This document shows, piece after piece, positions 1 through 64,000 of a DNA stretch of 64,000 nucleotides. The position numbers and the translations under genes are program-made. Where the stretch lies: contig JBCBUC010000009.1 of the NCBI GenBank assembly GCA_039818345.1, positions 46,549 to 110,548 on the forward strand. The letters are read 5' to 3'. The notes beneath the pieces are model-generated. The model worked only from the letters and a program-made list of their open reading frames with translations, searched no databases and was not told where the DNA came from. Every line of letters starts with the position of its first letter. Position 1 is the first letter of the stretch. The stretch comes from Pseudomonadota bacterium. Its GTDB lineage: Bacteria; Pseudomonadota; Alphaproteobacteria; Caulobacterales; Parvularculaceae.

Positions 1-1036
1 CCTTCACCTCCTCACCCAAGATCGCCTTCTTGGTCTCGACAAAATTGCCAACCTTCGCGCCTTGCCCCAACACGGTCCCCTCGCGCAGACGGGCAAAGGG
101 GCCAGCTGATGCCGTTTTTTCGAGGGTGGTGCCTTCAAGGTGGCTAAACGCCTTGATCTCTGTCTTTGGCGCGAGCGTCACACCGGGGCCAAAGACGACG
201 TTGGGATGGATTACTGCATCTTGGCCAATGACAGTATCGTGAGAAAAATAGACCGTGTCTGGATCAATGAGCGTCACGCCGCTCAGCATCACCTCGCGGC
301 GGCGCCGAGCCTGAAAAATCGCTTCGGCAGCAGCGAGTTCAGTTCGGTCGTTAACACCTAAGACTTCGTCCTCAGACCCAGTGACCGTCGCCAATGCCTC
401 ACCGCCAGCGGAGGCGAGGCCAATAAGATCGGTGAGATAATACTCACCCTTGGCGTTCTCGTTGGTGATTTTGGGCAAGTAGCTGCGCAGCGCACTGCTC
501 GAGATCGCCATCACGCCAGAATTGCAAAGCGTGATGGTCAGCTCTTCAGGACTGGCGTCCTTGGCTTCGACAATGCGCTCAAGCTTTCCATCAGACCCCA
601 GAACAAGCCGCCCATAGGGCCCGGGCGCGTCTGTTTCAAACCCGAGGACGGCAATAGCCGCGCCCGCATCCACGGCGTCTGTAAGTGCCTTCAGTGTCTC
701 AAGCCGCAGAAGCGGCGTATCGCCGTAAAGGACAATGACCGTTCCCTCAAAACCCTCAAGCACAGGCATGCCCGCGCGGACAGCATCACCTGTGCCCTGC
801 GGCGGGTCTTGCACAGCAACTTCTGCCTGCGGATCAAGGGAGCTGAGCGCTTGCTTCACCTGTTCTCCGCCCGTGCCGATCACCACCCCAAGACGCTCCG
901 TACCCAACGCGCGCGCGGTTCTTAGACAATGACCAAGCATGGCAAGATGCCCGATCTTGTGTAGCACCTTTGGGGTCTCCGACCGCATCCGCGTGCCATG
1001 ACCGGCCGCAAGAACAAGACTGGCGATCGCGGGCAT
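1..1036 (-). CDS. glmU: Bifunctional UDP-GlcNAc pyrophosphorylase/glucosamine-1-P acetyltransferase, N-terminal ~345 aa; runs off the left edge
   Basis: Translated by hand (absent from the ORF track because no stop lies in the window). Starts MPAIASLVLAAGHGTRMRSETPKVLHKIG (LAAGxGTRM motif). The same frame reads AKVGNFVETKKAILGEEVK at the edge (hexapeptide region). Confidence 0.95.
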   Translation of the reverse strand, partial: MPAIASLVLAAGHGTRMRSETPKVLHKIGHLAMLGHCLRTARALGTERLGVVIGTGGEQVKQALSSLDPQAEVAVQDPPQGTGDAVRAGMPVLEGFEGTVIVLYGDTPLLRLETLKALTDAVDAGAAIAVLGFETDAPGPYGRLVLGSDGKLERIVEAKDASPEELTITLCNSGVMAISSSALRSYLPKITNENAKGEYYLTDLIGLASAGGEALATVTGSEDEVLGVNDRTELAAAEAIFQARRRREVMLSGVTLIDPDTVYFSHDTVIGQDAVIHPNVVFGPGVTLAPKTEIKAFSHLEGTTLEKTASAGPFARLREGTVLGQGAKVGNFVETKKAILGEEVK

Positions 1037-1147
1037 AAGTCCTCCTTTACCGGTCAGGTCCAGCGCCTAACCCTTTTATCGCGCCATGGGGCGTCACATG
1101 CTGTGAAAGGATGCTACAGCTGCTGGCAAGTGGAGAAAGGCTATCCC

Positions 1148-1819
1148 ATGGGACGATTATCGGGCGCGGTCTGCATCTTCGACCTTGACGGCACCTTGGT
1201 CGATAGCGCGCCTGACCTCTCCGCTTCGCTCAACATTATGCTCGAACGGGCCGGACTTGCGCCGATGCCGCCAGAGGAAACCCGTTCCCAGGTGGGGCAT
1301 GGCGCGCGGGCGTTGATGGCCTTCGCCTATCGAAGGCAGGACAGAGTGTTTCCCGATGGCGCCGAGGCGGACGGGCTGGTCGATGCTTTTGTCGAAGTCT
1401 ATGCGGCGCGGATCGCGGATCTGTCGAGGCCGTTTCCCGGGGTTGTGGACAGCCTTAAAAGGCTCAGCGCGGAAGGCGCGGCGCTCACGGTCTGCACCAA
1501 CAAAAAAGAGGTCTTGGCCAGACCTCTTCTTCAAGAACTTGATTTATTGAAGTATTTTTCGATGGTCATCGGATCGGACACATTGGAGGAACGCAAACCT
1601 TCGCCGTTTCCTCTGCGTCATATCCTTCGCGAAACATCGTCTGATCGTGGGATCATGATTGGTGATACCACGACCGACAGGAACGCGGCAGAGGCCGCTG
1701 GACTTCCGTCTCTCATCGCGACATTTGGCTATGGCCGCGACGGTGAAGACCTTGCAAGCGCAGCTTGGTTTGATTGTTTCGAGGACCTGCCAGACCTCAT
1801 TCTTCAAACCATTGGTTAG
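1148..1819 (+). CDS. gph: HAD-family phosphoglycolate phosphatase
   Basis: FDLDGTLVDS motif I, CTNK, ERKPSP and MIGDTTTD motifs. Start moved from 998 to ATG 1148 because the longer ORF overlaps the glmU start. Confidence 0.85.
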   Translation: MGRLSGAVCIFDLDGTLVDSAPDLSASLNIMLERAGLAPMPPEETRSQVGHGARALMAFAYRRQDRVFPDGAEADGLVDAFVEVYAARIADLSRPFPGVVDSLKRLSAEGAALTVCTNKKEVLARPLLQELDLLKYFSMVIGSDTLEERKPSPFPLRHILRETSSDRGIMIGDTTTDRNAAEAAGLPSLIATFGYGRDGEDLASAAWFDCFEDLPDLILQTIG

Positions 1820-1832
1820 CCGGCGCCGTCTT

Positions 1833-2027
1833 TTAAATGTGAAACTCGTCCCGGCGCGGCATGCCGTTCACCATGTCGCTTCGAACGTCAAAACGTGACG
1901 AACGCATGGTCGAGACGAAACCTTCTTGAACGAGTTTGACGTCGACGTCGTAGCCTTGCTTCTTCCAATATTCCCGGATGAGCGATTGTAGCCGCGAAGC
2001 GCCTTCGTTGGTGCAGTAGTCAGACAT
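1833..2027 (-). CDS. Small hypothetical protein (64 aa)
   Basis: Fills the gap after gph, ATG start, protein-like sequence (YW, FDVRSDMVNGMP). No function recognised. Confidence 0.7.
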   Translation of the reverse strand: MSDYCTNEGASRLQSLIREYWKKQGYDVDVKLVQEGFVSTMRSSRFDVRSDMVNGMPRRDEFHI

Positions 2028-2301
2028 GGCTCAAGCCTCCCTATCAGACAATGAGGGTCATATCCGCTCAAAAGTAAGGTTGTCTACATAAAGATGAAAA
2101 AACTGTTGCTGATTTCGCGCGTAAATAACCATTATTTTCTTTGTGCACTGCAGTATAAACTCGAATGGGATAACATAACACCCTGTTTAATGGTATGTAC
2201 TCCAATCTTCATTAGGCTGGGCTCTTTGTCCTTGACAAACGGCCTATCGGCTTGCCGCTCAAGACTTGACGGCTGATCGCAATAATGGCCACGCGGGGGA
2301 G

Positions 2302-3621
2302 ATGAACGAAAAGCCCCCGATCACGTCTCGCGGCTCCATCTTCCGCTTCGGAAGCGCGACCCTTCGCGGCGGCGTCGCGCGCTTTTCCTTTTCCTGCGAC
2401 CGGTATGGATCGTTTGAAGAAACGGTGGATTTCGGCATCGATGGCGCAGTACCGCAAGGCCTCTTGACGCTGTTGCATGTCGCATTGGGCGTCAGCACCT
2501 ATAAAGCGGCGGCTGCACAGGAGATCGTGCTTCCGCCCTTAACCCCTGCGGGCCGGTCCATGGCGGAGGCGCTTTATACCCATGGCCTTGCGGAATTTTT
2601 CGTGCGGAGCGGCCTGCCCTATCCCGCCGAAACCTTTTTTCGCGGTGACGTTATCGAGGCAGAGGAAGGGGACCTTCGCTGGGACGGCACACCGCTCGTT
2701 GCCTTTGGCGGGGGCAAAGACAGCTATGTGGCGGGTCAAATTGTTAAGCGGGCCCTTGGACAGGCGCCCCGATTTTCATCCGTTGTTCTGTCGGACGCTG
2801 TCGCCAACACCCTTGCCGCCACCGCGCCCTCCGATCTTCTCTTTATCAAGCGATCCTTGGACCCACGGCTCTTCCGTCTCGAAGGCGCCTTTTCAGGTCA
2901 TGTCCCCATCACCGCAATGAATATCCTGGTGATGACGATTGCGAGCCATCTCAGAGGCCTTGGACCCGTGATCTTCGCCAATGAGCGGTCCGCCGACGAG
3001 CCGACGATGTCGGTCGATGGCATTCCGGCCAATCATCAATACTCAAAATCATCTGCCTTTGAAGAGTGTCTTCGGGCGGCTGTCGCAGAAGCCGCACCCG
3101 GGGCGCCCGCCAGTTTTTCGATTTTACGTCCCTATTCGGAGCTTTGGATTGGCCGCGTTTTTTCAACAGTCACCGATGCCTTCCCTCGCTTTACCAGTTG
3201 CAATAAAAATTTTCGCCTGGCGGGTGACGCGAGCCAGCGGTGGTGCGGTAGCTGCGCGAAATGCGCCTTCACTTCGTTGATCCTCGCACCTTACATCACC
3301 AAGAACGAGGGCAAAGAAATCTTTGGGCGGACCATGCTCAACCTCGATAGTCTACAGCCCCTCTATCGGGAACTTTTAGGCCTGGCTGATCACAAGCCCT
3401 GGGACTGTGTTGGCACGATCGACGAGTGCCAAGCAGCGCTTTACCTTGCATCCCGCTCTGATGCGTGGCGGGAAACCAAAGCTATCGAAACACTGATGCC
3501 CGAGCTTCTCCTGCGGAAAACAGAAGAGCAGCTGCAAAACCAGGTCGACGCAGCCTTAAAACCCCTCGCGCGCGGCACTGTGCCGTCCTTATTTTATGAG
3601 GCGGCGAGGTCAGTGGCATGA
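2302..3621 (+). CDS. murL: UDP-MurNAc-L-Ala-L-Glu epimerase (MurL family)
   Basis: Motifs FGGGKDS, GHVPIT, ANERSA, NHQYSKS, FTSCNKNFR, WCGSCAKC and KPWDCVG. Coupled to a murD paralogue (ATGA overlap). ATG 2302 follows a GGGGGAG SD. Confidence 0.85.
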   Translation: MNEKPPITSRGSIFRFGSATLRGGVARFSFSCDRYGSFEETVDFGIDGAVPQGLLTLLHVALGVSTYKAAAAQEIVLPPLTPAGRSMAEALYTHGLAEFFVRSGLPYPAETFFRGDVIEAEEGDLRWDGTPLVAFGGGKDSYVAGQIVKRALGQAPRFSSVVLSDAVANTLAATAPSDLLFIKRSLDPRLFRLEGAFSGHVPITAMNILVMTIASHLRGLGPVIFANERSADEPTMSVDGIPANHQYSKSSAFEECLRAAVAEAAPGAPASFSILRPYSELWIGRVFSTVTDAFPRFTSCNKNFRLAGDASQRWCGSCAKCAFTSLILAPYITKNEGKEIFGRTMLNLDSLQPLYRELLGLADHKPWDCVGTIDECQAALYLASRSDAWRETKAIETLMPELLLRKTEEQLQNQVDAALKPLARGTVPSLFYEAARSVA

Positions 3622-4886
3622 CCACGATCCTCCTCCATGGCGCGGGAAAGGAGGCAGCGGCCGCCGCAGCCCATTTCGCAGGGCAAGGCATCACGCCGCT
3701 TCTTTATGTGGATGGTAAGGGTGATATCATCGGCACCAAGAGTGTGACGCTTGAAGAGGCGCTCAATGCCCTGACCGGCGCGCTTTACCTACGATCGCCT
3801 GGCGTCAAACCCGATAACCCTCTTGCCGCAGAGGCGGGTCAGAGGGCTGAGCTCGCGACCACCCCCACCGGATACTGGCTTCAAGAACACGCTCCGGCCG
3901 GCACCATCACCGTAACGGGCACGAAGGGAAAGAGCACAACCACGGCCCTCTTGACCGCGCTTCTCCAAGCGGCAGGAATTGAAAGCAACGCCTACGGAAA
4001 TATTGGTTCTCCACCGCTCAACACAACACCCGTCACCGAAAGCCATCCTGTCGTGGAGGTCTCCTCCTACATGATGCATGATTTGCCGGAAACGGATCAC
4101 CTTCATGTTGTCACATCGCTGTTTAAAGAGCACACCGATTGGCACGGGAGCGAAGAGGCATACCGCTCCGCCAAGTTACGGCCTTTTCGGCGAGACCGAC
4201 CTGCAAGGGGCGTGGCACCACGCGCGGTGATCGAACAAGAAGCCCTTCCGCCCTCGGTTTTTTCTGCCGAAGACCGTGTACGCGACGACGGACATGGTTT
4301 TCTGATCGGCAGCACAAAGATCGATACGGGATCACGGACCCTTGGCTTCCACGAGGGGCCGCTGCGCGCCGCGTTGCGCTTGAGCCTTGCTGCAGCATCA
4401 GAGATCGTTTCAGCCCAGGACCTCGTTGATGCGACCAGGCAAACGGTTTCCGCCTGGCGCGGATTACCGTCTCGCCAATATATTCTGCCAACGTCGGATG
4501 ACCGCGTTTGGGTTGACGATGCCCTGGCGACGATCCCAGAGGCAACGATCGCAGCGCTCGACCGATTTTGTGACCGTTCTGTACGCCTAATCGTGGGCGG
4601 CGCGGATCGAGGTCAGGATTTCAGGGGCTTACTGGAAGCGCTCGAGGCGCGCAACGATCACTATGCGTTCGCTTTTGGGCCTATCTCGCCAAAGCTCCAA
4701 TCACTGAAGGTCGCGCATATGACCAGTTTTGAAGCGGCCATCAAGGAAGCAGCAGCATGTTGCCCCGCGGATGGGGTCATTTTGTTTTCGCCGAGTGCTC
4801 CGTCATCGGCGCCGTTTCACAATTTTGAAGAACGCTCTTCTCTGTTCGCCTCTGCTTCTCGTTCAGCACACACCCCTTCGTCGTGA
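3618..4886 (+). CDS. murD2: UDP-MurNAc-L-Ala:L-Glu ligase (MurD2-type Mur ligase)
   Basis: VTGTKGKSTT P-loop, GNIG, VEVSSY, EHTDWH, GGADRG. Canonical NDSKATN is replaced by DDALATIP and SPACAS by SPSAPS. Adjacent to murL. Confidence 0.8.
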   Translation: MTTILLHGAGKEAAAAAAHFAGQGITPLLYVDGKGDIIGTKSVTLEEALNALTGALYLRSPGVKPDNPLAAEAGQRAELATTPTGYWLQEHAPAGTITVTGTKGKSTTTALLTALLQAAGIESNAYGNIGSPPLNTTPVTESHPVVEVSSYMMHDLPETDHLHVVTSLFKEHTDWHGSEEAYRSAKLRPFRRDRPARGVAPRAVIEQEALPPSVFSAEDRVRDDGHGFLIGSTKIDTGSRTLGFHEGPLRAALRLSLAAASEIVSAQDLVDATRQTVSAWRGLPSRQYILPTSDDRVWVDDALATIPEATIAALDRFCDRSVRLIVGGADRGQDFRGLLEALEARNDHYAFAFGPISPKLQSLKVAHMTSFEAAIKEAAACCPADGVILFSPSAPSSAPFHNFEERSSLFASASRSAHTPSS

Positions 4887-5881
4887 TCGAGTGGCCGCAA
4901 ACGTGGTCGGCGACGGATTAGATCCAATGGTGACCACGCCATCCATTTCATCAAAGATCCAACAGACACTTTGCGGGCTTTTTGGAGAGAACGCCGATCA
5001 AAAGTGAACCGCGGGAGCCCACCATAGCCGTCAACCATAGCCCGCCAATACGCCTTCACGGTCCCGTTAAGCACAGAACGAACAAACATCACGCCGTTGA
5101 ACAGGAGATGGAAGGGCAACATCATCCAATAGACTGCACTCGGAAAATTCTTATACGCTAACCAAATACGGTTTCGGTGACCATGATAGACAGTAAAGTC
5201 GCTACTCCTTCCCGTGACGCCCGACCCCTCATGAAGGACAATCGCATCGCGCAATTGGATCGAGTGCCCGCCCGCCAAACGCAAGCGAAACCCCAAATCG
5301 ACGTCCTCGCCATAACAAAAAAAGCGCTCATCGAATCCACCAAGAATTTGAAATATAGACCTCTTATAGAGTGCAGCCGCAGCGCATGGCGCAAAACACT
5401 CCCCACTCGGAAGCACTTTGTCCGTTGGCCAACCAAATCCGCCACGATACGCGATCCCCAAGAGATGCATCACATCTCCCATGCCATCAAGGCGCGTTTC
5501 ATCGATCGCATCGATCTGCAGCGAGCCAAAAGCATCGGTCTGCGGATTTTCCCCAGTCGCGATTATTAATCGCTCAAGCCAGTCAGGATAAGCATAAGCG
5601 TCGGGGTTCAGGAAAGCGACCCAGGGGCTTTGTGTTTGCGCGACGGCAAGGTTGTTCGCCGCAGCAAAGCCAAGATTACTACCAGCATCGATCAGTTCAA
5701 CACCAAGCCCGACCTTTTGCGCGTAGGTCGCGATTGTCTGCCGCACGTTCTCCTCGATGGAGCCGTTTTCGACGACAAGCACGTTAAAATCATTATACGT
5801 CTGTTTTGATAATGCCTCAAGACAACGCGCCAAGCGATCGCCTGCATGATAATGGACGATGACAACGCAGACATTCGGCAT
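4817..5881 (-). CDS. Glycosyltransferase family 2
   Basis: VVIVHY, NLGFAAANN, FLNPDA (DxD-like), FDERFFCYGEDVDLG. Start moved to ATG 5881. Confidence 0.9.
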   Translation of the reverse strand: MPNVCVVIVHYHAGDRLARCLEALSKQTYNDFNVLVVENGSIEENVRQTIATYAQKVGLGVELIDAGSNLGFAAANNLAVAQTQSPWVAFLNPDAYAYPDWLERLIIATGENPQTDAFGSLQIDAIDETRLDGMGDVMHLLGIAYRGGFGWPTDKVLPSGECFAPCAAAALYKRSIFQILGGFDERFFCYGEDVDLGFRLRLAGGHSIQLRDAIVLHEGSGVTGRSSDFTVYHGHRNRIWLAYKNFPSAVYWMMLPFHLLFNGVMFVRSVLNGTVKAYWRAMVDGYGGLPRFTFDRRSLQKARKVSVGSLMKWMAWSPLDLIRRRPRLRPLDHDEGVCAEREAEANREERSSKL

Positions 5882-5947
5882 AATGCTTTTGGACTTTCGC
5901 TGGTGCGGATTGATACCCAGCCCAATCATTACCGCGAAATCGATCCA

Positions 5948-7255
5948 CTATGGAAGGCGGTCGCGAAGAGAATAATAAGCCATGCCAAGCGCCAGCAGCG
6001 GAAGCCGGAGGGCAGCGCCCCCTGGAAAGGCCGTTGTGGGAACCCTTTCCATCAAAGAGAAACGTTCGGCCGAACCTGCGATCGCGTCGGCCCCCAGGGA
6101 ACCTGCGAGGGTCGCTAGCGCAACACCATGACCAGAATACCCGCCCATGGTCAGAATACGGTGAGATAACCACTCAAAATGCGGCATACGGTTCATCGTG
6201 ACACCCACGACCCCGCCCCAGCCATAATCGACCCGCACCTTTTCCATCTGCGGGTAAATGCGCAGCATGGCCGCGCGCACATAAGACTTGACGTCTTGCG
6301 GAAAACGGTAGCGATAACTCTCTCGCCCTCCCCACAGCATACGCTTGTCCGAAGACAGACGGTAGTAGTTGATCACAAAGTTGGAATCAGCGATCGCGGC
6401 ATTATTACTGATCAGTGATTGCGCGAGATCATCATCGAGCGGTTCAGTAGCGATTACAAAGTTATTGATCGGCATGACACGATCAGCAGTGTGCTTGTTT
6501 AATCCACCAACATAACCGTTTGCTGCGAGCACGACGTGGTCAGCCGTAACCTGCCCACCATCTGTCTTCACAACGACCTTGTTGGATTCTTGGATATCGA
6601 GGGCTTGCGATTGTTCAAAGAATGTAACCCCGTGGTCGCGACAGGCTTTGGCAAGCCCAACAGCGTAACGAAGCGGGTGGAGATGCCCTGCCCCGACGTC
6701 AAGCGTTCCATTAAAATAGGCGTCAGTGGCTAAAATCTCGCGAAGCTCGTCTTCGGGCACGAAAGATATATGCTCATAGCCGTATTCGGATCGTAGAAAG
6801 TCGACATATTGCTCTGTCTCATGACCAAAGCGGCGTCGATGATTGACCTCCATAACACCCGATTGATAATCGCAGTCGATCGAATACTGATCGATCATTT
6901 TTGCAACCAGTTGTTTCGCCTCCTGACCTAAAAACCAGAGCTTGCGCGCATCTTCCGGCCCCACCATATCAGCAAGTGATTGCTGATCAACACGCTGGCC
7001 CGATCCCACCTGGCCGCCATTGCGCCCCGACGCACCCCAACCAATCCGGTGAGCATCGAGAATAGCCACATTGTATCCGCGTTGCGCAAGATGAAGCGCC
7101 GTGGAGAGTCCGCAAAACCCGGCGCCGATGATGCAAACATCCGCCTTATGTTCCCCCTTCAGCACGGGAAATGGTGGTAGTGGATCGGCGCTAGCTAGGT
7201 AATAGGAGTTTGGATACTCGCCTTTTTTTTCGTTTGCATAAAGTACATTGATCAT
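5948..7255 (-). CDS. FAD-dependent oxidoreductase, PuuB/gamma-glutamyl-amine oxidase-like (copy 1)
   Basis: NSYY N-terminus, IIGAGFCGL, GWGASGRNGG, YYRLS, GYSGHGVA. In an operon with a GS-like ligase and a GATase. Confidence 0.85.
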   Translation of the reverse strand: MINVLYANEKKGEYPNSYYLASADPLPPFPVLKGEHKADVCIIGAGFCGLSTALHLAQRGYNVAILDAHRIGWGASGRNGGQVGSGQRVDQQSLADMVGPEDARKLWFLGQEAKQLVAKMIDQYSIDCDYQSGVMEVNHRRRFGHETEQYVDFLRSEYGYEHISFVPEDELREILATDAYFNGTLDVGAGHLHPLRYAVGLAKACRDHGVTFFEQSQALDIQESNKVVVKTDGGQVTADHVVLAANGYVGGLNKHTADRVMPINNFVIATEPLDDDLAQSLISNNAAIADSNFVINYYRLSSDKRMLWGGRESYRYRFPQDVKSYVRAAMLRIYPQMEKVRVDYGWGGVVGVTMNRMPHFEWLSHRILTMGGYSGHGVALATLAGSLGADAIAGSAERFSLMERVPTTAFPGGAALRLPLLALGMAYYSLRDRLP

Positions 7256-7271
7256 CGGCGCCTTCTCCGGT

Positions 7272-7991
7272 TCAGTCGCTGATGAACTCGAAGATCATCT
7301 CTTGGATCAGGTCAGCATTGATCTTTGTCTTCAAAGACGCAAGCGCCTGATCGGCCTGTTCGTCGGTCAGAACAATGCCCCGCCGCGCCTCTGCCAATTC
7401 CTCTGTGTACGCCTTGGTGAACTCTGGATGCGCCTGAAACGTCAGCACACGATCTCCGTATCGCAAGCCAGCGATCGGGCAAAAATCAGATGACGCGATC
7501 GTTTCAGCTTGGGCTGGCGCTCTTATCACTTGGTCTTGGTGCCACGCATAAAGAGCGATGTCTTGCGTCTGTCCATTTGCTCCTTGCAACGTATAGTGCA
7601 TCGCGCCAGCGCCAAAGCCTTTGTCGCTTTTTTCGACCTCGCCGCCGAGGGCCTGGGCAATGATCTGATGGCCAAAACAGACGCCGACCATCTTTTTGCC
7701 GCTGTCATAGATCTGACGGATCAACTCCTCAAGCGGAGCGATCCAAGCATGATCTTCATAGACACCAAATTTTGATCCTGTGACAACGAAGACATCATAT
7801 TCCGTGATATCGTCGGGAAACTCTCCGTCTAGGATCGCAAATGTATCGGCGTCATCAGGCGCGCGACCCATGAGAGCCTTGCACATATCGTCATAATCGC
7901 CGTGCCGCTCCTCCGAACCCGGCACAGACCGCCCCGTTTGAAGGACAGCCATCCGTTGAGACGAGGTGCCATTCATCTTCACAAGTTCCAT
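7272..7991 (-). CDS. Class I glutamine amidotransferase-like hydrolase (probable gamma-glutamyl-amide hydrolase)
   Basis: Catalytic triad GVCFGHQ ... FQAHPEF, TGS motif. ATG overlaps the upstream stop (TGATG). Confidence 0.85.
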   Translation of the reverse strand: MELVKMNGTSSQRMAVLQTGRSVPGSEERHGDYDDMCKALMGRAPDDADTFAILDGEFPDDITEYDVFVVTGSKFGVYEDHAWIAPLEELIRQIYDSGKKMVGVCFGHQIIAQALGGEVEKSDKGFGAGAMHYTLQGANGQTQDIALYAWHQDQVIRAPAQAETIASSDFCPIAGLRYGDRVLTFQAHPEFTKAYTEELAEARRGIVLTDEQADQALASLKTKINADLIQEMIFEFISD

Positions 7992-9346
7992 CAAACCGTC
8001 CCCAGATAAGCTTCGTACTCTGTCAGCGGCACCATCTCAGCAAACGTATCATATTCCTGTCGTTTGCAGGCAGCGTAGACGTCATGCAGCAATGGATTGA
8101 AAACGTCCCGCATCCCATTTGACGTCGCAAACGCTTGGATGGCTCCCAACCAGGTGGTCGGCAATGTTGGTAGACCACTCGCATAGGCGTTGCCTTGCAG
8201 GGGGGCTTGCGGTTCGATTTTTTGTTCAACCCCGTCGATAAGAGCGCCCATGATTGCTGCCAGGACGAGGTAAGGGTTTGCATCCGCGCCCGCCACTCGA
8301 TGCTCAAGACGGCGGGCCTTATGATCACTGCTTGGTATACGGATCGATGCCGTTCGATTGTCATACCCCCACGATACCGTGGTCGGCGCGTGCGTTCCTT
8401 CACGCAGACGCCGATAAGAATTCGCGTGGGGAGCAAAGACGAGCATCGATGCCGGCAAAGCCTTCAATATGCCGCCGACGGCATGGCGTAAGGTATCAGA
8501 ACCATCTTCCGCGCCATTATCGAACAGATTGGCGCCAACACTATCGAGGACACTGATATGGGTATGCAGTCCGTTTCCGCACTGATCACCAAAAGGCTTC
8601 GCCATGAAGGTTGCGCCAACACCGTGCTGGCGAGCCACGTCCTTGACGATGTACTTTAAGCGTTGAGCGTCATCGGCGGCGCGCAACGCGTCGGGGCGAT
8701 GATCAAGATTGATTTCGAACTGACCACATCCACCTTCTGAAACAATGGCGCCTACCGGAATATCTGCCTTTTGACATACCGTATAGATATCGTCGAGAAT
8801 TTGATCGCTGTCTTTCAACTCATCGATCGAATACATCGCGTTAACCGATGACGACCGAAAAAGACCCGGGGCCTGCGTATGATCGCCGCCAGAAAGGTTA
8901 TAGAAGCAAAACTCCATTTCCATGGCGCAGACGGCGGTCCACCCACGATCGCTGTATCGTTTGCACACGGAAGCGAGCGCATGACGAGGGTCGGCTTCGT
9001 AAGGCGCGCCATCCGCGCGGTGCATCCACAGGGGCATGAGCTCTGATCGAGCCCGTTCATGATGCAAAACCGGCGCCTGTTCAGAAATTGGCAGCAACAC
9101 ACCATCAACATCGCCGGTTTCCAGGATCTGTCCGCTACCGATCACGTCCCTGCCCCAAATATCAAGAAAAAGGGTAGCGAGCGGAAGTTTCATCTTCCCC
9201 CTTTTGAGCGCCTCGATTTCGGATGGAGGCAGTCTTTTGCCGCGGTAGACACCGTTCAGGTCACAGACCACCGCATAGAGGCTGGGAGTGCGTCCCTGCC
9301 TAGCCGTATATTCTAGACTGTCCTTATCGGCTTCCGTTTCTTGCAT
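7991..9346 (-). CDS. Glutamine synthetase-like gamma-glutamyl-amine ligase (PuuA/PauA-like), copy 1
   Basis: DLNGVYRGK, EMEF, EGGCGQFEIN, FMAKPF, GNGLHTH, WGYDNRT, EHRVAGADANPY. Confidence 0.9.
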   Translation of the reverse strand: MQETEADKDSLEYTARQGRTPSLYAVVCDLNGVYRGKRLPPSEIEALKRGKMKLPLATLFLDIWGRDVIGSGQILETGDVDGVLLPISEQAPVLHHERARSELMPLWMHRADGAPYEADPRHALASVCKRYSDRGWTAVCAMEMEFCFYNLSGGDHTQAPGLFRSSSVNAMYSIDELKDSDQILDDIYTVCQKADIPVGAIVSEGGCGQFEINLDHRPDALRAADDAQRLKYIVKDVARQHGVGATFMAKPFGDQCGNGLHTHISVLDSVGANLFDNGAEDGSDTLRHAVGGILKALPASMLVFAPHANSYRRLREGTHAPTTVSWGYDNRTASIRIPSSDHKARRLEHRVAGADANPYLVLAAIMGALIDGVEQKIEPQAPLQGNAYASGLPTLPTTWLGAIQAFATSNGMRDVFNPLLHDVYAACKRQEYDTFAEMVPLTEYEAYLGTV

Positions 9347-9378
9347 AACGCTCCATCAATCGAGGACACAGCAGACGA

Positions 9379-10869
9379 CTATGACAGCTGCAGCCAAATC
9401 GTCTTGAGCTCTGTGTACTTATCAAGCGCGTGAAGCGAACGATCGCGGCCGAACCCAGACTGCTTGAAGCCGCCGAACGGCGTGGTGATGTCGCTACCGT
9501 CCCAGCAGTTGATCCAAACATTTCCTGCACGGAGCTTGCGGCCAGCATAATGGGCGGTGTTGATGTCCCGGGTCCAAATCCCAGCCGCGAGGCCATAAAT
9601 CGAGTCATTAGCGATCTTGATGGCTTCATCGAAATCGTCAAATGCGATCGCTGAGATGACTGGACCGAAAATTTCTTCCCGGGCGATCGTCATGTCATTG
9701 GTCACACCGTCGAACAGAGTCGGCGCCACGTAAAAACCACCGGAATTGGTCAACGCCTGTTCACCACCGCTCACAAGCTGGGCACCCTCGGACTTACCCT
9801 TTTCGATGTAGCCGAGGACACGACTCATTTGCGATGCGTCAACAAGGGAGCCAAACTCCGTCTCAGGATCAAGAGGATCACCTGGCTCGAGGGTCCGCGC
9901 GATGGATGACACTTTGGCCAAGAATTCGTCTTTGATCTCACGTTGCACAAGCAGCCGGGAGCTGGCCGTGCACACTTGACCCTGGTCATAGAAGACGCCC
10001 CAAGCAGCAGCCTCAGCCGCCGCATCGAGATCTGGGCAGTCGGCCATGACGATCTGAGGGCTCTTACCGCCGCACTCCAATCCCACGCGTTTCATATTGG
10101 ATTGGGCCGCATACTCCATAATCAGTTTGCCAACAGCGGTCGAACCTGTGAACGCGATGGCGTCGACATCCATATGTTTGGCGAGCGGCGCACCGGCATC
10201 AATACCATTGCCGGTCACAACGTTGAAAACACCGTCCGGTATCCCTGCCGCTGCGGCTAACTCAGCGACCCGCAGGAGGGAGAGGCTCGTTTGCTCGGCA
10301 GGCTTCACAACGATGCTGTTACCCGCGGCCAGAGCAGGCGCAAACTTCCAAGAAGCCATCAACAGAGGAAAGTTCCAAGGAATAATCGCACCGACAACAC
10401 CGACCGGTTCTCGAACAATCATCGACACGGCATTCGACGGGGACGGACCAAGCTCGTCGTTGATCTTGTTGATCGCCTCGGCATAGTAGCGGACTGTTTC
10501 AACCGTTAACGGAATATCCGCACTTAAAGTGTTCTTGATCGGCTTACCGAGGTCCAAGGTCTCCAGCAGCGCCAATTCCTCGGCGTGAGACGCCAAAAGA
10601 TCGGCAAACCGAAGAAGCACTTGCCGGCGCTCATTTGGGCTTTGGCCCTGCCAAACCCCGCTTTCAAAAGAAGCGCGCGCTGCGGCAACGGCGTTGTCGA
10701 CATCGTCAACAGATCCTGCCGCGATCTGGGTCAACGTTGAGCCATCAATGGGCGAGATGGCGTCCATCGTTTTGCCGGATTGCGCGGGGACGAAGCGACC
10801 ATTGATGAACGACTCGCTACGGAGAGACACTTTTGCAAGCGCACCTTCGATGCTGGGGGATGCTGTCAT
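9379..10869 (-). CDS. Aldehyde dehydrogenase, PuuC/PauC-like
   Basis: IIPWNFP, KPAEQT, FTGSTAVG, LECGGKSP, GQVCTA, EEIFGP, FGGFKQSG. Start taken at ATG 10869. Confidence 0.9.
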   Translation of the reverse strand: MTASPSIEGALAKVSLRSESFINGRFVPAQSGKTMDAISPIDGSTLTQIAAGSVDDVDNAVAAARASFESGVWQGQSPNERRQVLLRFADLLASHAEELALLETLDLGKPIKNTLSADIPLTVETVRYYAEAINKINDELGPSPSNAVSMIVREPVGVVGAIIPWNFPLLMASWKFAPALAAGNSIVVKPAEQTSLSLLRVAELAAAAGIPDGVFNVVTGNGIDAGAPLAKHMDVDAIAFTGSTAVGKLIMEYAAQSNMKRVGLECGGKSPQIVMADCPDLDAAAEAAAWGVFYDQGQVCTASSRLLVQREIKDEFLAKVSSIARTLEPGDPLDPETEFGSLVDASQMSRVLGYIEKGKSEGAQLVSGGEQALTNSGGFYVAPTLFDGVTNDMTIAREEIFGPVISAIAFDDFDEAIKIANDSIYGLAAGIWTRDINTAHYAGRKLRAGNVWINCWDGSDITTPFGGFKQSGFGRDRSLHALDKYTELKTIWLQLS

Positions 10870-10986
10870 GATCTCGAACTCTCTTGAATGACCGGGGTCC
10901 GCATCGCTCATGGCAGCCCCTACGATACGCAAAGAACTAGGACGATTTATCGATGAGACACTGCTTTTTCAAGAATGATCGGCAAA

Positions 10987-10996
10987 TGTGATCACA
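10987..10996. promoter_or_regulatory. Palindromic operator candidate TGTGATCACA upstream of the ALDH-GS-GATase-oxidase operon
   Basis: Seen as aaaTGTGATCACAaat. One of 7 intergenic copies of YGTGATCACR. Confidence 0.6.
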
Positions 10997-11091
10997 AATA
11001 ACAGCACGTGGATTCGCGTTTGGAAGGTCGGAAGCACCCGTTCCACAAGGCTCAATAGCGACGATTTAGCGCCGGAGAAGAGATCATCAAT

Positions 11092-11101
11092 CGTGATCAC
11101 A
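11092..11101. promoter_or_regulatory. Operator candidate CGTGATCACA between gntR and the ALDH gene
   Basis: Seen as caatCGTGATCACAag. Confidence 0.55.
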
Positions 11102-11126
11102 AGCGCCCAACCGCGATGCGGTGGAG

Positions 11127-11864
11127 CTAGCCTTCAGCGGTAAAATCCGAGGCTGCGATGTTGTCCATCCCATGCAAAATGTCTTGCCGCACCGCCTCTC
11201 GCAGCGCGTCGGGATCATGCTCTTCGATCGCTTGAACGATTTCTTTGTGGTGATCGTCGGTGAGACACGATGTGCCCAGACGGCCAATCACGACCCGCAT
11301 GAACGGCCCGACCCGCATCCAAAGGCTTTCCACCAGATCAAGCAACACCGTTGCTTCGGACGCCCGGTAGAGAGCGAAATGAAATTCGCTGTTATATTGA
11401 GAGTATTGGTTTGCATCACCTCGGCGGATTGCAGCGTCGAGCGAGGCGTCAATCTTCTCGAGCTCTCGCAGCAGCTTCTTCCGATCCCGCGGCTGTCCAT
11501 CGAGCCTGATCAAGGCGCGCTCGGCAAGCGTTGGCTCAAGCCAAAGCCGCGCCGCCTTGATCTCGTCGAGTTTGTCTTCGGTCATGCGCGCGATCGAGAC
11601 GCGCCTTGTTCCTGTGAATTCCAGAGCTCCCCGAGCGGCGAGGCGGCGTATGGCCTCCCTCGCCGGCATCGCGCTGACATCAAACTCAGCCGCGATGCCC
11701 CGCACCGACAACACGCGGCCGGGGCTGAGCCGTCCTGAAATCAGGGCTTCGCGCAGCCGCTCATACACCTGCTCATGCATCGCGACGTTGCCGTCCGACG
11801 CAGGTTCGTTGTCTCCACCCTCCTTAGAGGGCTTGCGATCGTAGATTTTCTCCAGAGCAGCCAT
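11127..11864 (-). CDS. GntR family (FadR/FCD) transcriptional regulator
   Basis: wHTH (VYERLREALISGRLSPG...VSAMPAREA) plus FCD domain (NSEFHFALY, HHKEIVQAI). Confidence 0.92.
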   Translation of the reverse strand: MAALEKIYDRKPSKEGGDNEPASDGNVAMHEQVYERLREALISGRLSPGRVLSVRGIAAEFDVSAMPAREAIRRLAARGALEFTGTRRVSIARMTEDKLDEIKAARLWLEPTLAERALIRLDGQPRDRKKLLRELEKIDASLDAAIRRGDANQYSQYNSEFHFALYRASEATVLLDLVESLWMRVGPFMRVVIGRLGTSCLTDDHHKEIVQAIEEHDPDALREAVRQDILHGMDNIAASDFTAEG

Positions 11865-12005
11865 TATTTTTTCCAAGGATGTGATTGGCTTAGCTGTAAT
11901 GCCCGTGCTTACACTGTGGGTATCTGGGGTGCCATCACAAATTCGACAACGGTGACCAAGTCATGCATGCTCCTCTTTGCAAAGCGGGCCATAAGCAAGT
12001 AGGGT

Positions 12006-12046
12006 TGTGATCACGTTTTTGACATTGCTTCATCCCAAGCAATATC
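12006..12046 (+). promoter_or_regulatory. Operator TGTGATCACG (12006-12015) next to a sigma70-type promoter: TTGACA (12019-12024), -10-like GCAATATC (12039-12046)
   Basis: Read directly from sequence upstream of the GS-spuC operon. Promoter assignment is by consensus match only. Confidence 0.55.
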
Positions 12047-12124
12047 GAGCCGTTAATCTAAGGTGTTCGGCACGCCGGTTCCTAATTGGTCCCGCCGAAT
12101 GCAAACCGGGCGCAAGTCATTAAG

Positions 12125-13474
12125 ATGAACACGGAAGAACTCAATAGCTGGCTGACGGCCAACCGGATCGGAGAGGTGTCCTGCCTTGTGCCCGACCTTA
12201 ACGGTTCGGCGCGCGGGAAATCGATGACGCCGACGCTGTTCTTGGACGCGCACAAGAACCAAAGCCTCCGCATTCCCGAAGCAACGTATGCGATCAATGC
12301 GCATGGTGAGTTCACCACCAACGATTTTATTGACGAGTCGGAAAAGGACCTCTCCATGATCGGGGACCTTTCGACGCTTCATTTGATACCCTGGGCGAAA
12401 GAAAACACCGCCTGCGTGATCTGCGACGGGTGTTCTGTGGATGGAAGTCCATCACCGATTGCACCGCGGCAAGTCCTTAAAAGCATTGTGTCTCGTTATC
12501 ACGAGTTGGGCCTCGAGCCGATCATCGGCCCAGAGGTGGAGTTCTATTTGATCGCCAAGTTCGAGGAAACGATCGCCGAACCTCATCCGCCTAAAGGCGC
12601 CTCTGGATTGGCCGAATTTGGTCAATATGCATACAGTCTTGATGCGATCGATGAATTCGATGACTTTTTCGAAGAACTCTACGATTTCGCCGAAGTTCAA
12701 AATATTGAAATCGATACCATTATTCACGAAGAGGGCCCGTGCCAGTTTGAGATAAATCTCAAACACAGCACGGCCCTCAAAGTCGCCGACCAATTATTTC
12801 TGTTCAAACGATTGGCCCGGCATGCCGCAAAGCGCCATGGATTTTTCGTCACGTTCATGGCCAAACCGTACGCTGAAGAAATGGGTAGCTCTATCCACCT
12901 TCACCAAAGCCTGGTCGACCTTAAAACTGGTAAGAATGTCTTCGCCAATGAAGACGGCAGCGATAGTGAGCTCTTCTCCCACTACATTGGTGGCCTGCAG
13001 CGGTTTACGCCATCGGTGATGCCGCTCATTGCTCCGTACACGAATTCTTATAACCGGTTCGAGGCGTATATGAGTGCGCCAACCAATGTTCATTGGAGCC
13101 GAGACAACAGGACCGTCGGCCTTCGCGTACCTGAAAGCTCGGCTTCCGCTCGCCGTATCGAGAACCGGATCCCTGGCTCAGACGTTAATCCCTACCTCGC
13201 CATCGCCGCTTCGCTTGTCTGCGGATTAATCGGCATCGACGAGAAGATCGAACGAAAGAGCGAATTTATTGGCCAGAGCGCTGAGGATAACCGGCGGACA
13301 CTTCCTAAAACCCTCACAGAGGCAGTCAGCAAATTTCGCGGCTGCGAGGAATTGAGGAAATATCTTGGCGACGCGTTGGTATCGACCTTCGCTGACGTCA
13401 AACAAGACGAATACGAACATAGATCGAGCGTCCTTAGCCCATGGGATGTTCGATATCTGATGGTTAACGCTTAA
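12125..13474 (+). CDS. Glutamine synthetase-like gamma-glutamyl-amine ligase, copy 2
   Basis: DLNGSARGK, GPEVEFY, HEEGPCQFEIN, FMAKPY, GSSIHLH, WSRDNRT, ENRIPGSDVNPY. Confidence 0.9.
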   Translation: MNTEELNSWLTANRIGEVSCLVPDLNGSARGKSMTPTLFLDAHKNQSLRIPEATYAINAHGEFTTNDFIDESEKDLSMIGDLSTLHLIPWAKENTACVICDGCSVDGSPSPIAPRQVLKSIVSRYHELGLEPIIGPEVEFYLIAKFEETIAEPHPPKGASGLAEFGQYAYSLDAIDEFDDFFEELYDFAEVQNIEIDTIIHEEGPCQFEINLKHSTALKVADQLFLFKRLARHAAKRHGFFVTFMAKPYAEEMGSSIHLHQSLVDLKTGKNVFANEDGSDSELFSHYIGGLQRFTPSVMPLIAPYTNSYNRFEAYMSAPTNVHWSRDNRTVGLRVPESSASARRIENRIPGSDVNPYLAIAASLVCGLIGIDEKIERKSEFIGQSAEDNRRTLPKTLTEAVSKFRGCEELRKYLGDALVSTFADVKQDEYEHRSSVLSPWDVRYLMVNA

Positions 13475-13489
13475 GTGTAAGGAACGAAC

Positions 13490-14905
13490 ATGTCGGAGCA
13501 ACTGTCGCCCGGTGGCCCAAGTGTCGCTGACCTTGGAGCCAACAACACGCGCTATATCCAAGATCTTGATAACGCGCACCACCTTCATCCGTTTACGGTT
13601 CACCATGAATTGCGCGACAGCAATCCGCGTGTCATCTCGCACGGTAAGGGCGTTTACCTGTGGGACTCAGACGGCAACAAGATTGTCGATGGCATGGCTG
13701 GTCTCTGGTGTGTTCAAGTCGGATACGGGGTGGAAGAGCTTGCAGAAACAGCCGCCGATGCCATCCGTTCTTTAAGCTATTACAACACCTTCTTCCAAAC
13801 CACGACGCCGCATGCGGCGGAACTGAGCGCACTTGTTGCGAAGAAGACACCAGCTGACCTCAACCAAATTTTCTTTGCCTCATCTGGTTCGGAAGCCAAC
13901 GATTCGGCGATCAAGTTCATCTGGTATTATTGGAACATCAAAGGGCAACCGAAGAAGAAGCATATTATTGCCCGCGACCGCGCCTATCACGGAACAACGG
14001 TGGCGGCCGCTAGCCTCACCGGCCTGCCGTTTATGCATGATATCTTTGATCTGCCACTTCCGCAGATGCATCACGTTGGTCCGACACCGCACTATTTTGC
14101 TTATGGCGAAGCTGGAGAGAGCGAAGACGAGTTCGCCCAACGATGCGCACAGGCCGTCGAAGACAAAATTCTCGAGCTGGGGCCAGAAAACGTGGCCGCC
14201 TTTATCGGCGAGCCAGTGATGGGCGCTGGCGGCTTGATGCTTCCTCCAAAGGGCTATTGGCCGATGGTCGAGGCGATCTGTCGGAAGTATGATGTTCTTC
14301 TTTGGGCTGATGAAGTGATCTGCGGCTTTGGACGGACGGGATCATGGTTCGGCAGCCAGACCTATGGCTTTACACCCGACCTCATCACGATGGCAAAGGG
14401 CATGTCGAGCGGGTATGTGCCAATGTCGGCGGTTGCACTTAACGACGAGATTGCCAACACCTTGGTGGACGCCGATACCGAGATGGCGCACGGCTTCACC
14501 TACTCCGGACACCCCGTTTCAAGTGCTGTATCGATGAGGAACATCGAACTCATCGAGGAATGGGGACTGGTGACCAAAACGGGCGGTGAGACGGGCGATC
14601 ATTTCCAGAAACGCCTATCAGAACTCAATGATCACCCTCTGATTGGTCAAACCCGCGGCATTGGCATGCTGGGTGCGATGGAACTCGTCCGAGATAAAAC
14701 GACAAATGAGCGGTTTGATGACGACGCATCCGCAGGGACCGTTTGCCGGAACAATTGCTTCAAAACTGGCGTGGTGATGCGGGCTGTGGGTGACACCATG
14801 TTCCTCTCGCCGCCGCTGGTGATGAGCCGTGATGAGATTGACGAGATGTTCGGTTTGATCCGGACCAGTCTTGATTTAACGCTGGATGAGCTAAGGACCT
14901 CTTAA
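13490..14905 (+). CDS. spuC: Class III aminotransferase, putrescine:pyruvate aminotransferase (SpuC)-like
   Basis: HHLHPFT, DGMAGLWC, SSGSEAND, AYHGTT, EPVMGAGG, DEVICGFGRTG, MAKG (PLP Lys), HGFTYSGHP. Confidence 0.85.
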   Translation: MSEQLSPGGPSVADLGANNTRYIQDLDNAHHLHPFTVHHELRDSNPRVISHGKGVYLWDSDGNKIVDGMAGLWCVQVGYGVEELAETAADAIRSLSYYNTFFQTTTPHAAELSALVAKKTPADLNQIFFASSGSEANDSAIKFIWYYWNIKGQPKKKHIIARDRAYHGTTVAAASLTGLPFMHDIFDLPLPQMHHVGPTPHYFAYGEAGESEDEFAQRCAQAVEDKILELGPENVAAFIGEPVMGAGGLMLPPKGYWPMVEAICRKYDVLLWADEVICGFGRTGSWFGSQTYGFTPDLITMAKGMSSGYVPMSAVALNDEIANTLVDADTEMAHGFTYSGHPVSSAVSMRNIELIEEWGLVTKTGGETGDHFQKRLSELNDHPLIGQTRGIGMLGAMELVRDKTTNERFDDDASAGTVCRNNCFKTGVVMRAVGDTMFLSPPLVMSRDEIDEMFGLIRTSLDLTLDELRTS

Positions 14906-14974
14906 GCGCGTTTCGCCTTTCAGGTGCGTCGTACTGGACACTTTTATTTATCTATTCGTGTAGGGTTCTTTTCT

Positions 14975-15427
14975 ATGGGGCAAATCGTTCGAGGTCAGCT
15001 TGCGCATCTCGATGAGATCGCCCCTCTTTTTGACGCTTACCGGCAATTTTATGAACAGCCTGCTGATCTAGAGGGAGCGAAAGCCTATCTAAAACAACGG
15101 CTAGCGGATGATGATGCGATTGTCTTTTTAGCCAAGGGGAGCAACGGTAACGTCATCGGCTTCACCCTCCTCTACCCCACGTTTTGTTCGGTCGAAATGC
15201 GCCACGTCTTTGTTCTCTATGACCTCTTCGTCGCCCCGACGGCACGACGACGAGGCGTCGGGGAAAAGCTGCTGAGCACCGCTCAAGAGCACGCAAGAGA
15301 CGCAGGCGCTGCGTGGTTAAAGCTTGAAACCGCGTATACAAATAATAGTGCTCAATCGCTCTACGAAAAACTAGGTTGGGAGCGCGACAACGAGTTTCAC
15401 ACCTATATCTTCTCACTGACCGACTGA
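14975..15427 (+). CDS. GNAT N-acetyltransferase (SSAT-like)
   Basis: LYDLFVAPTARRRGVG acetyl-CoA motif A, N..AQSLYEKLGW. Confidence 0.88.
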   Translation: MGQIVRGQLAHLDEIAPLFDAYRQFYEQPADLEGAKAYLKQRLADDDAIVFLAKGSNGNVIGFTLLYPTFCSVEMRHVFVLYDLFVAPTARRRGVGEKLLSTAQEHARDAGAAWLKLETAYTNNSAQSLYEKLGWERDNEFHTYIFSLTD

Positions 15428-15453
15428 CACGACATCTTTGTAGGAATGGTTTT

Positions 15454-17082
15454 ATGAACGTGGGTTCAAGTAAAGAGTATGATGTTGTGGTGATCGGTGC
15501 AGGCCATAACGGCCTGACCAACGCTGCATTTCTCGCAAAATCAGGACTCGACGTTCTGGTCGTAGAAAAGAATGACCATATCGGCGGCGCGACTGTCAGC
15601 CGAGAACTCTATAGCGGCTGGAAATACTCCAACTGCTCGTACGTGTGCAGCCTTTTTCGCCCCGAGATCTATCAAGCACTCGATCTTGGCCACCATGGCT
15701 TAGAAGTTGTTCCTCTCCAGGGCGGGATTACCTTTAAGCAGGATGGTGACTTTTACGGAAACTATCATCACCACGAGGTGCGCCGCCGCGAGATCGCTCG
15801 TCATTCTCAACGCGATGCCGATGCCGTTATCCGTTTTGATGCAGATCTTATGAAATGGTGTCGCCTGATCCGCGGCTTGTTGATGCGAACGCCGCCTGAT
15901 CCCGGGACGTTCAAACCACGCGATTTCATGGAACTCGCCTTCCTTCTCAAAAAATTCTATGAACTCTCAGAGTCTCAGCTATATGAATTCATACGATTTT
16001 TTACAATGTCGATTGCGGAATACCTAGAAGAGTATTTCGAAAGTGACGTGGTGCTGGCTCATTACTCTGGGGGCAGTATTATTGGAACGGGCCTCGGTGT
16101 TTATTCACCGGGTACGGCCTATGTTCTGCTACACCATGCCATGGGTGACGTCGACGGTAGCGTCGGTTCATGGGGGTTTGCCAAAGGTGGAATGGGATCA
16201 GTGTCCGGAGCTATCGCTTCCGCCTATCAATCCTTTGGTGGTGAGATCCGGACAAGCGCAGAAGTCACATCGATCGATGTGCAATCGGGCGAAGCGCAAG
16301 GTGTTGTGCTTCAATCGGGTGAGGTTATCCGTGCCCGGCAAGTGGTTTCGAACCTCGATGTCAAGCGCACCTATCTTGGCATTATGGATGAAAAGCATCT
16401 GCCTGATGAGGTGATTAAGCGCGCGAAAAACTATAAAATTCGCGGCTCATCGGGGAAACTGAACATCGCGCTCGACGGGATGCCAGAGTTCCCCGCCCTG
16501 CCGAAAGGCTCGCCGCTCACTCTTGGGCATATGCACTTCAGCGATACGCTCGAGCGTCTCGAGCGGGCCTATGATGACTGGAAAGACCAGCGTTGGTCTT
16601 CTGATCCTTACACGGATACTTTGATACCGACGCAATTTGATCCATCAATGGCACCGCCGGGCAAGCATATGATGACAGTCTTTGTGCAGTACTGCCCCGC
16701 CGATATTGAAGGTGGCTGGACCGACGAAAAACGTGATACTTTCGGCCAAACAGTGATTGATCAAATATCCGAATATAGCCCGAACTTTAAAGACCTTATT
16801 CTTCATGCGGAAATTAGAACGCCGCGAGAACTCGAAGCAGAAGTTGGCTTGACAGAGGGCAATATCTTTCAGGGTGAATTAACCTTGGACCAACTCCTCT
16901 TCAATCGCCCCTTCCCCGGCTACGCGCAATATCGTGGGCCGGTACGGAATATGTATATGTGCGGATCAACCACACACCCAGGCGGCGGCGTGATGGGCGC
17001 CCCGGGTGTCAACGCGGCGCGCGAAATTCTCAAGGACCTCAAACGCACCGATACCACCCCGGAGGATTTTGGCGATGACTAA
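15454..17082 (+). CDS. COG1233 (CrtI/PYROXD2-like) FAD oxidoreductase, 'alpha' type, cassette 1
   Basis: IGAGHNG, CSYVCS, EGNIFQGE, CGSTTHPGGGVMGAPG. Confidence 0.88.
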   Translation: MNVGSSKEYDVVVIGAGHNGLTNAAFLAKSGLDVLVVEKNDHIGGATVSRELYSGWKYSNCSYVCSLFRPEIYQALDLGHHGLEVVPLQGGITFKQDGDFYGNYHHHEVRRREIARHSQRDADAVIRFDADLMKWCRLIRGLLMRTPPDPGTFKPRDFMELAFLLKKFYELSESQLYEFIRFFTMSIAEYLEEYFESDVVLAHYSGGSIIGTGLGVYSPGTAYVLLHHAMGDVDGSVGSWGFAKGGMGSVSGAIASAYQSFGGEIRTSAEVTSIDVQSGEAQGVVLQSGEVIRARQVVSNLDVKRTYLGIMDEKHLPDEVIKRAKNYKIRGSSGKLNIALDGMPEFPALPKGSPLTLGHMHFSDTLERLERAYDDWKDQRWSSDPYTDTLIPTQFDPSMAPPGKHMMTVFVQYCPADIEGGWTDEKRDTFGQTVIDQISEYSPNFKDLILHAEIRTPRELEAEVGLTEGNIFQGELTLDQLLFNRPFPGYAQYRGPVRNMYMCGSTTHPGGGVMGAPGVNAAREILKDLKRTDTTPEDFGDD

Positions 17083-18628
17083 TCCGTCCTCTGTCTGTAT
17101 CATTGGCGGCGGCCATAACGGATTGATCTGCGCGATCATGCTTGCGAAAGCCGGTTTGCGCGTCACTGTTCTGGAAGCTAGAGCAAGCCTCGGCGGCGCC
17201 ATCGCGCCCCGCGCTTTCGCTCCAGGTTTCCAGGCGCCCGGGCTGGCCCATCACTTTGGTTCTCTCCACCCTAAGATCTTGAAAGACTTGGGCCTACCGC
17301 CAACGGGCGGGACGCCAGTCGACACCATCGCGCTCGATAACACTGGCGATCACCTGACACTTGGCGCAACGCAAGCGTCCGGTAATGGTCTAACGAGTCA
17401 AGACAAAGAGGCGTATACAGCCTTTAAAACTGACTACGCCAAGTTCGCCCAAGCCTTAGAGCCGCTGCTCCTCAACAAACCGCCTCGGCTTAAAGATATG
17501 GGCAGGGACGATCAATGGACGCTCGCGAAACTCGGGTGGTCGCTGCGATTTGGGCTGGGTGTGCCGTCCATGCGCGAGTTCCTTCGCGTCGGCGGTGCCA
17601 ATATATATGACGTACTCAATGAAATATTCGAGAGTGAACAACTCAAAGGCGCGATTGCCGTTGATGCGGTGATGGGGCACCACCTCGCTCCACGCACGCC
17701 GACGAGCGTTCTTCCGTTCTTGCTGCGGCTCTTCGGTGAGAGTCATAGCGAAAGAAGTATCATGACGGGCGAAGGTAGCAACCTTTCAGCGCAACTCGAA
17801 AAACTAGCATTATCGTCAGGCATCGAACTGAGAACAGAAACGAAGGTGGAAACAATCGTCGTCACCGATGGGCGCGCAGCCGGTGTCGTCATTGAGGGAG
17901 GAGAGAGGGTTGATGCCGATCTTGTGGTCTCGAACATCGATGCAAAGTCGACCTTCCTGAGACTGACGGGTCCTGCCAATTTGGACGCAATGTTCACCCA
18001 CCGCATCAGCAAAACACGGACAAATGGCAATGTTGCGAAGCTTCACCTTGGTCTGTCGACGTTACCGACATTCCAGGGTCTTTCTTCCGACCAGTTAAGA
18101 CATAGAATGCTGATCGCTCCTGACATGCGGTTCATCGAGCGCGCCTTCAACCACGCAAAATATGGTGAGTATTCCGAAGATCCCGTTTTGGAGATCACTT
18201 TACCCAGCCTTGGTGATCCGTCCCTTGCACCTCAGGGGAAACACGTGATGTCGATATCGGCGAGCTTTGCCCCCTACCACCTGAAAGAAGGCTGGGAACA
18301 AGGCCGGACAATATTCCGTAAAATCATCATATCAGCCATTGAAAAGTTCGCGCCAGGACTGGAAGCATCAGTAGAAGCAGAGGACTTTCTAAGTCCCGCT
18401 GATATTGAACAAGACTATGGAATTTCCGGCGGGCACTGGCATCACGGTGAAATGACCATCGATCAAGCGTTCATGATGCGCCCCATCCACGGAACCGCGC
18501 AATACAACACGCCGATCGATAATCTCTACTTATGCGGAGCTTCTGCTCACCCAGGAGGCGGCGTCACCGGAATACCAGGATGGAACGCGGCAAAGAGAAT
18601 CCTCTCTCTTCACCAGGAGCGTGGCTGA
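17075..18628 (+). CDS. COG1233 FAD oxidoreductase, 'beta' type, cassette 1
   Basis: IGGGHNG, GGHWHHGE, CGASAHPGGGVTG. Overlaps the alpha gene by 8 bp. Confidence 0.88.
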   Translation: MTNPSSVCIIGGGHNGLICAIMLAKAGLRVTVLEARASLGGAIAPRAFAPGFQAPGLAHHFGSLHPKILKDLGLPPTGGTPVDTIALDNTGDHLTLGATQASGNGLTSQDKEAYTAFKTDYAKFAQALEPLLLNKPPRLKDMGRDDQWTLAKLGWSLRFGLGVPSMREFLRVGGANIYDVLNEIFESEQLKGAIAVDAVMGHHLAPRTPTSVLPFLLRLFGESHSERSIMTGEGSNLSAQLEKLALSSGIELRTETKVETIVVTDGRAAGVVIEGGERVDADLVVSNIDAKSTFLRLTGPANLDAMFTHRISKTRTNGNVAKLHLGLSTLPTFQGLSSDQLRHRMLIAPDMRFIERAFNHAKYGEYSEDPVLEITLPSLGDPSLAPQGKHVMSISASFAPYHLKEGWEQGRTIFRKIIISAIEKFAPGLEASVEAEDFLSPADIEQDYGISGGHWHHGEMTIDQAFMMRPIHGTAQYNTPIDNLYLCGASAHPGGGVTGIPGWNAAKRILSLHQERG

Positions 18629-19824
18629 TGACCCTTCATAACTTCAACAAAGTGCTTGAGCCATCGCCCTTTGACGCCCAACTGCGTGCGCAAATGCAGA
18701 CAGAGAACTGGGCCGGTTGGAATGGATACCTCACACCGCGCATCGCTGATACACTGGCCTCGGAGTATTTCGCCGTTCGAAGCGCATGCTCCGTGCTCGA
18801 TCTCACGCCGATGGAGAAATACCGGATTACAGGACCGGATGCCGGCGCGTTTCTCAACCGATTGGTCACGCGCGATATCGCCAAATTAAAGGTGGGGCGT
18901 GTTGGCTATGCCATCTGGTGCAATGACGAAGGGAAAGTCATTGACGACGGAACAATTTTCCATCTTGGCGACAATGATTATCGTCTGTGTGCACAACACC
19001 ACCAACTAGACTGGCTTTTGATATCAAGCATCGGATTTGATGTCGCAATCGCCAAAGAAACCCACGATATCGCAGCCCTATCTGTCCAGGGCCCCACCTC
19101 TTATTCTGTCCTATCGCAAGCGGGGATCGCAGGATTGGATGATCTCAAACCGTTTGGGATTCGCCACACAACATTGAATGGGTTTGATATCACCGTCTCA
19201 CGAACAGGGTTCACGGGTGATCTTGGATACGAATTGTGGACTGATCCTGAGAATGCGACCAAAATGTGGGACGCGATCTTCGCGGTCAAGGATCGCGGTC
19301 TTTATGACGTACGACTCATCGGTCTCGATGCGCTAGAAATGGTCCGTGTTGAGGCTGGATTTTTGATGCCCGGCTGGGATTTCAATACCGCAGAAACAAC
19401 TGTCCGTGCGGATCATGATCGATCGCCGTTTGAGTTGGGCCTTGACTGGACTGTCACCTTTGACAAACCAAATTTCACCGGCAAACGGGCATTGATGGCC
19501 GAGCGTCAGCGCCCTGCGAAGCGAAAGCTGTTGAAACTGGTGCTCGAAGGAAACAAGCCGCCCGTTGGTTCCTTTATCTTTAAGGGTAAAAAGGGCAGCC
19601 AAACTGGCGCGGTTATGGCGCAGATTTGGTCGCCTGTCCTGAAACGTTGCTTGGCAATTGCGGATATTGATTTTAAATCAGGACAACAACCGCAAAACCT
19701 CTGGGCCGAGATTTACTACCAGAAAGAACTGAAGTGGCATGTGAAATGGGCCAAATGCGATGTCGTCAACGGCCCTTTTTGGAGCAATCCCCGCCGAACG
19801 GCCACGCCGCCAGGTCGTTTCTAA
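18628..19824 (+). CDS. GcvT-like (folate-binding) aminomethyltransferase family protein, cassette 1
   Basis: EYFAVR..DLTPM, GKVIDDGT, SRTGFTGDLGYEL, RVEAG. TGATG coupling to the beta gene. Confidence 0.88.
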   Translation: MTLHNFNKVLEPSPFDAQLRAQMQTENWAGWNGYLTPRIADTLASEYFAVRSACSVLDLTPMEKYRITGPDAGAFLNRLVTRDIAKLKVGRVGYAIWCNDEGKVIDDGTIFHLGDNDYRLCAQHHQLDWLLISSIGFDVAIAKETHDIAALSVQGPTSYSVLSQAGIAGLDDLKPFGIRHTTLNGFDITVSRTGFTGDLGYELWTDPENATKMWDAIFAVKDRGLYDVRLIGLDALEMVRVEAGFLMPGWDFNTAETTVRADHDRSPFELGLDWTVTFDKPNFTGKRALMAERQRPAKRKLLKLVLEGNKPPVGSFIFKGKKGSQTGAVMAQIWSPVLKRCLAIADIDFKSGQQPQNLWAEIYYQKELKWHVKWAKCDVVNGPFWSNPRRTATPPGRF

Positions 19825-19848
19825 ACGATTGATCAGGGTGAAGACTGA

Positions 19849-20643
19849 ATGCCGACAGTTGAAATCTATAGTCGCGACACTGACCCTGAAAAGATATCGC
19901 AAAGCCTTTTGAAGGATGGCGGCGTCATCGTGCGCCAGCAGGTCAACGACGATATGGCTGACGCTGTTCGGCAGGAACTGCGTCCGTCCTTTGAACGAGA
20001 AGGTCGGGACTACGAAAACGACTTCAACGGCTATAAAACGCTACGTCTCAGCGGTGTTCTCGCGCTTTCGCGAAAGTCTGCCGACCTTATCGCCCACCCT
20101 TTTGTGACGGCTGTTGCCGATAACATTCTGAAAAAAAACTGCGAAAACTATCGGATCGGAAGCAGCACGGCGATCGAAATTCTTCCCGGTGAAGAGGATC
20201 AGGTGCTTCATCGCGACGATGATATCTATCCTATACGGATGCCTGGGGTCGAGTTTCAAATTGCGGCGATGTGGGCGCTCGATGACTTCACTGCGGAGAA
20301 CGGTGGGACACGCATTGTCCCAGGAAGCCAAGACCTGCGAAGCACCGATGTGGTAAAGGAAGATGATATCGTTCAAGCCGTCATGCCAAAGGGCTCAGTT
20401 CTCTTTTATCTCGGATCAACCGTTCATGGTGGAGGCGCGAACAAGGCGACGTCCGCTCGCGCTGGTCTTGTGACGACCTATAGTCTGGGTTGGCTACGAC
20501 AAGAAGATAATCAGTATCTCTCCGTTCCTCGGGAGATAGCAGACAGCTACCCAGAACACGTCCGCCGACTGATGGGCTACCAGTCGCATGGTCCACTGGG
20601 TGTGTTCCCTGGCGATCCCGATGACCACTGGCATAAAGCCTAA
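19849..20643 (+). CDS. PhyH-like Fe(II)/2-oxoglutarate dioxygenase
   Basis: LHRDD (HxD), WALDDFTAENGGT, VHGGGAN (distal His), R of ARAG, LGWLRQE. Confidence 0.88.
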   Translation: MPTVEIYSRDTDPEKISQSLLKDGGVIVRQQVNDDMADAVRQELRPSFEREGRDYENDFNGYKTLRLSGVLALSRKSADLIAHPFVTAVADNILKKNCENYRIGSSTAIEILPGEEDQVLHRDDDIYPIRMPGVEFQIAAMWALDDFTAENGGTRIVPGSQDLRSTDVVKEDDIVQAVMPKGSVLFYLGSTVHGGGANKATSARAGLVTTYSLGWLRQEDNQYLSVPREIADSYPEHVRRLMGYQSHGPLGVFPGDPDDHWHKA

Positions 20644-20652
20644 GTGATTGTT

Positions 20653-22560
20653 TTAGAGCATTGAAAGCTCATTGACTGCGCGGTAGGCCGCGTCGATAGC
20701 AGCATCAACATAAGCGGTCGCCTGGCTGTCACTGTTGGCCATCGCGATACGCCCAATCATCGCCCTTCCCTCAATATGAGGTCCCTTTGATGCGCCAAAG
20801 GATGGATCATCTTCGAGCTCATTATATTCGTAGGCGTATCCATGCGGCCATCGGTTGACGGTGATCCCCGCAATATCACGCTCCGCATCAAATCCATAAG
20901 GACCCAGAGCACCAGTTAGCTGTTTGATGATCTCTTGCTCAAAATCGTCAAAGGTCAGCCCATAGAGCTTTTGTCGGCCAATGCGGCTTTGCTCTTTCAT
21001 CGTCAGCCCCAGGCCCGGACTAATCGGTGCATGATGCATCGTCGCGATCATTGGTTCATCTGAGGATGAAGGGTAGAAATAGTCACCCATTGACACGGGA
21101 AAATCGAGCGTGATCGAATGGAAAAAAGAACCTGGGCAGAAGATCCGATAAGTGCCCGCATTTTCAAAGGCGCGCCAGTTCCGTAGCGCTATGTTGGTGT
21201 AAACCAGCGGTGTTTTTTCCGCATACTCAATCGCCTTGCGCTGAGTCTCGGGCATTTGAGGGCAAAGATAGGGCGTGACGCTCGAATAACACGCCATGAC
21301 AACATTTTTTGCTCGAACCCGATGAGCCTCACCCTCTGAGACATAAACAACATCGACACTTCCGTCTTCAGTGTTGCGAACATCCACCGCCGTCGACGAC
21401 AAACGAATACGGACCGCGGCTCCGTCCTGGTCCAGAAGGCCGTAATTCGCCCTCGCGGTCACGACATCTTCCATGGTCGATCCCGGGATGCTGCCTGGGA
21501 TCAGTGATCTGACGAAAAGACGGGCAACACTCGCGTTCCCGTCGGGAAAATGAAAGATATAGGGTTCTTCTTCACCGACCGGCCCATCGGCACCTTCTCC
21601 TAACCCAAGGGCCTGCATCCCAGGCATGCCCAAGCGGTAGCCTTCAAGCGCCGAGAGTGCGTCCCACCCCATCGCCCATATCCCAACAAACTTCCGCCGA
21701 AGGAAGAGTGCTGCTTCCTCCGTGAGGCCCGCATAGGTCTGGACAAAGACCTCGTAGCTGGTTGAACGCATGATCTCGAACTTTTCTTCAAGCGAACGAC
21801 CATCGAGATAGTCCTCAGGGTCAATGACCAGGCGCTCCAGGCTGTTCCGCGACTCTTGGGACAGGGGGAATTGGGCGAGTGAGCTCCTAACTGAATCAAT
21901 ATCGGGCTCCTCACCGAACACCGGATCCAGCTGCGGGACCAAACGATCTTCGCCGTAGCTCTCGGCGTCGAAATAGACATGCTCTAACAGGTCACGATCG
22001 GAGAAGAATGATTGATCATAATACTGATAGAATTTATCTGTATCAATGCCAATTTCACGAATGGTCTTGGCAGCAATGTCAGAATAGCTGCCCGGCGCCT
22101 CGATCGTTTGACTTCCGCCATAACCAATCACCGTTCGTCCATCGATGGTGAACTCGTTACGTTTCGCATGCCCCCCAAAGTCGTCGTGATTATCCAGCAC
22201 CAAAATGCGCGCGTCCTGGCCAAACCGTTCGCGATAGAAGTAGGCAGCCGCGAGACCTGATAAACCGCCGCCCACCACAACGAGATCATAGTCACCGTCG
22301 GTTTGCTCGTCAGGTCGTGCCCATTTGCGTCCTGCCCATGATAATTGGTGGGCGACCTCAAACGAACCGGGATGGCTTCCTCGCATTCCCGTCAATGCCG
22401 GAGGATAAGGCCCGCTCGGTACCGCAGTGGCCGCATCAATGACGTCGACCGGCGCCTCACCACCACATCCAAGAACGCTTAGGGGTGTTGCGCCAACACC
22501 GATAGCGATCGGCAGACCGTTCAAAAAGTCTCGGCGAGAGATCTTGCTTAGCTTTGACAT
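20653..22560 (-). CDS. spdH: Spermidine dehydrogenase SpdH-like, Tat-exported, copy 1 (possible lipoprotein)
   Basis: SRRDFL Tat motif, YPPALTGMRGSHPG, VGGGLSGL, HDDFGGHAKRNEF, YIFHFPDGNAS, RWPHGY. These match the P. aeruginosa SpdH pattern as I recall it. Confidence 0.82.
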   Translation of the reverse strand: MSKLSKISRRDFLNGLPIAIGVGATPLSVLGCGGEAPVDVIDAATAVPSGPYPPALTGMRGSHPGSFEVAHQLSWAGRKWARPDEQTDGDYDLVVVGGGLSGLAAAYFYRERFGQDARILVLDNHDDFGGHAKRNEFTIDGRTVIGYGGSQTIEAPGSYSDIAAKTIREIGIDTDKFYQYYDQSFFSDRDLLEHVYFDAESYGEDRLVPQLDPVFGEEPDIDSVRSSLAQFPLSQESRNSLERLVIDPEDYLDGRSLEEKFEIMRSTSYEVFVQTYAGLTEEAALFLRRKFVGIWAMGWDALSALEGYRLGMPGMQALGLGEGADGPVGEEEPYIFHFPDGNASVARLFVRSLIPGSIPGSTMEDVVTARANYGLLDQDGAAVRIRLSSTAVDVRNTEDGSVDVVYVSEGEAHRVRAKNVVMACYSSVTPYLCPQMPETQRKAIEYAEKTPLVYTNIALRNWRAFENAGTYRIFCPGSFFHSITLDFPVSMGDYFYPSSSDEPMIATMHHAPISPGLGLTMKEQSRIGRQKLYGLTFDDFEQEIIKQLTGALGPYGFDAERDIAGITVNRWPHGYAYEYNELEDDPSFGASKGPHIEGRAMIGRIAMANSDSQATAYVDAAIDAAYRAVNELSML

Positions 22561-22693
22561 TGGACTCCCAATCCCCTTGCGCGGCGGGTCAAAGAAATCC
22601 GACCAACGTCAATGACCCTTGAGCATGCAGATTAAGCTGAGACCGCCAATAACGGAAGCCTCAGCCTGCAATGTGTTGCCCGAATCCGTGGGA

Positions 22694-24193
22694 CTAGGAC
22701 ATGGCCGGGAAGCTGAGCTCCGCACCCGATCGGATACTGGTTGGCCACCGGCCGGTCACCGTCTTCATACGTGTGAAGAAGCGCACACCTTCTGGACCAT
22801 ACATGTGATGATCACCGAACAACGATTTTTTCCATCCACCGAAAGAATAGAACGCCAACGGAACAGGAAGAGGAACGTTCACACCGACCATGCCGATATT
22901 GGCCTCACGGGTGAAGGCCCGCGCCGCATCACCGTCACGGGTGAAGATGCATGTTCCGTTACCATACTCATGACTTTGAACAAGGTTGACGGCCTCATCG
23001 TAGGATTGAGTCCGAACACAGACGAGCACCGGACCAAATATCTCATCTGTATAGACACTCATATCAGGCGTGACACGATCAAGAAGCGTCGGCCCACACC
23101 AAAAACCATCTTCATAACCTTGGCCTGGTTGGTAGGTGCGGCCATCAAGCACGACATCCGCGCCAGCGGCTTCACCTTCACCGATATAGTTTTTCACCTT
23201 GGCGGCATGGGCGGCGGTGATCAGGGGACCCATTTCATTATCGCGGTCCATCCCGTCACCCACTTTGATCGTCTGGGCTTTCTCAGCGATCGCGTTAACA
23301 AGAGCGTCAGCTGTCTGATCGCCCACAGCCACGGCCACGGACAAGGCCATGCAACGCTCGCCCGCTGATCCATAAGCTGCGCCAATCATCGCATCGACGG
23401 CCTGATTAAGATCCGCGTCAGGCATAATAATGGCATGATTTTTCGCGCCGCCAAGCGCCTGAACACGCTTGCCATATTCAGTTCCCTTACGGTGGATATA
23501 TTCCGCCACCGGCGTCGATCCGACAAAGCTGATGGCATCAACATCAGGATGCTCAAGAAGCCGGTCGACAGCGACCTTGTCACCGTGAACAACGTTGAAG
23601 ACGCCATCCGGCAAACCCGCCTCTTTAAAGAGCTCGCCCAAAATGGCGCTGACGGATGGATCCCGCTCACTAGGTTTAAGGATATAGGTGTTCCCGCACG
23701 CGATGGCGATCGGCGCTGTCCAGAGGGGTACCATGGCCGGAAAATTGAACGGGGTGATGGCGGCGACAACACCCACCGGATGGCGGCTGTTAAAGCAATC
23801 GATCCCTGGTCCAACTTGTTGTGAATAGTCGCCCTTCAGAAGTTCAGGAATGCCGCATGCGTACTCCACCACTTCAAACCCGCGCGTCAGTTCGCCCAAA
23901 GCATCGGACCAGACTTTCCCATGCTCCTGCACAATCGCCTGGCAAAGACGCTCGCGATTTTGAGTGAGGAGCTCGCGGAACCGGAACATGATGGCGACTC
24001 GCTTCATGATCGGCGTATCAGCCCAAGCGGTAGAGGCGTCTTTGGCAACCTTCACGGCGGCATCGACATCGTCCGAGGCGGCGAGCCTAACATGGCGCAC
24101 GACTTCGCCCGTCGCGGGGTTAAAGATCGGCGCGGAGTTGTCGCTAGCACCAGAATAGACTTCGCCACCGACAAAGTGTTCAACAGTCTGCAT
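22694..24193 (-). CDS. mmsA: CoA-acylating (methyl)malonate-semialdehyde dehydrogenase (MmsA/BauB)
   Basis: ITPFNFPAMVP, KPSERDP, FVGSTP, LGGAKNH, GERCMA, EIFGP, GNGTCIFT, VNVPLPVP. Confidence 0.92.
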   Translation of the reverse strand: MQTVEHFVGGEVYSGASDNSAPIFNPATGEVVRHVRLAASDDVDAAVKVAKDASTAWADTPIMKRVAIMFRFRELLTQNRERLCQAIVQEHGKVWSDALGELTRGFEVVEYACGIPELLKGDYSQQVGPGIDCFNSRHPVGVVAAITPFNFPAMVPLWTAPIAIACGNTYILKPSERDPSVSAILGELFKEAGLPDGVFNVVHGDKVAVDRLLEHPDVDAISFVGSTPVAEYIHRKGTEYGKRVQALGGAKNHAIIMPDADLNQAVDAMIGAAYGSAGERCMALSVAVAVGDQTADALVNAIAEKAQTIKVGDGMDRDNEMGPLITAAHAAKVKNYIGEGEAAGADVVLDGRTYQPGQGYEDGFWCGPTLLDRVTPDMSVYTDEIFGPVLVCVRTQSYDEAVNLVQSHEYGNGTCIFTRDGDAARAFTREANIGMVGVNVPLPVPLAFYSFGGWKKSLFGDHHMYGPEGVRFFTRMKTVTGRWPTSIRSGAELSFPAMS

Positions 24194-24213
24194 ATCGATG
24201 TTCCTTGTATGAA

Positions 24214-25548
24214 TTAATGAACGGAGCGCAGTGCTTTGCGCACGGTCTCAATCGCCACCTCAACATCATCCTTGGAGAAGGTGAGAATGGGTGAAATCGC
24301 CATGTCATCGCCATTGTTTCGAATATAAACGCCGTTGGCGAACGCTTCCTTGAAGACGGCTGTTGCACGGTCCCCTGGCATCTCTTTCCGTTCAACGGTG
24401 ATGCCAGCAGCGAGTCCCATGTTTCGAATATCGTGCACGAAGGGTTCACCCTTCAAACTGTGCACTGCCTCCTCAAAGAACGGCATAAGCTCTTTGGCAT
24501 TGTCATAGGCGCCTTCCTCACGGAAAACTTCCTGCGTCGCCAAGGCCGCGGCGGCAGCTAGGGGGTGTCCGGAATAGGTATACCCGTGGAAGAACTCAAC
24601 GCCCGCTTTGGTCCCCTCCATAAAGGTGTCGTAGATCTTGTCTTGGATGATCGCGGCGCCAAGCGGCACGGACCCATTGTTGATCCCCTTCGCAATCGTC
24701 ACGATATCAGGCTGGACACCGAACAATGATGCCGCATTGCGATCACCGATCCGGCCAAAAGCCGAAATAACTTCGTCAACGATCAAAAGAATACCATGCT
24801 TTTCCGTGACTTCCCGTAGACGCTTGAGATAGCCTGCAGGCGGAACATAAACGCCGCCAGACCCTGCGAACGGCTCAACGATAACCGCGGCGATCGTCGA
24901 AGGGTCATGCAAGGTGATCATATGCTCGAGCTCTTTCATATAGGGCTCAGGATCAATCTGCGGTTCACCGCGCGTGAAAGCATGGGCACTTTGATCGTAA
25001 GGGAATGACATGTGATCAGTCCCCGGTAGAAGACTACCAAAAAACTTCCGGTTGTTGACCATCCCGCCAACACTGATGCCGCCAAAGCCGACACCGTGAT
25101 AGCCGCGTTCACGTCCGATCAGGCGTGTGCGGCCACCCTCTCCCCGCATCCGGTGATAGGCAATCGCCAGTTTAAGCGCCGTGTCAGCAGCCTCTGAACC
25201 CGAATTGGTGAAGAAGGCGTGATTTAGTTTGTCCGGAAACTGATCAGTGACAACTTTGGCCAACTCGAAAATCTGTGAATGGCCGAAATTGAACGCAGGC
25301 GAATAATCCATCTGTGCAGCCTGCCGTTGAATTGCCTCCACGATTTTGGGGTGGTTATGTCCAAGGTTGACGCACCAAAGACCAGAAAACGCATCCAAGA
25401 TTTTCCGGCCGTCCTCGGTGTAGTAATAATGGCCCTCGGCACGAGCCATTATTCGCGGGTCCGCACGGAACGCTTTGTTGGATGTAAAGGGCATCCAGTA
25501 TGGCTTGATCCAATCGTTATCGTTTTTCTGCGCTGCTTCATTGGTCAT
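24214..25548 (-). CDS. Omega-amino acid (beta-alanine):pyruvate aminotransferase, BauA-like
   Basis: YWMPFT, SGLWC, NSGSE, GYHGVGFGG, EPFAGSGG, DEVISAFGR, IAKG, HGYTYSGHP. Start moved to ATG 25548. Confidence 0.88.
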   Translation of the reverse strand: MTNEAAQKNDNDWIKPYWMPFTSNKAFRADPRIMARAEGHYYYTEDGRKILDAFSGLWCVNLGHNHPKIVEAIQRQAAQMDYSPAFNFGHSQIFELAKVVTDQFPDKLNHAFFTNSGSEAADTALKLAIAYHRMRGEGGRTRLIGRERGYHGVGFGGISVGGMVNNRKFFGSLLPGTDHMSFPYDQSAHAFTRGEPQIDPEPYMKELEHMITLHDPSTIAAVIVEPFAGSGGVYVPPAGYLKRLREVTEKHGILLIVDEVISAFGRIGDRNAASLFGVQPDIVTIAKGINNGSVPLGAAIIQDKIYDTFMEGTKAGVEFFHGYTYSGHPLAAAAALATQEVFREEGAYDNAKELMPFFEEAVHSLKGEPFVHDIRNMGLAAGITVERKEMPGDRATAVFKEAFANGVYIRNNGDDMAISPILTFSKDDVEVAIETVRKALRSVH

Positions 25549-25669
25549 GTTGGAAATTCCGTTGCCGAGGTGGTCGAGGATTACAGTAATAGTATTTTGA
25601 ACGCGCCGTCTGGCAAGCGTTTCACGACATCCGAAACCCCCCGTATTTACTCGCGATCGCAAAAGCATA

Positions 25670-25687
25670 TGTTTAGCTTCTTAAACA
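25670..25687. promoter_or_regulatory. Palindrome TGTTTA-N6-TAAACA in the divergent bauA / XRE-cupin intergenic region
   Basis: Perfect 6-bp inverted repeat just 5' of the GGAGG SD of the regulator. Confidence 0.45.
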
Positions 25688-25700
25688 CGGAGGCGGAGCG

Positions 25701-26246
25701 ATGGACGATTTAGGCGAACGGATCAGGAGTTTGCGCGGTGAAGCAGGGAAAAGTCAGCGCGCTTTAGCGCGCGACGCCGGCGTCTCGAACGGCACGATTT
25801 CGCTTATTGAGAGTGGCCAATCCGATCCCACCGTGGGCCAACTCAAAAAAATCCTTGGCGCCCTCGATGTGTCGATGGTCCAGTTTTTTGAAGGCGGACA
25901 CGAACCAAACGAGCAATATTTTTACTCGGCGGACGACCTCGTAGAGATCGGGTCGGGCAAAATATCCTATAAGCACGTACACGACCCAAGGAAGACACGG
26001 CAACTTCAAATCCTAAGTGAGGTCTATGAACCAGGCGCGGACACGGGGCCTTCCATGCTTCGTCACGATGGCGAAGAAGGCGGCGTGATCATTTCAGGAG
26101 AGTTAGAAGTGCAGGTCCTCGGCAAGAAACGACGTTTAAAAGCAGGTGATGCCTATCAATTCCCGAGCCACCTTCCCCACCGTTTTCGCAACACGGGCAA
26201 GTCCAAGTGCCGTCTTATCTCCGCTTGCACACCGCCGTCCTTTTAA
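25701..26246 (+). CDS. XRE-HTH + cupin regulator (PuuR/PauR-like)
   Basis: LARDAGVSNGTISLIESGQSDP HTH. C-terminal cupin (HDGEEGG, PHRFRN, SACTPPSF). Confidence 0.88.
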   Translation: MDDLGERIRSLRGEAGKSQRALARDAGVSNGTISLIESGQSDPTVGQLKKILGALDVSMVQFFEGGHEPNEQYFYSADDLVEIGSGKISYKHVHDPRKTRQLQILSEVYEPGADTGPSMLRHDGEEGGVIISGELEVQVLGKKRRLKAGDAYQFPSHLPHRFRNTGKSKCRLISACTPPSF

Positions 26247-26272
26247 TCCGTTAGCCGCGAAAGCCCGACCCT

Positions 26273-26602
26273 ATGGCTTATGCCTTTCTCATTGGTGCGA
26301 TTATTTTTGAGGTCGCTGGCACTGCTGCACTCAAACTTTCCGATGGTTTTACCAAGCTTTGGCCATCGTCAATCACCGTTATAGGCTATGGCGCGTCATT
26401 CTATCTCTTGTCCTTGAGTTTACGCACACTGAATGTCGGCTACACCTACGCCATCTGGTCAGCGGTCGGGCTTATTCTACTTGCTCTGATTGGCGCCCTT
26501 TTTATGGACGAGACGGTGGATTTGGCGGGCATATTAGGAATTGGACTGATCGCGGCTGGCGTGATCATCATGAGCGTCTATTCAAAAATGGGCGGCCACT
26601 GA
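26273..26602 (+). CDS. Small multidrug resistance (SMR/EmrE-QacE type) transporter
   Basis: FEVAGTAALKLSDGFTK (Glu14 equivalent), YAIWSAVG, 4 TM, 109 aa. Confidence 0.92.
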   Translation: MAYAFLIGAIIFEVAGTAALKLSDGFTKLWPSSITVIGYGASFYLLSLSLRTLNVGYTYAIWSAVGLILLALIGALFMDETVDLAGILGIGLIAAGVIIMSVYSKMGGH

Positions 26603-26629
26603 AAACCTTAAGGGAGTTGGGGACGAAAC

Positions 26630-28258
26630 ATGGATCACCAATACTACGACGCCATCGTCATCGGCGCTGGTCACAATGGTCTTACCACCGCCAATTACCT
26701 GGCGATGGGTGGCCTCAGCGTTTGTGTGCTCGAACAACGCGACGTGATCGGCGGCGCCGCGGTGAGCGAAGAGTTCCACCCCGGCTTTCGCAACTCGATC
26801 GCTTCCTACGTGGTCAGCCTTTTACGGCCCGAAGTGGTCGACGAGCTGGAGCTCAAAAAATACGGATACGAGCCGATACTGCTTCAAAATTCCTTCTATC
26901 CCGACAGCAAGGGCGACTATCTTCTTCTCACCGATGATGATGACCACAATCGCCGTCAGTACGAAAAATTCTCGTCGACAGACTACCAAGCACTCTCACA
27001 ATACTATGAATTCGTTGAACAAACAGGTGAGATCATCTCCAGCCAATGGCTTAAAGAGCCACCGAAACTATCGGTAAGTGGGCTGAGTGATATGATTTCT
27101 TCGGCTAAACTCGGGCTCGACGTTCTCAAACTCAATGAAGAGTCGCGCCACCGTATGCTGCAATTTTTGATCGGTGCTCCAGTCACCATCATTGATCGTT
27201 GGTTCGAGAGCGAGAAGATCAAAGCCATGGTGGCGGCCTCGTGCACACCGGCCAACTACGCCTCGCTGCATCAACCCGGAGCAGCAATGGCTATGCTCCA
27301 CCACGCCGTCGGCGAGGTCGACGGTGAAAAGGGCGGCTGGGGACTTGTGAAAGGCGGCATGGGGACGATCACCCAAGCCATGGGGAAATCAGCCGAAGCG
27401 AAGGGCGTGGTGATCCGGACTGGCGTTCCGGTCGGTAAGATTATCGTAGAAAACGGTGTTGCCAGCGGTGTTCAACTTGAGAGTGGTGAGACCCTCTTTG
27501 CCAAGACGATCGCTGCGAACACTGACCCCAACCGAACTTTCCTCAAGCTCTTAGGTGAAGAGCATCTACCGACAGGGTTTGCCAAGGATATTGGGGCAAT
27601 CAGACAAGAATCCGCTTCCTTACGGATGAATTTGGCACTGAGCGGCTTGCCCGAATTCGCGTGTATCCCAGGCAAAGAGCTTGGCCCTCACCATAAGGCC
27701 AGCATCATGTTCATCGAAAGCAAGGATCACGTTGAGACCGCCTATAACGCGGCGCGCAGTGGGCGTCCTGCTGACCCACCCTTCATCGATGCACTGATCC
27801 CGAGCACGATTGACGATACGCTCACTGACGAGCCCGGCACACATGTCATGAGCCTTTTGTGCAAGTATATGCCCTATGATCTTGAGGACGGTAAGTCCTG
27901 GGACAACGAGAAAGAACGGGTCACCGAAAACGTTCTCAACTACCTATCGACGATGATCCCTAATCTGCGCGATATTCTGGTGGCGACGCAGTGCCTGACG
28001 CCGCTTGATCTTGAACGGATGTTCGGTATGACGCGCGGAGATATCTGTCACGGCCGGTTAGAGCCTGATCAATTGTTCAGTGCGCGCCCCCATCCCGATG
28101 CTGCACAATATGGCACGCCGGTGAAAAACCTTTATCTCTGCGGGTCTGGTGCCCATCCAGGCGGCGGCGTTACGGGTGCCCCTGGCCGAAACGCGGCCAA
28201 GCGCATTTTGAAAGACTGGAAACGTCTACGGACCAACACGATGGGCCGCGCCAGTTAA
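26630..28258 (+). CDS. COG1233 FAD oxidoreductase, stand-alone, PYROXD2-like
   Basis: YDAIVIGAGHNGL, VIGGAAVSEE, ASYVVSLLRP, GGMGTIT, GSGAHPGGGVTGAPGRNAA. Confidence 0.88.
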   Translation: MDHQYYDAIVIGAGHNGLTTANYLAMGGLSVCVLEQRDVIGGAAVSEEFHPGFRNSIASYVVSLLRPEVVDELELKKYGYEPILLQNSFYPDSKGDYLLLTDDDDHNRRQYEKFSSTDYQALSQYYEFVEQTGEIISSQWLKEPPKLSVSGLSDMISSAKLGLDVLKLNEESRHRMLQFLIGAPVTIIDRWFESEKIKAMVAASCTPANYASLHQPGAAMAMLHHAVGEVDGEKGGWGLVKGGMGTITQAMGKSAEAKGVVIRTGVPVGKIIVENGVASGVQLESGETLFAKTIAANTDPNRTFLKLLGEEHLPTGFAKDIGAIRQESASLRMNLALSGLPEFACIPGKELGPHHKASIMFIESKDHVETAYNAARSGRPADPPFIDALIPSTIDDTLTDEPGTHVMSLLCKYMPYDLEDGKSWDNEKERVTENVLNYLSTMIPNLRDILVATQCLTPLDLERMFGMTRGDICHGRLEPDQLFSARPHPDAAQYGTPVKNLYLCGSGAHPGGGVTGAPGRNAAKRILKDWKRLRTNTMGRAS

Positions 28259-28587
28259 AGGTCTTCCCAGCAGATGAAAACGGCGTCGTCTTTGACTTTG
28301 CTCATCACGGCCTCGTGGATGTTGCTGATCACCGGGCCCGCATCGAGAATATAGGCATAGGCGGCATCGCATTGCGCGCGATCGCTAAAGGTCGAGACGA
28401 AAAAATATTCGTGATCCCGCGCCTCATCGGTGTCCATGGGCGTTCCTGCGCATCGCCGTCCGACAGGACCTGCGGAAGAGAGAAGTGATGCATCGATCAT
28501 ATGCCGGTTGAAGGCATCAATCGCCGCCAAGAAGTCTTGCGTCTCCACACCTTCCACGAGCGAAAAACAACTCAGCATATGGAACAT
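28255..28587 (-). CDS. Hypothetical protein (~110 aa, possible ferredoxin-like/dimeric alpha-beta barrel)
   Basis: ATG 28587 with GGAG SD, directly downstream of the Lrp gene. Fold guess only. Confidence 0.6.
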   Translation of the reverse strand: MFHMLSCFSLVEGVETQDFLAAIDAFNRHMIDASLLSSAGPVGRRCAGTPMDTDEARDHEYFFVSTFSDRAQCDAAYAYILDAGPVISNIHEAVMSKVKDDAVFICWEDL

Positions 28588-28618
28588 TGGGATCTCTCCA
28601 AGGATCGCGCGGTCGATG

Positions 28619-29107
28619 TCAACGGCCCGCAGGCTGGCGAATAGGCACCGCGGTCCGACGACAAATGGTGCGCAGAGCAAAGCTTGATTTTAAACGTTCC
28701 ACGCCCGGAAGGGTGGTGAGAACCTCGCTGTGAATGCGTTCATAGTCTTCAACGCTGGTACACAGAATACGCAAGAGATAGTCGCTGTCGCCGGACATCA
28801 GGGCACATTCCATGATCTCTGGGGTTTCCTGCACCGCCGTTTCAAAAGCTTCCAACGTCTCGCGCGCCTGGTCACGCAACGTGACCTGGACATAGGCGCT
28901 GGTCCGGTAACCCAAGTTCCAAGCACTCAGGATAGCGACGTATCGGTCAATGACGCCGGCTTGCTCGAGCGCCTTCACGCGCTTGTGGCAGGCGGAAAGG
29001 GAAAGCCCCACCGCTTCACCGACCTCTTGATAGGACGATCGCCCGTCCGACTGAAGCCAGGCAAGGATCTTCGCATCGAACTCATCTAAACGATAATTTT
29101 TTTCCAA
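28619..29107 (-). CDS. Lrp/AsnC family regulator (AldR-like, divergent from ald)
   Basis: LDEFDAKIL..LQSDGR..VGLSLSACHKRVKALE HTH, GDSDYLL RAM domain. Divergent from ald. Confidence 0.92.
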   Translation of the reverse strand: MEKNYRLDEFDAKILAWLQSDGRSSYQEVGEAVGLSLSACHKRVKALEQAGVIDRYVAILSAWNLGYRTSAYVQVTLRDQARETLEAFETAVQETPEIMECALMSGDSDYLLRILCTSVEDYERIHSEVLTTLPGVERLKSSFALRTICRRTAVPIRQPAGR

Positions 29108-29221
29108 GGATGGTGCCTTTGCGATATTTTCTTTCTTTAGTCTACGCCAACAAGAGAAAGAAGTCTAAGACTTTGAGCAAGAAAAATACTATCGTGTCCG
29201 GAGGATCAATGGAGATGAGCG

Positions 29222-30331
29222 ATGAGAATTGGTGTTCCGAAGGAGATCAAAACGAAAGAGTTTCGCGTTGGTCTCACCCCGGCCAGCGTGGCAGAGATCA
29301 CAGCCCGCGGCCATGAAGTGATCGTGGAAACATCGGCTGGTGACGGCATCGGTATGTCGGATGCGGATTACCGCTTGGCCGGAGCAAAGATCGTCGCGAC
29401 AGCAGAAGACGTCTTTGAGTCGGCCGACATGATTGTGAAGGTGAAAGAACCGCAGCTCAACGAATGCGCGATGTTGCGCGAAGGGCAGACCCTTTTCACT
29501 TATCTCCATCTCGCCGCTGACAAGCCGCAAGCTGAAGCTCTTTGTGCCTCTGGTTGTCTCGCCATTGCCTATGAGACGATCACCGATGACCATGGCGGCT
29601 TGCCCCTTTTGCGCCCAATGAGTGAAGTCGCTGGCCGTATGTCGGTGGGCGTTGGCGGTGCGACACTGCAAAAGCATGCCGGTGGCGGCGGGCTGCTTTT
29701 GGGTGGTGTGCCGGGGGTATCGCCAGCAAAAGTCGTCATTCTTGGCGGCGGTGTCGCGGGGGAAAACGCCTTGCAAATGGCGCTCGGCGCCCGCGCTGAC
29801 GTGACAATTTTTGAGCGCTCGCTGACGCGGATTGCGGAGCTCGACCGGATCTACGGTGATCGCGCACGGGTGGCGTTCTCCACCACAACCGCAGTCCACG
29901 AAGCTGTCCTGAGCGCCGATCTCGTGATTGGCGCGGTCCTCATTCCAGGCGACGCGGCACCTAAATTGATCAGCCGCGAGATGCTCCGTGAGATGAAAGA
30001 CGGCGCGGTAATGGTTGATATCTCGATCGATCAAGGTGGCTGCTTTGAAACCTCCAAAACGACAACCCATGATGATCCAACCTATGAGATTGATGGCGTT
30101 GTTCACTATTGCGTGGCCAACATGCCAGGTGGTGTGCCGAAGACATCAGCCCACGCCCTGAACAATGCGACCTTGCCTTACGTTCTGACGCTGGCGGAGC
30201 ATGGTCCCGAAGCGGCGGTCGCGGCGAACCCCCATCTTGGTCACGGTGTGAACGTCGCACATGGCGCCATCACCCATGAAGCCGTGGCCCGGGCATTGGA
30301 GATGGAATACTCTCCCTACCAACAAGCTTAA
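29222..30331 (+). CDS. ald: Alanine dehydrogenase
   Basis: IGVPKEIK..EFRVGLTP, VKVKEP, FTYLHLA, MSEVAGR, GGGVAG, DQGGCFETS, HYCVANMPG. Confidence 0.96.
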   Translation: MRIGVPKEIKTKEFRVGLTPASVAEITARGHEVIVETSAGDGIGMSDADYRLAGAKIVATAEDVFESADMIVKVKEPQLNECAMLREGQTLFTYLHLAADKPQAEALCASGCLAIAYETITDDHGGLPLLRPMSEVAGRMSVGVGGATLQKHAGGGGLLLGGVPGVSPAKVVILGGGVAGENALQMALGARADVTIFERSLTRIAELDRIYGDRARVAFSTTTAVHEAVLSADLVIGAVLIPGDAAPKLISREMLREMKDGAVMVDISIDQGGCFETSKTTTHDDPTYEIDGVVHYCVANMPGGVPKTSAHALNNATLPYVLTLAEHGPEAAVAANPHLGHGVNVAHGAITHEAVARALEMEYSPYQQA

Positions 30332-30427
30332 ACTGGGATCGTTTTGTTTTCTAACACGTGGTCATCTCTTGATCGGCGACGGAGAGTGAGAAACGCCCAT
30401 TGAAAAGCAAACCGCCCTACCATGCGG

Positions 30428-30575
30428 ACCCGCCCGATCTTTGCCGCGTGGGCGGGTTGACCTATCTAAAGGTATACCAGCGTTTTGGTGTTTGCATTCA
30501 AGCCAATCAACCCAGAACGCACTTGGATCGGATGCCCACAGCCCCTGCCCCCTGCCCGACGTGGGCACCCGATCC
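30428..30575. other. Two GC-rich inverted repeats upstream of GS copy 3, the second enclosing a C-tract loop
   Basis: 8-bp stem 30428-35/30450-57. 15-bp stem with one mismatch, 30525-39/30561-75. Confidence 0.5.
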
Positions 30576-30656
30576 AGGACATTGCGGTCTCTCTTAACAA
30601 CGCAAGCGAGACAGCCAACGATAGCCTGGTGACTTTTTATGACCGCGACGACGGGA

Positions 30657-31988
30657 ATGACGCTGCAGCAAGAGGTGGACGCTTTTCTTGAGCGTCACCC
30701 TGACCTTGCGCAGGTGGAGCTGCTGGCGAGTGACCTCAGTGGGAATTTCTTTTCAAAATGGTTTCGCCGCGACCAGCTCAGCGGCTTCGCAGAAAACGGT
30801 CTCAGCATTCCCCGCGCGATGTATGTCCTGAGCGGGACGAGCGAGTCGATGCCCGAAGCGGTCGGTATGGGAGACGACGATGGCGACCCCGATATGCCCG
30901 TCGATATCGCGCCAGGGACACTATCGGTGGTCAATTGGGGCGAACGGCGAAGGGCCCAGGGTCTGCTTCATAGCCGCGCGACCGATATGGTGATCGATCC
31001 GCGCCGTGTCCTCGCGTCGGTCGTTGATCGGTACAAGGATAAAGGTCTTTATCCAGTTGTCGCCTTCGAGCTTGAATACACCTATTTTGAAAACGACACC
31101 CAAGACGGCCTGAAAACCATCATCAATCCGCATACCGGTGTAGACGACACCGCGACCATGATGGGCTCATCGCGCCTTGAAGCGTTTGAGACGATCTTGA
31201 ATGATACAGTTGCCGCCTGCGACGTCCAAGGCATTGAGACAAGTACGGTCAGCGCGGAGTACGGCGCGGGGCAGTTCGAGATCAACTTCCCCCATTACGA
31301 TGACCCTGTGCGTGCGGCGGATCATGCTCAGCTGTTTCGCAGGGCCGTCAAGACGATTGCGCGGCAACACGGAAAATGCGCCAGCTTCATCGCAAAGCCC
31401 GACCTGGTACGTGCCGGTAACGGGCAGCACCTGCATGTGAGTGTTTTGAATAACGACGGGCACAATATCTTTAGTGAGCGTGACCGAGCCGCGCCCGCGC
31501 TGATGAACGCCGTCGGCGGCTTGCAACAGGCCGCTAGCGAGGCGATGCTTTTCTGGGCGCCTAACATCAATTCCTATCGCCGTTTCGAACCCTCCAACTG
31601 CGTTCCCACCGGGGCAACTTGGGCGCATGAGCACCGGCATGTGGCATTCCGCATCCCTCTCGCCAAAGGCAATGCGTGGCGCGTTGAGAACCGCATTCCC
31701 GGCGCCGACGCCAATTGCTACTTGACCTTGGCGTCGATGTTGGCCGGCATGCTGCACGGCATCGAGAACGCGATCGACCCAAGCGCAGAAACAGTTGGCG
31801 CACCCGGAATGGACTCAAGCCTCTTGCCCCTCACCATCCGCGATGCGATCGCCGCGACACGGAAGGGCGACATTCTTGGTCAGTATATGGACGAAGGATT
31901 TGTCAAACTGTTCGCCAGCCATCGGGAAGGCGAACTCAATTCATTTGAAGACTTTATCAGTCAACGAGAAATCGACTGGTACGTCTGA
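30657..31988 (+). CDS. Glutamine synthetase-like gamma-glutamyl-amine ligase, copy 3 (most divergent)
   Basis: DLSGNFFSK, AFELEY, EYGAGQFEIN, FIAKP, GNGQHLH, ENRIPGADANCY. Alternative start at 30639. Confidence 0.88.
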   Translation: MTLQQEVDAFLERHPDLAQVELLASDLSGNFFSKWFRRDQLSGFAENGLSIPRAMYVLSGTSESMPEAVGMGDDDGDPDMPVDIAPGTLSVVNWGERRRAQGLLHSRATDMVIDPRRVLASVVDRYKDKGLYPVVAFELEYTYFENDTQDGLKTIINPHTGVDDTATMMGSSRLEAFETILNDTVAACDVQGIETSTVSAEYGAGQFEINFPHYDDPVRAADHAQLFRRAVKTIARQHGKCASFIAKPDLVRAGNGQHLHVSVLNNDGHNIFSERDRAAPALMNAVGGLQQAASEAMLFWAPNINSYRRFEPSNCVPTGATWAHEHRHVAFRIPLAKGNAWRVENRIPGADANCYLTLASMLAGMLHGIENAIDPSAETVGAPGMDSSLLPLTIRDAIAATRKGDILGQYMDEGFVKLFASHREGELNSFEDFISQREIDWYV

Positions 31989-32032
31989 GCGAGCCACCAA
32001 CCACTTCGACGCAAGCAAAATGAGTATTGACG

Positions 32033-33349
32033 ATGCTTGATGAAAACCAACAGGAACACACAAACTCCTACTACGCCGCCAGTCAGCGTGATAAAGAGCC
32101 TTTTCCGTCTTTAGCCGGAACGGAAACCGTCGACGTTTGTATTGTTGGCGGTGGCCTCACCGGAGTATCAGCCGCGGTCGAACTCGCCGAACGTGGGCAG
32201 AAGGTGGCGCTTCTTGAGGCGAACCGAATTGGCTGGGGGGCGTCTGGTCGAAACGGGGGCCAGATCATCGGCGGATGGGGTGGACCGTTATCCTCTGATC
32301 CTGCCCGTGCAGATCGTATGATCGGTAAAGGTGCTGGGCAAAAGATTGTCCGCATGGGTACTGAATGCGTGGATATCATTCGTGATCGCATCGAGAAATA
32401 CCAGATCGAGTGTGACCTTAAATGGGGTTACCTCAATGTCGCGCTGAAAGAACGGGAAATGCGCGGCCTTAAGGAATACTATGACGAGCTAAAGGGCCAG
32501 AATTATCCGCACACCATTAAGATGCTGGATAAGTCCGAGCTGCAGCAATATCTTGGCACCGATCAATATGTCGGCGGCATGGTCGACGAAGGTTGGGGGC
32601 ATTTGCAGGTTCTTGACCTGTGCAAGGCACAGGCCCGCATCGCATCCAACCTTGGCGCGTCGATTTATGAAAAATCACCAGCCTTTTCCATCGATTTCGG
32701 CTCCACCAACACGGTGCACACGGCGGATGGTCAGATCAAAGCCAAGTCGGTGGTTCTCTGCGGCAACGCCTATCTGTCAAAAATAGCGCCAAAGCTGGCA
32801 CCAAAGCTGAACCCGTTCATCTTGCCCGCCAGCAGCTACATCATCGCCACCGAGCCACTCTCCCAGGAAATGGCCCAGTCGGTGATGCCAAAGAACTACG
32901 CAACCTGTGACCAACGAACCGCTCTCGATTATTTCCGTTTGAGTGCTGATAACCGGATGCTGTTCGGCGGCGTTTCGAACTATAACGCGACTGCACCACG
33001 GTCCGTGACAGGAACATTGCGGAAGAAGATGCTCGCCGTCTTCCCGCAGCTCGCTGATGCCAAGATTGACTATCATTGGGGCGGGTTCATGGGGATCGGC
33101 ATCAACAGGATCCCCCAATTGGGCCGCATGGCCGACAGTGTATTCTATATTCAGGCTTACGGCGGACACGGAGTGGCTCCCACCCACATGGCTGGCCGGA
33201 TCGTCGCCGAAGCGATTGCTGACGAGACCGATCGTTTCGACATGATGGCCAAGGTCAACCACATGCCGTTCCCTGGGGTGGGCCTGTTGCGTCAGTATAT
33301 GTATGCAGTCGGAATGTCCTACTACAAATTCCGTGATGCCCTTCCGTGA
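32033..33349 (+). CDS. FAD-dependent oxidoreductase, PuuB-like (copy 2)
   Basis: HTNSYYAAS, VGGGLTG, GWGASGRNGGQ, DYFRLSADNR, YGGHGV. Confidence 0.88.
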   Translation: MLDENQQEHTNSYYAASQRDKEPFPSLAGTETVDVCIVGGGLTGVSAAVELAERGQKVALLEANRIGWGASGRNGGQIIGGWGGPLSSDPARADRMIGKGAGQKIVRMGTECVDIIRDRIEKYQIECDLKWGYLNVALKEREMRGLKEYYDELKGQNYPHTIKMLDKSELQQYLGTDQYVGGMVDEGWGHLQVLDLCKAQARIASNLGASIYEKSPAFSIDFGSTNTVHTADGQIKAKSVVLCGNAYLSKIAPKLAPKLNPFILPASSYIIATEPLSQEMAQSVMPKNYATCDQRTALDYFRLSADNRMLFGGVSNYNATAPRSVTGTLRKKMLAVFPQLADAKIDYHWGGFMGIGINRIPQLGRMADSVFYIQAYGGHGVAPTHMAGRIVAEAIADETDRFDMMAKVNHMPFPGVGLLRQYMYAVGMSYYKFRDALP

Positions 33350-33372
33350 TGGGCATCACTGATCGCGAGCTG

Positions 33373-33409
33373 AACGAAAAGGAGCCCGTCGCGGGCTCCT
33401 TTTTTCGTT
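33373..33409. terminator. Bidirectional rho-independent terminator
   Basis: AACGAAAAGGAGCCC-GTCGC-GGGCTCCTTTTTTCGTT between convergent genes. Confidence 0.9.
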
Positions 33410-33913
33410 TTAGCCTTCTTCGTAATAGGCAACGGTGTCGATAACGATCAGCTCACGGTATTCTTCGGTCATATCCCACGTTCCAACAAATCCCTTTGGA
33501 ACCATGAACATGTCACCTTCGCTATAGGTCACCGAATGGCCAGCATCGTCGGTCAGCACAAGTTCGCCTTTGAGAACAACGACGAACTCGTCATAAGGAA
33601 AGGGTTCGTCAATCGCCAATCGCGCAGGGCCAGCATTCCAGACAGAGACGACGTTCTCTCCCTCAAAAATGATGGTCTCGCTGTTTTTCCCGGTACCGCT
33701 TTCGAGGTAAGAGCCTTCCATATCTGGTAAGGCGTCGAGTTCCATCGCGTTCAAACTGTCCATCGTCCATACATCTGGAGGCGGAAAGCCAGAGAGCGTT
33801 GCCGCCTGTGCTGCGGGAACGCCATGAGAAACCAAAGACAGTCCGCCGGCAGCAATTGCTCCGGCTGCGAAAGACATTGAAACCAACGCGAGGTTCGATA
33901 ATCGAAGGGGCAT
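33410..33913 (-). CDS. DUF861/EutQ-like cupin with N-terminal signal peptide
   Basis: Hydrophobic N-terminus ending AQA. Cupin core VWNAGP..DEFVVVLKG..VPKGFVGTW. Confidence 0.8.
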   Translation of the reverse strand: MPLRLSNLALVSMSFAAGAIAAGGLSLVSHGVPAAQAATLSGFPPPDVWTMDSLNAMELDALPDMEGSYLESGTGKNSETIIFEGENVVSVWNAGPARLAIDEPFPYDEFVVVLKGELVLTDDAGHSVTYSEGDMFMVPKGFVGTWDMTEEYRELIVIDTVAYYEEG

Positions 33914-33937
33914 GTTCACACTCTCCCTGTTCACTGC

Positions 33938-33947
33938 CGTGATCACG
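33938..33947. promoter_or_regulatory. Operator candidate CGTGATCACG upstream of the exported cupin
   Basis: About 25 bp upstream of ATG 33913. Confidence 0.55.
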
Positions 33948-34018
33948 ATTTAGGGTAATGGCCACGATGTTCAATGGAAACGACGCGTTCTGAGCAGTCA
34001 GGATAGAAAAACAATGCA

Positions 34019-34056
34019 CAAAAAGGGCCAGCGCTTCTACTAAGAGCGCTGGCCTT
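34019..34056 (-). terminator. Rho-independent terminator of the TBDR gene
   Basis: Stem GGCCAGCGCT/AGCGCTGGCC, followed by a T-run on the minus strand. Confidence 0.8.
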
Positions 34057-34112
34057 ATTCATCAGTACCAATGAGCGATGTGGCTGGTGTCGCCGCCAGC
34101 CCCCACCGAGGC

Positions 34113-36575
34113 TTAGAACGCCTTATAAAGGCTCAACCGAATTTCGCGTGGACGAACCGTGAAGACTCGATCGTCTGCGAAACGTGGCCAGATGTAGGTG
34201 ATCGCGCGCTCATCCCAAACGTTGTTGACCGCCAACGAGATCTCCCAATCGTCAGACCTGACACCAAAACTCAGGTCACCGATCTGATAGTCAGGTTGGG
34301 TCGCCGGAATTGCTGAACCAGAGCCGAAGAGCGCAAGGGAGGCAGCCGTACCGTTCACGGACTCTCCGGTGTAAGCGTAATCGAACCGGGTGAAGCCCTC
34401 GAGACCATTCCAAGGCAGGTCCTTGGTGTAAAGAAGACCGGCCGACAGTTTCCAGTTCGGTGTTGCCGGAAGCTCATCGCCTTCGCCGCCAACGACCAGC
34501 GCGCCGCCGCCGATGACGATGTCATCATCAAGCGTCGCATCGATATAGGTTGCAGCCAATGATAGCTCGAGCTCGCTGGTTGGTTTGAAGGCAAACTGCC
34601 CCTCGATACCATCAATCGACGCGTTACCAGCGTTCACAATCGCTGCACCTGCCGCGGGTGCCGGGAAGATCGCTTGGATCTGGAAATCGTTCCAGTTCAT
34701 CATAAACGCGGTGATGTTGGCGATGGCGCGACCGTCAAACCACTGCGATTTAAAGCCAATCTCATAGTTCTTCAGCTTATCAGAACTAAACTCGTTCGGC
34801 CGGATGGCCTGCGCCGCCTGGGTTTGCGCACCACCATTGGCACCGCCGATCCGTACGCCTTCCGAGTACGTAAAGTACGCAAGGAAATCATCCGTGGGCT
34901 CCCAGGTGATGTTCGCTCGACCCGCAAAGTCTTGCGTGGTCTCTGACCCGTCATCGTTGCCGCCCGGCGCCGTGCCCACAAACGTGTCGTTCTCACGAAC
35001 CCTGAAGTCCGTGGTGAACCAACGGCCACCACCTGAAATGTTGATGGTATCGGTAACGTCGATGCCAACCTCGCCGAAGAAGGCGACCGATTCGAGGTCA
35101 CCGCGGTAACCCCAATACTCGTTACCCGGACGACCGTTGTAGGTGAACCCTTCGCGGAAGCCTTGGTCGAACCACACGTCAGTGGGCTCAACGCCATAAT
35201 AGGCGAAGATCTCGCCGTTCGGTCCACCAAACTCAGCGAAGTCATCAACCCGGCTGATATAGTCCCAATCGTTGTTGGTGTTCTCATAGAACGCACCAAC
35301 GAGCCAGCTGAACCGGCTGTCGCTGTCTTCACTCGATGTGAGACGAACTTCTTGCACGAAAGAATTCACGCGCTGATCAAGCTCAATCACGCCGGTCGGG
35401 TTGGGGCCAAAGTCGTTATAATTGACAAAGCAGATGTAGAGATACGCACAGGTCGCATATTCGGGGAACTCAGCGACGCCCGTGTAATACTCTGCAATCG
35501 CCAGACCATTATCACGATAGTTGGTCATGTAAGCGGTGGAGTCGATATCGTAATCGATCGTCCGATTGTGCCAGCCGCCAGCGATTGTCAGGTCAGCAAA
35601 ACCGAGGTCACCCTGTACGGTGATCGACGTGTTGTACCATTCATCATCACGACGCTCGTCTTTGAACTTGATCGTGTTCAGATCACCGAAATCAGGATTG
35701 AAGTCGAACAGATTGTCGAGGCTTGAGTTTTGGTAGATGACCCCAACGTCGATCGTCCAGTCATCATTTGGCTGATAACGGACCGTCGCGCGGCCGCCCT
35801 CGCCGCTGTAATCGTTGATGTCGTCTTCGACCTGATCGGCGTTATCGCGCGTGCCATTGTTCGGTGAATAAGCTGACGTCGTACCGAGGACGTTATCAAT
35901 GTAACCACCCTCATACTCGTAAAAGCCAACGAGTCGGATGGCGAGCTTGTTCTCAATGATCGGGATATTGACCGCACCACTGATGTCGTAGCTCTCTTCG
36001 CCGTCCTTGGTCGTCGCTGCGCCAACATTCACCCAGCCCGAAAAACCGCTGGTGTCAGGCTTTGCGGTCACAATTTTCAAGGTACCGGACTGTGAGCCAG
36101 CGCCATAAATCGTGGGTTGCGGACCGGAAAGCGCCTCGATGCGTTCGATATCGATCAAACGCACATCAGGGTTCTGGCCATCGCGCGTGATGGGGATTTC
36201 GTCGAGATAGAGGATCGACGAACTGATCGTGTCAAAACCAGTCGGTTGGGCCAGTGCACCACGGAAGGCAATCGTCGTCGCGCCTGGAGATGATGTACCG
36301 AACGAAACGCTCGTCAGTTCCTTGGCGTAGTCTTGGAAGTCCCGAAGGCCCTTCTCGCGAATATCATCGCCGTCAAACGCCTGAACCGCGAGTGGGACAT
36401 CTTGGAGGCTCTGCGCTCTCTTACGAGCGGAGACGATCATCACATCGAGCGCTGTGCCGTCGTCATCCTCAGCAGCCACGGCCTGCGCCACAGCGCCCGT
36501 CGGCACCACCACGATCGACGACATCGCAAGCAGGGAAACACCCAATGCCCATGCGGATTTCGAACGAGTTTCCAT
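34113..36575 (-). CDS. TonB-dependent outer-membrane receptor
   Basis: Signal peptide (AVA-QA), TonB-box-like DVMIVSARKR, plug motif DIERIEALSGPQPTIYGAGSQSG, C-terminal Phe (LYKAF). GGAGG SD before ATG 36575. Confidence 0.95.
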   Translation of the reverse strand: METRSKSAWALGVSLLAMSSIVVVPTGAVAQAVAAEDDDGTALDVMIVSARKRAQSLQDVPLAVQAFDGDDIREKGLRDFQDYAKELTSVSFGTSSPGATTIAFRGALAQPTGFDTISSSILYLDEIPITRDGQNPDVRLIDIERIEALSGPQPTIYGAGSQSGTLKIVTAKPDTSGFSGWVNVGAATTKDGEESYDISGAVNIPIIENKLAIRLVGFYEYEGGYIDNVLGTTSAYSPNNGTRDNADQVEDDINDYSGEGGRATVRYQPNDDWTIDVGVIYQNSSLDNLFDFNPDFGDLNTIKFKDERRDDEWYNTSITVQGDLGFADLTIAGGWHNRTIDYDIDSTAYMTNYRDNGLAIAEYYTGVAEFPEYATCAYLYICFVNYNDFGPNPTGVIELDQRVNSFVQEVRLTSSEDSDSRFSWLVGAFYENTNNDWDYISRVDDFAEFGGPNGEIFAYYGVEPTDVWFDQGFREGFTYNGRPGNEYWGYRGDLESVAFFGEVGIDVTDTINISGGGRWFTTDFRVRENDTFVGTAPGGNDDGSETTQDFAGRANITWEPTDDFLAYFTYSEGVRIGGANGGAQTQAAQAIRPNEFSSDKLKNYEIGFKSQWFDGRAIANITAFMMNWNDFQIQAIFPAPAAGAAIVNAGNASIDGIEGQFAFKPTSELELSLAATYIDATLDDDIVIGGGALVVGGEGDELPATPNWKLSAGLLYTKDLPWNGLEGFTRFDYAYTGESVNGTAASLALFGSGSAIPATQPDYQIGDLSFGVRSDDWEISLAVNNVWDERAITYIWPRFADDRVFTVRPREIRLSLYKAF

Positions 36576-36647
36576 CACTGCCTCCATGCGAGTCGTTACG
36601 ACCCGGTCACGCCCCTAATCGGCTTTTGTGAACCACAAAGAGTTAAA

Positions 36648-36657
36648 CGTGATCACA
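36648..36657. promoter_or_regulatory. Operator candidate CGTGATCACA in the divergent TBDR / hydroxylase intergenic region
   Basis: Seen as aaaCGTGATCACAatt. A spacer variant TTGTG-AAC-CACAA lies at 36626-36638. Confidence 0.6.
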
Positions 36658-36862
36658 ATTCAGTGGTGTTGGATAGAGTGTTCACGGGCATGTGTACCCA
36701 ATCGATGACCAAATGTGGCAATTTCACAACAACGATAATCCAGGATCGGCCAAAGAAAACGGCTTGAGGGCCGCTTCTGGTCAGTCATGGCTTGGCGATT
36801 GACATGATCGGTCAAGGCGGCACAGACTCCTCAGAGGCAGTTGAAAACGTAGCGGATTTGGC

Positions 36863-37426
36863 ATGGATATCGGCGTTCCGATCAAGGACCTAGGAGCGGT
36901 CAACTCGGAGGCTTTGCGGGAAACGATCTTGTCCTTTGAAGACTCCGTCTGGCGCGAAGAACAGCTTCGTCAAAAAAAATTCGACGAGGTCCATCAAGAC
37001 ACTGAATCGGTGATCATGATCTTTTGTGACCATGACAACTGGCCGAATATCGACCTTATCAAGGGGTCAGGTTGGGACCGGATGGCCGATCATGCACTGC
37101 CGCTGATGCATAGCATTATCGAAGAGCACTACGCCAAGGGCGGGACGATCATTCGAGCGATGGCCGCGAAACTCAAAGCAGGCAGCACCATCACCACCCA
37201 TACCGACCAGCACACGTCGTTTCATCAGGGTCATCGCATCCACGTACCGATCACCACAAACAACAAAGTCCGCTTCATGATCGATGGACGCCCCTACAAA
37301 ATGCACCCGGGGAGCGCCTATGAGATCAACAACCAAAAGCGCCACGGCGTGATTAACAGGGGTGAGGAAGACCGGATCACCTTCATTTTCGACTACGTTC
37401 CGGGCTCCAACGCCGTTACCGCTTAG
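36863..37426 (+). CDS. Aspartyl/asparaginyl beta-hydroxylase-like Fe(II)/2OG oxygenase
   Basis: HTD (HxD), RIHVPITT, EINNQKRHGVIN (distal His), DRITFIFD. Confidence 0.85.
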   Translation: MDIGVPIKDLGAVNSEALRETILSFEDSVWREEQLRQKKFDEVHQDTESVIMIFCDHDNWPNIDLIKGSGWDRMADHALPLMHSIIEEHYAKGGTIIRAMAAKLKAGSTITTHTDQHTSFHQGHRIHVPITTNNKVRFMIDGRPYKMHPGSAYEINNQKRHGVINRGEEDRITFIFDYVPGSNAVTA

Positions 37427-37436
37427 GTTTCTCGCC

Positions 37437-38366
37437 ATGACAGCATTGATCGCAACATCCGTCGTGCGCGGATCCGACCAAGGTGAAAGCCACGGCGGCG
37501 TTTATCTTGTTAATCTCGATAGTGACGACGTCTTGCAGCCCGTTGACTGGGACACCATAGACATTGATTGGCAGGGCCGGGGCTGGGACAGGGGCCTGCG
37601 CGGCATCGCCTTTCATGACGAGCACATCTATATTGCCGCGAGTGACGAGCTTTTCGTTTTCAACCAAGCGTTCGAGATCGTCGCTTCATACAGGAACCAA
37701 TACCTCAAACACTGCCATGAGGTAAGTATTCACGGCCAGCACTTGTTCGTTGTCTCAACGGGTTTTGATTCCGTTTTGGGGTTTAATCTTCATACCAAGA
37801 CCTTTGATTGGGGATTGCACATCAAGTCAGATGGTCTGATTTTCCGTGCAGGACGGTACGATCCAAATGGCGACAAAGGCCCCCTCCTCCTCAACAAACT
37901 GCATCTCAATAATGTCCACTGCGATGAAGGCGGTATGTATATCAGCGGTATACGAACGGGTGCTCTACTGAGATTTAACGGAAAAGCCGTGGGTGTGATG
38001 ACGACCCTACCTGAGGGCATTCATAACGCACGTCCTTTTCGTGACGGTGTGCTGCTCAACGACACACAATCCGATGCCGTCCGATTCGAGGGCCCAGCTG
38101 GCCGCGCTGCGTTCCGTACGCCGCGCTTTGCGCCGCATAAACTGACCCACACCAAGCTTGATGACTCGCGGATCGCGCGGCAAGGATTTGGTCGCGGGCT
38201 TTGCGTCATCAGTGACAACGAAATCGCCGCGGGCTCTTCGCCCTCGACGATTTCGATCTATGATTTGACGACGCAAAAGGCCAAAAAGGCGATCAACTTG
38301 TCACTCGATGTGCGTAATGCCATCCATGGCCTTGCGGTTTGGCCGTTTGCCTGGCCTGATCATTAG
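37437..38366 (+). CDS. Hypothetical beta-propeller protein (TIGR03032/DUF4915-like)
   Basis: Repeated blades GLRGIAF, HCHEVS, LHLNNVH, GIHNARP, GFGRGLC, AIHGLAV. Confidence 0.7.
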   Translation: MTALIATSVVRGSDQGESHGGVYLVNLDSDDVLQPVDWDTIDIDWQGRGWDRGLRGIAFHDEHIYIAASDELFVFNQAFEIVASYRNQYLKHCHEVSIHGQHLFVVSTGFDSVLGFNLHTKTFDWGLHIKSDGLIFRAGRYDPNGDKGPLLLNKLHLNNVHCDEGGMYISGIRTGALLRFNGKAVGVMTTLPEGIHNARPFRDGVLLNDTQSDAVRFEGPAGRAAFRTPRFAPHKLTHTKLDDSRIARQGFGRGLCVISDNEIAAGSSPSTISIYDLTTQKAKKAINLSLDVRNAIHGLAVWPFAWPDH

Positions 38367-40396
38367 ACTGACTGAAGCGATTTGGGCCGCTGCTCATTCG
38401 GCAGGTCGAGCAAAACTGGCTCCAAAAAATCAATCAGTTCTTCAAGCTGCTCTTCGTAATGGCGCCACAGATTGACCGAGCCCTTATAGATCGGTTGACG
38501 CACCTGCTCCGAACTCGCCGTTTTCACCGCCCTTTTGGTTTCGTGATAGCGGAGCATCGAGTCTTCAAAGACCAGACCGCAGTGCTCAGCAATCCGCATG
38601 ACGTTGGCTTCGAGGTTTTCCACCACGTCCTCATACTGAACGGTGAGCACCTTACCCGGCAAAACATCATTCCAATGATCGATCATCCGCACATACTGGG
38701 CGTAGTAGTGCGCGAGATCGTAAAAATCATAGGAAAACACTTGCCCCCTCGCAAAGAGCTGCTTGAACGTCCCCAAACAGCTATCGAGCGGGTGCCTGCG
38801 GGCATCGATCACCTTTGCGTTGGGTAGGATCGTGTGCAAAAATCCGATGCCGGTGAAGTTGTTTGGAAGCTTATCGGTAAAATAGGTCGCACCCGTCCGA
38901 TGCGGCAGCGTGTTCTCTATATATTCTTTGCCAAGATCTTCAATCTGATAGGGCGTGAGCTCATGCATACACTCTGGGTATTTGATGCCGTCGACCCTGT
39001 TAAACCCCGTCTCGGTGGCCAACCTTAGAAGGTAATGAAGTTCCGCAGTCCCCTCCACCTCCGAATGACTGGCGAGGATCTGTTCGAGCAAGGTCGAACC
39101 AGATCGCGGCAAGCCCACAATGAGGATCGGCGAGGCGTCGGAACATCCTTGCCCCGCATGTTTTTCGAAAAAATCCTTGGAGAAAACATCGATGATCCGA
39201 TCGTTCATTTTCTCAAATTCGATCGGATCGTACTGAACCTTCAGGCGTTTTTTCTCGTTGCCACGAGCGTAGTAATCAAACGCCTGAACGTAGTCTTTGC
39301 GGTCCTCATAGGCTTTCCCGAGCGCAAAAGAGAATGAAATCGCCGAGTCTTCGCCAGCGGGTATTTTCGCAACTTCCGCCAGCTGACTTTTCATGTCCTC
39401 CACTTCGTCATCATCAAATCGGAAGGTTTTGAGGTTGGCGAGGCTCCAATAAACTTCACCGAAATCAGGCTTCGAGTCGGCACACCGCTTGTAGGCATCG
39501 ATTGCTTCGTCCTGGCGACCAATCGTCTTCAGCGCATGCCCAAGACAGAGGAGCGAGGGGAAATGCTTTTCGTCAATGGCCAAGGCTTGGTCGAGCCAAT
39601 TGACTGCATCATCAAGCTGTCCCGCATTCATGCTGTTGGCGCCGAGTTTCTCGAGGACGTGTACGGATTTCGGCCTGACCTTCAATGCACGCTTGAAGGC
39701 AGCCTCCGCCTTATCGAATTTTTGTTGATCGTTGAGCGCCGAACCAAGATTAATCCATGCCGCCCAGTAATCAGGCGCCACCTCAACAGCTCGGCGGAAA
39801 AACGCCTCGCCATCGTTGAAGTTTTCCTTCCTGACACAGAGGACACCCATCAGGCGTAGCGCATCGACGTTCTCAGGGTCCCGGCGAAGAATGCCGCGAT
39901 AGATAGCCTCGGCCTTCGCGGTATCGCCTTTGCGGTTGAGCTCCATCGCCTCAACGAGGGCCTGCCGATCAGGATTGTTGTCGAGATATTGCTGGAAGAT
40001 TTCGTCCGCCTCGATGCCGCGCCCCGCAACCGCGAGCAACTCGCCCAAACGTTGGTTCGCGCTGGTCAATGAGGGGTCTCGCTTGACCGCCGCTTGCAGT
40101 GACTTCACCGCCTCATCGGTCTTGCCTTGGCGGATTTGGGCATCGGCCAAATTTTCATAAACAGGTGCAAAATCGGGCATCAATCTCGTCACATGGACGA
40201 AGGCCCGTTCAGCTTCCTCCAACCGGCCAAGTCGAGTGAGTGACACCCCCAACATCCGCAGTAAGTTCGGATCGTTAGGGTGCTCCTTCAACGAACCGCG
40301 CAAAAAAGCTTCCGCCTTATCGGCGGCGTTGGCTTGGATCATCCGCACCGCCATCTCGAAGTCTCGCCGGGCTGTTTCGTTGCGTTGAAGCGACAT
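38363..40396 (-). CDS. TPR-repeat protein with C-terminal PAPS-dependent sulfotransferase domain
   Basis: About 9-10 TPR-like helical pairs, 5'-PSB loop GLPRSGSTL, FTDKLPNN, 3'-PB RHPLDSC, TASSEQVR. Confidence 0.92.
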   Translation of the reverse strand: MSLQRNETARRDFEMAVRMIQANAADKAEAFLRGSLKEHPNDPNLLRMLGVSLTRLGRLEEAERAFVHVTRLMPDFAPVYENLADAQIRQGKTDEAVKSLQAAVKRDPSLTSANQRLGELLAVAGRGIEADEIFQQYLDNNPDRQALVEAMELNRKGDTAKAEAIYRGILRRDPENVDALRLMGVLCVRKENFNDGEAFFRRAVEVAPDYWAAWINLGSALNDQQKFDKAEAAFKRALKVRPKSVHVLEKLGANSMNAGQLDDAVNWLDQALAIDEKHFPSLLCLGHALKTIGRQDEAIDAYKRCADSKPDFGEVYWSLANLKTFRFDDDEVEDMKSQLAEVAKIPAGEDSAISFSFALGKAYEDRKDYVQAFDYYARGNEKKRLKVQYDPIEFEKMNDRIIDVFSKDFFEKHAGQGCSDASPILIVGLPRSGSTLLEQILASHSEVEGTAELHYLLRLATETGFNRVDGIKYPECMHELTPYQIEDLGKEYIENTLPHRTGATYFTDKLPNNFTGIGFLHTILPNAKVIDARRHPLDSCLGTFKQLFARGQVFSYDFYDLAHYYAQYVRMIDHWNDVLPGKVLTVQYEDVVENLEANVMRIAEHCGLVFEDSMLRYHETKRAVKTASSEQVRQPIYKGSVNLWRHYEEQLEELIDFLEPVLLDLPNEQRPKSLQSV

Positions 40397-40517
40397 GGTT
40401 TTGTGTGCACACTTTCGGGCTAAAAGCTGAAAAGATCGCCGAGTTTATGGCGCATCGGCTGTGTTGCAAGGATCATAGCAGATAACACTTATCTCAGTGT
40501 GCACTGCACAGCCCATT

Positions 40518-40719
40518 CGTGATCACACCGTAACCTTGACTGCTCCCTAGTAAGATGCGGCGAAGCTCTATGCATGTCATCAGAACGTTGAATTCGCTCA
40601 TTTCCGATGTATTGAGAAGCGCTCGATCACGCCCTCAATTGCTCGTTTCGTGAATTGGCAGAATGCGATCACGATTGCCGAAAAAGTGGCGTATTCTCTT
40701 GCAATTGTGATCACGATTG
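40518..40719. promoter_or_regulatory. Cluster of operator candidates: CGTGATCACA (40518), TGCGATCACG (40664, one mismatch), CAATTGTGATCACGATTG (40702-40719)
   Basis: In the divergent sulfotransferase / membrane-protein intergenic region. The last site is an 18-bp near-perfect palindrome. Confidence 0.65.
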
Positions 40720-40871
40720 ACCTAGCCTGCTAGCAATCTTGTCGGAGAGACCGAACCAACGAGCAGCGTACGTGTTGGTGATCATGAGGTCCTCGTTCAC
40801 GGGAAAGCGCATCTGAATTGCAAGTTCGATCTACACCAACCAAGCCGACCGAACTGTCCATCGAATCGGTG

Positions 40872-41708
40872 ATGGCGTTTCTTCAAAGAAATGGCTTCTT
40901 GATATTCAAATGGACCGTGTACTCCTTGTTGCTGGTCAACGTGGTGTATTATGCGCATGAGGATTGGACCGTCGCTCAACACACGCTGACCGAAGGGGCT
41001 TCAATACTCAAGATTTTATCTGCCTACGCAGCATCGCTCGATGTTTTCGCCTGGATGATGCTGATTTTCATCTATGAGGTGGAGACCTATTGGCTGGAAG
41101 ACGACTTCGACAACTCGATCGTGCTTGGCGCAATGACGATAGGGAAATTGTTGTTTGCTGCGCTCATCATCCAGACAATTTATTCGTACTCCGTGCTGGT
41201 TCTCCAGATACCAGGAACCTCTGTGATTGAAGGCGTCACCGACCTTTGCGCGCTTACAGGACAGGATCTCTCCTTCGTTCGCAACTTAAAGTATACGGAG
41301 ATCACACCGGAAACATGTGGCGCGATTGCTTATTCTGGTGATCTCTACCTCTTTTCCCAATACCCAATCGTCACTGATCTGCCTGGGTTCCGCGAGAATT
41401 CCTTCTTAGAAGTGTTCGACCTTGTCGAAGCGGTGACGTGGTTGATTATTCTCGCGCTCACCGAGCTAAGTGTCCGTCTTCAAACGAAGGGCCATTACAA
41501 AGGCGCCGTGGTGATGTGGGACTTCCGGCTGCGGGTCGTGGGCTATCTCATCTTGTTGCTCGTGAGCGTTTATTGGGGCGTCAAAGGCCATTTCGTTTAT
41601 GTCTGGGATGAGCTGCTTTGGATCACCAGTTTTATTGCACTTGAAAACAACCTGAACGAATGGCGCCAAGAGCTACGGGAGGCTGACGAGACCGCAGCGG
41701 CGGACTAG
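40872..41708 (+). CDS. Hypothetical multi-pass membrane protein
   Basis: About 6 hydrophobic segments and a large loop with two Cys. No family recognised. Start uncertain (40818 or 40872). Confidence 0.8.
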   Translation: MAFLQRNGFLIFKWTVYSLLLVNVVYYAHEDWTVAQHTLTEGASILKILSAYAASLDVFAWMMLIFIYEVETYWLEDDFDNSIVLGAMTIGKLLFAALIIQTIYSYSVLVLQIPGTSVIEGVTDLCALTGQDLSFVRNLKYTEITPETCGAIAYSGDLYLFSQYPIVTDLPGFRENSFLEVFDLVEAVTWLIILALTELSVRLQTKGHYKGAVVMWDFRLRVVGYLILLLVSVYWGVKGHFVYVWDELLWITSFIALENNLNEWRQELREADETAAAD

Positions 41709-41787
41709 GGTCCTCGGGTTCTAGTTCTGCCTCGGTCGGTGTCAGAGCAAGACGATAGATATCTTTTCTCTCTCCGTTTTCGTCAGC

Positions 41788-43539
41788 ATGTTTATCTTCT
41801 TTGCGGTCGGCAATTTTGCTGGCCGTACGGTGAAGAATGCAGACGATTATTTCGTTGCTGGGCGCCGGGCACCGACGATATTGATCCTTGGTACCTTGGT
41901 TGCGAGCGTATTCAGCTCGACGATCTTCCTTGGCGAGGCGGGCTTTACCTATGACGGCCAAATGGGGCCGTATATGCTCTTTCCGGGGATCACGACCGCC
42001 GGGTACATCTACGGCGCGCTTCTGTTTGGGCGATATCTGAGACGCAGCCGCGCGCCAACGGTGGCGGAGTTTTTTGGCCAACGCTTTAACAGCCGGCGGG
42101 TGCAGCAGCTTTCTGGGGCGATCATCATCGGTGCATTGAGCATTTATTTGCTTGTGGTGACACAAGGCGGCGCCCTTCTGCTCTCCGACCTGACCGGCCT
42201 TTCCTACACGCAAAGCCTGGTTACCGCCTGGCTCGCCTACACGTTTTTTACGATCTATTCGGGTTCGAAAGGGGTGATCCTTACCGACACGCTGATGTTT
42301 CTCCTGTTCGCGGTGGCGACAGTGGCATTCTCCGTGGTCATCATTGGCGATTTAGGCGGTGTTTCGACAGCGATCGAGCAGATGGCGCAGATCGAGACGA
42401 AGCCTGATATCGCGTCATGGCACGGTATCGTCGGTGTTGGGACTGAATGGGCAACCCCGATCGATTACCTGATCTGGGCCATCACAATCGATATGGCCTG
42501 GAGCGTGGTCTACGCGGTGAGCCCCTGGCAGTCGAGCCGCCACCTTATGGCTCGCAATGAACATGTCGTGATCCGTGCGTCGATTTACACCGCCCTCGCC
42601 GTGATTCTCTTGCAAGCGCTGATTTACGGTGTGGGCGGCTTGATTAACCTCTACAATCCGAACATCACCCCATCAGAGACGGCCATGATCTGGGCGGCAA
42701 AAAATCTTGTTCCGGATTACCTCGGAGCGATCTTACTCGCAGGAATCATGGCCGCAGCCCTTTCCTCAGCATCAACCTTTCTCTCGCTCGTCGGATTCAG
42801 CGCGAGCAACGACATTCTTGCCCGAAAACGACCATTGAACATCCGGACAACGCGTATCTTGATGCTGATTGTTGGTGCTGTGGCGCTGATCACCAGCTTT
42901 TTCTTCCCGCCCAATATTTTCTGGCTGATGCTGTTCGTTGGCACGGTGTTCACGTCGTCATGGGGACCTGTTGCGTTCATGAGCGTGTGGAGCAAACGGA
43001 TTACCGCGGACGCTGCATTTTGGGGCATGGCCACCGGATTTCTCTTCAACGTCGTTCCGTCCGGTCTCGAATATGTCGGCATCATCGATTTGCCTCACTA
43101 TTTCAGTGCAACGATTATCGGTGTGGCAGCTAGCCTCATTACCATCGTGTTGATCTCACGTGCTGGTGAAGTGACAGTCGAGGAAACTGCGTTCAGGCTT
43201 CGCCTTCATGAAACACCGAGCGAAGATCGCGACGCGACCAAGGCGCGAACAACAATGATCGCGGCCTTTGCTTTGGTCGCCTACGGTCTGACAATGCCAT
43301 TCCTAACACTGCGATTTTACGTTATGCCCTATCAACGCGGTGCCGGAGAGCTTGCGGCCGATGGCGGGATCAATTGGCAAACAGGCGAAGCTCTTTTGGC
43401 GCTCACGTCACCGCTCATCTATGTTCCACTCGGCCTTTACGGCGCATACTTGATTTGGCGAGGCTACCACCCCCGCGCGGCGAAACCGCACGATCAGAAC
43501 CCTGGGTTCAGTGAGGAGCTCTCTGGTGAAAAGACGTAA
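41788..43539 (+). CDS. Sodium:solute symporter (SSS) family transporter
   Basis: DDYFVAGRRAP, GIMAAALSSAST, ~13-14 TM. The true N-terminus may extend to 41755. Confidence 0.92.
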   Translation: MFIFFAVGNFAGRTVKNADDYFVAGRRAPTILILGTLVASVFSSTIFLGEAGFTYDGQMGPYMLFPGITTAGYIYGALLFGRYLRRSRAPTVAEFFGQRFNSRRVQQLSGAIIIGALSIYLLVVTQGGALLLSDLTGLSYTQSLVTAWLAYTFFTIYSGSKGVILTDTLMFLLFAVATVAFSVVIIGDLGGVSTAIEQMAQIETKPDIASWHGIVGVGTEWATPIDYLIWAITIDMAWSVVYAVSPWQSSRHLMARNEHVVIRASIYTALAVILLQALIYGVGGLINLYNPNITPSETAMIWAAKNLVPDYLGAILLAGIMAAALSSASTFLSLVGFSASNDILARKRPLNIRTTRILMLIVGAVALITSFFFPPNIFWLMLFVGTVFTSSWGPVAFMSVWSKRITADAAFWGMATGFLFNVVPSGLEYVGIIDLPHYFSATIIGVAASLITIVLISRAGEVTVEETAFRLRLHETPSEDRDATKARTTMIAAFALVAYGLTMPFLTLRFYVMPYQRGAGELAADGGINWQTGEALLALTSPLIYVPLGLYGAYLIWRGYHPRAAKPHDQNPGFSEELSGEKT

Positions 43540-45448
43540 CACTGATCATTATCTTGGGATGGACCGTGCGATCACGCGCCGGGACTTTGTCCATGGGGCA
43601 AGCCTTCTAGCTAGCGGTACAATGGCGGCCAGCGCTTTCGGTGGAAGCCTGGCGCGCGACGGTGGGCCGGCCACCTATCCTCCGGCCATGACAGGCCTGC
43701 GCGGTAATCATGTTGGGTCTTTTGAAGTCGCCCACCAACTGGGCCGCGAAGGTCGCACCGATTGGAGGACCCCGACCAAACCCAGCGAAGACTATGATCT
43801 TGTGGTTGTCGGCGGCGGCCTCAGCGGGTTGTCTGCCGCCTATTTTTTCCTCCAGGACAATCCATCAGCAAGCATCCTTATTCTCGATAATCATGATGAT
43901 TTCGGCGGCCACGCGAAACGCAACGAGTTTCAGATCGGTGATCGCACTTTGATCGGGTACGGCGGAAGTCAAACTCTGCAAGAACCTTCCGGGTACAGCG
44001 GCATCGTCAAAAAGCTTTTGCGGGATCTCAGCGTTGATGTGGATCGGTTTGAAACCGCCTATGATCAAGACTTCTATAAGCGCAACGGACTAAGGGGTGG
44101 CCTGTTCTTCGGCGAGGAAAGTTGGGGCGAGAACCGAACGATACCATTCGATATCGGTTACTTCACTGACTATATTCCGGTGGCCCCGTCAGACATGACC
44201 GCCGATGAAGCAGTTAAGCTGATCCCTGTTTCAGATGAAGGGCGCACGGAGTTGCTCCGTCTTCTAAACCTCAAAGAGAACCTGCTGACGAGTGTTCGAG
44301 GCGAAGACGAACTTTGGGAATTTCTCTCAAACATCAGCTACCGTGACCTGCTGACGAAGCATTTTGGCATCGGTCATCCCGACGTGCTCCGTGTTTTCCA
44401 AGACCTCACCGGGGACGCTGGTGCCGGAATAGATTCTGTGACGGCCGCGACCGCGCTTTATTACACCGGCCTTCCTGGGTGGGAAGCTGCAGGTCTTCCC
44501 CAGGCCGAGGCGACAGAACCTTATATTCATCACTTCCCGGATGGAAATGCATCCGTCGCACGACTTTTGGTGCGGGCCATGATCCCGGGTGTTGCACCCG
44601 ACGGAACGATGGACGAACTCGTGACCACACGGTTTGACTATAGCAAACTTGATGTGGCGGACTCTGCTGTCCGTCTACGGCTTGAAAGCACCGTGGTTCA
44701 TGTGGAGCATGACGGAGATCCCGCGACATCAGAGCGCACGCTCGTCAAATACATGAAAGACGGTCAAGGCTTTCTCATCAGTGCAACGAATTGCGTTCTC
44801 GCCTGTAACCATTCAATCGTCCCCTATTTGTGCCCCAGCCTTCCCAAGTCTCAACGCGAAGCTCTGTCATTCCAGGAAAAAACACCTATCCTCTACACGA
44901 GCGTCGCCCTAAGCAATTGGCGAGCATGGAAAGAGCTCGGGATCGGCGCCGTTGTTGCTCCGAGCAGTTACTATGTGCACGCATTGCTCGATTTTCCTGT
45001 CAGCATGGGAGACTATTCATTCTCTGCGAATCCGGACGAACCGATTATCGTCCATATGGAACGTTTTCCGCATTTGTATGATCAAGACCTATCGGTACGC
45101 GAACAACACCGCCTTGGCCGCTATCAATTGTTGGGCACACCGTACGAGACGATCGAACGCAACACCAGGGCTCAACTCGCTGGCATGCTCGGAGAAGCAG
45201 GATTTGATCCTGCTAAGGATATTCAAGGGATCACTGTCAATCGCTGGGCACACGGATATGCCTATTATTACTCCCCGCTGTTTGATGAGATGTATGACGA
45301 TTGGGACGATGCACGGTACCCGCACATTCAGGCGCGGCAACCTTTTGGTCGCATAGCCTTTGCGAATGCTGATTCCGCCGCTAACGCGATGTTCGAATCA
45401 GCTGTCGAAGAAGCCCACCGAGCCGTCTCCGAACTCAAGTCTCGATAG
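43526..45448 (+). CDS. spdH: Spermidine dehydrogenase SpdH-like, Tat-exported, copy 2
   Basis: TRRDFV Tat motif, YPPAMTGLRGNHVG, HDDFGGHAKRNEF, YIHHFPDGNAS, RWAHGY. GTG 43526 with GAGGAG SD. Confidence 0.8.
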   Translation: MKRRNTDHYLGMDRAITRRDFVHGASLLASGTMAASAFGGSLARDGGPATYPPAMTGLRGNHVGSFEVAHQLGREGRTDWRTPTKPSEDYDLVVVGGGLSGLSAAYFFLQDNPSASILILDNHDDFGGHAKRNEFQIGDRTLIGYGGSQTLQEPSGYSGIVKKLLRDLSVDVDRFETAYDQDFYKRNGLRGGLFFGEESWGENRTIPFDIGYFTDYIPVAPSDMTADEAVKLIPVSDEGRTELLRLLNLKENLLTSVRGEDELWEFLSNISYRDLLTKHFGIGHPDVLRVFQDLTGDAGAGIDSVTAATALYYTGLPGWEAAGLPQAEATEPYIHHFPDGNASVARLLVRAMIPGVAPDGTMDELVTTRFDYSKLDVADSAVRLRLESTVVHVEHDGDPATSERTLVKYMKDGQGFLISATNCVLACNHSIVPYLCPSLPKSQREALSFQEKTPILYTSVALSNWRAWKELGIGAVVAPSSYYVHALLDFPVSMGDYSFSANPDEPIIVHMERFPHLYDQDLSVREQHRLGRYQLLGTPYETIERNTRAQLAGMLGEAGFDPAKDIQGITVNRWAHGYAYYYSPLFDEMYDDWDDARYPHIQARQPFGRIAFANADSAANAMFESAVEEAHRAVSELKSR

Positions 45449-45576
45449 AACCCACGAGCTATTGATCAGCGGGAATAAACTGTACAAGGGTTATGACAGA
45501 AACGTGTGCTGTTAGGCCAACCTCGAAACGGTCAGCGATATCGTCTACTTTATTCAGGAAACGCCCTATTCATCTT

Positions 45577-45921
45577 TTAGCTGACGATAAAGTAGACTTT
45601 CCGAACCTTCTCGACGACCTCCGCTGTCCCCTTCCAACCCTTAGGGAAAATCCAGCTATCGCCCGCTTTGATCTCGGTAACCTCGCCCGATTGCGACGTC
45701 AGAACCCAATGCCCTTCAAGGAGATGGCAAAATTCCATAATCTCTAGATCGAGCTCGAGCTTACCCGGCTCGCACTCCCACGTGCCAGCCGTGTAATTGC
45801 GTTCCAAAAAGAAGCTTTTGTCTGTCTGCAGGGGAAGCTGCCCGATCGGCGTGCCAAACGAAGGGGCTTTTTCGAGGCCGGTGAGTGTCGCACATTGATG
45901 TTGAACGCTGATCTCTGGCAC
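45577..45921 (-). CDS. DUF861/EutQ-like cupin (no signal peptide)
   Basis: GTWECEPG, EFCHLLEG, FPKGWKGT, RKVY. AGGAGG SD. Confidence 0.88.
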   Translation of the reverse strand: MPEISVQHQCATLTGLEKAPSFGTPIGQLPLQTDKSFFLERNYTAGTWECEPGKLELDLEIMEFCHLLEGHWVLTSQSGEVTEIKAGDSWIFPKGWKGTAEVVEKVRKVYFIVS

Positions 45922-45945
45922 GCCCTACCTCCTGTTCGGTGTTGA

Positions 45946-47157
45946 CTAGTTCTGAATCCAGACTGGCGGAGGCGGCGTTGCTTTTGCGCGTTTTGGCGCC
46001 CAAAAAACATCTTCCGTCACCCTACATTTGACCACTTTCCACAGTGGGCGGATCTCTTTCATGTAAGAGATCTCCGCATAGATATCGCGTTTCAAATATG
46101 ACGGTTTCACCATCGCCAATGCGATATTGGCCTTTACCACCGGCGACCACATCGCTGAGGTCACGTAACCAATCTCTTTAGTGCATCTTTTGTCGGCATA
46201 AAGAGTTGAACCCTCAGCTGGTTTGTTACCTTCGATATCAAGTTTTGTGAGGATGTATTCTGGTCCCTTCTTTTTTTCCTCAAGAAGAGCGGCCCGCCCG
46301 TTGAAATGGGGTTTTTTGAAATCAACTAGCCACCCTAAGTTAAGGTCAAAGGGCGTTTGATCATGCCGAAAGTGCACAGTTTTCAATGCTTCAGCAAACT
46401 CAACATACGGAAGAATAAATCCTGCCTCGAGGCGCGCCATGGCAGTAGCTGCCTCGCCGTAAGGTTGGATACCATAATCCTCACCAGCAGCGTAAAGAGC
46501 ATCCCACAGTTGAAGCCCGAGATGAGCAGGGACCCAAAGTTCATAACCAAGATCGCCGGTAAAACCCGTCCGTGACACCATCAAGGTGTCACCTTCGAAG
46601 GGATAGTGCTTCACGCCAAAGGGCTTGAGCATTTCAACGCCCTCAAGACCCATCCGCTGCAAAACCTCACAGGTCGCCGGACCTTGAAACGATAACGCAC
46701 CGATATCATCCGTCTGATCGGTAATCGTAACGTTCTCAAAGCCAAGGCAAGCTTGTCGAAGCCACGCGATGCTAGGGCTACCACAACTTAAGAAAAATTT
46801 ATCGTCGTCGAGTTTGAAAATCGTTCCATCGTCGATCAAACGACCTTCGTCTGTACACCAGCACACATAGGTGACCCGGTTCTTTTTCAACTTCGAGACA
46901 TCGCGCGTGACCATGCGGTTGAGCATCGCCTCGGCGTCTGGCCCTTCGACAAGGTATTTCTGCATCGGTGTAATATCATACGTTCCGCATAGGTTGCGAA
47001 TGCAGAAATACTCGAACTCTGTATCGTAATAGTGGTCGGCGAACTTATAGCCGTTCCAGCTCTCCCACGACTCTCTGATGTTGAGCACTGCTTGGCGAGG
47101 ATAAAAGGGCGATAGTTTCAGCCGCTCGCCCGCAAATGGATCTGGTGTGTCCGTCAT
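45946..47157 (-). CDS. GcvT-like aminomethyltransferase family protein, cassette 2
   Basis: WNGY, EYFCIR..DITPM, GRLIDDGT, SRTGFTGDLGYEL, RLEAG. Confidence 0.88.
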   Translation of the reverse strand: MTDTPDPFAGERLKLSPFYPRQAVLNIRESWESWNGYKFADHYYDTEFEYFCIRNLCGTYDITPMQKYLVEGPDAEAMLNRMVTRDVSKLKKNRVTYVCWCTDEGRLIDDGTIFKLDDDKFFLSCGSPSIAWLRQACLGFENVTITDQTDDIGALSFQGPATCEVLQRMGLEGVEMLKPFGVKHYPFEGDTLMVSRTGFTGDLGYELWVPAHLGLQLWDALYAAGEDYGIQPYGEAATAMARLEAGFILPYVEFAEALKTVHFRHDQTPFDLNLGWLVDFKKPHFNGRAALLEEKKKGPEYILTKLDIEGNKPAEGSTLYADKRCTKEIGYVTSAMWSPVVKANIALAMVKPSYLKRDIYAEISYMKEIRPLWKVVKCRVTEDVFWAPKRAKATPPPPVWIQN

Positions 47158-47175
47158 CGTCTTTGCTCTCAGCGC

Positions 47176-48795
47176 TTAGTCGTCGTAACAATCGTCTTCT
47201 GGGACAGTGTTACCCAGCTTCAGATCACGGAGGATTTCGCGTGCAGCGTTCGCTCCACAGGCGGAGGAAACGCCGCCGCCTGGGTGTGTCGATGATCCGC
47301 ACATATACATTTTATCGACTGGCATGCGGTACTGCGCATAACCCGGGAATGGCCTGTTGAAGAGGAGTTGGTCAATGGTCAGCTCGCCTTGGAAGATATT
47401 GCCTTCGGTAAGACCGATCTCATTTTCAATTTCGTGCGGTGTCCGCACTTCCATATGCACAATCAAGTCTTTGAAACCAGGGCTATAACGCTCAATCTTG
47501 TCGATCACCGTTTGGCCAAAAGCGTCACGCTTTTCAGGTGTCCACGGCCCATCGGCAAGCTCTGGTGGGCAATACTGAATAAAATTGGACATCCAGTGTT
47601 TTCCTGGCGGCGCCACTGTTGGATCCCAAGCAGACGGAATGACAGACTCAATGAACGGATCATCTGACCACGTCCCTCGTTTCCACGCGTCATACGCCTT
47701 CTCAAGCGTCCGAAGTGAACCCACAAAGCCCTGTCCCCCGCGGTTGATATAGCGATTATCAGGGACGTTGTTGAACTTGGGCAGCCCCGACAGGGCAATG
47801 TTCACCTTGCCTGACGAACCACGAATTTTGAAATTCTGCGCCTTTTTTAGGATCCCAGGAGGTAGGTCCTTCGGATCCATGATCTTGGTGAAGGTTCGTT
47901 TTGCATCGAGATTAGAGACGACAATTTTGCCATCAATCTCATCACCATTCTCGAGCACAACTCCGTTCGCCACGCCGTCCTTCACACGGATCTGGGAAAC
48001 ACCGGCATTCGTCCGTATCTCACCGCCATGCTCCATCAGCGCGCCGGCAAGCGCTTTCGAAATAGAGCCCATGCCTCCGCGAGCAAGGCCCCACGCACCA
48101 ATATTGCCGTCCACGTCTCCCATCACATGGTGGAGAAGAATATAGGCCGAACCCGGTGAATCGATTCCTAGGGCCGTCCCAATAATGCCAGGTGTCGCCA
48201 TGACAGCTGCGATGAAATCGTTCTCGAAGTAATCGTCGAGAAACTCCGCGGCACTCATGGTGAAGAACCGAATATACTCGTAGATCTCAGTCTCGCCTAG
48301 CTCGCCAAAGGTCTTGGCGAGGAATATCAGCTCATTGATGTCACGAATACGGAATTTTGTCGGGTCAGGCGGCGTCCGAAGCAGTGTCTTCCGTATCAAC
48401 GTCGAATACCGATCAAGGTCCGCTAGCAAGCGGAACATCGCATCAGCGTCATGCGGAGAGTGACGACGCAGCTCGTTATAGGCAGGACCTTCGGCGGTGT
48501 AAGAGGTCAGTGTTTCGCCGTTATCGCCAAACGCCACGGTACCGAGATAAGGCACCAACATCAGCCCGTGCTTGGTCAAGTCAAGATCGCGATGGATGAC
48601 CTGGCGCATCATGCTGCATACGTATGAACAGCTCGAATAGAGGAATCCATCTTCGAGTTCGCGCGAGACCGCGGCGCCGCCAATATACTCGTTCTTTTCG
48701 ACGACAACGACGTCGAGCCCGGCCTTTGCTAGGTAAGCTGCGTTGGTCAAGCCATTGTGACCTGCACCGATAATAATCGCGTCATACGTCTTCAT
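47176..48795 (-). CDS. COG1233 FAD oxidoreductase, 'alpha' type, cassette 2
   Basis: IGAGHNG, CSYVCS, EGNIFQGE, CGSSTHPGGGV. Confidence 0.88.
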   Translation of the reverse strand: MKTYDAIIIGAGHNGLTNAAYLAKAGLDVVVVEKNEYIGGAAVSRELEDGFLYSSCSYVCSMMRQVIHRDLDLTKHGLMLVPYLGTVAFGDNGETLTSYTAEGPAYNELRRHSPHDADAMFRLLADLDRYSTLIRKTLLRTPPDPTKFRIRDINELIFLAKTFGELGETEIYEYIRFFTMSAAEFLDDYFENDFIAAVMATPGIIGTALGIDSPGSAYILLHHVMGDVDGNIGAWGLARGGMGSISKALAGALMEHGGEIRTNAGVSQIRVKDGVANGVVLENGDEIDGKIVVSNLDAKRTFTKIMDPKDLPPGILKKAQNFKIRGSSGKVNIALSGLPKFNNVPDNRYINRGGQGFVGSLRTLEKAYDAWKRGTWSDDPFIESVIPSAWDPTVAPPGKHWMSNFIQYCPPELADGPWTPEKRDAFGQTVIDKIERYSPGFKDLIVHMEVRTPHEIENEIGLTEGNIFQGELTIDQLLFNRPFPGYAQYRMPVDKMYMCGSSTHPGGGVSSACGANAAREILRDLKLGNTVPEDDCYDD

Positions 48796-50336
48796 TTTAA
48801 AATCCGCCGCGCAGCGTTGTGACCAGCAGCGCCCATGATGCCGCCTCCTGGGTGACTGCCGGCACCGCAGAGATAAAGTCCGGGAATTGGCGTTGCATAT
48901 TGTGCGGCACCATGGGTGGGCCGCATCATCATCATCTGCTCAAGCGCGAGCTCGACATGATGCCAATGCCCTCCGGTTGCCCCGTATTGCTGCTCAATAT
49001 CGAGGGGCGTGAGAAGCTCTGAACCTTTGATCAAGGCGCCAAGACCAGGAATGTGCCGCTCTAGTGTTGCTAACACACGATCCTTGAAGGCATTGCGCGC
49101 TTCATCCGACCACCCTGTTTTTTCATCGTACGGCGCATACATAACGTGGGCGGACAGAACATGCTGACCCTGGGGAGCAACAGATGGATCGTGCAGGCTT
49201 GGGAAGGCAATTTCCATCACCGGGCTTTCCGAGGCCTCACCGTATTTCGCTTCATCGTAAGCAAATTCGATCGCATCCATATCAGGTGCAATGATCATCC
49301 GACCCTCAAGGGAATCGACGCCAGGAATCGTCGGCAGCTCGCTTAGAGCCGCGTGAAACTTCGCAACATATCCCTTCGAACGGAGACGACTGATCCGGTT
49401 GGCAAATTGGATCTCCAAATTGCCGGCACCGACGAGATCCAAGAAGGTGGTCTTAGGATCAGCGGAAGAAACAACAAGCGGCGCTGATATCGTCTCACCA
49501 CCAACAAGTTCGACCCCGACGGCAGCGAGCCCCTGCTCACTACCTTCGATCGTGACGTTTTTCACCGGCGCGTCAGTTTTGATGGTGACGCCTGCAGCCT
49601 TTGCGCAAGCGGCAAGGGCGTCAACAAGGGCAGAAACCCCGCCCTTAGGCGTCACATAATCGCCCCCACTTTCACCATTCATCCGTAGCAAGAGCGGCAA
49701 GACCGCGTTGTTGGGCGAACGCGGGGCCATTTTCGAACCAATCAGTCCGTCCCAGCACAACAGGGCTTGCAGCCGAGGGTCTTCGAAGCACTCACTCACA
49801 AGGTCACGCATCGGAAGCGTCAGGACACGAACCAGTTCGCTCATGTCCTCACCGCCCAAGCCGCGCATTTTCATGAAGGCTTGCGCGTAGACACCGGAAT
49901 CTCGAAGACCGGCAAGGCCAATGCGCGGGAGTGTCTTCTCCCAGATCACGGAGATTGCTTTACCGTAGCGCAAAAGCTTTTGCCGATATTCCGCATAAGC
50001 GTCGGTATCAGATCCTCCGACACCCCACACCTGGTCACCATGCAACGAAATAGGCGCCGCATCTTCCGCTAGGCCGATCGTTGGGCATGAAGGGTTAAAA
50101 GACAATCCGTACTGCTGAAGGTTCAAAGCGCCCGCCACCACGGACGAAAAATGGGTCACACTGTGCACCGGCGCTGCGCGAAAACCGTCGCTGAATTCCC
50201 GCGATGATGCTAATCCGCCGACAGACGGAGAAGCCTCGACAACAAGAACTCGTCGGCCAGCTTTTGCTAGGAGAGACGCGCAGACAAGGCCATTATGGCC
50301 AGCTCCAATTACGATCGCATCGTATTGCGTCATCAA
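48792..50336 (-). CDS. COG1233 FAD oxidoreductase, 'beta' type, cassette 2
   Basis: IGAGHNG, GGHWHHVE, CGAGSHPGGGIMG. ATGA overlap with the alpha gene. Confidence 0.88.
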   Translation of the reverse strand: MMTQYDAIVIGAGHNGLVCASLLAKAGRRVLVVEASPSVGGLASSREFSDGFRAAPVHSVTHFSSVVAGALNLQQYGLSFNPSCPTIGLAEDAAPISLHGDQVWGVGGSDTDAYAEYRQKLLRYGKAISVIWEKTLPRIGLAGLRDSGVYAQAFMKMRGLGGEDMSELVRVLTLPMRDLVSECFEDPRLQALLCWDGLIGSKMAPRSPNNAVLPLLLRMNGESGGDYVTPKGGVSALVDALAACAKAAGVTIKTDAPVKNVTIEGSEQGLAAVGVELVGGETISAPLVVSSADPKTTFLDLVGAGNLEIQFANRISRLRSKGYVAKFHAALSELPTIPGVDSLEGRMIIAPDMDAIEFAYDEAKYGEASESPVMEIAFPSLHDPSVAPQGQHVLSAHVMYAPYDEKTGWSDEARNAFKDRVLATLERHIPGLGALIKGSELLTPLDIEQQYGATGGHWHHVELALEQMMMMRPTHGAAQYATPIPGLYLCGAGSHPGGGIMGAAGHNAARRILK

Positions 50337-50382
50337 GCGTTCCCACTAAGTCTTACACGGCCGTTGTCGTAAAACGTAGTGC

Positions 50383-51222
50383 TTATGGGCTTGAAGCCAA
50401 GGCGTCGTCCTCGCGGGTCCGAACGGAGCGGAGGGAATTGAGGGCCGTCTGGCGGTAGACGGACGGAGTCACGCCCGTCTGTCTTTTGAACGCATTATAG
50501 AACCCCGAAATCGTATTGAAACCCGACTCGATCGCAACTTTGACGATCGAGAAGTCCGCATCCGCCTCTTCCATCCTCGCGATAACGTGATTGACGCGAT
50601 GTTTGTTGACGAACTCGTAGAACGTGCAACCGATCACGTGATTGATCACATAAGAGATCTGGTTGCGGGTGTAACCCATCGCCTTTGATACTGCCGCCAG
50701 GTTGAGACGCGGATCGAGAAACGGCCGCTCCCCCTCAAAGTACTGGCTTAAGGTGGTCGAGATCGTCTGCAGATCGAGTTCGCTTAGCCCGAGTTTTGAC
50801 AGCTGCTCGTCTTGGCTGTCCGTTGCGACGGCGTCGGCAGGATCTGAAGTGACACCGCGGTAGTCGTAGAACTCGTGCACACTGACGATTTTATCGTGCT
50901 CAAAAACGATGAGCTCAACACCGCCGATTTCAATCGGCTCAACACTCTCCCTGGTCTGAAGATTTTGGCGCCAGTGGAGCAAGACCGATCCATCTTTTGG
51001 GTAGATGACGTCGTGAAACTCAAGACTGCTGCCCTCTTCCCGGGCAAACGTCTCCGCTAAAAAGCGCTCAAGCTCGCAATACTTGATAATCGAGCCCGAT
51101 GTCATGTCGTGGTACAGGACATCGTCAGCGAAAAGGCCCATCAGATTAGTGATGTCAGCCTTTTCCCAAAGCGCCAGGAATTTGGCGACTAAAGCCTTGG
51201 TATCGTTCGGGCTTTGCTCCAC
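50383..51222 (-). CDS. AraC-family regulator with N-terminal SnoaL/NTF2-like domain
   Basis: N-terminal LFADDVLYHD...GVELIVFEHDKIVSVHEFYD. C-terminal FLDPRLNL..SYVIN..FYEFVN..SGFNTISGFYNAFK HTH. GTG 51222 assumed. Confidence 0.85.
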   Translation of the reverse strand: MEQSPNDTKALVAKFLALWEKADITNLMGLFADDVLYHDMTSGSIIKYCELERFLAETFAREEGSSLEFHDVIYPKDGSVLLHWRQNLQTRESVEPIEIGGVELIVFEHDKIVSVHEFYDYRGVTSDPADAVATDSQDEQLSKLGLSELDLQTISTTLSQYFEGERPFLDPRLNLAAVSKAMGYTRNQISYVINHVIGCTFYEFVNKHRVNHVIARMEEADADFSIVKVAIESGFNTISGFYNAFKRQTGVTPSVYRQTALNSLRSVRTREDDALASSP

Positions 51223-51271
51223 GGACCTCTCGAATCGTGCACTGCGGTAAGAGCATATCAAGCCTCACGTT

Positions 51272-52138
51272 TTATGCATCCGTTTCATCCACTCTTCGCC
51301 GGATGTCGAGCAATCGTGAAAATTGTTCGACGATCAGTGGTGCCTCGTCGAGGGCCGTGATCACCGTCAAAACATAAGCAATAGCGGCAAAAACATCGCC
51401 GACCTGCGCGCCGAGCTCCGCCGTCACCCGCAAAATTACCAGCATCACAGCCACAAAAATAAAGAGATCCGCCACGGCCCAGGCGCCCGCCTGGACATCG
51501 GAAAGCATAATCCTCCAACGGGCTAAGGCCCTGAAATGCTTGAAAACACGCGCGGGACGCCCGCTTTCAATCGCACTCACTTCCCGCTCATGGCGGTCGT
51601 TCAAGCGCCGACTGAGCGCAAGGGAGCGTCGACCGTAAAGAAAATAGACAACGAAAACAGGGATCAATGCCAACGCCATCGCGGCACCTGCGATGGTATC
51701 GTACAAAAACAGCATGGCGACCCCGCCAATCAGGCTGATCAACGCTGTGACGAAGGCTGGCACCTCAAACTCAAAAAAATCAACGGCTTCGCGCGTCATC
51801 ACCGAACGGGCAGCGACCTCTCCGGTCGTCACGCCGGCCTCGCGCTGCCGCACAATCATGCGTCCCGCCACATCGCCATACATTTTCGCAAAAAGGCGGG
51901 TGTCAAAAACCTGGCGCGCGGTCGCCGTCACCAATTGAAAGAACCAAATCCCCGCAAAGGGCAGCAAGCTCACGATCCCATCGCCAGCGATCAAACCGTT
52001 GATCGCAAGGCCGATCGTGAACGGATAGAGAAGCTCGAAAACATTTTCGAGCAACATCACGGTGTAGGTCGCACTGACTTGCAGGCGGTATGGCTTCACC
52101 GCCCCAAAAAAAGTCTGTGGTTCGTCTCTTCCATCCAT
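51272..52138 (-). CDS. Stand-alone ABC-type six-TM domain protein (no ATPase domain)
   Basis: LYPFTIGLAINGL, RQVFDTRLF, VDFFEFEVP, LNDRHEREV. No Walker motifs. Confidence 0.7.
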   Translation of the reverse strand: MDGRDEPQTFFGAVKPYRLQVSATYTVMLLENVFELLYPFTIGLAINGLIAGDGIVSLLPFAGIWFFQLVTATARQVFDTRLFAKMYGDVAGRMIVRQREAGVTTGEVAARSVMTREAVDFFEFEVPAFVTALISLIGGVAMLFLYDTIAGAAMALALIPVFVVYFLYGRRSLALSRRLNDRHEREVSAIESGRPARVFKHFRALARWRIMLSDVQAGAWAVADLFIFVAVMLVILRVTAELGAQVGDVFAAIAYVLTVITALDEAPLIVEQFSRLLDIRRRVDETDA

Positions 52139-52215
52139 CTGATCGCCCCGAATATCCGTGCCAGGATCGACGTTACGCCCCTCTAGGGCGTGGCTCGCAA
52201 AAAGGCGAGACCCCC

Positions 52216-53424
52216 TTAGGACGCGTCAGCGAGGGCGGGGATAATCTGGCGGAGCCGCAGATACATATAGCCGTAGATCGACATCGCCGTCAGCGATGCG
52301 ACCGCTGACATCAAAAAGACCGAGCCATAGCCAAGGCCAAACCCCAAGATTGAGGCGGCAATGTTCGGCCCGAGGATCTGACCAAACCCGACCGCTGCAG
52401 GCATCAGCGCCGCATAGCGGCCAGACTTATCAACGTTCGCCACGGTCGCGGACTGATAAACATCGATGAAGATCCAAAGGAAGTTGAACATAAAGAGGCT
52501 GATAACAATATTGATGTTGTTGATGCCGAAAGCCAGCATACCGACGATCACCGCGTGACTGACCAGCGTGATCAAGAGCGGCCTCGCTAATCCATAGCGA
52601 TTGCTGATCACGGTCGCGACCAAACAGCCGACAATGCTCAAGAAGGATGCCCAGACCAGAACGCGTCCGACCCAGTCAGGGTCAGTTACCGGAGACGCCA
52701 AACTGGCAAGTTCGATATAGGTCCAATACGCCCCAATATTGACATACGTGGCCGCGATCGCGGCGAGGCACAGCCAAGGCACATAGGCGGGAACGACAAC
52801 ACTGGTGCTCGATCGTTGGCCGGTGTGATCCACCTCTTCGACCTCGACATCCAAACCCGTCGTCGATGCCCTTGCAGGAAGCCAAGACAGGAACGGAAGG
52901 GCTGCGAGATTAAACGCAACGAACACGAAGTATATACCGTTTATCGACAACTGCGGCAGGACCTGGAGCTCAAAGGCCTGGGAAAACGCAAAGATAAACA
53001 GCATAATATTGTACGCGCGTGCTGGTCGGGACGTTGCCCCGAGCGACGCGACCGCGATCGCGGTGTAGATACCGCTCCCAAACCCTGCGATCAGCCTTAA
53101 GAAGAGAACTGCTCCGTATTCGACAAAGATCATACAAAGGCCGTTGGCAGCCACTGTTGTTGCAATCGCGCCCGCGACCAGCCATCGCCGGTTGAGCCGC
53201 CGAATGAGTAGCGATGCGAAAACAGCGCCCACGGAGAGACCACCGAGATCCGCGCCAGCAACGCGCCCTACTTGCATTTCTGTAAAACCTAGTTGCGTGA
53301 CCCAAGCAGTACTGATCACCGGAATTCCAACGAGCACCCCGTAACCGACAATCGCAAGGTAAAGGGAAATTGAGACCGCACGCCGATCATCAAACTCTGT
53401 CTTGCGATGCGCGATTGAAGCCAT
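52216..53424 (-). CDS. MFS transporter
   Basis: About 12 TM, motif-A-like IRRLNRRW, RLIAGFGSG. Start uncertain (53424, 53448 or 53502). Confidence 0.88.
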   Translation of the reverse strand: MASIAHRKTEFDDRRAVSISLYLAIVGYGVLVGIPVISTAWVTQLGFTEMQVGRVAGADLGGLSVGAVFASLLIRRLNRRWLVAGAIATTVAANGLCMIFVEYGAVLFLRLIAGFGSGIYTAIAVASLGATSRPARAYNIMLFIFAFSQAFELQVLPQLSINGIYFVFVAFNLAALPFLSWLPARASTTGLDVEVEEVDHTGQRSSTSVVVPAYVPWLCLAAIAATYVNIGAYWTYIELASLASPVTDPDWVGRVLVWASFLSIVGCLVATVISNRYGLARPLLITLVSHAVIVGMLAFGINNINIVISLFMFNFLWIFIDVYQSATVANVDKSGRYAALMPAAVGFGQILGPNIAASILGFGLGYGSVFLMSAVASLTAMSIYGYMYLRLRQIIPALADAS

Positions 53425-53668
53425 GTCGCTGGTCACTGAATACTCCATCCGCAAGAACGCCATCGGGCGCGCCCACTCTGCTATAACCGCTCCGTGAGCC
53501 ACCCATCACCATCAAGAGGCTCACCAACGATCATGCCTTCGCCAACCATTGAAAATTACCGCGTCCTGTGATGGAAGAATCGAGAACAATGAAGACTTGC
53601 AATCAACGCACCTTGGGTCAACTCAATCAGTTGAACAAAGCGCCTGCGATATATTGAGGAACAAAACG

Positions 53669-54253
53669 ATGACTTCACTCAAAGGACAGGTTCACTCCGT
53701 CTACGTAGGGGTCGAAGGCGTGCTGGGCAAGGAACGCAAGGCATCGATTGACGTCGAACTCGACGGTATTGTCGGTGATCGCCATCGATCCTTTGAGCGC
53801 GAAGCCTGGGAAAGCGGTGATAAACAGCCAGGCGGCGTTCGCCGCCGGAATGAGCGTCAATGGTCAGCGGTGTCGATTGAAGAACTTTATGAAATATCAA
53901 AAAAACTCGGGACAGTGAAAGATCTCACCGCGGCATCACTGGGGGCTAATCTTTGCATCAGCGGCGTCCCAGAGCTGTCGAGATCGCCCAAAGGCAGCAT
54001 TCTCAAATTTCCGTCGGGTGCTGAGCTGATTGTCGAAGAGTACAATCCGCCTTGCCATGATATGGGCAAGAGCATTGCTGAGGACTACGAAACAACCAGC
54101 GGTGAAGAGCTCGGCTCAACTGCGTTTCCCAAAGCATCTCAGCTCACGCGCGGTGTCGTCGGAATTGTCGACGTGCCCGGTGCGATTGCCGAGGGTGACG
54201 AGGTCTTGGTGGAAGTCTACGCAACGCCAGCTTGGTTGCTCCGAAGCGACTAA
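53669..54253 (+). CDS. MOSC domain protein (YiiM-like)
   Basis: GIVGDRH, LGANL, NPPC (conserved Cys), RGVVG.V...G.I..GD.V. GAGGA SD before ATG 53669. Confidence 0.85.
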   Translation: MTSLKGQVHSVYVGVEGVLGKERKASIDVELDGIVGDRHRSFEREAWESGDKQPGGVRRRNERQWSAVSIEELYEISKKLGTVKDLTAASLGANLCISGVPELSRSPKGSILKFPSGAELIVEEYNPPCHDMGKSIAEDYETTSGEELGSTAFPKASQLTRGVVGIVDVPGAIAEGDEVLVEVYATPAWLLRSD

Positions 54254-54292
54254 AACGAAACCAACTTTTCGTTGGCGCTCAAGTCAACCATT

Positions 54293-54538
54293 CTAGGTCT
54301 TGGTCTGCCACCGTTTGGCCAAGAATGTGTGGGTAAGGAACGTTGCAGCCATTCCCCCTGCAACAACCGCCCCGCTCATGATGTCTCGATGCGGAGTTTG
54401 TGCGTCCCACACCTCGTTCTTACCCAGCCAATACAACGTGTACATTGCCAGGATGCAGGGAGTGAGCGCAATCGCTATCCGCACTAAAGCGAACAGCTTT
54501 GATTTTGCCTCTTGCAGCATCAAACCTGCTCCTTTCAT
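54293..54538 (-). CDS. Small two-TM hypothetical protein
   Basis: Two hydrophobic segments, fills the gap between neighbours. Confidence 0.55.
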   Translation of the reverse strand: MKGAGLMLQEAKSKLFALVRIAIALTPCILAMYTLYWLGKNEVWDAQTPHRDIMSGAVVAGGMAATFLTHTFLAKRWQTKT

Positions 54539-54680
54539 TGGTTTTAAAGTTCCTCAGGTGGTTGAAACGGGACCCGCCACTCGTCGGAACCAAGTCATCA
54601 GCTTAGGTTGTTTGAACCTTCTGACCAATTCCTGGCGGACCCGCAGAACAGCTGACGACGCTGGACGGATTTGATGATGT

Positions 54681-55637
54681 ATGCGACGATCTTTCATCGT
54701 GGATATTAATGTAGCAAAGCTTCTAAAGCACAAGCACCTCAATGGTTGGGGCCTCTTTTGGCTTCTCTCTGTTCCCATATCCCTTAGTGTGATTATTCAC
54801 GGTCTTCAAACGGATCTATCGACCGGCGAGGGCGTATCAGAAATGATCGGGTATTCCGTCCGCTGGGCGGTTCCCTTCATCTATTTGGTGATCGCGGCGT
54901 CCGCTGTTCAAATTCTATTCCCAGGACCGTTTTCTATGTGGTTGCTGCGGAACAGGAAGTATCTTGGTCTTGTTTTTGCTGTGGCAATGGCCTGGCAAGG
55001 TCTTGGAATTTTTGTCGTCTCGACCATTATGCGGGACTATTACTTTTCCGAGATTTATGCGTTTCGCGATGAGCTAGAGGGTACCATCGGCTACGTTTTC
55101 CTCGCCACACTTTCGATCACGTCCTTCAAGATCGGCAGTCGTTTCATCACCTCTGATCAGTGGAAATTGATCCATAAAGCCGGCGTGATCTTTCTTTGGG
55201 CCTATCCTTTCAGCGTTTATTGGTGGAACTTGTTTTATTATCCGTACCTTGATGGATATGCATCTCCGCGCGTGATTGACTATTTCTTTTACGCGGGCGG
55301 GTTCGCTGCCTTCGCGTTACGCCTCGCGGCGTGGGGCAAGATTCGCCTGATGAAAAGCGCAAAGGAGGCCCCTGGCGTTACAGCTTCTCGTTTAGCGCGT
55401 GCGAGCGGCGGTGCGCTGATTGTTCTTGGGTTGGTAAGCGCGGTCACGGGACATCTTTGGTATAACAGTGTGGCGGGCATCCTTGCTGGACCGTCTTGGT
55501 CCGAGGAAACGTCGCTTTGGCTTCCTTTCTGGCCGCTTGAACCCTTCCTTCCTCTGTTGATCATTGGTCTGGGTATCATGCTCGCGACAAGTGTGCAGAC
55601 CGCGGGTCGGTCGACCCCTGAAGCGGTGACAAACTGA
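54681..55637 (+). CDS. MsrQ/ferric-reductase-like membrane protein with degenerate heme ligands
   Basis: WLLRNRKYLGL, LSITSF, WKLIH motifs typical of the MsrQ/YedZ fold. Confidence 0.65.
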   Translation: MRRSFIVDINVAKLLKHKHLNGWGLFWLLSVPISLSVIIHGLQTDLSTGEGVSEMIGYSVRWAVPFIYLVIAASAVQILFPGPFSMWLLRNRKYLGLVFAVAMAWQGLGIFVVSTIMRDYYFSEIYAFRDELEGTIGYVFLATLSITSFKIGSRFITSDQWKLIHKAGVIFLWAYPFSVYWWNLFYYPYLDGYASPRVIDYFFYAGGFAAFALRLAAWGKIRLMKSAKEAPGVTASRLARASGGALIVLGLVSAVTGHLWYNSVAGILAGPSWSEETSLWLPFWPLEPFLPLLIIGLGIMLATSVQTAGRSTPEAVTN

Positions 55638-55639
55638 TC

Positions 55640-55665
55640 AGCGCCCGAAAAGCCTGGGCGCTTTT
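55640..55665. terminator. Probable terminator hairpin between convergent genes
   Basis: AGCGCCC-N9-GGGCGCT followed by TTT. Confidence 0.5.
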
Positions 55666-56506
55666 ACGGGGTCGTCAGCAATCGGTGGTGATGGCGGAGG
55701 TGATCACTGATGAAACTTGCGATGAAATAATATGAGTGGTCATATCCAGGCTGCATACGGAACGTCAGCGGTTGCCCGGCTTTAGCACAGGCTTCTTCAA
55801 ATAATGCCGGTCGCAACTGCTGTTCCAGAAAACTGTCCTTATCGCCTTGGTCGATCAGAATTTCCGCTTCAGACGGCTGTGTTTGGACAAGGTGGGTTGC
55901 ATCGTAATTCAACCACCTTGCGCGATCCTGTCCCAAATAACTGGTGAACGCCTTCTCACCCCACGGAACTTGAGAGGGGGCAACAATGGGGGAAAACGCG
56001 GAAACTGATGCGTAGAGGGATGGGTTTTTGAGGTGCAGCGTGAGAGCGCCATGCCCTCCCATCGAATGGCCCATGATCCCTTGTCGCTGCCCGTCAGCTG
56101 GAAAATTCGCTAGCACAAGATCTTGCAATTCTTCCGTGATGTAGCGGTCCATCGCGTAATGCTTCGCCCACGGCTCTTCCGTCGCAGACAGGTAAAATCC
56201 CGCACCCTGACCAAGATCATAGGCGTCATCATCCGCCACGGCTTCCCCGCGCGGAGAGGTGTCGGGTGCCACCACCATAACACCAAGGTCTGAGGCCGTT
56301 TTTTGCAGCCCCGACTTTTCCATGACATTAGACCAATTACAGGTCAGCCCTGAGAGGTACCAGACCACTGGCACCGCGCCCGATACAGCCTGCGGCGGGG
56401 AGTAAACCGCAAAACGCATAGCACAGCCGCAAACCGCACTGTCGTGATCGTGTACGGATAGCGTGCCGCCAAACGACATCCACGATTGGTGGGTGGTCAG
56501 TGTCAT
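55664..56506 (-). CDS. fghA: S-formylglutathione hydrolase
   Basis: YLSGLTC, PDTSPRG, GQGAGFY, GHSMGGHG nucleophile elbow, GYDHSYYF. Confidence 0.96.
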   Translation of the reverse strand: MTLTTHQSWMSFGGTLSVHDHDSAVCGCAMRFAVYSPPQAVSGAVPVVWYLSGLTCNWSNVMEKSGLQKTASDLGVMVVAPDTSPRGEAVADDDAYDLGQGAGFYLSATEEPWAKHYAMDRYITEELQDLVLANFPADGQRQGIMGHSMGGHGALTLHLKNPSLYASVSAFSPIVAPSQVPWGEKAFTSYLGQDRARWLNYDATHLVQTQPSEAEILIDQGDKDSFLEQQLRPALFEEACAKAGQPLTFRMQPGYDHSYYFIASFISDHLRHHHRLLTTP

Positions 56507-57615
56507 TAATAGATCACCACACTCCGAATGCTCTCACCTCGGTGCATCAAATCAAAAGCATCGTTGATTTTCTCAAGCGGCATGGTGTGGGTAATGAGAC
56601 TGTCGATATTTATCCGGCCATCCATGTACATGTCGACGATATCCGGCACGTCAGTCCGGCCGCGGGCGCCACCAAAAGCAGAGCCGCGCCAGACCCGCCC
56701 TGTCACCAATTGGAATGGACGCGTCGAAATTTCTGCGCCTGCCGGAGCCACACCGATAATAATGCTCTCCCCCCAACCTTTATGGCAGCATTCAAGAGCC
56801 GCGCGCATCACCTCAACATTTCCGATGCACTCAAACGAATAGTCCGCACCGCCATTGGTAAGCTCGACCAGATGCTCCACAAGATCGCCGGAAATTTCCT
56901 TGGGGTTAACAAAGTGGGTCATGCCAAACTGCTTGGCCATCGCCGCCTTTGATGGGTTCATATCGACACCGACAATTTGCTTGGCACCGACCAATTGAAG
57001 GCCTTGGATAACATTGAGACCAATGCCGCCCAGCCCGAACACCACGGCAGTCGAGTTGGGCTCAACCTTTGCTGTGTACATCACAGCGCCAATCCCCGTG
57101 GTCACGCCGCACCCGATATAACAGACCTTGTCAAAGGGAGCGTCTTTACGAATTTTCGCCAGCGCAATTTCGGGGACGACGGTGTAATTGGAAAATGTTG
57201 ATGTCCCCATATAGTGCAAAATCTGCTGCCCTTTATACGAAAACCGAGACGTACCATCCGGCATCAACCCTTGTCCTTGGGTCCCACGAACTTTCTGGCA
57301 AAGGTTTGTTTTTGGATGAAGGCAATAGTCGCACTCACGACACTCTGGTGTGTAAAGAGGAATAACATGATCGCCGACCTCTAGCGACGTCACCTCAGCG
57401 CCAACTTCGACGACAACCCCTGCGCCCTCATGACCCAAAATCGCCGGGAAAGCGCCTTCAGGGTCTTTCCCGGAAAGCGTGAATTCATCCGTATGGCAAA
57501 TGCCAGTCGCTTTGATTTCGACCAAAACCTCGCCCGCCTTGGGGCCCTCTAAGTCAACTTCGACGACTTCAAGTGGTTTGCCTGCTTCAAAGGCTACTGC
57601 GGCACGCGTCTTCAT
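56506..57615 (-). CDS. frmA: S-(hydroxymethyl)glutathione dehydrogenase / class III alcohol dehydrogenase
   Basis: [53 protein letters not shown] coupling to fghA. Confidence 0.96.
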
Positions 57616-58039
57616 CTCATTTCCAAATCTGTTGGTTTGTGACCATCGCGCCATGCTGTTTATCTCTTAGATCACTTAGGTGACTAGCGACCCTGTCAAG
57701 ACAAACCGTAGGCGAACTCTCGCCCGGAACGATAGTGGCAAACGCGGCAAAGATGCAAGGATTGCACTGCAATTGCGAACACGGACAATAACGTGCGAAA
57801 ACAGCACCTCCCCGCAGTACACACGCGGCGCTCACGACCTTTTGAAGTGAGCGAATGAGGCTCATGTCAACGTCGGAGATCATGTTCCCAATGAGCGGCG
57901 GGTCCGCAAGGCATGCCCTTAATGCCTCAAGCTGAGGGGTGATGCGAGGCACCCTGTTTCTTATCGTTGGGCAACGCGCTCGTTTTTATGTTCTTTATAG
58001 GGATGTCCTTCATGATGATACGAACTACACCAAAGGGTG

Positions 58040-58837
58040 TTACTCGGAACTCTGATCGAACATAACGAACCTTTCTCGATCGCGAGCGTAAAGAGCAATG
58101 TTGGCTTCTCTGGCCTTTCGAAGGGCAAAAGCCGTCGGTGCAGAGATGGAAGCAATTGCCCGTACCCCGCATCGAGCCGCCTTCTCCACAATCTCGTACG
58201 AACACCGGCTTGACATCAACAAAAATCCAGACTCGATCTCAACACCCCTGCGTGAGAGAGCCCCCATCAATTTGTCGAGGGCATTGTGCCGCCCGACATC
58301 TTCGCGCGCTAAGGCAATGTTGCCCGACGAGCCTACCCAAGCTGCTGCATGCACGGTTCGCGTTTCTTCGTTGAGTGCCTGGAAACGCGGTAAAGCACGC
58401 AGCGCCCTTAAGAGTGTATGCTGATCTATTAGCAACAGCGTATCCGAGACCCTTGGCAAAACCTCGAAGAAGGTCTCTGCGTTCTCAAGACCGCATAAGC
58501 CACAGCTTGCTCGCCCGGCAAGATTTCTGCGCCGCAGCACCGTATCAAGCCGTTCGATTCGGTCGGACGCTATGTCAATGCGCAGTTCGATGCCGCGGTC
58601 TATGAAATAGATATCGACGCTGATGATTTCAGACAGATCATCAACAACCCGCTCAGTCAGCGAAAAACCGACAGCGAAATCCTCCAGATCAGCAGGGGTC
58701 GTCAGCATCACTGCATAGTTTCGGCCATTGTAAACCAACGCAGCAGGAACTTCCTCGGGAACGCGCCACATCCCGCCATCCAATTTGGCATCCCGCGCTG
58801 TTGGCGGAGGATCCCCAAAATGCCGAAAGACTGGCAC
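58040..58837 (-). CDS. fdhD: Formate dehydrogenase accessory sulfurtransferase FdhD/FdsC
   Basis: VPEEVP, SCGLCG, TVHAAA, REDVGRHNALDK, SSRCSYE. Confidence 0.93.
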   Translation of the reverse strand: MPVFRHFGDPPPTARDAKLDGGMWRVPEEVPAALVYNGRNYAVMLTTPADLEDFAVGFSLTERVVDDLSEIISVDIYFIDRGIELRIDIASDRIERLDTVLRRRNLAGRASCGLCGLENAETFFEVLPRVSDTLLLIDQHTLLRALRALPRFQALNEETRTVHAAAWVGSSGNIALAREDVGRHNALDKLMGALSRRGVEIESGFLLMSSRCSYEIVEKAARCGVRAIASISAPTAFALRKAREANIALYARDRERFVMFDQSSE

Positions 58838-61687
58838 TTACTCTGCCAGCGGGTTGGCGCCCGGCGAAAGAACTTTCCGCATCTCATCGGTCGATAGCTC
58901 ATACCGCTCTTGCCACGGAGATTTATGATTTGCTGGCGTCACCTCGACCGCCGTCACCTTGTATTCAGGGCAGTTTGTGGCCCAATCGGACAACTCCGTT
59001 GTGACCACGTTTGCTCCGGTCTCCGGGTGATGGAAGGTTGTGTAGACAACACCGGGTTGCATCCGCTCAGAGACTTTTGCGCGCAACGAGATTTCTCCCT
59101 TTCGCGACCGAACCGCGACCCAATGGCCATCGCGAATGCCCCGTGTCTCGGCGTCAGCTGGATGAATCTCAAGAAGGTCTTCATCATGCCAGGTATCATT
59201 CGCGGTACGGCGCGTTTGGGCACCAACATTATATTGAGACAAGATACGGCCAGTCGTCAGGATCAGTGGGAACTTCCGATTGGTTTTTTCTTCCGTCGGC
59301 ACATAATCGGTGACCACGAACTGACCTTTGCCGCGAACAAACTCATCAACGTGCATGATCGGTGTGCCGTCCGGTGCATCTTCGTTACATGGCCACTGGA
59401 CTGAGCCTTTTTCGTCGAGAGTCGTGAAGGAAACTCCGCTAAAGGAAGGCGTCAACGCCGCAATTTCATCCATAATGCCCGAGGCGCTTTGGTGTCCCAT
59501 TTCATAACCGAGGGCACGCGCGAGGTCTTGGGTCACTTCCCATTCCTCTTTTCCCGTCTTTGATTTCATCACCGGACGAACACGATTGATGCGGCGTTCT
59601 GCGTTGATGAACGTTCCGTCTTTTTCCAAAAACGATGTACCCGGTAAGAAGACATGCGCAAACCTCGCGGTCTCATTAAGGAAAAGATCCTGGACGACCA
59701 AGATATCGAGGGCCGTGAGCGCTGCTTCGACGTGCTGTGTGTCCGGATCGGACTGCGCCACATCTTCGCCTTGGATATACATCCCGCGATAAGTTCCCGC
59801 ACAGGCCTCGTCGAACATATTGGGAATACGAAGGCCCGGCGCGTTATCCATACGGACCTTCCACGCTTTTTCAAAGGTCGCCCGCGCGGCATCATCGGTT
59901 ACCGGACGATAACCAGACAACTCATGCGGGAAGGATCCCATATCGCAAGATCCTTGCACATTATTCTGCCCGCGCAAGGGGTTCACGCCCACTCCGCGTC
60001 GCCCAATATTCCCCGTCACCATCGCAAGATTGGCCATCCCCATCACCATGGTGGAGCCTTGGCTATGCTCGGTGACGCCCAGACCGTAATAGATCGCGGC
60101 GTTTGGAGCAGTAGCGAACATTCGCGCTGCTTGCCGAATGTCTTGAGCCGGAACACCCATGGTCTCAGCTATTGCCTCAGGGGAATTCTCCTTAGAAACA
60201 ATGAAGTTGAACCATTCTTTGAACGATGAGAGGTCACACCGTTCCTTGACGAAAGCATCATCCATTAAGCCTTCGGTGGCCACGACATGCGCAATCGCGT
60301 TGATCATCGCGACATTGGTTCCTGGCATGAGCGGCAGATGGTACTCTGCCTGAATGTGGGGTGTCCGGACCAGATCGATCTTACGTGGATCAGCAACGAT
60401 CAGCTTTGCCCCTTCGCGCAAGCGCCGCTTCATCTGAGACGCAAAGACGGGATGGGCATCAGTGGGATTAGCCCCGATGACAAAAATGACGTCTGCGTCT
60501 TGGACGCTGTCAAAATCCTGCGTGCCCGCTGACGTTCCATAGGTCTGTTTGAGGCCATACCCCGTGGGCGAATGGCAGACACGGGCACAGGTGTCGACAT
60601 TGTTGTTACCGAACGCTGTCCGCACCAACTTTTGGACAAGCCAAACCTCCTCAGCCGTGCAGCGGGAGGACGTAATGGCACCGACAGATTTAGGACCATA
60701 ATTCGCTTGCGTCGCTTTAAATCGATCCGCTGCAAAGTTGATCGCTTCATCCCAAGAGACCACACGCCATGGATCCGTGATCTTTTCCCGGATCATCGGC
60801 TCCGTGATACGATCTTTATGGGTGGCATAACCGAAGGCGAAGCGTCCTTTCACGCATGAATGTCCATGATTAGCGCCGCCGTCTTTATAGGGAACCATAC
60901 GGACAACTTGATCGCCTTTCAGCTCTGCTTTGAACGAACACCCGACGCCGCAATAGGCGCAAGTCGTCAAAACGGTCCGTTCGGGCACCCCATGTTCGAC
61001 CACTGATTTTTCTTGTAGGGTTGCGGTGGGACAAGCCTGGACACAGGCGCCGCATGACACGCACTCTGAATCAAAGAAATCAGCGCCAGCCACGGCGATT
61101 TTGGAGTCAAACCCTCGGCCGTCAACCGTCAGCGCGAGCGTACCTTGCACTTCGTCACAAGCACGTACGCAACGCGAACACACGATACACTTCGACGGAT
61201 CAAAATCGAAATAGGGATTACTCTGATCTTTCTCTGTATCAAGATGGTTTTCACCATCATAACCATAACGGACATCACGCAGACCAACGACACCGGCCAT
61301 GTCCTGAAGCTCACAATCACCATTGTCCGAGCATGTCAGGCAATCCAATGGATGATCGGAGATATAAAGCTCCATCACCCCGCGCCGAAGTCGGCTTAGA
61401 CGATCAGTCTGCGTACTCACCTTCATCCCCTCACGCACAGGGGTTGTGCAGGACGCGGGTGTCCCTCGTTGACCATCGATTTCCACCAAGCAGAGCCGAC
61501 AGGAGCCATAGCTCTTAAGGGAGTCCGTGGCGCAGAGTTTGGGGACCGAAATACCGAGCGTGGCCGCCGCGCGCATCACACTGGCGCCCTCCTCAACCTC
61601 AACCCGGAAACCGTCGATCTCTAAGGAGACCATCTTGCCTGTCTTGGGTTTCGGCGTACCAAAATCAAATTCCTTCAGGATCGCCAT
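58838..61687 (-). CDS. fdsA: NAD-dependent formate dehydrogenase alpha subunit (Mo/W-bisPGD, Cys ligand)
   Basis: N-terminal Fe-S motifs (LC..GSCRLC, HPLDCLTC, CIVCSRC, CVSCGAC, CAYCGVGC), CARVCH active site, RGQNNVQG. Confidence 0.95.
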   Translation of the reverse strand: MAILKEFDFGTPKPKTGKMVSLEIDGFRVEVEEGASVMRAAATLGISVPKLCATDSLKSYGSCRLCLVEIDGQRGTPASCTTPVREGMKVSTQTDRLSRLRRGVMELYISDHPLDCLTCSDNGDCELQDMAGVVGLRDVRYGYDGENHLDTEKDQSNPYFDFDPSKCIVCSRCVRACDEVQGTLALTVDGRGFDSKIAVAGADFFDSECVSCGACVQACPTATLQEKSVVEHGVPERTVLTTCAYCGVGCSFKAELKGDQVVRMVPYKDGGANHGHSCVKGRFAFGYATHKDRITEPMIREKITDPWRVVSWDEAINFAADRFKATQANYGPKSVGAITSSRCTAEEVWLVQKLVRTAFGNNNVDTCARVCHSPTGYGLKQTYGTSAGTQDFDSVQDADVIFVIGANPTDAHPVFASQMKRRLREGAKLIVADPRKIDLVRTPHIQAEYHLPLMPGTNVAMINAIAHVVATEGLMDDAFVKERCDLSSFKEWFNFIVSKENSPEAIAETMGVPAQDIRQAARMFATAPNAAIYYGLGVTEHSQGSTMVMGMANLAMVTGNIGRRGVGVNPLRGQNNVQGSCDMGSFPHELSGYRPVTDDAARATFEKAWKVRMDNAPGLRIPNMFDEACAGTYRGMYIQGEDVAQSDPDTQHVEAALTALDILVVQDLFLNETARFAHVFLPGTSFLEKDGTFINAERRINRVRPVMKSKTGKEEWEVTQDLARALGYEMGHQSASGIMDEIAALTPSFSGVSFTTLDEKGSVQWPCNEDAPDGTPIMHVDEFVRGKGQFVVTDYVPTEEKTNRKFPLILTTGRILSQYNVGAQTRRTANDTWHDEDLLEIHPADAETRGIRDGHWVAVRSRKGEISLRAKVSERMQPGVVYTTFHHPETGANVVTTELSDWATNCPEYKVTAVEVTPANHKSPWQERYELSTDEMRKVLSPGANPLAE

Positions 61688-61697
61688 GGCACACCTT

Positions 61698-63260
61698 CTA
61701 TTCCGCAGCCAAATTGGTTTGCTTTGTCGGCTTGAAATCTTCGGGGAAGTGTTTGATCGCGCTTTGAACGGGAATCGGGGTCATCCCGCCCATGGCGCAT
61801 AGTGATCCGTCGACCATCACTTCACAGAGATCGTCGAGAACGGCGCGTTGCTGCTCTGGTTCTTCGCCCGAACGCCACCGATCGATCACTTCGACACCGC
61901 GCACCGCACCAATTCGGCAAGGGGTGCACTTCCCACAACTTTCTTCCGCACAGAACTCAAAGGCATATCGTGCCTGATTCATAAGATCGACTGTGTCGTC
62001 AAAGACGACGAGACCCCCATGGCCGACGCCCGCGCCATTGGCCAACATGGTCTCATAATCCATTGGCAGATCAAAGAGCGACGTCGGTAGATAAGCACCC
62101 AAGGGACCGCCGATCTGGACCGTCCGTACAGGGCGACCCGTCCGTGTCCCACAACCGATGTCGTTCACCAACTGATTGAGCGTGACACCGAAACCAGCCT
62201 CGAACAAACCACCATGTTTGATGTTACCGGCGAGTTGGAACGGCATGGTACCGGTTGAGCGCCCCATGCCAAAGTCCCGGTAATAGGTTGAGCCTTTGGC
62301 TAAAATAAGGGGAACGGAGCACAGTGTGATGACATTATGAACGAGCGTTGGTTTTCCATACAAACCCTCGAGCGCAGGGATCGGAGGTTTCGCCCGCACC
62401 TCACCACGCTTCCCCTCGAGGCTGTTGAGAAGGGATGTCTCCTCGCCGCAGATATAGGCACCTGCGCCAACAAAAACTTCGATATCAAAGGGATGACCGG
62501 GCCCTCCTGCATCGGCACCGAGCATGCCTTCGTCATAGGCCCGCCGGATAGCAGTCTTCAGTACATCGTCTGCAATTGGATATTCTGATCGAAGATAAAT
62601 ATAACCGCGCGTCGCACCGGTTGCGATTCCGGCAATGATCATACCCTCAAGAAGAAGGAAAGGGTCACCTTCCATGATCATACGATCAGCAAACGTACCG
62701 CTGTCACCTTCATCGGCGTTGACAACGACGTATTTTTGATCGGCTGCCGCTTCGGAAACGGTCTTCCATTTGATACCAGCGGGAAAGCCCGCGCCGCCTC
62801 GACCACGTAACCCTGAATCGAGAACAGCCTCGCATATTGTCGATGGCCGCATCGTTTGTGCCGCGTGAAGCCCATCGAGACCACCGTGGTTTTGATAGTC
62901 ACGCAAACTGAGCGGGTCGGTGATGCCGCATCGACCAAAGATCAGCCGTGTTTGATTTTTCAGGAAAGGTATCTCTTCGACAGGGCCAACGCACTTATCA
63001 TGGGATCCGTCAGCAACCAGAGCAGTAAGCACATCACCAGCTTCCTGCTCATCGATTGGTCCATAACCAACGCGCGTGCCGTTCCGTTCGACTTCGAGCA
63101 ACGGCTCGAGCCAATGAAGACCGCGCGAGCCGGTTCGGACAATATCGATCTCGACTCCCTGCTCTTCCGCTGTACGCACGAGCGCGACCGCCAATTCATC
63201 AGCACCCAAGCTAATGGCCACTGAATCAAGCGGAAGAAAGAGGCGAAGTCGCTTCGTCAC
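61698..63260 (-). CDS. fdsB: Formate dehydrogenase beta subunit (NuoF-like FMN/NAD)
   Basis: GLRGRGGAGFP, NADEGDSG, GAGAYICGEE, ESCGKCTPCR, SLCAMG. Confidence 0.94.
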   Translation of the reverse strand: MTKRLRLFLPLDSVAISLGADELAVALVRTAEEQGVEIDIVRTGSRGLHWLEPLLEVERNGTRVGYGPIDEQEAGDVLTALVADGSHDKCVGPVEEIPFLKNQTRLIFGRCGITDPLSLRDYQNHGGLDGLHAAQTMRPSTICEAVLDSGLRGRGGAGFPAGIKWKTVSEAAADQKYVVVNADEGDSGTFADRMIMEGDPFLLLEGMIIAGIATGATRGYIYLRSEYPIADDVLKTAIRRAYDEGMLGADAGGPGHPFDIEVFVGAGAYICGEETSLLNSLEGKRGEVRAKPPIPALEGLYGKPTLVHNVITLCSVPLILAKGSTYYRDFGMGRSTGTMPFQLAGNIKHGGLFEAGFGVTLNQLVNDIGCGTRTGRPVRTVQIGGPLGAYLPTSLFDLPMDYETMLANGAGVGHGGLVVFDDTVDLMNQARYAFEFCAEESCGKCTPCRIGAVRGVEVIDRWRSGEEPEQQRAVLDDLCEVMVDGSLCAMGGMTPIPVQSAIKHFPEDFKPTKQTNLAAE

Positions 63261-63727
63261 TCAGCCACCTCAAGTCCCGCGGCGCTGCAGCGAGCCTTAA
63301 TACGTACAGCGTCGGCTCGACCGATCAAACGGCCATCAACCATCGCTGCGGGCGCCACCGAACAGAGGCCCAAGCAATAGACGTCCTCAACCGTCACGCC
63401 CATCGTGGTTGATCCGCCATCGAATGTGTCCTCCAGTTCTTTTCGAACTGTCTGCACACCAGCGGCTTGGCAAGCCTCAGCAGCACACAAACGTACTAAA
63501 ATGCCTTCCACGCGGGTCCGCGAAAAGTCTGCATAGAAACTGATGACACCCCGAACCTCAGCACGGCTCAAGTTAAAGAGGTCGGCAATCAAAAGATCAG
63601 CCTCTTCGGGGACGCATCCAAACTCCTCCTGGATCGCCCGTAACGAAGCAATGACGCCGCCTACAGCGCCAACGTGTTCCGAAATAATCTCCGTTAAACG
63701 GAGGGTTTGGCTCAGGTTTTGCGACAT
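63257..63727 (-). CDS. fdsG: Formate dehydrogenase gamma subunit (NuoE-like 2Fe-2S)
   Basis: LSRAEVRGVISFY, CAAEAC...CLGLC ligands. Start moved to ATG 63727. Confidence 0.9.
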   Translation of the reverse strand: MSQNLSQTLRLTEIISEHVGAVGGVIASLRAIQEEFGCVPEEADLLIADLFNLSRAEVRGVISFYADFSRTRVEGILVRLCAAEACQAAGVQTVRKELEDTFDGGSTTMGVTVEDVYCLGLCSVAPAAMVDGRLIGRADAVRIKARCSAAGLEVAE

Positions 63728-63841
63728 CCCTTCGAGCTCCTGACACGCACCATCAATTGGCAACAAAACTGTCTGCAACGACTTCTCTTTGCCATTTAGA
63801 GTTATACATCGTACTGGACAGCCGAATTAATGGAAAGCTCT

Positions 63842-64000
63842 ATGACCAGCCGATTTATCTTCACAACCCAGTGCCAGGACCAGGTCGGCATCGTTGCGGC
63901 GGTCGCGACCTGCCTACTCGATCACGGCTTCTTTATTGATGAAGCGGCGCAATTTGGCGATGAGTTGACCGGTCGTTTCTTCATGCGCCTGCAAATCCGT
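63842..64000 (+). CDS. purU: Formyltetrahydrofolate deformylase, N-terminal ACT domain; runs off the right edge
   Basis: Translated by hand: MTSRFIFTTQCQDQVGIVAAVATCLLDHGFFIDEAAQFGDELTGRFFMRLQIR, matching the PurU C.D..GIV..V / QF.D..TGRFFMR pattern. Only 53 aa visible. Confidence 0.8.
   Translation, partial: MTSRFIFTTQCQDQVGIVAAVATCLLDHGFFIDEAAQFGDELTGRFFMRLQIR

Follow-up and report, generated by a model that had tools for sequence, protein, structure and literature searches.

Gene organization of the island

We analyzed a continuous stretch of 64,000 nucleotides (the window), in which a gene for a TonB-dependent receptor (TBDR) lies within an island of amine-related genes. The features discussed below are as follows.

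10988-12014: GntR/FCD regulator gene (11127-11876, minus strand) with flanking operators at 10988, 11093 and 12007, assigned from the sites and from orthologues
20653-22560, minus strand: second SpdH-family paralogue (FAD635), assigned by SpdH homology, with the Tat motif SRRDFL and a possible lipobox
26273-26602, plus strand: SMR family protein (PF00893)
33410-33946, minus strand: Cupin_3 gene (Pfam) downstream of the TBDR; a homologue follows the TBDR in loci L024/L026, L029 and L037
34017-34054, minus strand: intrinsic terminator 3' of the TBDR stop codon, with a 10-bp GC-rich stem and a U-run (dG -24.3 kcal/mol, z -4.8)
34113-36575, minus strand: TBDR, 820 amino acids from the ATG at 36575, assigned by Pfam (Plug and barrel), AlphaFold2 and Foldseek
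36645-36660: operator palindrome with core GTGATCAC at 36649-36656 and AT-rich flanks, in the interval separating the TBDR gene from the divergent hydroxylase gene
36863-37426, plus strand: cassette gene for an Asp/Arg-hydroxylase-like cupin (PF05118), adjoining 38 of 39 TBDR orthologues
37362-38366, plus strand: cassette gene for a propeller-like protein, adjoining 37 of 39 TBDR orthologues
38363-40396, minus strand: cassette gene for a TPR and Sulfotransfer_3 protein (Pfam), adjoining 38 of 39 TBDR orthologues
40519-40526 and 40707-40714: two more operator copies, between the sulfotransferase gene and the transporter operon
40818/40872-41708, plus strand: three-repeat membrane protein, a candidate inner-membrane uptake partner paired with the SSS gene
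41788-43539, plus strand: SSS symporter (PF00474, TIGR00813), a candidate inner-membrane uptake partner
43511-45448, plus strand: SpdH-family flavocytochrome (FAD645) with the Tat motif TRRDFV, sharing an operon with the SSS gene
52216-53502, minus strand: MFS transporter (PF07690)

The propeller-like protein matched no Pfam or NCBIfam model. An operator copy at 33939-33946 overlaps the listed GTG start of the Cupin_3 gene, so its true start is probably an ATG near 33911. The pair formed by the three-repeat and SSS genes recurs beside the cassette in four other loci (L026, L027, L037 and L043).

The receptor gene and its product

The TBDR is a genuine outer-membrane receptor from a hitherto unstudied family. 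The protein is complete, with a Plug domain (PF07715) at residues 61-169, scoring 47.9 bits against a cut-off of 23.9, and a TonB_dep_Rec barrel (PF00593) at residues 421-790 (112.7 bits). The translation opens with a signal-like segment that ends in AQA. Read as motifs only, the following LDVMIVSA resembles a TonB box, and the protein terminates in ...YKAF with Phe as its last residue. The AlphaFold2 model (pLDDT 84.8, pTM 0.84) comprises a plug and 22 long strands past residue 183, the N-terminal 65 residues being of low confidence. A Foldseek comparison with the PDB gave 290 matches at E<=0.001, and all among the matches listed are TBDRs. Two TonB_C matches above cut-off indicate that an energizing TonB is present in the genome. 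An alternative ATG at 36587 would give an 824-residue reading frame (34113-36587, minus strand); we prefer the start at 36575 given the GGAGG located 5 nt upstream and a 97%-identical database protein of 820 amino acids. Owing to the terminator behind it, the TBDR gene forms a single-gene transcription unit.

The initial annotation had proposed high-affinity scavenging of a dilute or large polycation, pointing to acidic, aromatic-rich loops and a Cys pair. These features are real: Asp and Glu make up 15.1% of loop residues, Lys and Arg 4.7%, and Phe, Trp and Tyr 13.6%; the motif YATCAYLYIC is found in the translation; and the Cys pair is kept in ten aligned members (>=56% identity). They are not distinctive, however. 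By net charge, the protein ranks 13th in acidity among the 29 TBDRs of the genome, all of which are similarly acidic, and many of these contain 2-5 Cys. Because the values for acidity, aromatic residues and number of Cys all lie inside those spanned by the other 28 TBDRs, loop chemistry was set aside as evidence for a polycation ligand. Solved structures were equally uninformative, as the phmmer match was confined to the plug of FyuA/Cir and the Foldseek matches were generic TBDRs at 13-16% identity.

A conserved operator and its putative regulator

The operator core GTGATCAC is located ~70 nt upstream of the TBDR and also occurs at six other island promoters. Within the window there are nine copies, compared with 1.15 in shuffled sequences, and seven of the nine are intergenic. 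The intergenic sites precede the TBDR, hydroxylase and sulfotransferase genes, the operon of the three-repeat, SSS and SpdH genes, the cupin gene, the GS-AT-GNAT-AO-GcvT operon, the AldDH-GS-GATase-DAO operon and the GntR gene. Genome-wide, GTGATCAC occurs 197 times (~3.8 per 64 kb), so the signal lies in intergenic, AT-flanked placement, not in raw count. By that measure the sites cluster at two places in the genome: this island (five sites) and an amine island on contig C27 (six sites), which likewise encodes a TBDR, together with a GntR paralogue (56% identity) and GS-like, AldDH and SpdH-like genes. A sigma-70 promoter scan of the TBDR upstream region returned no promoter, and the operator therefore could not be positioned relative to one.

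The arrangement extends to other genomes. In front of four alphaproteobacterial TBDR orthologues the core again lies at a distance of ~70 nt, and for three others this distance is 160-220 nt. All four tested alphaproteobacterial genomes with the palindrome before the TBDR encode a GntR orthologue, which is absent from the one tested genome without the palindrome. The palindrome also flanks the GntR gene in five of five loci, namely this island and four other alphaproteobacterial genomes. This distribution suggests that the GntR/FCD protein is likely an autoregulated repressor of the regulon. Gammaproteobacterial loci have a different common element, CCTATAGGnnnGGA, which precedes the TBDR in 26 of 33 loci and recurs in front of orf318, three-repeat, GS, SSS and DAO homologues. 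An extended CCTATAGGnnnGGA was considered as a regulon marker for genomes holding the cassette alone and was rejected, given that two such genomes have a single copy, at the TBDR.

Conservation of the receptor neighborhood

Our sample comprised 39 species-level loci with a full-length TBDR orthologue (53-69% identity) from Alpha- and Gammaproteobacteria, spanning Kordiimonadaceae, Erythrobacter, Sphingomonadales, Halieaceae and other Pseudomonadales. The sulfotransferase/propeller/hydroxylase cassette is kept with the TBDR in 37-38 of these loci, a linkage far tighter than that of any amine gene. At least one island-type amine gene lies within 10 kb in 27 of the 39 loci, or in 33 if the orf318 membrane protein is counted, and no fewer than six distinct gene orders are represented among them. 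As a baseline, such genes lie near 3 of the 28 other TBDRs in the genome. Window genes from outside the island never recurred in the orthologous loci. In six species, including Parahalioglobus pacificus and a Congregibacter metagenome-assembled genome (MAG), the cassette occurs with no amine gene within 10 kb. Because the sampled species are related, all of these counts overstate independence. The one same-genus genome with the island (G010) carries it on a 9,040-bp contig that ends just past the sulfotransferase gene, before the expected TBDR position, so the apparent lack of the TBDR there is uninformative.

Candidate genes for polyamine uptake and oxidation in the genome

Bacterial polyamine uptake is known to proceed through PotABCD and PotFGHI ABC importers and through PuuP, PlaP and PotE permeases. 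These systems answer the same need as the one proposed here, feeding Puu/Pau-type catabolism. The initial annotation had noted that the polyamine island lacks potABCD/potFGHI-type genes and carries an operator-bearing TBDR together with SSS, MFS and SMR transporters. Each of these observations was borne out, and the first holds across the genome as a whole (3.36 Mb, 99% complete), in which no Pot ABC system was found: no PotA reached the cut-off (best match 240 versus 355.6), nor did any PuuP/PotE-type APC permease. A survey of SBP_bac_8-type binding proteins yielded one, whose ABC system has a fused permease and a YbiX-type dioxygenase beside it. Sub-threshold matches of this system were to 2-aminoethylphosphonate, molybdate and sulfate systems, with the binding protein closest to the 2-aminoethylphosphonate type, and we read it as a putative iron- or phosphonate-type transporter. 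The further suggestion that the TBDR takes the place of a Pot ABC system requires amendment. Pot and PuuP systems act at the inner membrane, where the SSS, MFS and three-repeat proteins would stand in for them. A TBDR substitutes for diffusion through porins in the outer membrane and thus does not replace these systems.

An enzymatic link to polyamines comes from the two island SpdH homologues. FAD645 aligns over its full length with Pseudomonas aeruginosa SpdH (7D9F/7D9G; phmmer E 1.3e-151, residues 20-642 versus 2-619). The haem ligands of the P. aeruginosa enzyme are His54 and His562 (PMC12564564), and both island proteins keep the haem-ligand His residues, in FEVAHQ and NRWxHGY, along with full-length homology and an N-terminal RRDF export motif. 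Pseudomonas SpdH is not described as a TBDR partner in PMC9397018 or PMC12564564, whereas all four SpdH paralogues of this genome are encoded within ~12 kb of a TBDR. Among 40 relatives, the only other SpdH outside the island lineage (genome G039) is 1.8 kb from an unrelated TBDR. The presence of two Tat-signal SpdH homologues lends plausibility to a polycation substrate. For the scavenging proposal, the link to amines thus stands through operator and synteny and the loop argument proved generic; that the substrate is a dilute or large polycation we can still only infer.

A proposed amine utilization locus

The shared operator, the recurrence of the association in two bacterial classes and the lack of a Fur box, Irr box or riboswitch support a functional assignment of the TBDR to the amine genes, not to iron or B12. 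In addition, none of the known polyamine importers is present in the genome as a competing uptake route. As it shares its operator with amine-breakdown genes and adjoins such genes in dozens of other marine bacteria, the TBDR is a promising though unproven candidate for energized amine import across the outer membrane. With modest confidence, we consider it to be probably the outer-membrane entry point of an amine utilization locus, most likely for polyamine-type substrates, resembling the CUT and PUL systems. Consistent with this, a TBDR, a regulator, an inner-membrane transporter and enzymes are co-localized, and the operator sites suggest co-regulation.

In the proposed pathway, the substrate would first cross the outer membrane through TonB-energized transport. 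The two SpdH homologues, recognizable by family membership, haem ligands and Tat motif, would then carry out oxidative C-N cleavage in the periplasm. The products might cross the inner membrane via the SSS/three-repeat pair, the MFS transporter and perhaps other carriers. In the cytoplasm, gamma-glutamylation, transamination, aldehyde oxidation and FAD/GcvT-type N-dealkylation would follow; the enzymes for these steps have family assignments, some under curated cut-offs, as is the case for the GS-like proteins and the PuuC-like dehydrogenase. Expression would be controlled by the GntR/FCD repressor binding the conserved, AT-flanked GTGATCAC sites at the TBDR and at least six other promoters. 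The hydroxylase, propeller and TPR-sulfotransferase genes form a conserved, putatively accessory cassette. Porins can admit molecules as small as putrescine and spermidine, which therefore do not require a TBDR; such a receptor would be useful if the substrate were either very dilute or too large for porins. Against the amine reading, the nearest solved structures are siderophore receptors and carry no information on substrate.

A more specific version, which we regard as speculative and rather unlikely, casts the island as a polyamine utilization locus whose substrates are large or N-methylated, like the long-chain polyamines found in the silica of diatoms and sponges. The TBDR would import oligomeric polycations too big for porins, and SpdH-type flavocytochromes would cut them to di- and triamines in the periplasm. 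These fragments would enter the cell through secondary carriers, and the FAD/GcvT modules would remove N-methyl groups and pass them to the folate/formate pathway encoded at the island edge.

The closest precedents in organization are the sux/CUT loci of Xanthomonas, which combine the SuxR repressor, the SuxA TBDR, the SuxC MFS symporter and the SuxB enzyme (PMC1790865, PMC12798719). The logic there and in the island is alike: a single locus combines a substrate-specific repressor (putative here), a scavenging TBDR for a substrate other than iron, catabolic enzymes and a secondary inner-membrane transporter that takes the role of an ABC system. The island would differ in handling amines instead of sugars, and differs in its GntR/FCD instead of LacI regulator, in a putative SpdH-type oxidative instead of glycosidic periplasmic step and in the extra hydroxylase/propeller/sulfotransferase cassette.

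Alternative explanations

An alternative that we consider unlikely ties the receptor to the cassette. The products of the three cassette genes, with the sulfotransferase of the PAPS type, would synthesize or alter a small molecule or peptide, hydroxylated or sulfated and siderophore-like or signal-like, for uptake by the TBDR, or would modify the receptor itself; the amine genes would be neighbors only by way of mobile marine catabolic islands. The near-universal linkage of the cassette and its occurrence alone in six loci fit this explanation, as do the TPR-sulfotransferase paralogues that adjoin two other TBDRs of the genome and the restriction of the gammaproteobacterial upstream element to the TBDR in P. 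pacificus and the Congregibacter MAG. Iyer et al. (2010; PMC2938197) described TBDR-linked neighborhoods centered on JmjC/2OG enzymes, tryptophan halogenases and SapC, which they read as biosynthetic, and predicted siderophore-like products from those with dioxygenases (and sulfotransferases). Those neighborhoods likewise place a TBDR beside a hydroxylase and a P-loop sulfotransferase, with a patchy distribution in Alpha- and Gammaproteobacteria. The present cassette, however, consists of a PF05118 cupin, a propeller and a TPR-sulfotransferase under a catabolic operator. No NRPS, NIS or precursor-peptide gene was found among the Pfam-scanned genes of the window or the called genes of three loci, and neither a Fur nor an Irr box is present. 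Also arguing against this explanation are the operators held in common with catabolic promoters in two classes, through two different motifs, and the large excess of amine genes over the TBDR baseline (27/39 versus 3/28).

It is doubtful that the TBDR imports a different, non-amine nutrient and that its position and palindrome are coincidental. With ~30 TBDRs in the genome, some will lie near any island; the palindrome core is frequent genome-wide (197 copies), and no sequence feature indicates a ligand. Coincidence is difficult to reconcile, however, with an association found in 27-33 of 39 species across two classes and several gene orders, with the same ~70 nt operator spacing in the window and four alphaproteobacterial orthologues, or with the C27 island, which repeats the pattern of TBDR, GntR, operator and amine genes.

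An ordinary iron-siderophore, haem or B12 receptor is highly improbable: the best NCBIfam matches are siderophore and haem subfamilies, FyuA, FhuE, Fiu and PiuA match best in fold, and the label "iron complex outer membrane receptor" appears in some source annotations, but the siderophore (TIGR01783, 94 versus 223.5 bits), haem (TIGR01785, 61.6 versus 316.85) and BtuB (TIGR01779, 29.9 versus 599.7) scores fall far below their cut-offs. The annotation had named iron or B12 regulation, combined with dispensability on all amines, as evidence that would count against its proposal, and no sign of such regulation was detected. The best Fur box match at the TBDR promoter (11/19) equals the background among 29 TBDR promoters, no Irr ICE box was found there, and no Rfam family reached its gathering score anywhere in the window. 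Pfam revealed neither an STN domain in the TBDR nor a sigma/anti-sigma pair nearby. A weak Atlas lead toward orf318 as a haem ferric-reductase/MsrQ-like partner, which would favor iron, was dropped, as no His is conserved in 24 orthologues. The solved siderophore TBDRs (FyuA 4EPA, FhuE, Fiu, PiuA and FptA) share the plug and 22-strand fold (TM 0.6-0.7 by query) and differ in sequence (13-16% identity), in the iron-regulation signal missing here and in their far shorter loops (proteins of ~650 residues versus 820).

Possible implications for marine polyamine cycling

TBDRs are known to take up iron chelates, B12 and sugars, along with some metals and a small number of aromatics, and polyamines account for a significant share of marine dissolved organic nitrogen. 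Our full-text literature searches retrieved no paper on a TBDR for polyamines or other organic cations, nor on bacterial long-chain polyamine catabolism. Current accounts of marine polyamine uptake rely almost wholly on PotD-type ABC systems, as in SAR11 (PMC8437039). The occurrence of this TBDR orthogroup in at least 39 marine species, with SpdH/amine-oxidase genes in genomes lacking Pot, points to a second uptake strategy, which would typify TBDR-rich, ABC-poor bacteria such as Halieaceae, Erythrobacteraceae and Kordiimonadaceae. Were the long-chain substrates to prove correct, the locus would represent the first TonB-dependent uptake of an organic polycation and a route for bacterial recycling of biosilica-associated nitrogen. 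The locus also provides a context for working out the widespread TBDR-linked sulfotransferase/hydroxylase cassette.

The locus as a probable amine utilization system

With moderate confidence, we read the locus as most likely a CUT/PUL-like amine utilization locus in which a TonB-dependent receptor (TBDR) provides entry. Amines would cross the outer membrane through the TBDR, be cleaved in the periplasm by an enzyme of the spermidine dehydrogenase (SpdH) type, pass the inner membrane on secondary carriers, and be broken down in the cytoplasm by Pau/Puu-type and FAD/GcvT-type routes, with a GntR repressor controlling the locus. In functional terms, the locus most resembles the sux locus of Xanthomonas (PMC1790865, PMC12798719). 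A full-text literature search turned up no description of a TBDR for polyamines. We carry forward as a hypothesis the initial proposal that the substrate is a dilute or large polycation; its most far-reaching version, in which long-chain or N-methylated polyamines are taken up, seems unlikely.

Receptor gene and protein

The receptor is encoded by a complete open reading frame:

34113-36587 (-), complete TonB-dependent receptor

The start in the initial annotation, an ATG at 36575, is preferable, being supported by a GGAGG 5 nt before it and by a 97%-identical database protein of 820 residues. Pfam places the Plug domain at residues 61-169 and the β-barrel at 421-790; by motif reading, the N-terminus comprises a signal-like segment up to AQA, an acidic stretch, and the TonB-box-like LDVMIVSA, and the protein ends in ...YKAF. 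An AlphaFold2 model from 70 homologues (pLDDT 84.8, pTM 0.84) shows a plug and 22 strands; the turns on the periplasmic side are short and the outer loops long. Foldseek matches to this model were TBDRs only, FyuA first, at 13-16% identity, and the sequence match to solved structures was confined to the plug; no ligand was readable from the sequence or the model. A strong hairpin and U-run follow the stop codon, and the gene is therefore taken to be its own transcription unit.

The acidic, aromatic character ascribed to the loops is real (DE 15.1%, KR 4.7%, FWY 13.6%) but undiagnostic, being common to the TBDRs of this genome: all 29 have a pI of 4.05-5.0, and this receptor ranks 13th by net negative charge. 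The reported motif YATCAYLYIC is found in the translation. Both of its cysteines lie in L4 (350-398), the largest outer loop, and the pair is kept in ten aligned members (identity at least 56%); 2-5 cysteines are common among the genome's TBDRs (many of 29).

Conservation of the neighborhood

The TBDR orthogroup is well defined, spanning 53-69% identity; below that range, values fall to 48%, 43%, and then ~40% and less. Scanning species-representative genomes yielded 46 loci, of which 39 contain the orthologue at full length; these belong to Kordiimonadaceae, Erythrobacter, Sphingomonadales, Halieaceae, and other Pseudomonadales. In 27 of the 39, the available flank of up to 10 kb contained one or more island-type amine genes (AO-alpha/beta plus GcvT, SpdH-like, GS, DAO, three-repeat protein, SSS, or AptA-like transaminase), and the count rises to 33 when the following membrane protein is included:

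54681-55637 (+), orf318 (P0122), polytopic membrane protein with no Pfam family

Loci pairing amine genes with the orthologue show at least six gene orders, and window genes from outside the island did not recur in the orthologue loci. Among the other TBDRs of the genome, 3 of 28 have an amine-gene neighborhood. A search of 22 same-genus genomes turned up no orthologue (best 36%), and the island was found in one genus member, G010, whose contig stops just before the expected TBDR position; this distribution marks the island as accessory and probably acquired.

orf318 is the commonest non-cassette neighbor of the orthologues (20/39 loci) and, in several gammaproteobacterial loci, lies directly upstream of an SpdH-like gene and itself carries the CCTATAGG element. 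It has a weak Atlas lead to a ferric-reductase fold, no conserved histidine, and many conserved Trp, Tyr, and Arg residues; it could be a carrier or work with SpdH as a membrane partner.

The cassette is bound to the TBDR more tightly than any amine gene: sulfotransferase (TPR plus Sulfotransfer_3) and hydroxylase (Asp/Arg-hydroxylase-like cupin) genes each accompany 38 of 39 orthologues, and a propeller-like gene 37, so that a four-gene cassette is confirmed with the TBDR counted in. In six species the cassette occurs without neighboring amine genes. TPR-sulfotransferase paralogues also adjoin two other TBDRs of the genome, with no amine genes nearby:

C17:71382-75847, TBDR then TPR-sulfotransferase paralogue (38% identity)
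C6:24670-28730, TBDR then TPR-sulfotransferase paralogue (27% identity)

The TPR-sulfotransferase looks like a general TBDR accessory gene. The cassette may modify the receptor or the substrate; alternatively, it may serve a separate metabolite, in line with the prediction of Iyer et al. for related TBDR neighborhoods (PMC2938197).

Operator and regulation

The palindrome GTGATCAC occurs nine times in the window, seven of them intergenic with AT-rich flanks:

36649, in front of the TBDR, described as operator-bearing in the initial annotation, and the divergent hydroxylase gene
40519 and 40707, in front of the sulfotransferase gene and the three-repeat/SSS/SpdH operon
33939, in front of a cupin gene
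10988, 11093, and 12007, in front of two long enzyme operons and the GntR/FCD gene

At 33911-33946, the listed GTG start of the cupin gene overlaps an operator copy, and translation more likely begins at the ATG near 33911.

With 197 copies of GTGATCAC across the genome, copy number by itself is weak evidence. AT-flanked sites gather in two places, the island (5) and a second amine island:

C27:10000-36000 (L072, L073), second amine island with AT-flanked GTGATCAC operator, 6 sites

Within this second island lie a separate TBDR gene, located behind a P450 gene, and genes for a GntR paralogue (56% identity), an SpdH paralogue, a GS-like ligase, a transaminase, two aldehyde dehydrogenases, an AMP-binding enzyme, a molybdopterin oxidoreductase, and an MFS protein. 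Four alphaproteobacterial TBDR orthologues have the core ~70 nt before them, and three others have it at 160-220 nt. GntR orthologues (49-65% identity) were present in all four genomes tested among those with the palindrome before the TBDR, and none was found in an alphaproteobacterial MAG whose TBDR lacks it; the palindrome flanks 5/5 GntR loci. Together, these patterns point to a likely autoregulated GntR repressor with the TBDR in its regulon. The best Fur-box match at the TBDR (11/19) equaled background, and neither an Irr box at the TBDR nor a riboswitch in the window was found.

GTGATCAC is missing from the gammaproteobacterial loci, where CCTATAGGnnnGGA stands upstream of the TBDR in 26 of 33 and recurs upstream of orf318, three-repeat, GS, SSS, and DAO homologues. 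In P. pacificus and a Congregibacter MAG, two of the six cassette-alone species, the CCTATAGGnnnGGA-type element is unique to the TBDR. An asymmetric conserved form, CCTATAGGnnnGGA(A/T)GTTT, lies ~170-190 nt before the TBDR tblastn match in L028-L071, and also before orf318; it could be a promoter, operator, or 5' leader.

Transport

The SSS, MFS, and SMR genes initially listed are all present, and the absence of a Pot system from the window extends to the whole genome (99% complete). The best PotA match scored 240 against a cut-off of 355.6 and belongs to the sole SBP_bac_8 system, the one binding-protein family surveyed:

C28:16800-22300 (L010), SBP_bac_8-type ABC importer: fused two-domain permease, ATPase, binding protein, then a YbiX/PiuC-type Fe(II) dioxygenase gene

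Sub-threshold matches were to 2-aminoethylphosphonate, molybdate, and sulfate systems, and the importer appears to be of an iron or phosphonate type, probably for ferric iron. As the only importer of its kind, it illustrates the ABC-poor state of a genome with ~30 TBDRs and two TonB proteins. Genome-wide, no PuuP/PotE-type APC permease reached cut-off. The absence of Pot may thus be a consequence of a lifestyle rich in TBDRs and poor in ABC systems. A TBDR replaces porin diffusion, not an inner-membrane ABC system, and small polyamines do not need one.

An ABC_membrane_3 (PF13748) protein without an ATPase domain adjoins the MFS gene (51272-53502 (-)); an Erythrobacter MAG (L027) keeps the pair next to its cassette, at 63% and 68% identity.

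Island enzymes and periplasmic cleavage

Pfam and NCBIfam scans gave the following island content:

three GS-like ligases of the PauA/PuuA kind, below curated cut-off
PuuD-like amidotransferase
two DAO-family oxidases
PuuC-like aldehyde dehydrogenase (613 vs 850 bits)
methylmalonate-semialdehyde dehydrogenase, over cut-off
AptA-type omega-transaminase, over cut-off
second class-III transaminase, GNAT, and PhyH-family protein
two CrtI-like alpha/beta pairs, each with a GcvT-like protein, plus a stand-alone paralogue
formaldehyde and formate oxidation genes, at the island edge

Two further flavoproteins, of 645 and 635 aa, belong to the SpdH family and carry N-terminal twin-arginine motifs (TRRDFV, SRRDFL). 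The larger, FAD645, aligns over its full length with P. aeruginosa spermidine dehydrogenase (7D9F/G; E 1.3e-151) and retains both haem-ligand histidines, His54 and His562 (PMC12564564). SpdH acts on spermidine and spermine, cutting both at the secondary amine (PMC9397018). Homology, export motifs, and this chemistry together suggest that the island encodes a probable periplasmic polyamine-cleaving step, which gives relevance to an outer-membrane entry route. Each of the genome's four SpdH paralogues has a TBDR within ~12 kb. A search of 40 relatives gave SpdH homologues in just two: G010, which has the same island, and G039, where 1.8 kb separates the gene from an unrelated TBDR.

SpdH-like genes adjoin TBDRs of other clades at C32:16303-18162 in this genome and at G039:C14:437140-443191. 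The C32 copy has an in-frame TAG within the match, from which the FEVAH haem-ligand motif is missing, and may be a pseudogene or variant.

Follow-up and report, generated by a model that had tools for sequence, protein, structure and literature searches.

The main question raised by this locus is what a conserved membrane protein without any named relatives does among genes for the breakdown of amines. The window, by which we mean the whole analysed stretch of 64,000 nucleotides, encodes this protein (P0001) ahead of a sodium:solute symporter (SSS) and an SpdH-like flavoprotein (Table 1). The initial annotation had deduced from three repeated intramembrane motifs a pseudo-three-fold site of six carboxylates and three tryptophans for a tri-amine such as spermidine, and had considered roles as a new transporter, as an accessory subunit of the symporter or as a membrane partner of SpdH. 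In the sea, a significant pool of dissolved organic nitrogen consists of polyamines, whose uptake has been credited almost wholly to PotD-type ABC systems (for example PMC8437039). Our best reading, with chances that appear evenly balanced, is that P0001 represents a new type of transporter or channel that handles protonated amines; this reading rests on guilt by association and on residue chemistry.

Table 1. Features of the P0001 gene and its surroundings, in window positions.
Feature	Position	Strand	Remarks
CDS, 278-aa membrane protein (P0001)	40872..41708	+	ORF without internal stops
K13-x3-Y17, odd-helix motif, repeat 1, helix 1	40908..40922	+	K13 in 197/198 sequences, Y17 in 195
D57-x3-W61-x7-E69, helix 2, repeat 1; conserved E71-T72 next	41040..41078	+	sequence and conservation
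K92-x3-Y96 position, odd-helix motif, repeat 2, helix 3	41145..41159	+	R/K92 in 180/206; Y96 in most members
Acidic loop, residues 112-169, small beta hairpins, C126/C149	41205..41378	+	predicted periplasmic, disulfide-bonded
E186-x3-W190-x7-E198, helix 4, repeat 2; conserved D183 just ahead	41427..41465	+	sequence and conservation
R221-x3-Y225, odd-helix motif, repeat 3, helix 5	41532..41546	+	position 221 is K in 149/206 sequences
D246-x3-W250-x7-E258, helix 6, repeat 3; conserved N260 and W264 after	41607..41645	+	sequence and conservation
Sodium:solute symporter (SSS) family gene	41788..43539	+	starts 79 bp 3' of the P0001 gene
SpdH-like flavoprotein gene, twin-arginine (Tat) signal	43511..45448	+	29-nt overlap with the end of the SSS gene
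Operator-like palindromes: AATGCGATCACGAT (40662-40675) and ATTGTGATCACGAT (40704-40717)	40662..40717		upstream of the P0001 gene

Repeats, conservation and packing of the helices

The motif [D/E]-x3-W-x7-E occurs three times exactly as annotated, namely as D57-VFA-W61-MMLIFIY-E69, E186-AVT-W190-LIILALT-E198 and D246-ELL-W250-ITSFIAL-E258. The pattern [DE]x3Wx7E has no further match in the 278-residue protein, and when the same residues were shuffled 200,000 times, three matches arose in a fraction of 4.5e-5. A second repeated motif, [K/R]-x3-Y, is found on the odd-numbered helices. A TTG at 40818 is an alternative start that would add 18 residues and fits the N-terminal lengths of the homologues better. 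In profile-profile comparisons with hhalign, repeat 1 aligned with repeat 2 (Prob 89.5, E 2e-6, 76 columns), and so did the single helices H2 with H4 (Prob 90.8), H4 with H6 (82.9) and H1 with H5 (89.2), whereas control comparisons of odd with even helices remained below Prob 1. The register of the repeats pairs D57/E186/D246, W61/W190/W250 and E69/E198/E258. Judged from its sequence, the protein consists of a two-helix hairpin in three internal copies, each of them marked by the motif.

Conservation was counted in 206 non-redundant homologues. The three tryptophans singled out by the initial annotation are retained in 204-206 of them (W61 in 205, W190 in 206, W250 in 204). In case of the six acidic residues, the expected conservation holds for D57 (198), D246 (205) and E69 (204), which are near-invariant, but not for position 186, where 108 Glu and 27 Asp stand beside 71 Asn; E198 is found in 176 sequences, and position 258 is Glu in 163 and Asp in 33. 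The family falls into two clades, a more acidic one with E186/E247 and a less acidic one with N186/A247. The large loop with its Cys pair was also recovered: it comprises 58 residues between helices 3 and 4, and C126 and C149, the sole conserved cysteines, never vary in alignment A2.

The idea of six free carboxylates had to be given up. R/K92 and E198 occur together in 170 of 177 sequences, and in sequences without a basic residue at 92, Gln or Ala mostly stands at 198. Because of this co-variation, each motif probably ends in a Glu that is ion-paired rather than free; for E69 and E258, the corresponding basic residues are K13 and K221. In addition, position 186 is no carboxylate in the Asn-bearing homologues. 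The conserved residues lie on one face of the helix in five of the six cases (p <= 0.01; helix 3, p = 0.07), and in every repeat the Asp and the Trp of the motif are less than 60 degrees away from the centre of this face, while the distal Glu is 63-103 degrees off the centre in all three repeats.

Co-evolution (Neff 184) informs on the arrangement of the helices, although the alignment of 206 sequences is shallow for this purpose and the signal is noisy: seven of the nine top-90 couplings among H2, H4 and H6 deviate from the repeat register by three residues at most (binomial p 9e-5), and even-even contacts outnumber odd-odd contacts by 9 to 3. The pseudo-three-fold architecture that had been suspected is therefore borne out both by the profile-profile triplication and by motif helices that co-evolve as if parallel and in register. 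The three-helix core could still be tightly packed instead of forming a cavity or pore.

The family and its predicted structure

The first homologue search gave 58 matches, down to 36% identity, and when clustered at 50% identity the family has at least 398 clusters (E<=1e-3), all of about 280 residues. One 90%-identity cluster is present on 197 contigs, Tara samples among them. Culturable bacteria that carry a gene of the family include Parahalioglobus pacificus KCTC 23430, Lentisalinibacter sediminis and L. orientalis. Wherever the source names of members were read, they were all "hypothetical", and no account of the family turned up in the literature searched. P0001 itself has no Pfam or NCBIfam match at E<=0.01, ten distant members have none at E<=1, and among 93 members searched at E<=10 no Pfam family was matched by more than three. 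Fused domains are absent from the best 150 representatives of the family. The family is real and under selection, and it is a previously undescribed group of unnamed six-helix membrane proteins that consist of three two-helix units and have no structural match.

Two AF2 models, one for each clade, were confident (pLDDT 93.4 in both cases; pTM 0.88 and 0.89) and agree in six long helices plus the beta loop. With these models, Foldseek reached at best E 0.1 with TM 0.22 (model 1) and E 0.085 (model 2) against the PDB, and VIA-align against 48,161 PDB chains gave best Z values of 10.8 and 9.3, both for a de novo designed helical bundle and both under the value of about 13 below which the tool places the noise range of helical bundles. 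The AFDB clusters returned uncharacterised relatives only, AFDB Swiss-Prot models stayed below TM 0.3, the ESM Atlas yielded matches only from the family of P0001 itself, and a sequence-profile search of the PDB had no match at E<=10. For the predicted fold, there is thus no convincing match in the PDB or the AlphaFold DB. Whatever its function, P0001 illustrates cleanly how three copies of a two-helix hairpin can make up a membrane protein, and as a confidently predicted structure without a solved relative it is a good target for structure determination.

Two apparent relationships were followed and discarded. Weak Pfam matches to DUF2975 occurred in 2 of 93 members (best E 0.031), and two AlphaFold models of DUF2975 proteins showed a partial, weak match to the P0001 model, but a profile-profile comparison with 22 DUF2975 proteins by hhalign gave a Prob of 0.3%, which means that DUF2975 is unrelated to the P0001 family. 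The automatic ESM Atlas label "Shikimate kinase family protein", attached to two related clusters, is treated as an annotation artefact, since none of the 93 members matches the shikimate-kinase profile.

Gene neighbourhoods and the roles they suggest

Neighbourhoods were compared in 87 loci of the clade of the window and in 84 metagenome loci of the other clade, with locus searches based on the narrower alignments A1 and A4. In the clade of the window, a PuuB-like DAO oxidoreductase is present in 57 of the 87 loci, often immediately before or after the gene, on the same strand and with gaps below 30 bp; PYROXD2-like amine oxidases follow with 37 loci, PuuC-like Aldedh and SpdH-like proteins with 12 each, and class-III aminotransferases and PuuA-like GlnS with 9 each. 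Recognised transporters are rare (SSF 7, MFS 5, ABC permease 4). In the other clade, an operon recurs in which genes for an aminotransferase, an arginase-family protein and a PuuD-like C26 peptidase precede the P0001-family gene, with overlaps of -4 or -37 nt, and transporters, the SSS included, are absent from the annotated recurrent neighbours of the 84 loci. PuuA/B/C/D-like, class-III aminotransferase, agmatinase-family, SpdH-like and PYROXD2-like genes thus accompany two divergent clades. As its gene family sits in polyamine-breakdown clusters of marine bacteria in which another transporter is usually not seen, P0001 is a good candidate for a new kind of amine uptake protein. Nothing favours the tri-amine specificity that was once assumed; because many contexts are agmatinase-family/PuuD/aminotransferase operons, the gene contexts rather suggest diamines or guanidino-amines as substrates.

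The window itself agrees with this link. Palindromes of the ATTGTGATCACGAT type occur six times where 0.66 are expected; besides the two copies upstream of the P0001 gene there are copies at 36646, 10985, 11090 and 12004, before Puu-type genes and a TBDR cassette, so that the operator motif is common to the P0001 gene and the PuuA-, PuuC- and aminotransferase-type genes of the window. The candidate regulator for this palindrome is a PuuR-like HTH-cupin protein encoded at 25701-26246. A paralogue with 46% identity, encoded elsewhere in the genome, is the last gene of an operon in which an aminotransferase gene precedes a Rieske oxygenase gene. The neighbourhoods of both clades, the common operator and the second amine operon of the paralogue together uphold the polyamine connection that had been drawn from this locus. 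The genome is 99% complete and contains neither a PotA above the curated cut-off nor an APC-type permease of the PuuP/PlaP/PotE class at E<=1e-10. Other proteins encoded in the window could, however, perform the uptake: it has genes for a TonB-dependent receptor and for SSS and MFS transporters.

The P0001 gene had been described as first in an operon with the SSS and SpdH genes, behind the strongest operator. Two palindromes do lie upstream, the order of SSS and SpdH-like gene is as described, and no terminator-like site was found between the three genes. So far as the sequence allows a statement, the SSS gene is probably co-transcribed with the P0001 gene. No RNA runs with this stretch were found, its carriers being DNA metagenome runs only. 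This arrangement gave rise to the idea that P0001 is an accessory subunit of the symporter, and its position directly 5' of an SSS gene both here (79 bp) and in the closest alphaproteobacterial relatives (5-115 bp in four of them) speaks for it. The pairing is conserved only in these closest relatives, however: an SSS neighbour exists in 7 of the 87 loci of the window's clade, SSS genes are missing from the recurrent neighbours in the 84 loci of the other, and no SSS lies next to the paralogue of this genome. Known small SSS-associated subunits have about 80-110 residues and two helices, whereas P0001 has 278 residues, six long helices, the 58-residue loop and a conserved polar core of its own. 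On the neighbourhood counts, we reject the accessory subunit as a general role, and we consider it highly improbable.

The same verdict applies to the view that P0001 anchors the periplasmic SpdH-like spermidine dehydrogenase in the membrane or accepts its electrons. Such a partnership would agree with the Tat-signal-bearing SpdH-like gene in the same apparent operon, with SpdH-like genes nearby in 12 of the 87 loci and, in the other clade, directly adjacent at a few loci, and with cytochromes b561 as the nearest solved six-helix shapes, albeit at noise level (Z 8.0-8.5). On the other hand, SpdH is missing from most loci, the helices have no conserved His or other heme or quinone ligands, and SpdH has its own FAD and heme b (PMC12564564). 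As a general role, this partnership was likewise dropped on the neighbourhood counts, and we consider it equally improbable.

Conserved His are lacking altogether among the invariant or near-invariant columns, in the set of 93 as well as in that of 206 sequences, and with conserved His and cofactor ligands absent, a redox or membrane-anchor role was rejected. This also bears on the possibility that P0001 is no transporter but acts in the membrane as a sensor, a scaffold or a regulatory partner, either of the cytoplasmic amine-oxidising enzymes or of a neighbouring SnoaL-AraC regulator. Such a regulator is encoded within three genes in 27 of the 87 loci of the window's clade, the DAO-type oxidoreductase is the commonest immediate neighbour in this clade, and the conserved periplasmic loop could sense a ligand. 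But a cytoplasmic output domain is absent, no fusions occur in the best 150 representatives, the other clade keeps all motifs yet has no SnoaL-AraC regulator, and redox-cofactor ligands are not conserved, with no His and the loop pair as only Cys. Direct ligand sensing is the norm among AraC-type regulators that possess a SnoaL ligand domain. We consider a sensor or scaffold unlikely.

Another unlikely reading has P0001 conduct or transport ammonium or a small inorganic cation (for example K+, Mg2+, NH4+); the association with amines would then be secondary and due, for example, to ammonium from deamination. Acidic rings on three parallel helices would fit small cations, and the difference between E186/E247 and N186/A247 looks as though charge selectivity had shifted between the clades. 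Part of the N186/A247 clade is found in housekeeping contexts without amine genes (SPOR, GAF and then the gene; Fic before the gene; the gene before a beta-lactamase), so that the ancestral role may be a more general one, for example with an inorganic cation, which counts against the amine reading; one locus lies beside an Amt gene. However, what the operons of both clades share is an organic amine substrate and not the release of ammonium, as seen from the agmatinase-family, PuuD, aminotransferase, PuuA/B/C-like and SpdH-like genes, the overlaps of -4 or -37 nt tie the gene to amine enzyme genes, and three invariant Trp and the conserved Tyr fit cation-pi contacts with organic amines better than the coordination of a metal.

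Proposed mechanism and comparison with known systems

If P0001 transports amines, the data would be compatible with the following mechanism. P0001 is an inner-membrane protein of about 280 residues with six transmembrane helices and both ends predicted to be cytoplasmic, a topology that we infer, since helix 6 is only weakly hydrophobic. The first helix of each repeat carries [K/R]-x3-Y, by this topology close to the cytoplasmic end, and the second helix carries D-x3-W, predicted to lie close to the periplasmic end, with the Glu twelve residues past the Asp. With H2, H4 and H6 packed parallel and in register, the Asp/Glu/Asn positions and the Trp would form two rings at one level near the periplasmic side, and the acidic, disulfide-bonded loop would sit over them. 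This putative central acidic-aromatic site may bind protonated amines of the putrescine, agmatine or spermidine type by salt bridges and cation-pi contacts. Near the cytoplasmic side, the three distal Glu would pair with Lys or Arg of the partner helices, and the three ion pairs may serve as a cytoplasmic gate or lock. The protein would then carry the protonated amines across the membrane, most likely in the direction of uptake and driven by the membrane potential; transport, direction and energy coupling are all parts of the proposal.

In its full form, this would make the family a structurally new kind of secondary transporter, namely a pseudo-three-fold uniporter with six helices in a single chain that is driven by the membrane potential and accepts polyamines and related diamines or guanidino-amines, with a periplasm-facing Asp/Trp site and a Lys/Arg-Glu cytoplasmic gate, convergent with mitochondrial carriers. 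We put this forward tentatively, as a possibility with somewhat less in its favour than against it. If true, abundant Gamma- and Alphaproteobacteria of the sea (Woeseiaceae, Halieaceae, Porticoccaceae and others) would gain the uptake step that is missing from their polyamine catabolism, and the metabolic annotation of many marine genomes would improve. The family comprises hundreds of clusters, and its genes lie inside amine operons of common sediment and coastal bacteria, at loci that usually contain no recognised transporter. As an uptake protein, P0001 would form a new class beside the short list of bacterial polyamine carriers, which consists of PotABCD, PotFGHI, PuuP/PlaP, PotE/CadB, MdtJI, SapBCDF and Blt (PMC11998418).

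How does P0001 compare with these and other known systems? With PuuP/PlaP, the APC-type putrescine importers of the E. coli puu cluster, it shares the genomic slot, as the P0001-family protein is usually the only recurrent membrane protein among PuuA/B/C/D-like genes. PuuP has about 12 helices and the LeuT/APC fold. P0001, with its roughly 280 residues, six helices and three repeats, is unrelated to PuuP, PlaP, PotE and CadB in sequence and fold and matches neither AA_permease nor AA_permease_2. The proposed role would nevertheless be the same, namely amine uptake for catabolism, which is predicted for P0001 and described for PuuP (PMC11998418).

With the SMR proteins, EmrE (an analogy already drawn in the initial annotation) and the spermidine exporter MdtJI, P0001 shares the chemistry of membrane carboxylates combined with Trp/Tyr for organic cations. 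SMR proteins have about 110 residues and four helices, act as dimers and possess a single essential Glu in helix 1. P0001, in contrast, has 278 residues and six helices, shows no sequence similarity to them and matches neither Multi_Drug_Res nor any other Pfam family. Cytochrome b561 and Dcytb are six-helix up-down bundles of similar size, but the VIA-align Z of 8.0-8.5 over 177-197 residues is in the noise range (below about 13), and P0001 has neither the four heme-ligating His nor a Foldseek match nor sequence similarity to them.

An architectural parallel is found in the SLC25 mitochondrial carriers, which consist of three two-helix repeats and have ion pairs at the end of the bundle and substrate residues at equal height on the even helices. 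P0001 likewise has six helices in three tandem two-helix repeats (hhalign Prob 83-91, controls below 1). It differs in having no PX[DE]XX[KR], its odd helices carrying [K/R]-x3-Y instead, no Mito_carr match and no short matrix-type helices between the repeats; moreover, it is bacterial, with both termini predicted to be cytoplasmic and with a periplasmic, disulfide-containing beta loop. Carrier structures are not among the top 50 of the exhaustive comparison with 48,161 PDB chains for either model. In both systems, conserved charged residues pair up towards one side of the six-helix bundle, and putative substrate residues lie at one level on the even helices. The resemblance is at most convergent.

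Repeat architecture and extent of the family

The three stretches of the form [DE]-x3-W-x7-E that the initial annotation had pointed out in the membrane protein P0001 are indeed present (D57...E69, E186...E198 and D246...E258); they are its sole matches, and three matches arise by chance with a frequency of 4.5e-5 in 200,000 shuffles of the protein's own residues. The Cys pair noted there corresponds to C126 and C149, both within the long loop that joins helix 3 to helix 4. The start codon is uncertain between ATG 40872 and an in-frame TTG at 40818, since the 18 additional residues would give 296 aa, which is the length of the NCBI MAG homologue P0003, fits the N-terminal lengths of most relatives, and lies within the 285-305 aa of most homologues. 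An AF2 model (49 homologues; pLDDT 93.4, pTM 0.88) predicts six long helices (H1-H6) and a small beta-hairpin domain, and a second model, made for a member with 27% identity from the other of two clades described below, has the same elements (pLDDT 93.4).

In profile-profile comparisons of sub-alignments of the family, repeat 1 aligned to repeat 2 over 76 columns once the loop had been removed (hhalign Prob 89.5, E 2e-6), as did H2 to H4 (90.8), H4 to H6 (82.9) and H1 to H5 (89.2). The proposed pseudo-three-fold architecture is thus borne out, with Prob 83-91 for the repeats versus 0.1-0.6 for five odd-versus-even helix controls, and judged from these profiles P0001 is a triplicated two-helix hairpin. 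As D57/E186/D246, W61/W190/W250 and E69/E198/E258 fall in line in the hhalign register, the D/E-W-E motif is the conserved core of an ancient repeat. The odd helices carry a second repeated motif (K13-x3-Y17, R/K92-x3-Y96, K221-x3-Y225; position 221 is R in P0001 itself). Among 206 non-redundant sequences, the three Trp are kept in 204-206, D57 in 198, E69 in 204 and D246 in 205; position 258 is E or D in 196, position 198 is E in 176, and at position 186 an acidic residue (E or D) occurs in 135 sequences and N in 71.

Neither P0001 nor ten distant relatives at E<=1 matched Pfam or NCBIfam, and when 93 members were compared with Pfam at E<=10, no family was matched by more than three. In a word-indexed search, 58 relatives with identities as low as 36% came up, and an exhaustive scan with HMMER gave 398 clusters at 50% identity (E<=1e-3). 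The best 150 of these clusters are nearly all about 270-300 aa long or fragments thereof, and as none exceeds 311 aa, no domain fusions are seen among them. Wherever source names were read, they were "hypothetical protein". Two related ESM Atlas clusters (113 and 73 members) are automatically named 'Shikimate kinase family protein', probably a propagated mis-annotation; the shikimate-kinase Pfam domain was found in no member. The family occurs in marine Gammaproteobacteria (Woeseiaceae, Halieaceae, Porticoccaceae, "Ca. Azophilus") and in some Alphaproteobacteria, and one 90%-identity cluster was seen on 197 contigs, Tara samples among them. Only one of 400 genomes sampled evenly across the phylum had a member; the family is a patchy accessory gene.

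Predicted topology, helix packing and ion pairs

The loop 201-214 is the only one in which Lys/Arg outnumber Asp/Glu, the Cys loop contains about eight acidic residues on average, and both its cysteines are invariant in one family alignment (A2). Together, this suggests that the Cys loop faces the periplasm and the two termini the cytoplasm, with the caveat that helix 6 is only weakly hydrophobic. With such a topology, D-x3-W would be close to the periplasmic end of H2, H4 and H6, and the distal Glu as well as the Lys/Arg of the odd helices near the cytoplasmic end. All six helices show a conserved face (p<=0.01 in five of them); the motif D and W lie at most 60 degrees from the centre of that face, and the distal Glu lies 63-103 degrees off to one side in all three repeats. 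In a mean-field DCA, noisy at 206 sequences (Neff 184), seven of nine top-90 couplings among H2, H4 and H6 deviate from the repeat register by at most three residues (p 9e-5), and nine even-even couplings face three odd-odd ones, which fits a core of three parallel, in-register motif helices.

K92-E198 is among the strongest couplings. A basic residue at position 92 occurs together with E198 in 170 of 177 sequences, and wherever 92 lacks a basic residue, 198 is in most cases Gln or Ala, a pattern characteristic of a direct ion pair. The symmetry of the repeats makes K13-E69 (both nearly invariant) and K221-E258 probable ion pairs, too. The idea of six free carboxylates therefore has to be given up, as the distal Glu would be engaged in such pairs and position 186 is often Asn. 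This position co-varies with 247 and 102, which separates a clade E/D186-E247-T102 (135 sequences, including P0001) from a clade N186-A247-A102 (65 sequences). The predicted arrangement thus comprises an acidic ring near the periplasm (D57, E/N186, D246, D183), its aromatic part (W61, W190, W250, Y106, W235, W245), and three ion pairs near the cytoplasm.

Genomic contexts

The gene for a sodium:solute symporter (SSS) begins 79 bp downstream of the P0001 gene, the gene for an SpdH-like flavoprotein with a Tat signal overlaps the SSS stop by 29 nt, no terminator-like hairpin was found between the three genes, and two palindromic sites lie upstream (at 40662 and 40704), so that the claim of an operon behind an operator is reasonable. 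The 14-bp operator-like palindrome (consensus A-W-Y-S-TGATCA-S-R-W-T) occurs six times in the window versus 0.66 expected by chance, always intergenically; the remaining copies precede a PuuC-like aldehyde dehydrogenase, a TonB-receptor (TBDR)-hydroxylase cassette and a PuuA-like/aminotransferase/GNAT/amine-oxidase (PYROXD2 pair)/GcvT operon. This suggests one regulon, with the PuuR-like HTH-cupin gene (25701-26246) as a candidate for its regulator. The SSS protein itself (41788-43539, 583 aa) is spanned by the SSF profile at residues 21-417 alone; its C-terminal ~165 residues contain further hydrophobic segments without a profile match.

Features of P0001 and its locus, and recurrent neighbours at 87 loci of the window's clade (E/D186), clustered and then annotated
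Feature	Position or loci	Remark
P0001 ORF	40872-41708 (+)	278 aa, ATG start
Long helices, AF2 model	residues 2-38, 53-77, 82-111, 170-205, 212-237, 241-277	
Small beta-hairpin domain, AF2 model	residues 112-169	
Palindrome copies	10985-10998, 11090-11103, 12004-12017, 36646-36659, 40662-40675, 40704-40717	
PuuB-like DAO oxidoreductase	57/87	frequently the adjacent gene, same strand, gaps below 30 bp
PYROXD2/CrtI-like amine oxidases	37/87	
SnoaL-AraC regulator	27/87	
TPR-sulfotransferase	19/87	
TonB-dependent receptor	16/87	
GFA	16/87	13 directly downstream, same strand, often overlapping family gene
PuuC-like aldehyde dehydrogenase	12/87	
SpdH-like	12/87	
MOSC	10/87	
Class-III aminotransferase	9/87	
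PuuA-like GlnS	9/87	
M19 dipeptidase/amidohydrolase	8/87	
SSF	7/87	
MFS	5/87	
ABC permease	4/87	

The operon would be compatible with P0001 being an accessory subunit of the SSS or a partner of SpdH, but as general explanations both fail on the neighbourhood counts: an SSF gene is nearby at only 7 of the 87 loci, the pairing being kept only in the closest alphaproteobacterial relatives, and an SpdH-like gene at 12. The small GFA gene (glutathione-dependent formaldehyde-activating enzyme family domain) directly follows the family gene at L026, L029, L031-L033, L035, L038, L046, L050, L053, L056, L062 and L080. Loci L005 and L012 carry two members less than 3 kb apart (6001-6882 + and 8980-9837 -), one from each clade (E186/E247 and N186/A247), one of them within an operon PuuA-like > aminotransferase > DAO > gene > Aldedh > MOSC; two substrate specificities would fit such a pair.

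At 84 metagenome loci of the N186/A247 clade, the dominant order is aminotransferase > arginase-family > PuuD-like C26 peptidase > family gene, often with overlaps of -4 or -37 nt. DAO, PuuA-like, aldehyde dehydrogenase, SpdH-like and Rieske oxygenase genes are also neighbours, subsets are found in housekeeping contexts (SPOR > GAF > gene; Fic > gene; gene > beta-lactamase), and no recognised transporter is among the annotated recurrent neighbours of these loci. The source genome has a second copy of 46% identity (L090; G000:C34:4599-5426, minus strand), which closes an operon aminotransferase > Rieske/ring-hydroxylating oxygenase. A PYROXD2-like pair, GcvT and a BetI-type (TetR) repressor lie divergently to this operon, apparently a further module for the catabolism of amines or N-methyl-amines that includes a membrane protein of the family. 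The genome, 99% complete, encodes several PuuA-like, PuuB-like and PYROXD2-like proteins. Canonical polyamine uptake systems seem to be missing from it, as the best PotA match, at 240 bits, stays below the NCBIfam cut-off of 355.6 and no APC-type permease (AA_permease_2) was found at E<=1e-10.

Functional readings and known systems

The common denominator of these contexts is a cationic amine substrate. As the family protein is usually the sole membrane protein among the recurrent neighbours of amine clusters, and as its conserved core appears to be a Trp-rich ring of net acidic charge beneath the acidic loop in the periplasm, we infer that a transporter or channel for protonated amines is the most economical reading, to which we give about even chances. 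Amines would then probably be imported, driven by the membrane potential. The rivals of this reading are an inorganic cation or ammonium channel, and a sensor or scaffold. What had initially been observed stands, and its interpretation stands in part: the polyamine link is supported by amine-catabolic neighbours in both clades, but tri-amine specificity is not upheld, nor is partnership with the SSS or SpdH general.

The family appears to be new in sequence and fold, as no method used gave a homology or fold match to known proteins. The best structural scores, to designed helical bundles and cytochrome b561-type six-helix bundles, have Z 8-11, values in the range that the tool gives as noise for helical proteins. 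The His that ligate heme in the b561-type bundles are absent from the family. A hint of kinship with DUF2975 was checked and rejected. In its three repeats of two helices and its charge pairs, the family is reminiscent of mitochondrial carriers, yet it does not pass the tests for carrier signature and fold. Salt-bridge networks act as a gate in mitochondrial carriers; the three ion pairs of the amine transporter or channel proposed here might likewise form a gate, or simply be structural. In its genomic setting, the family gene fills the same functional slot as PuuP in the E. coli puu cluster.
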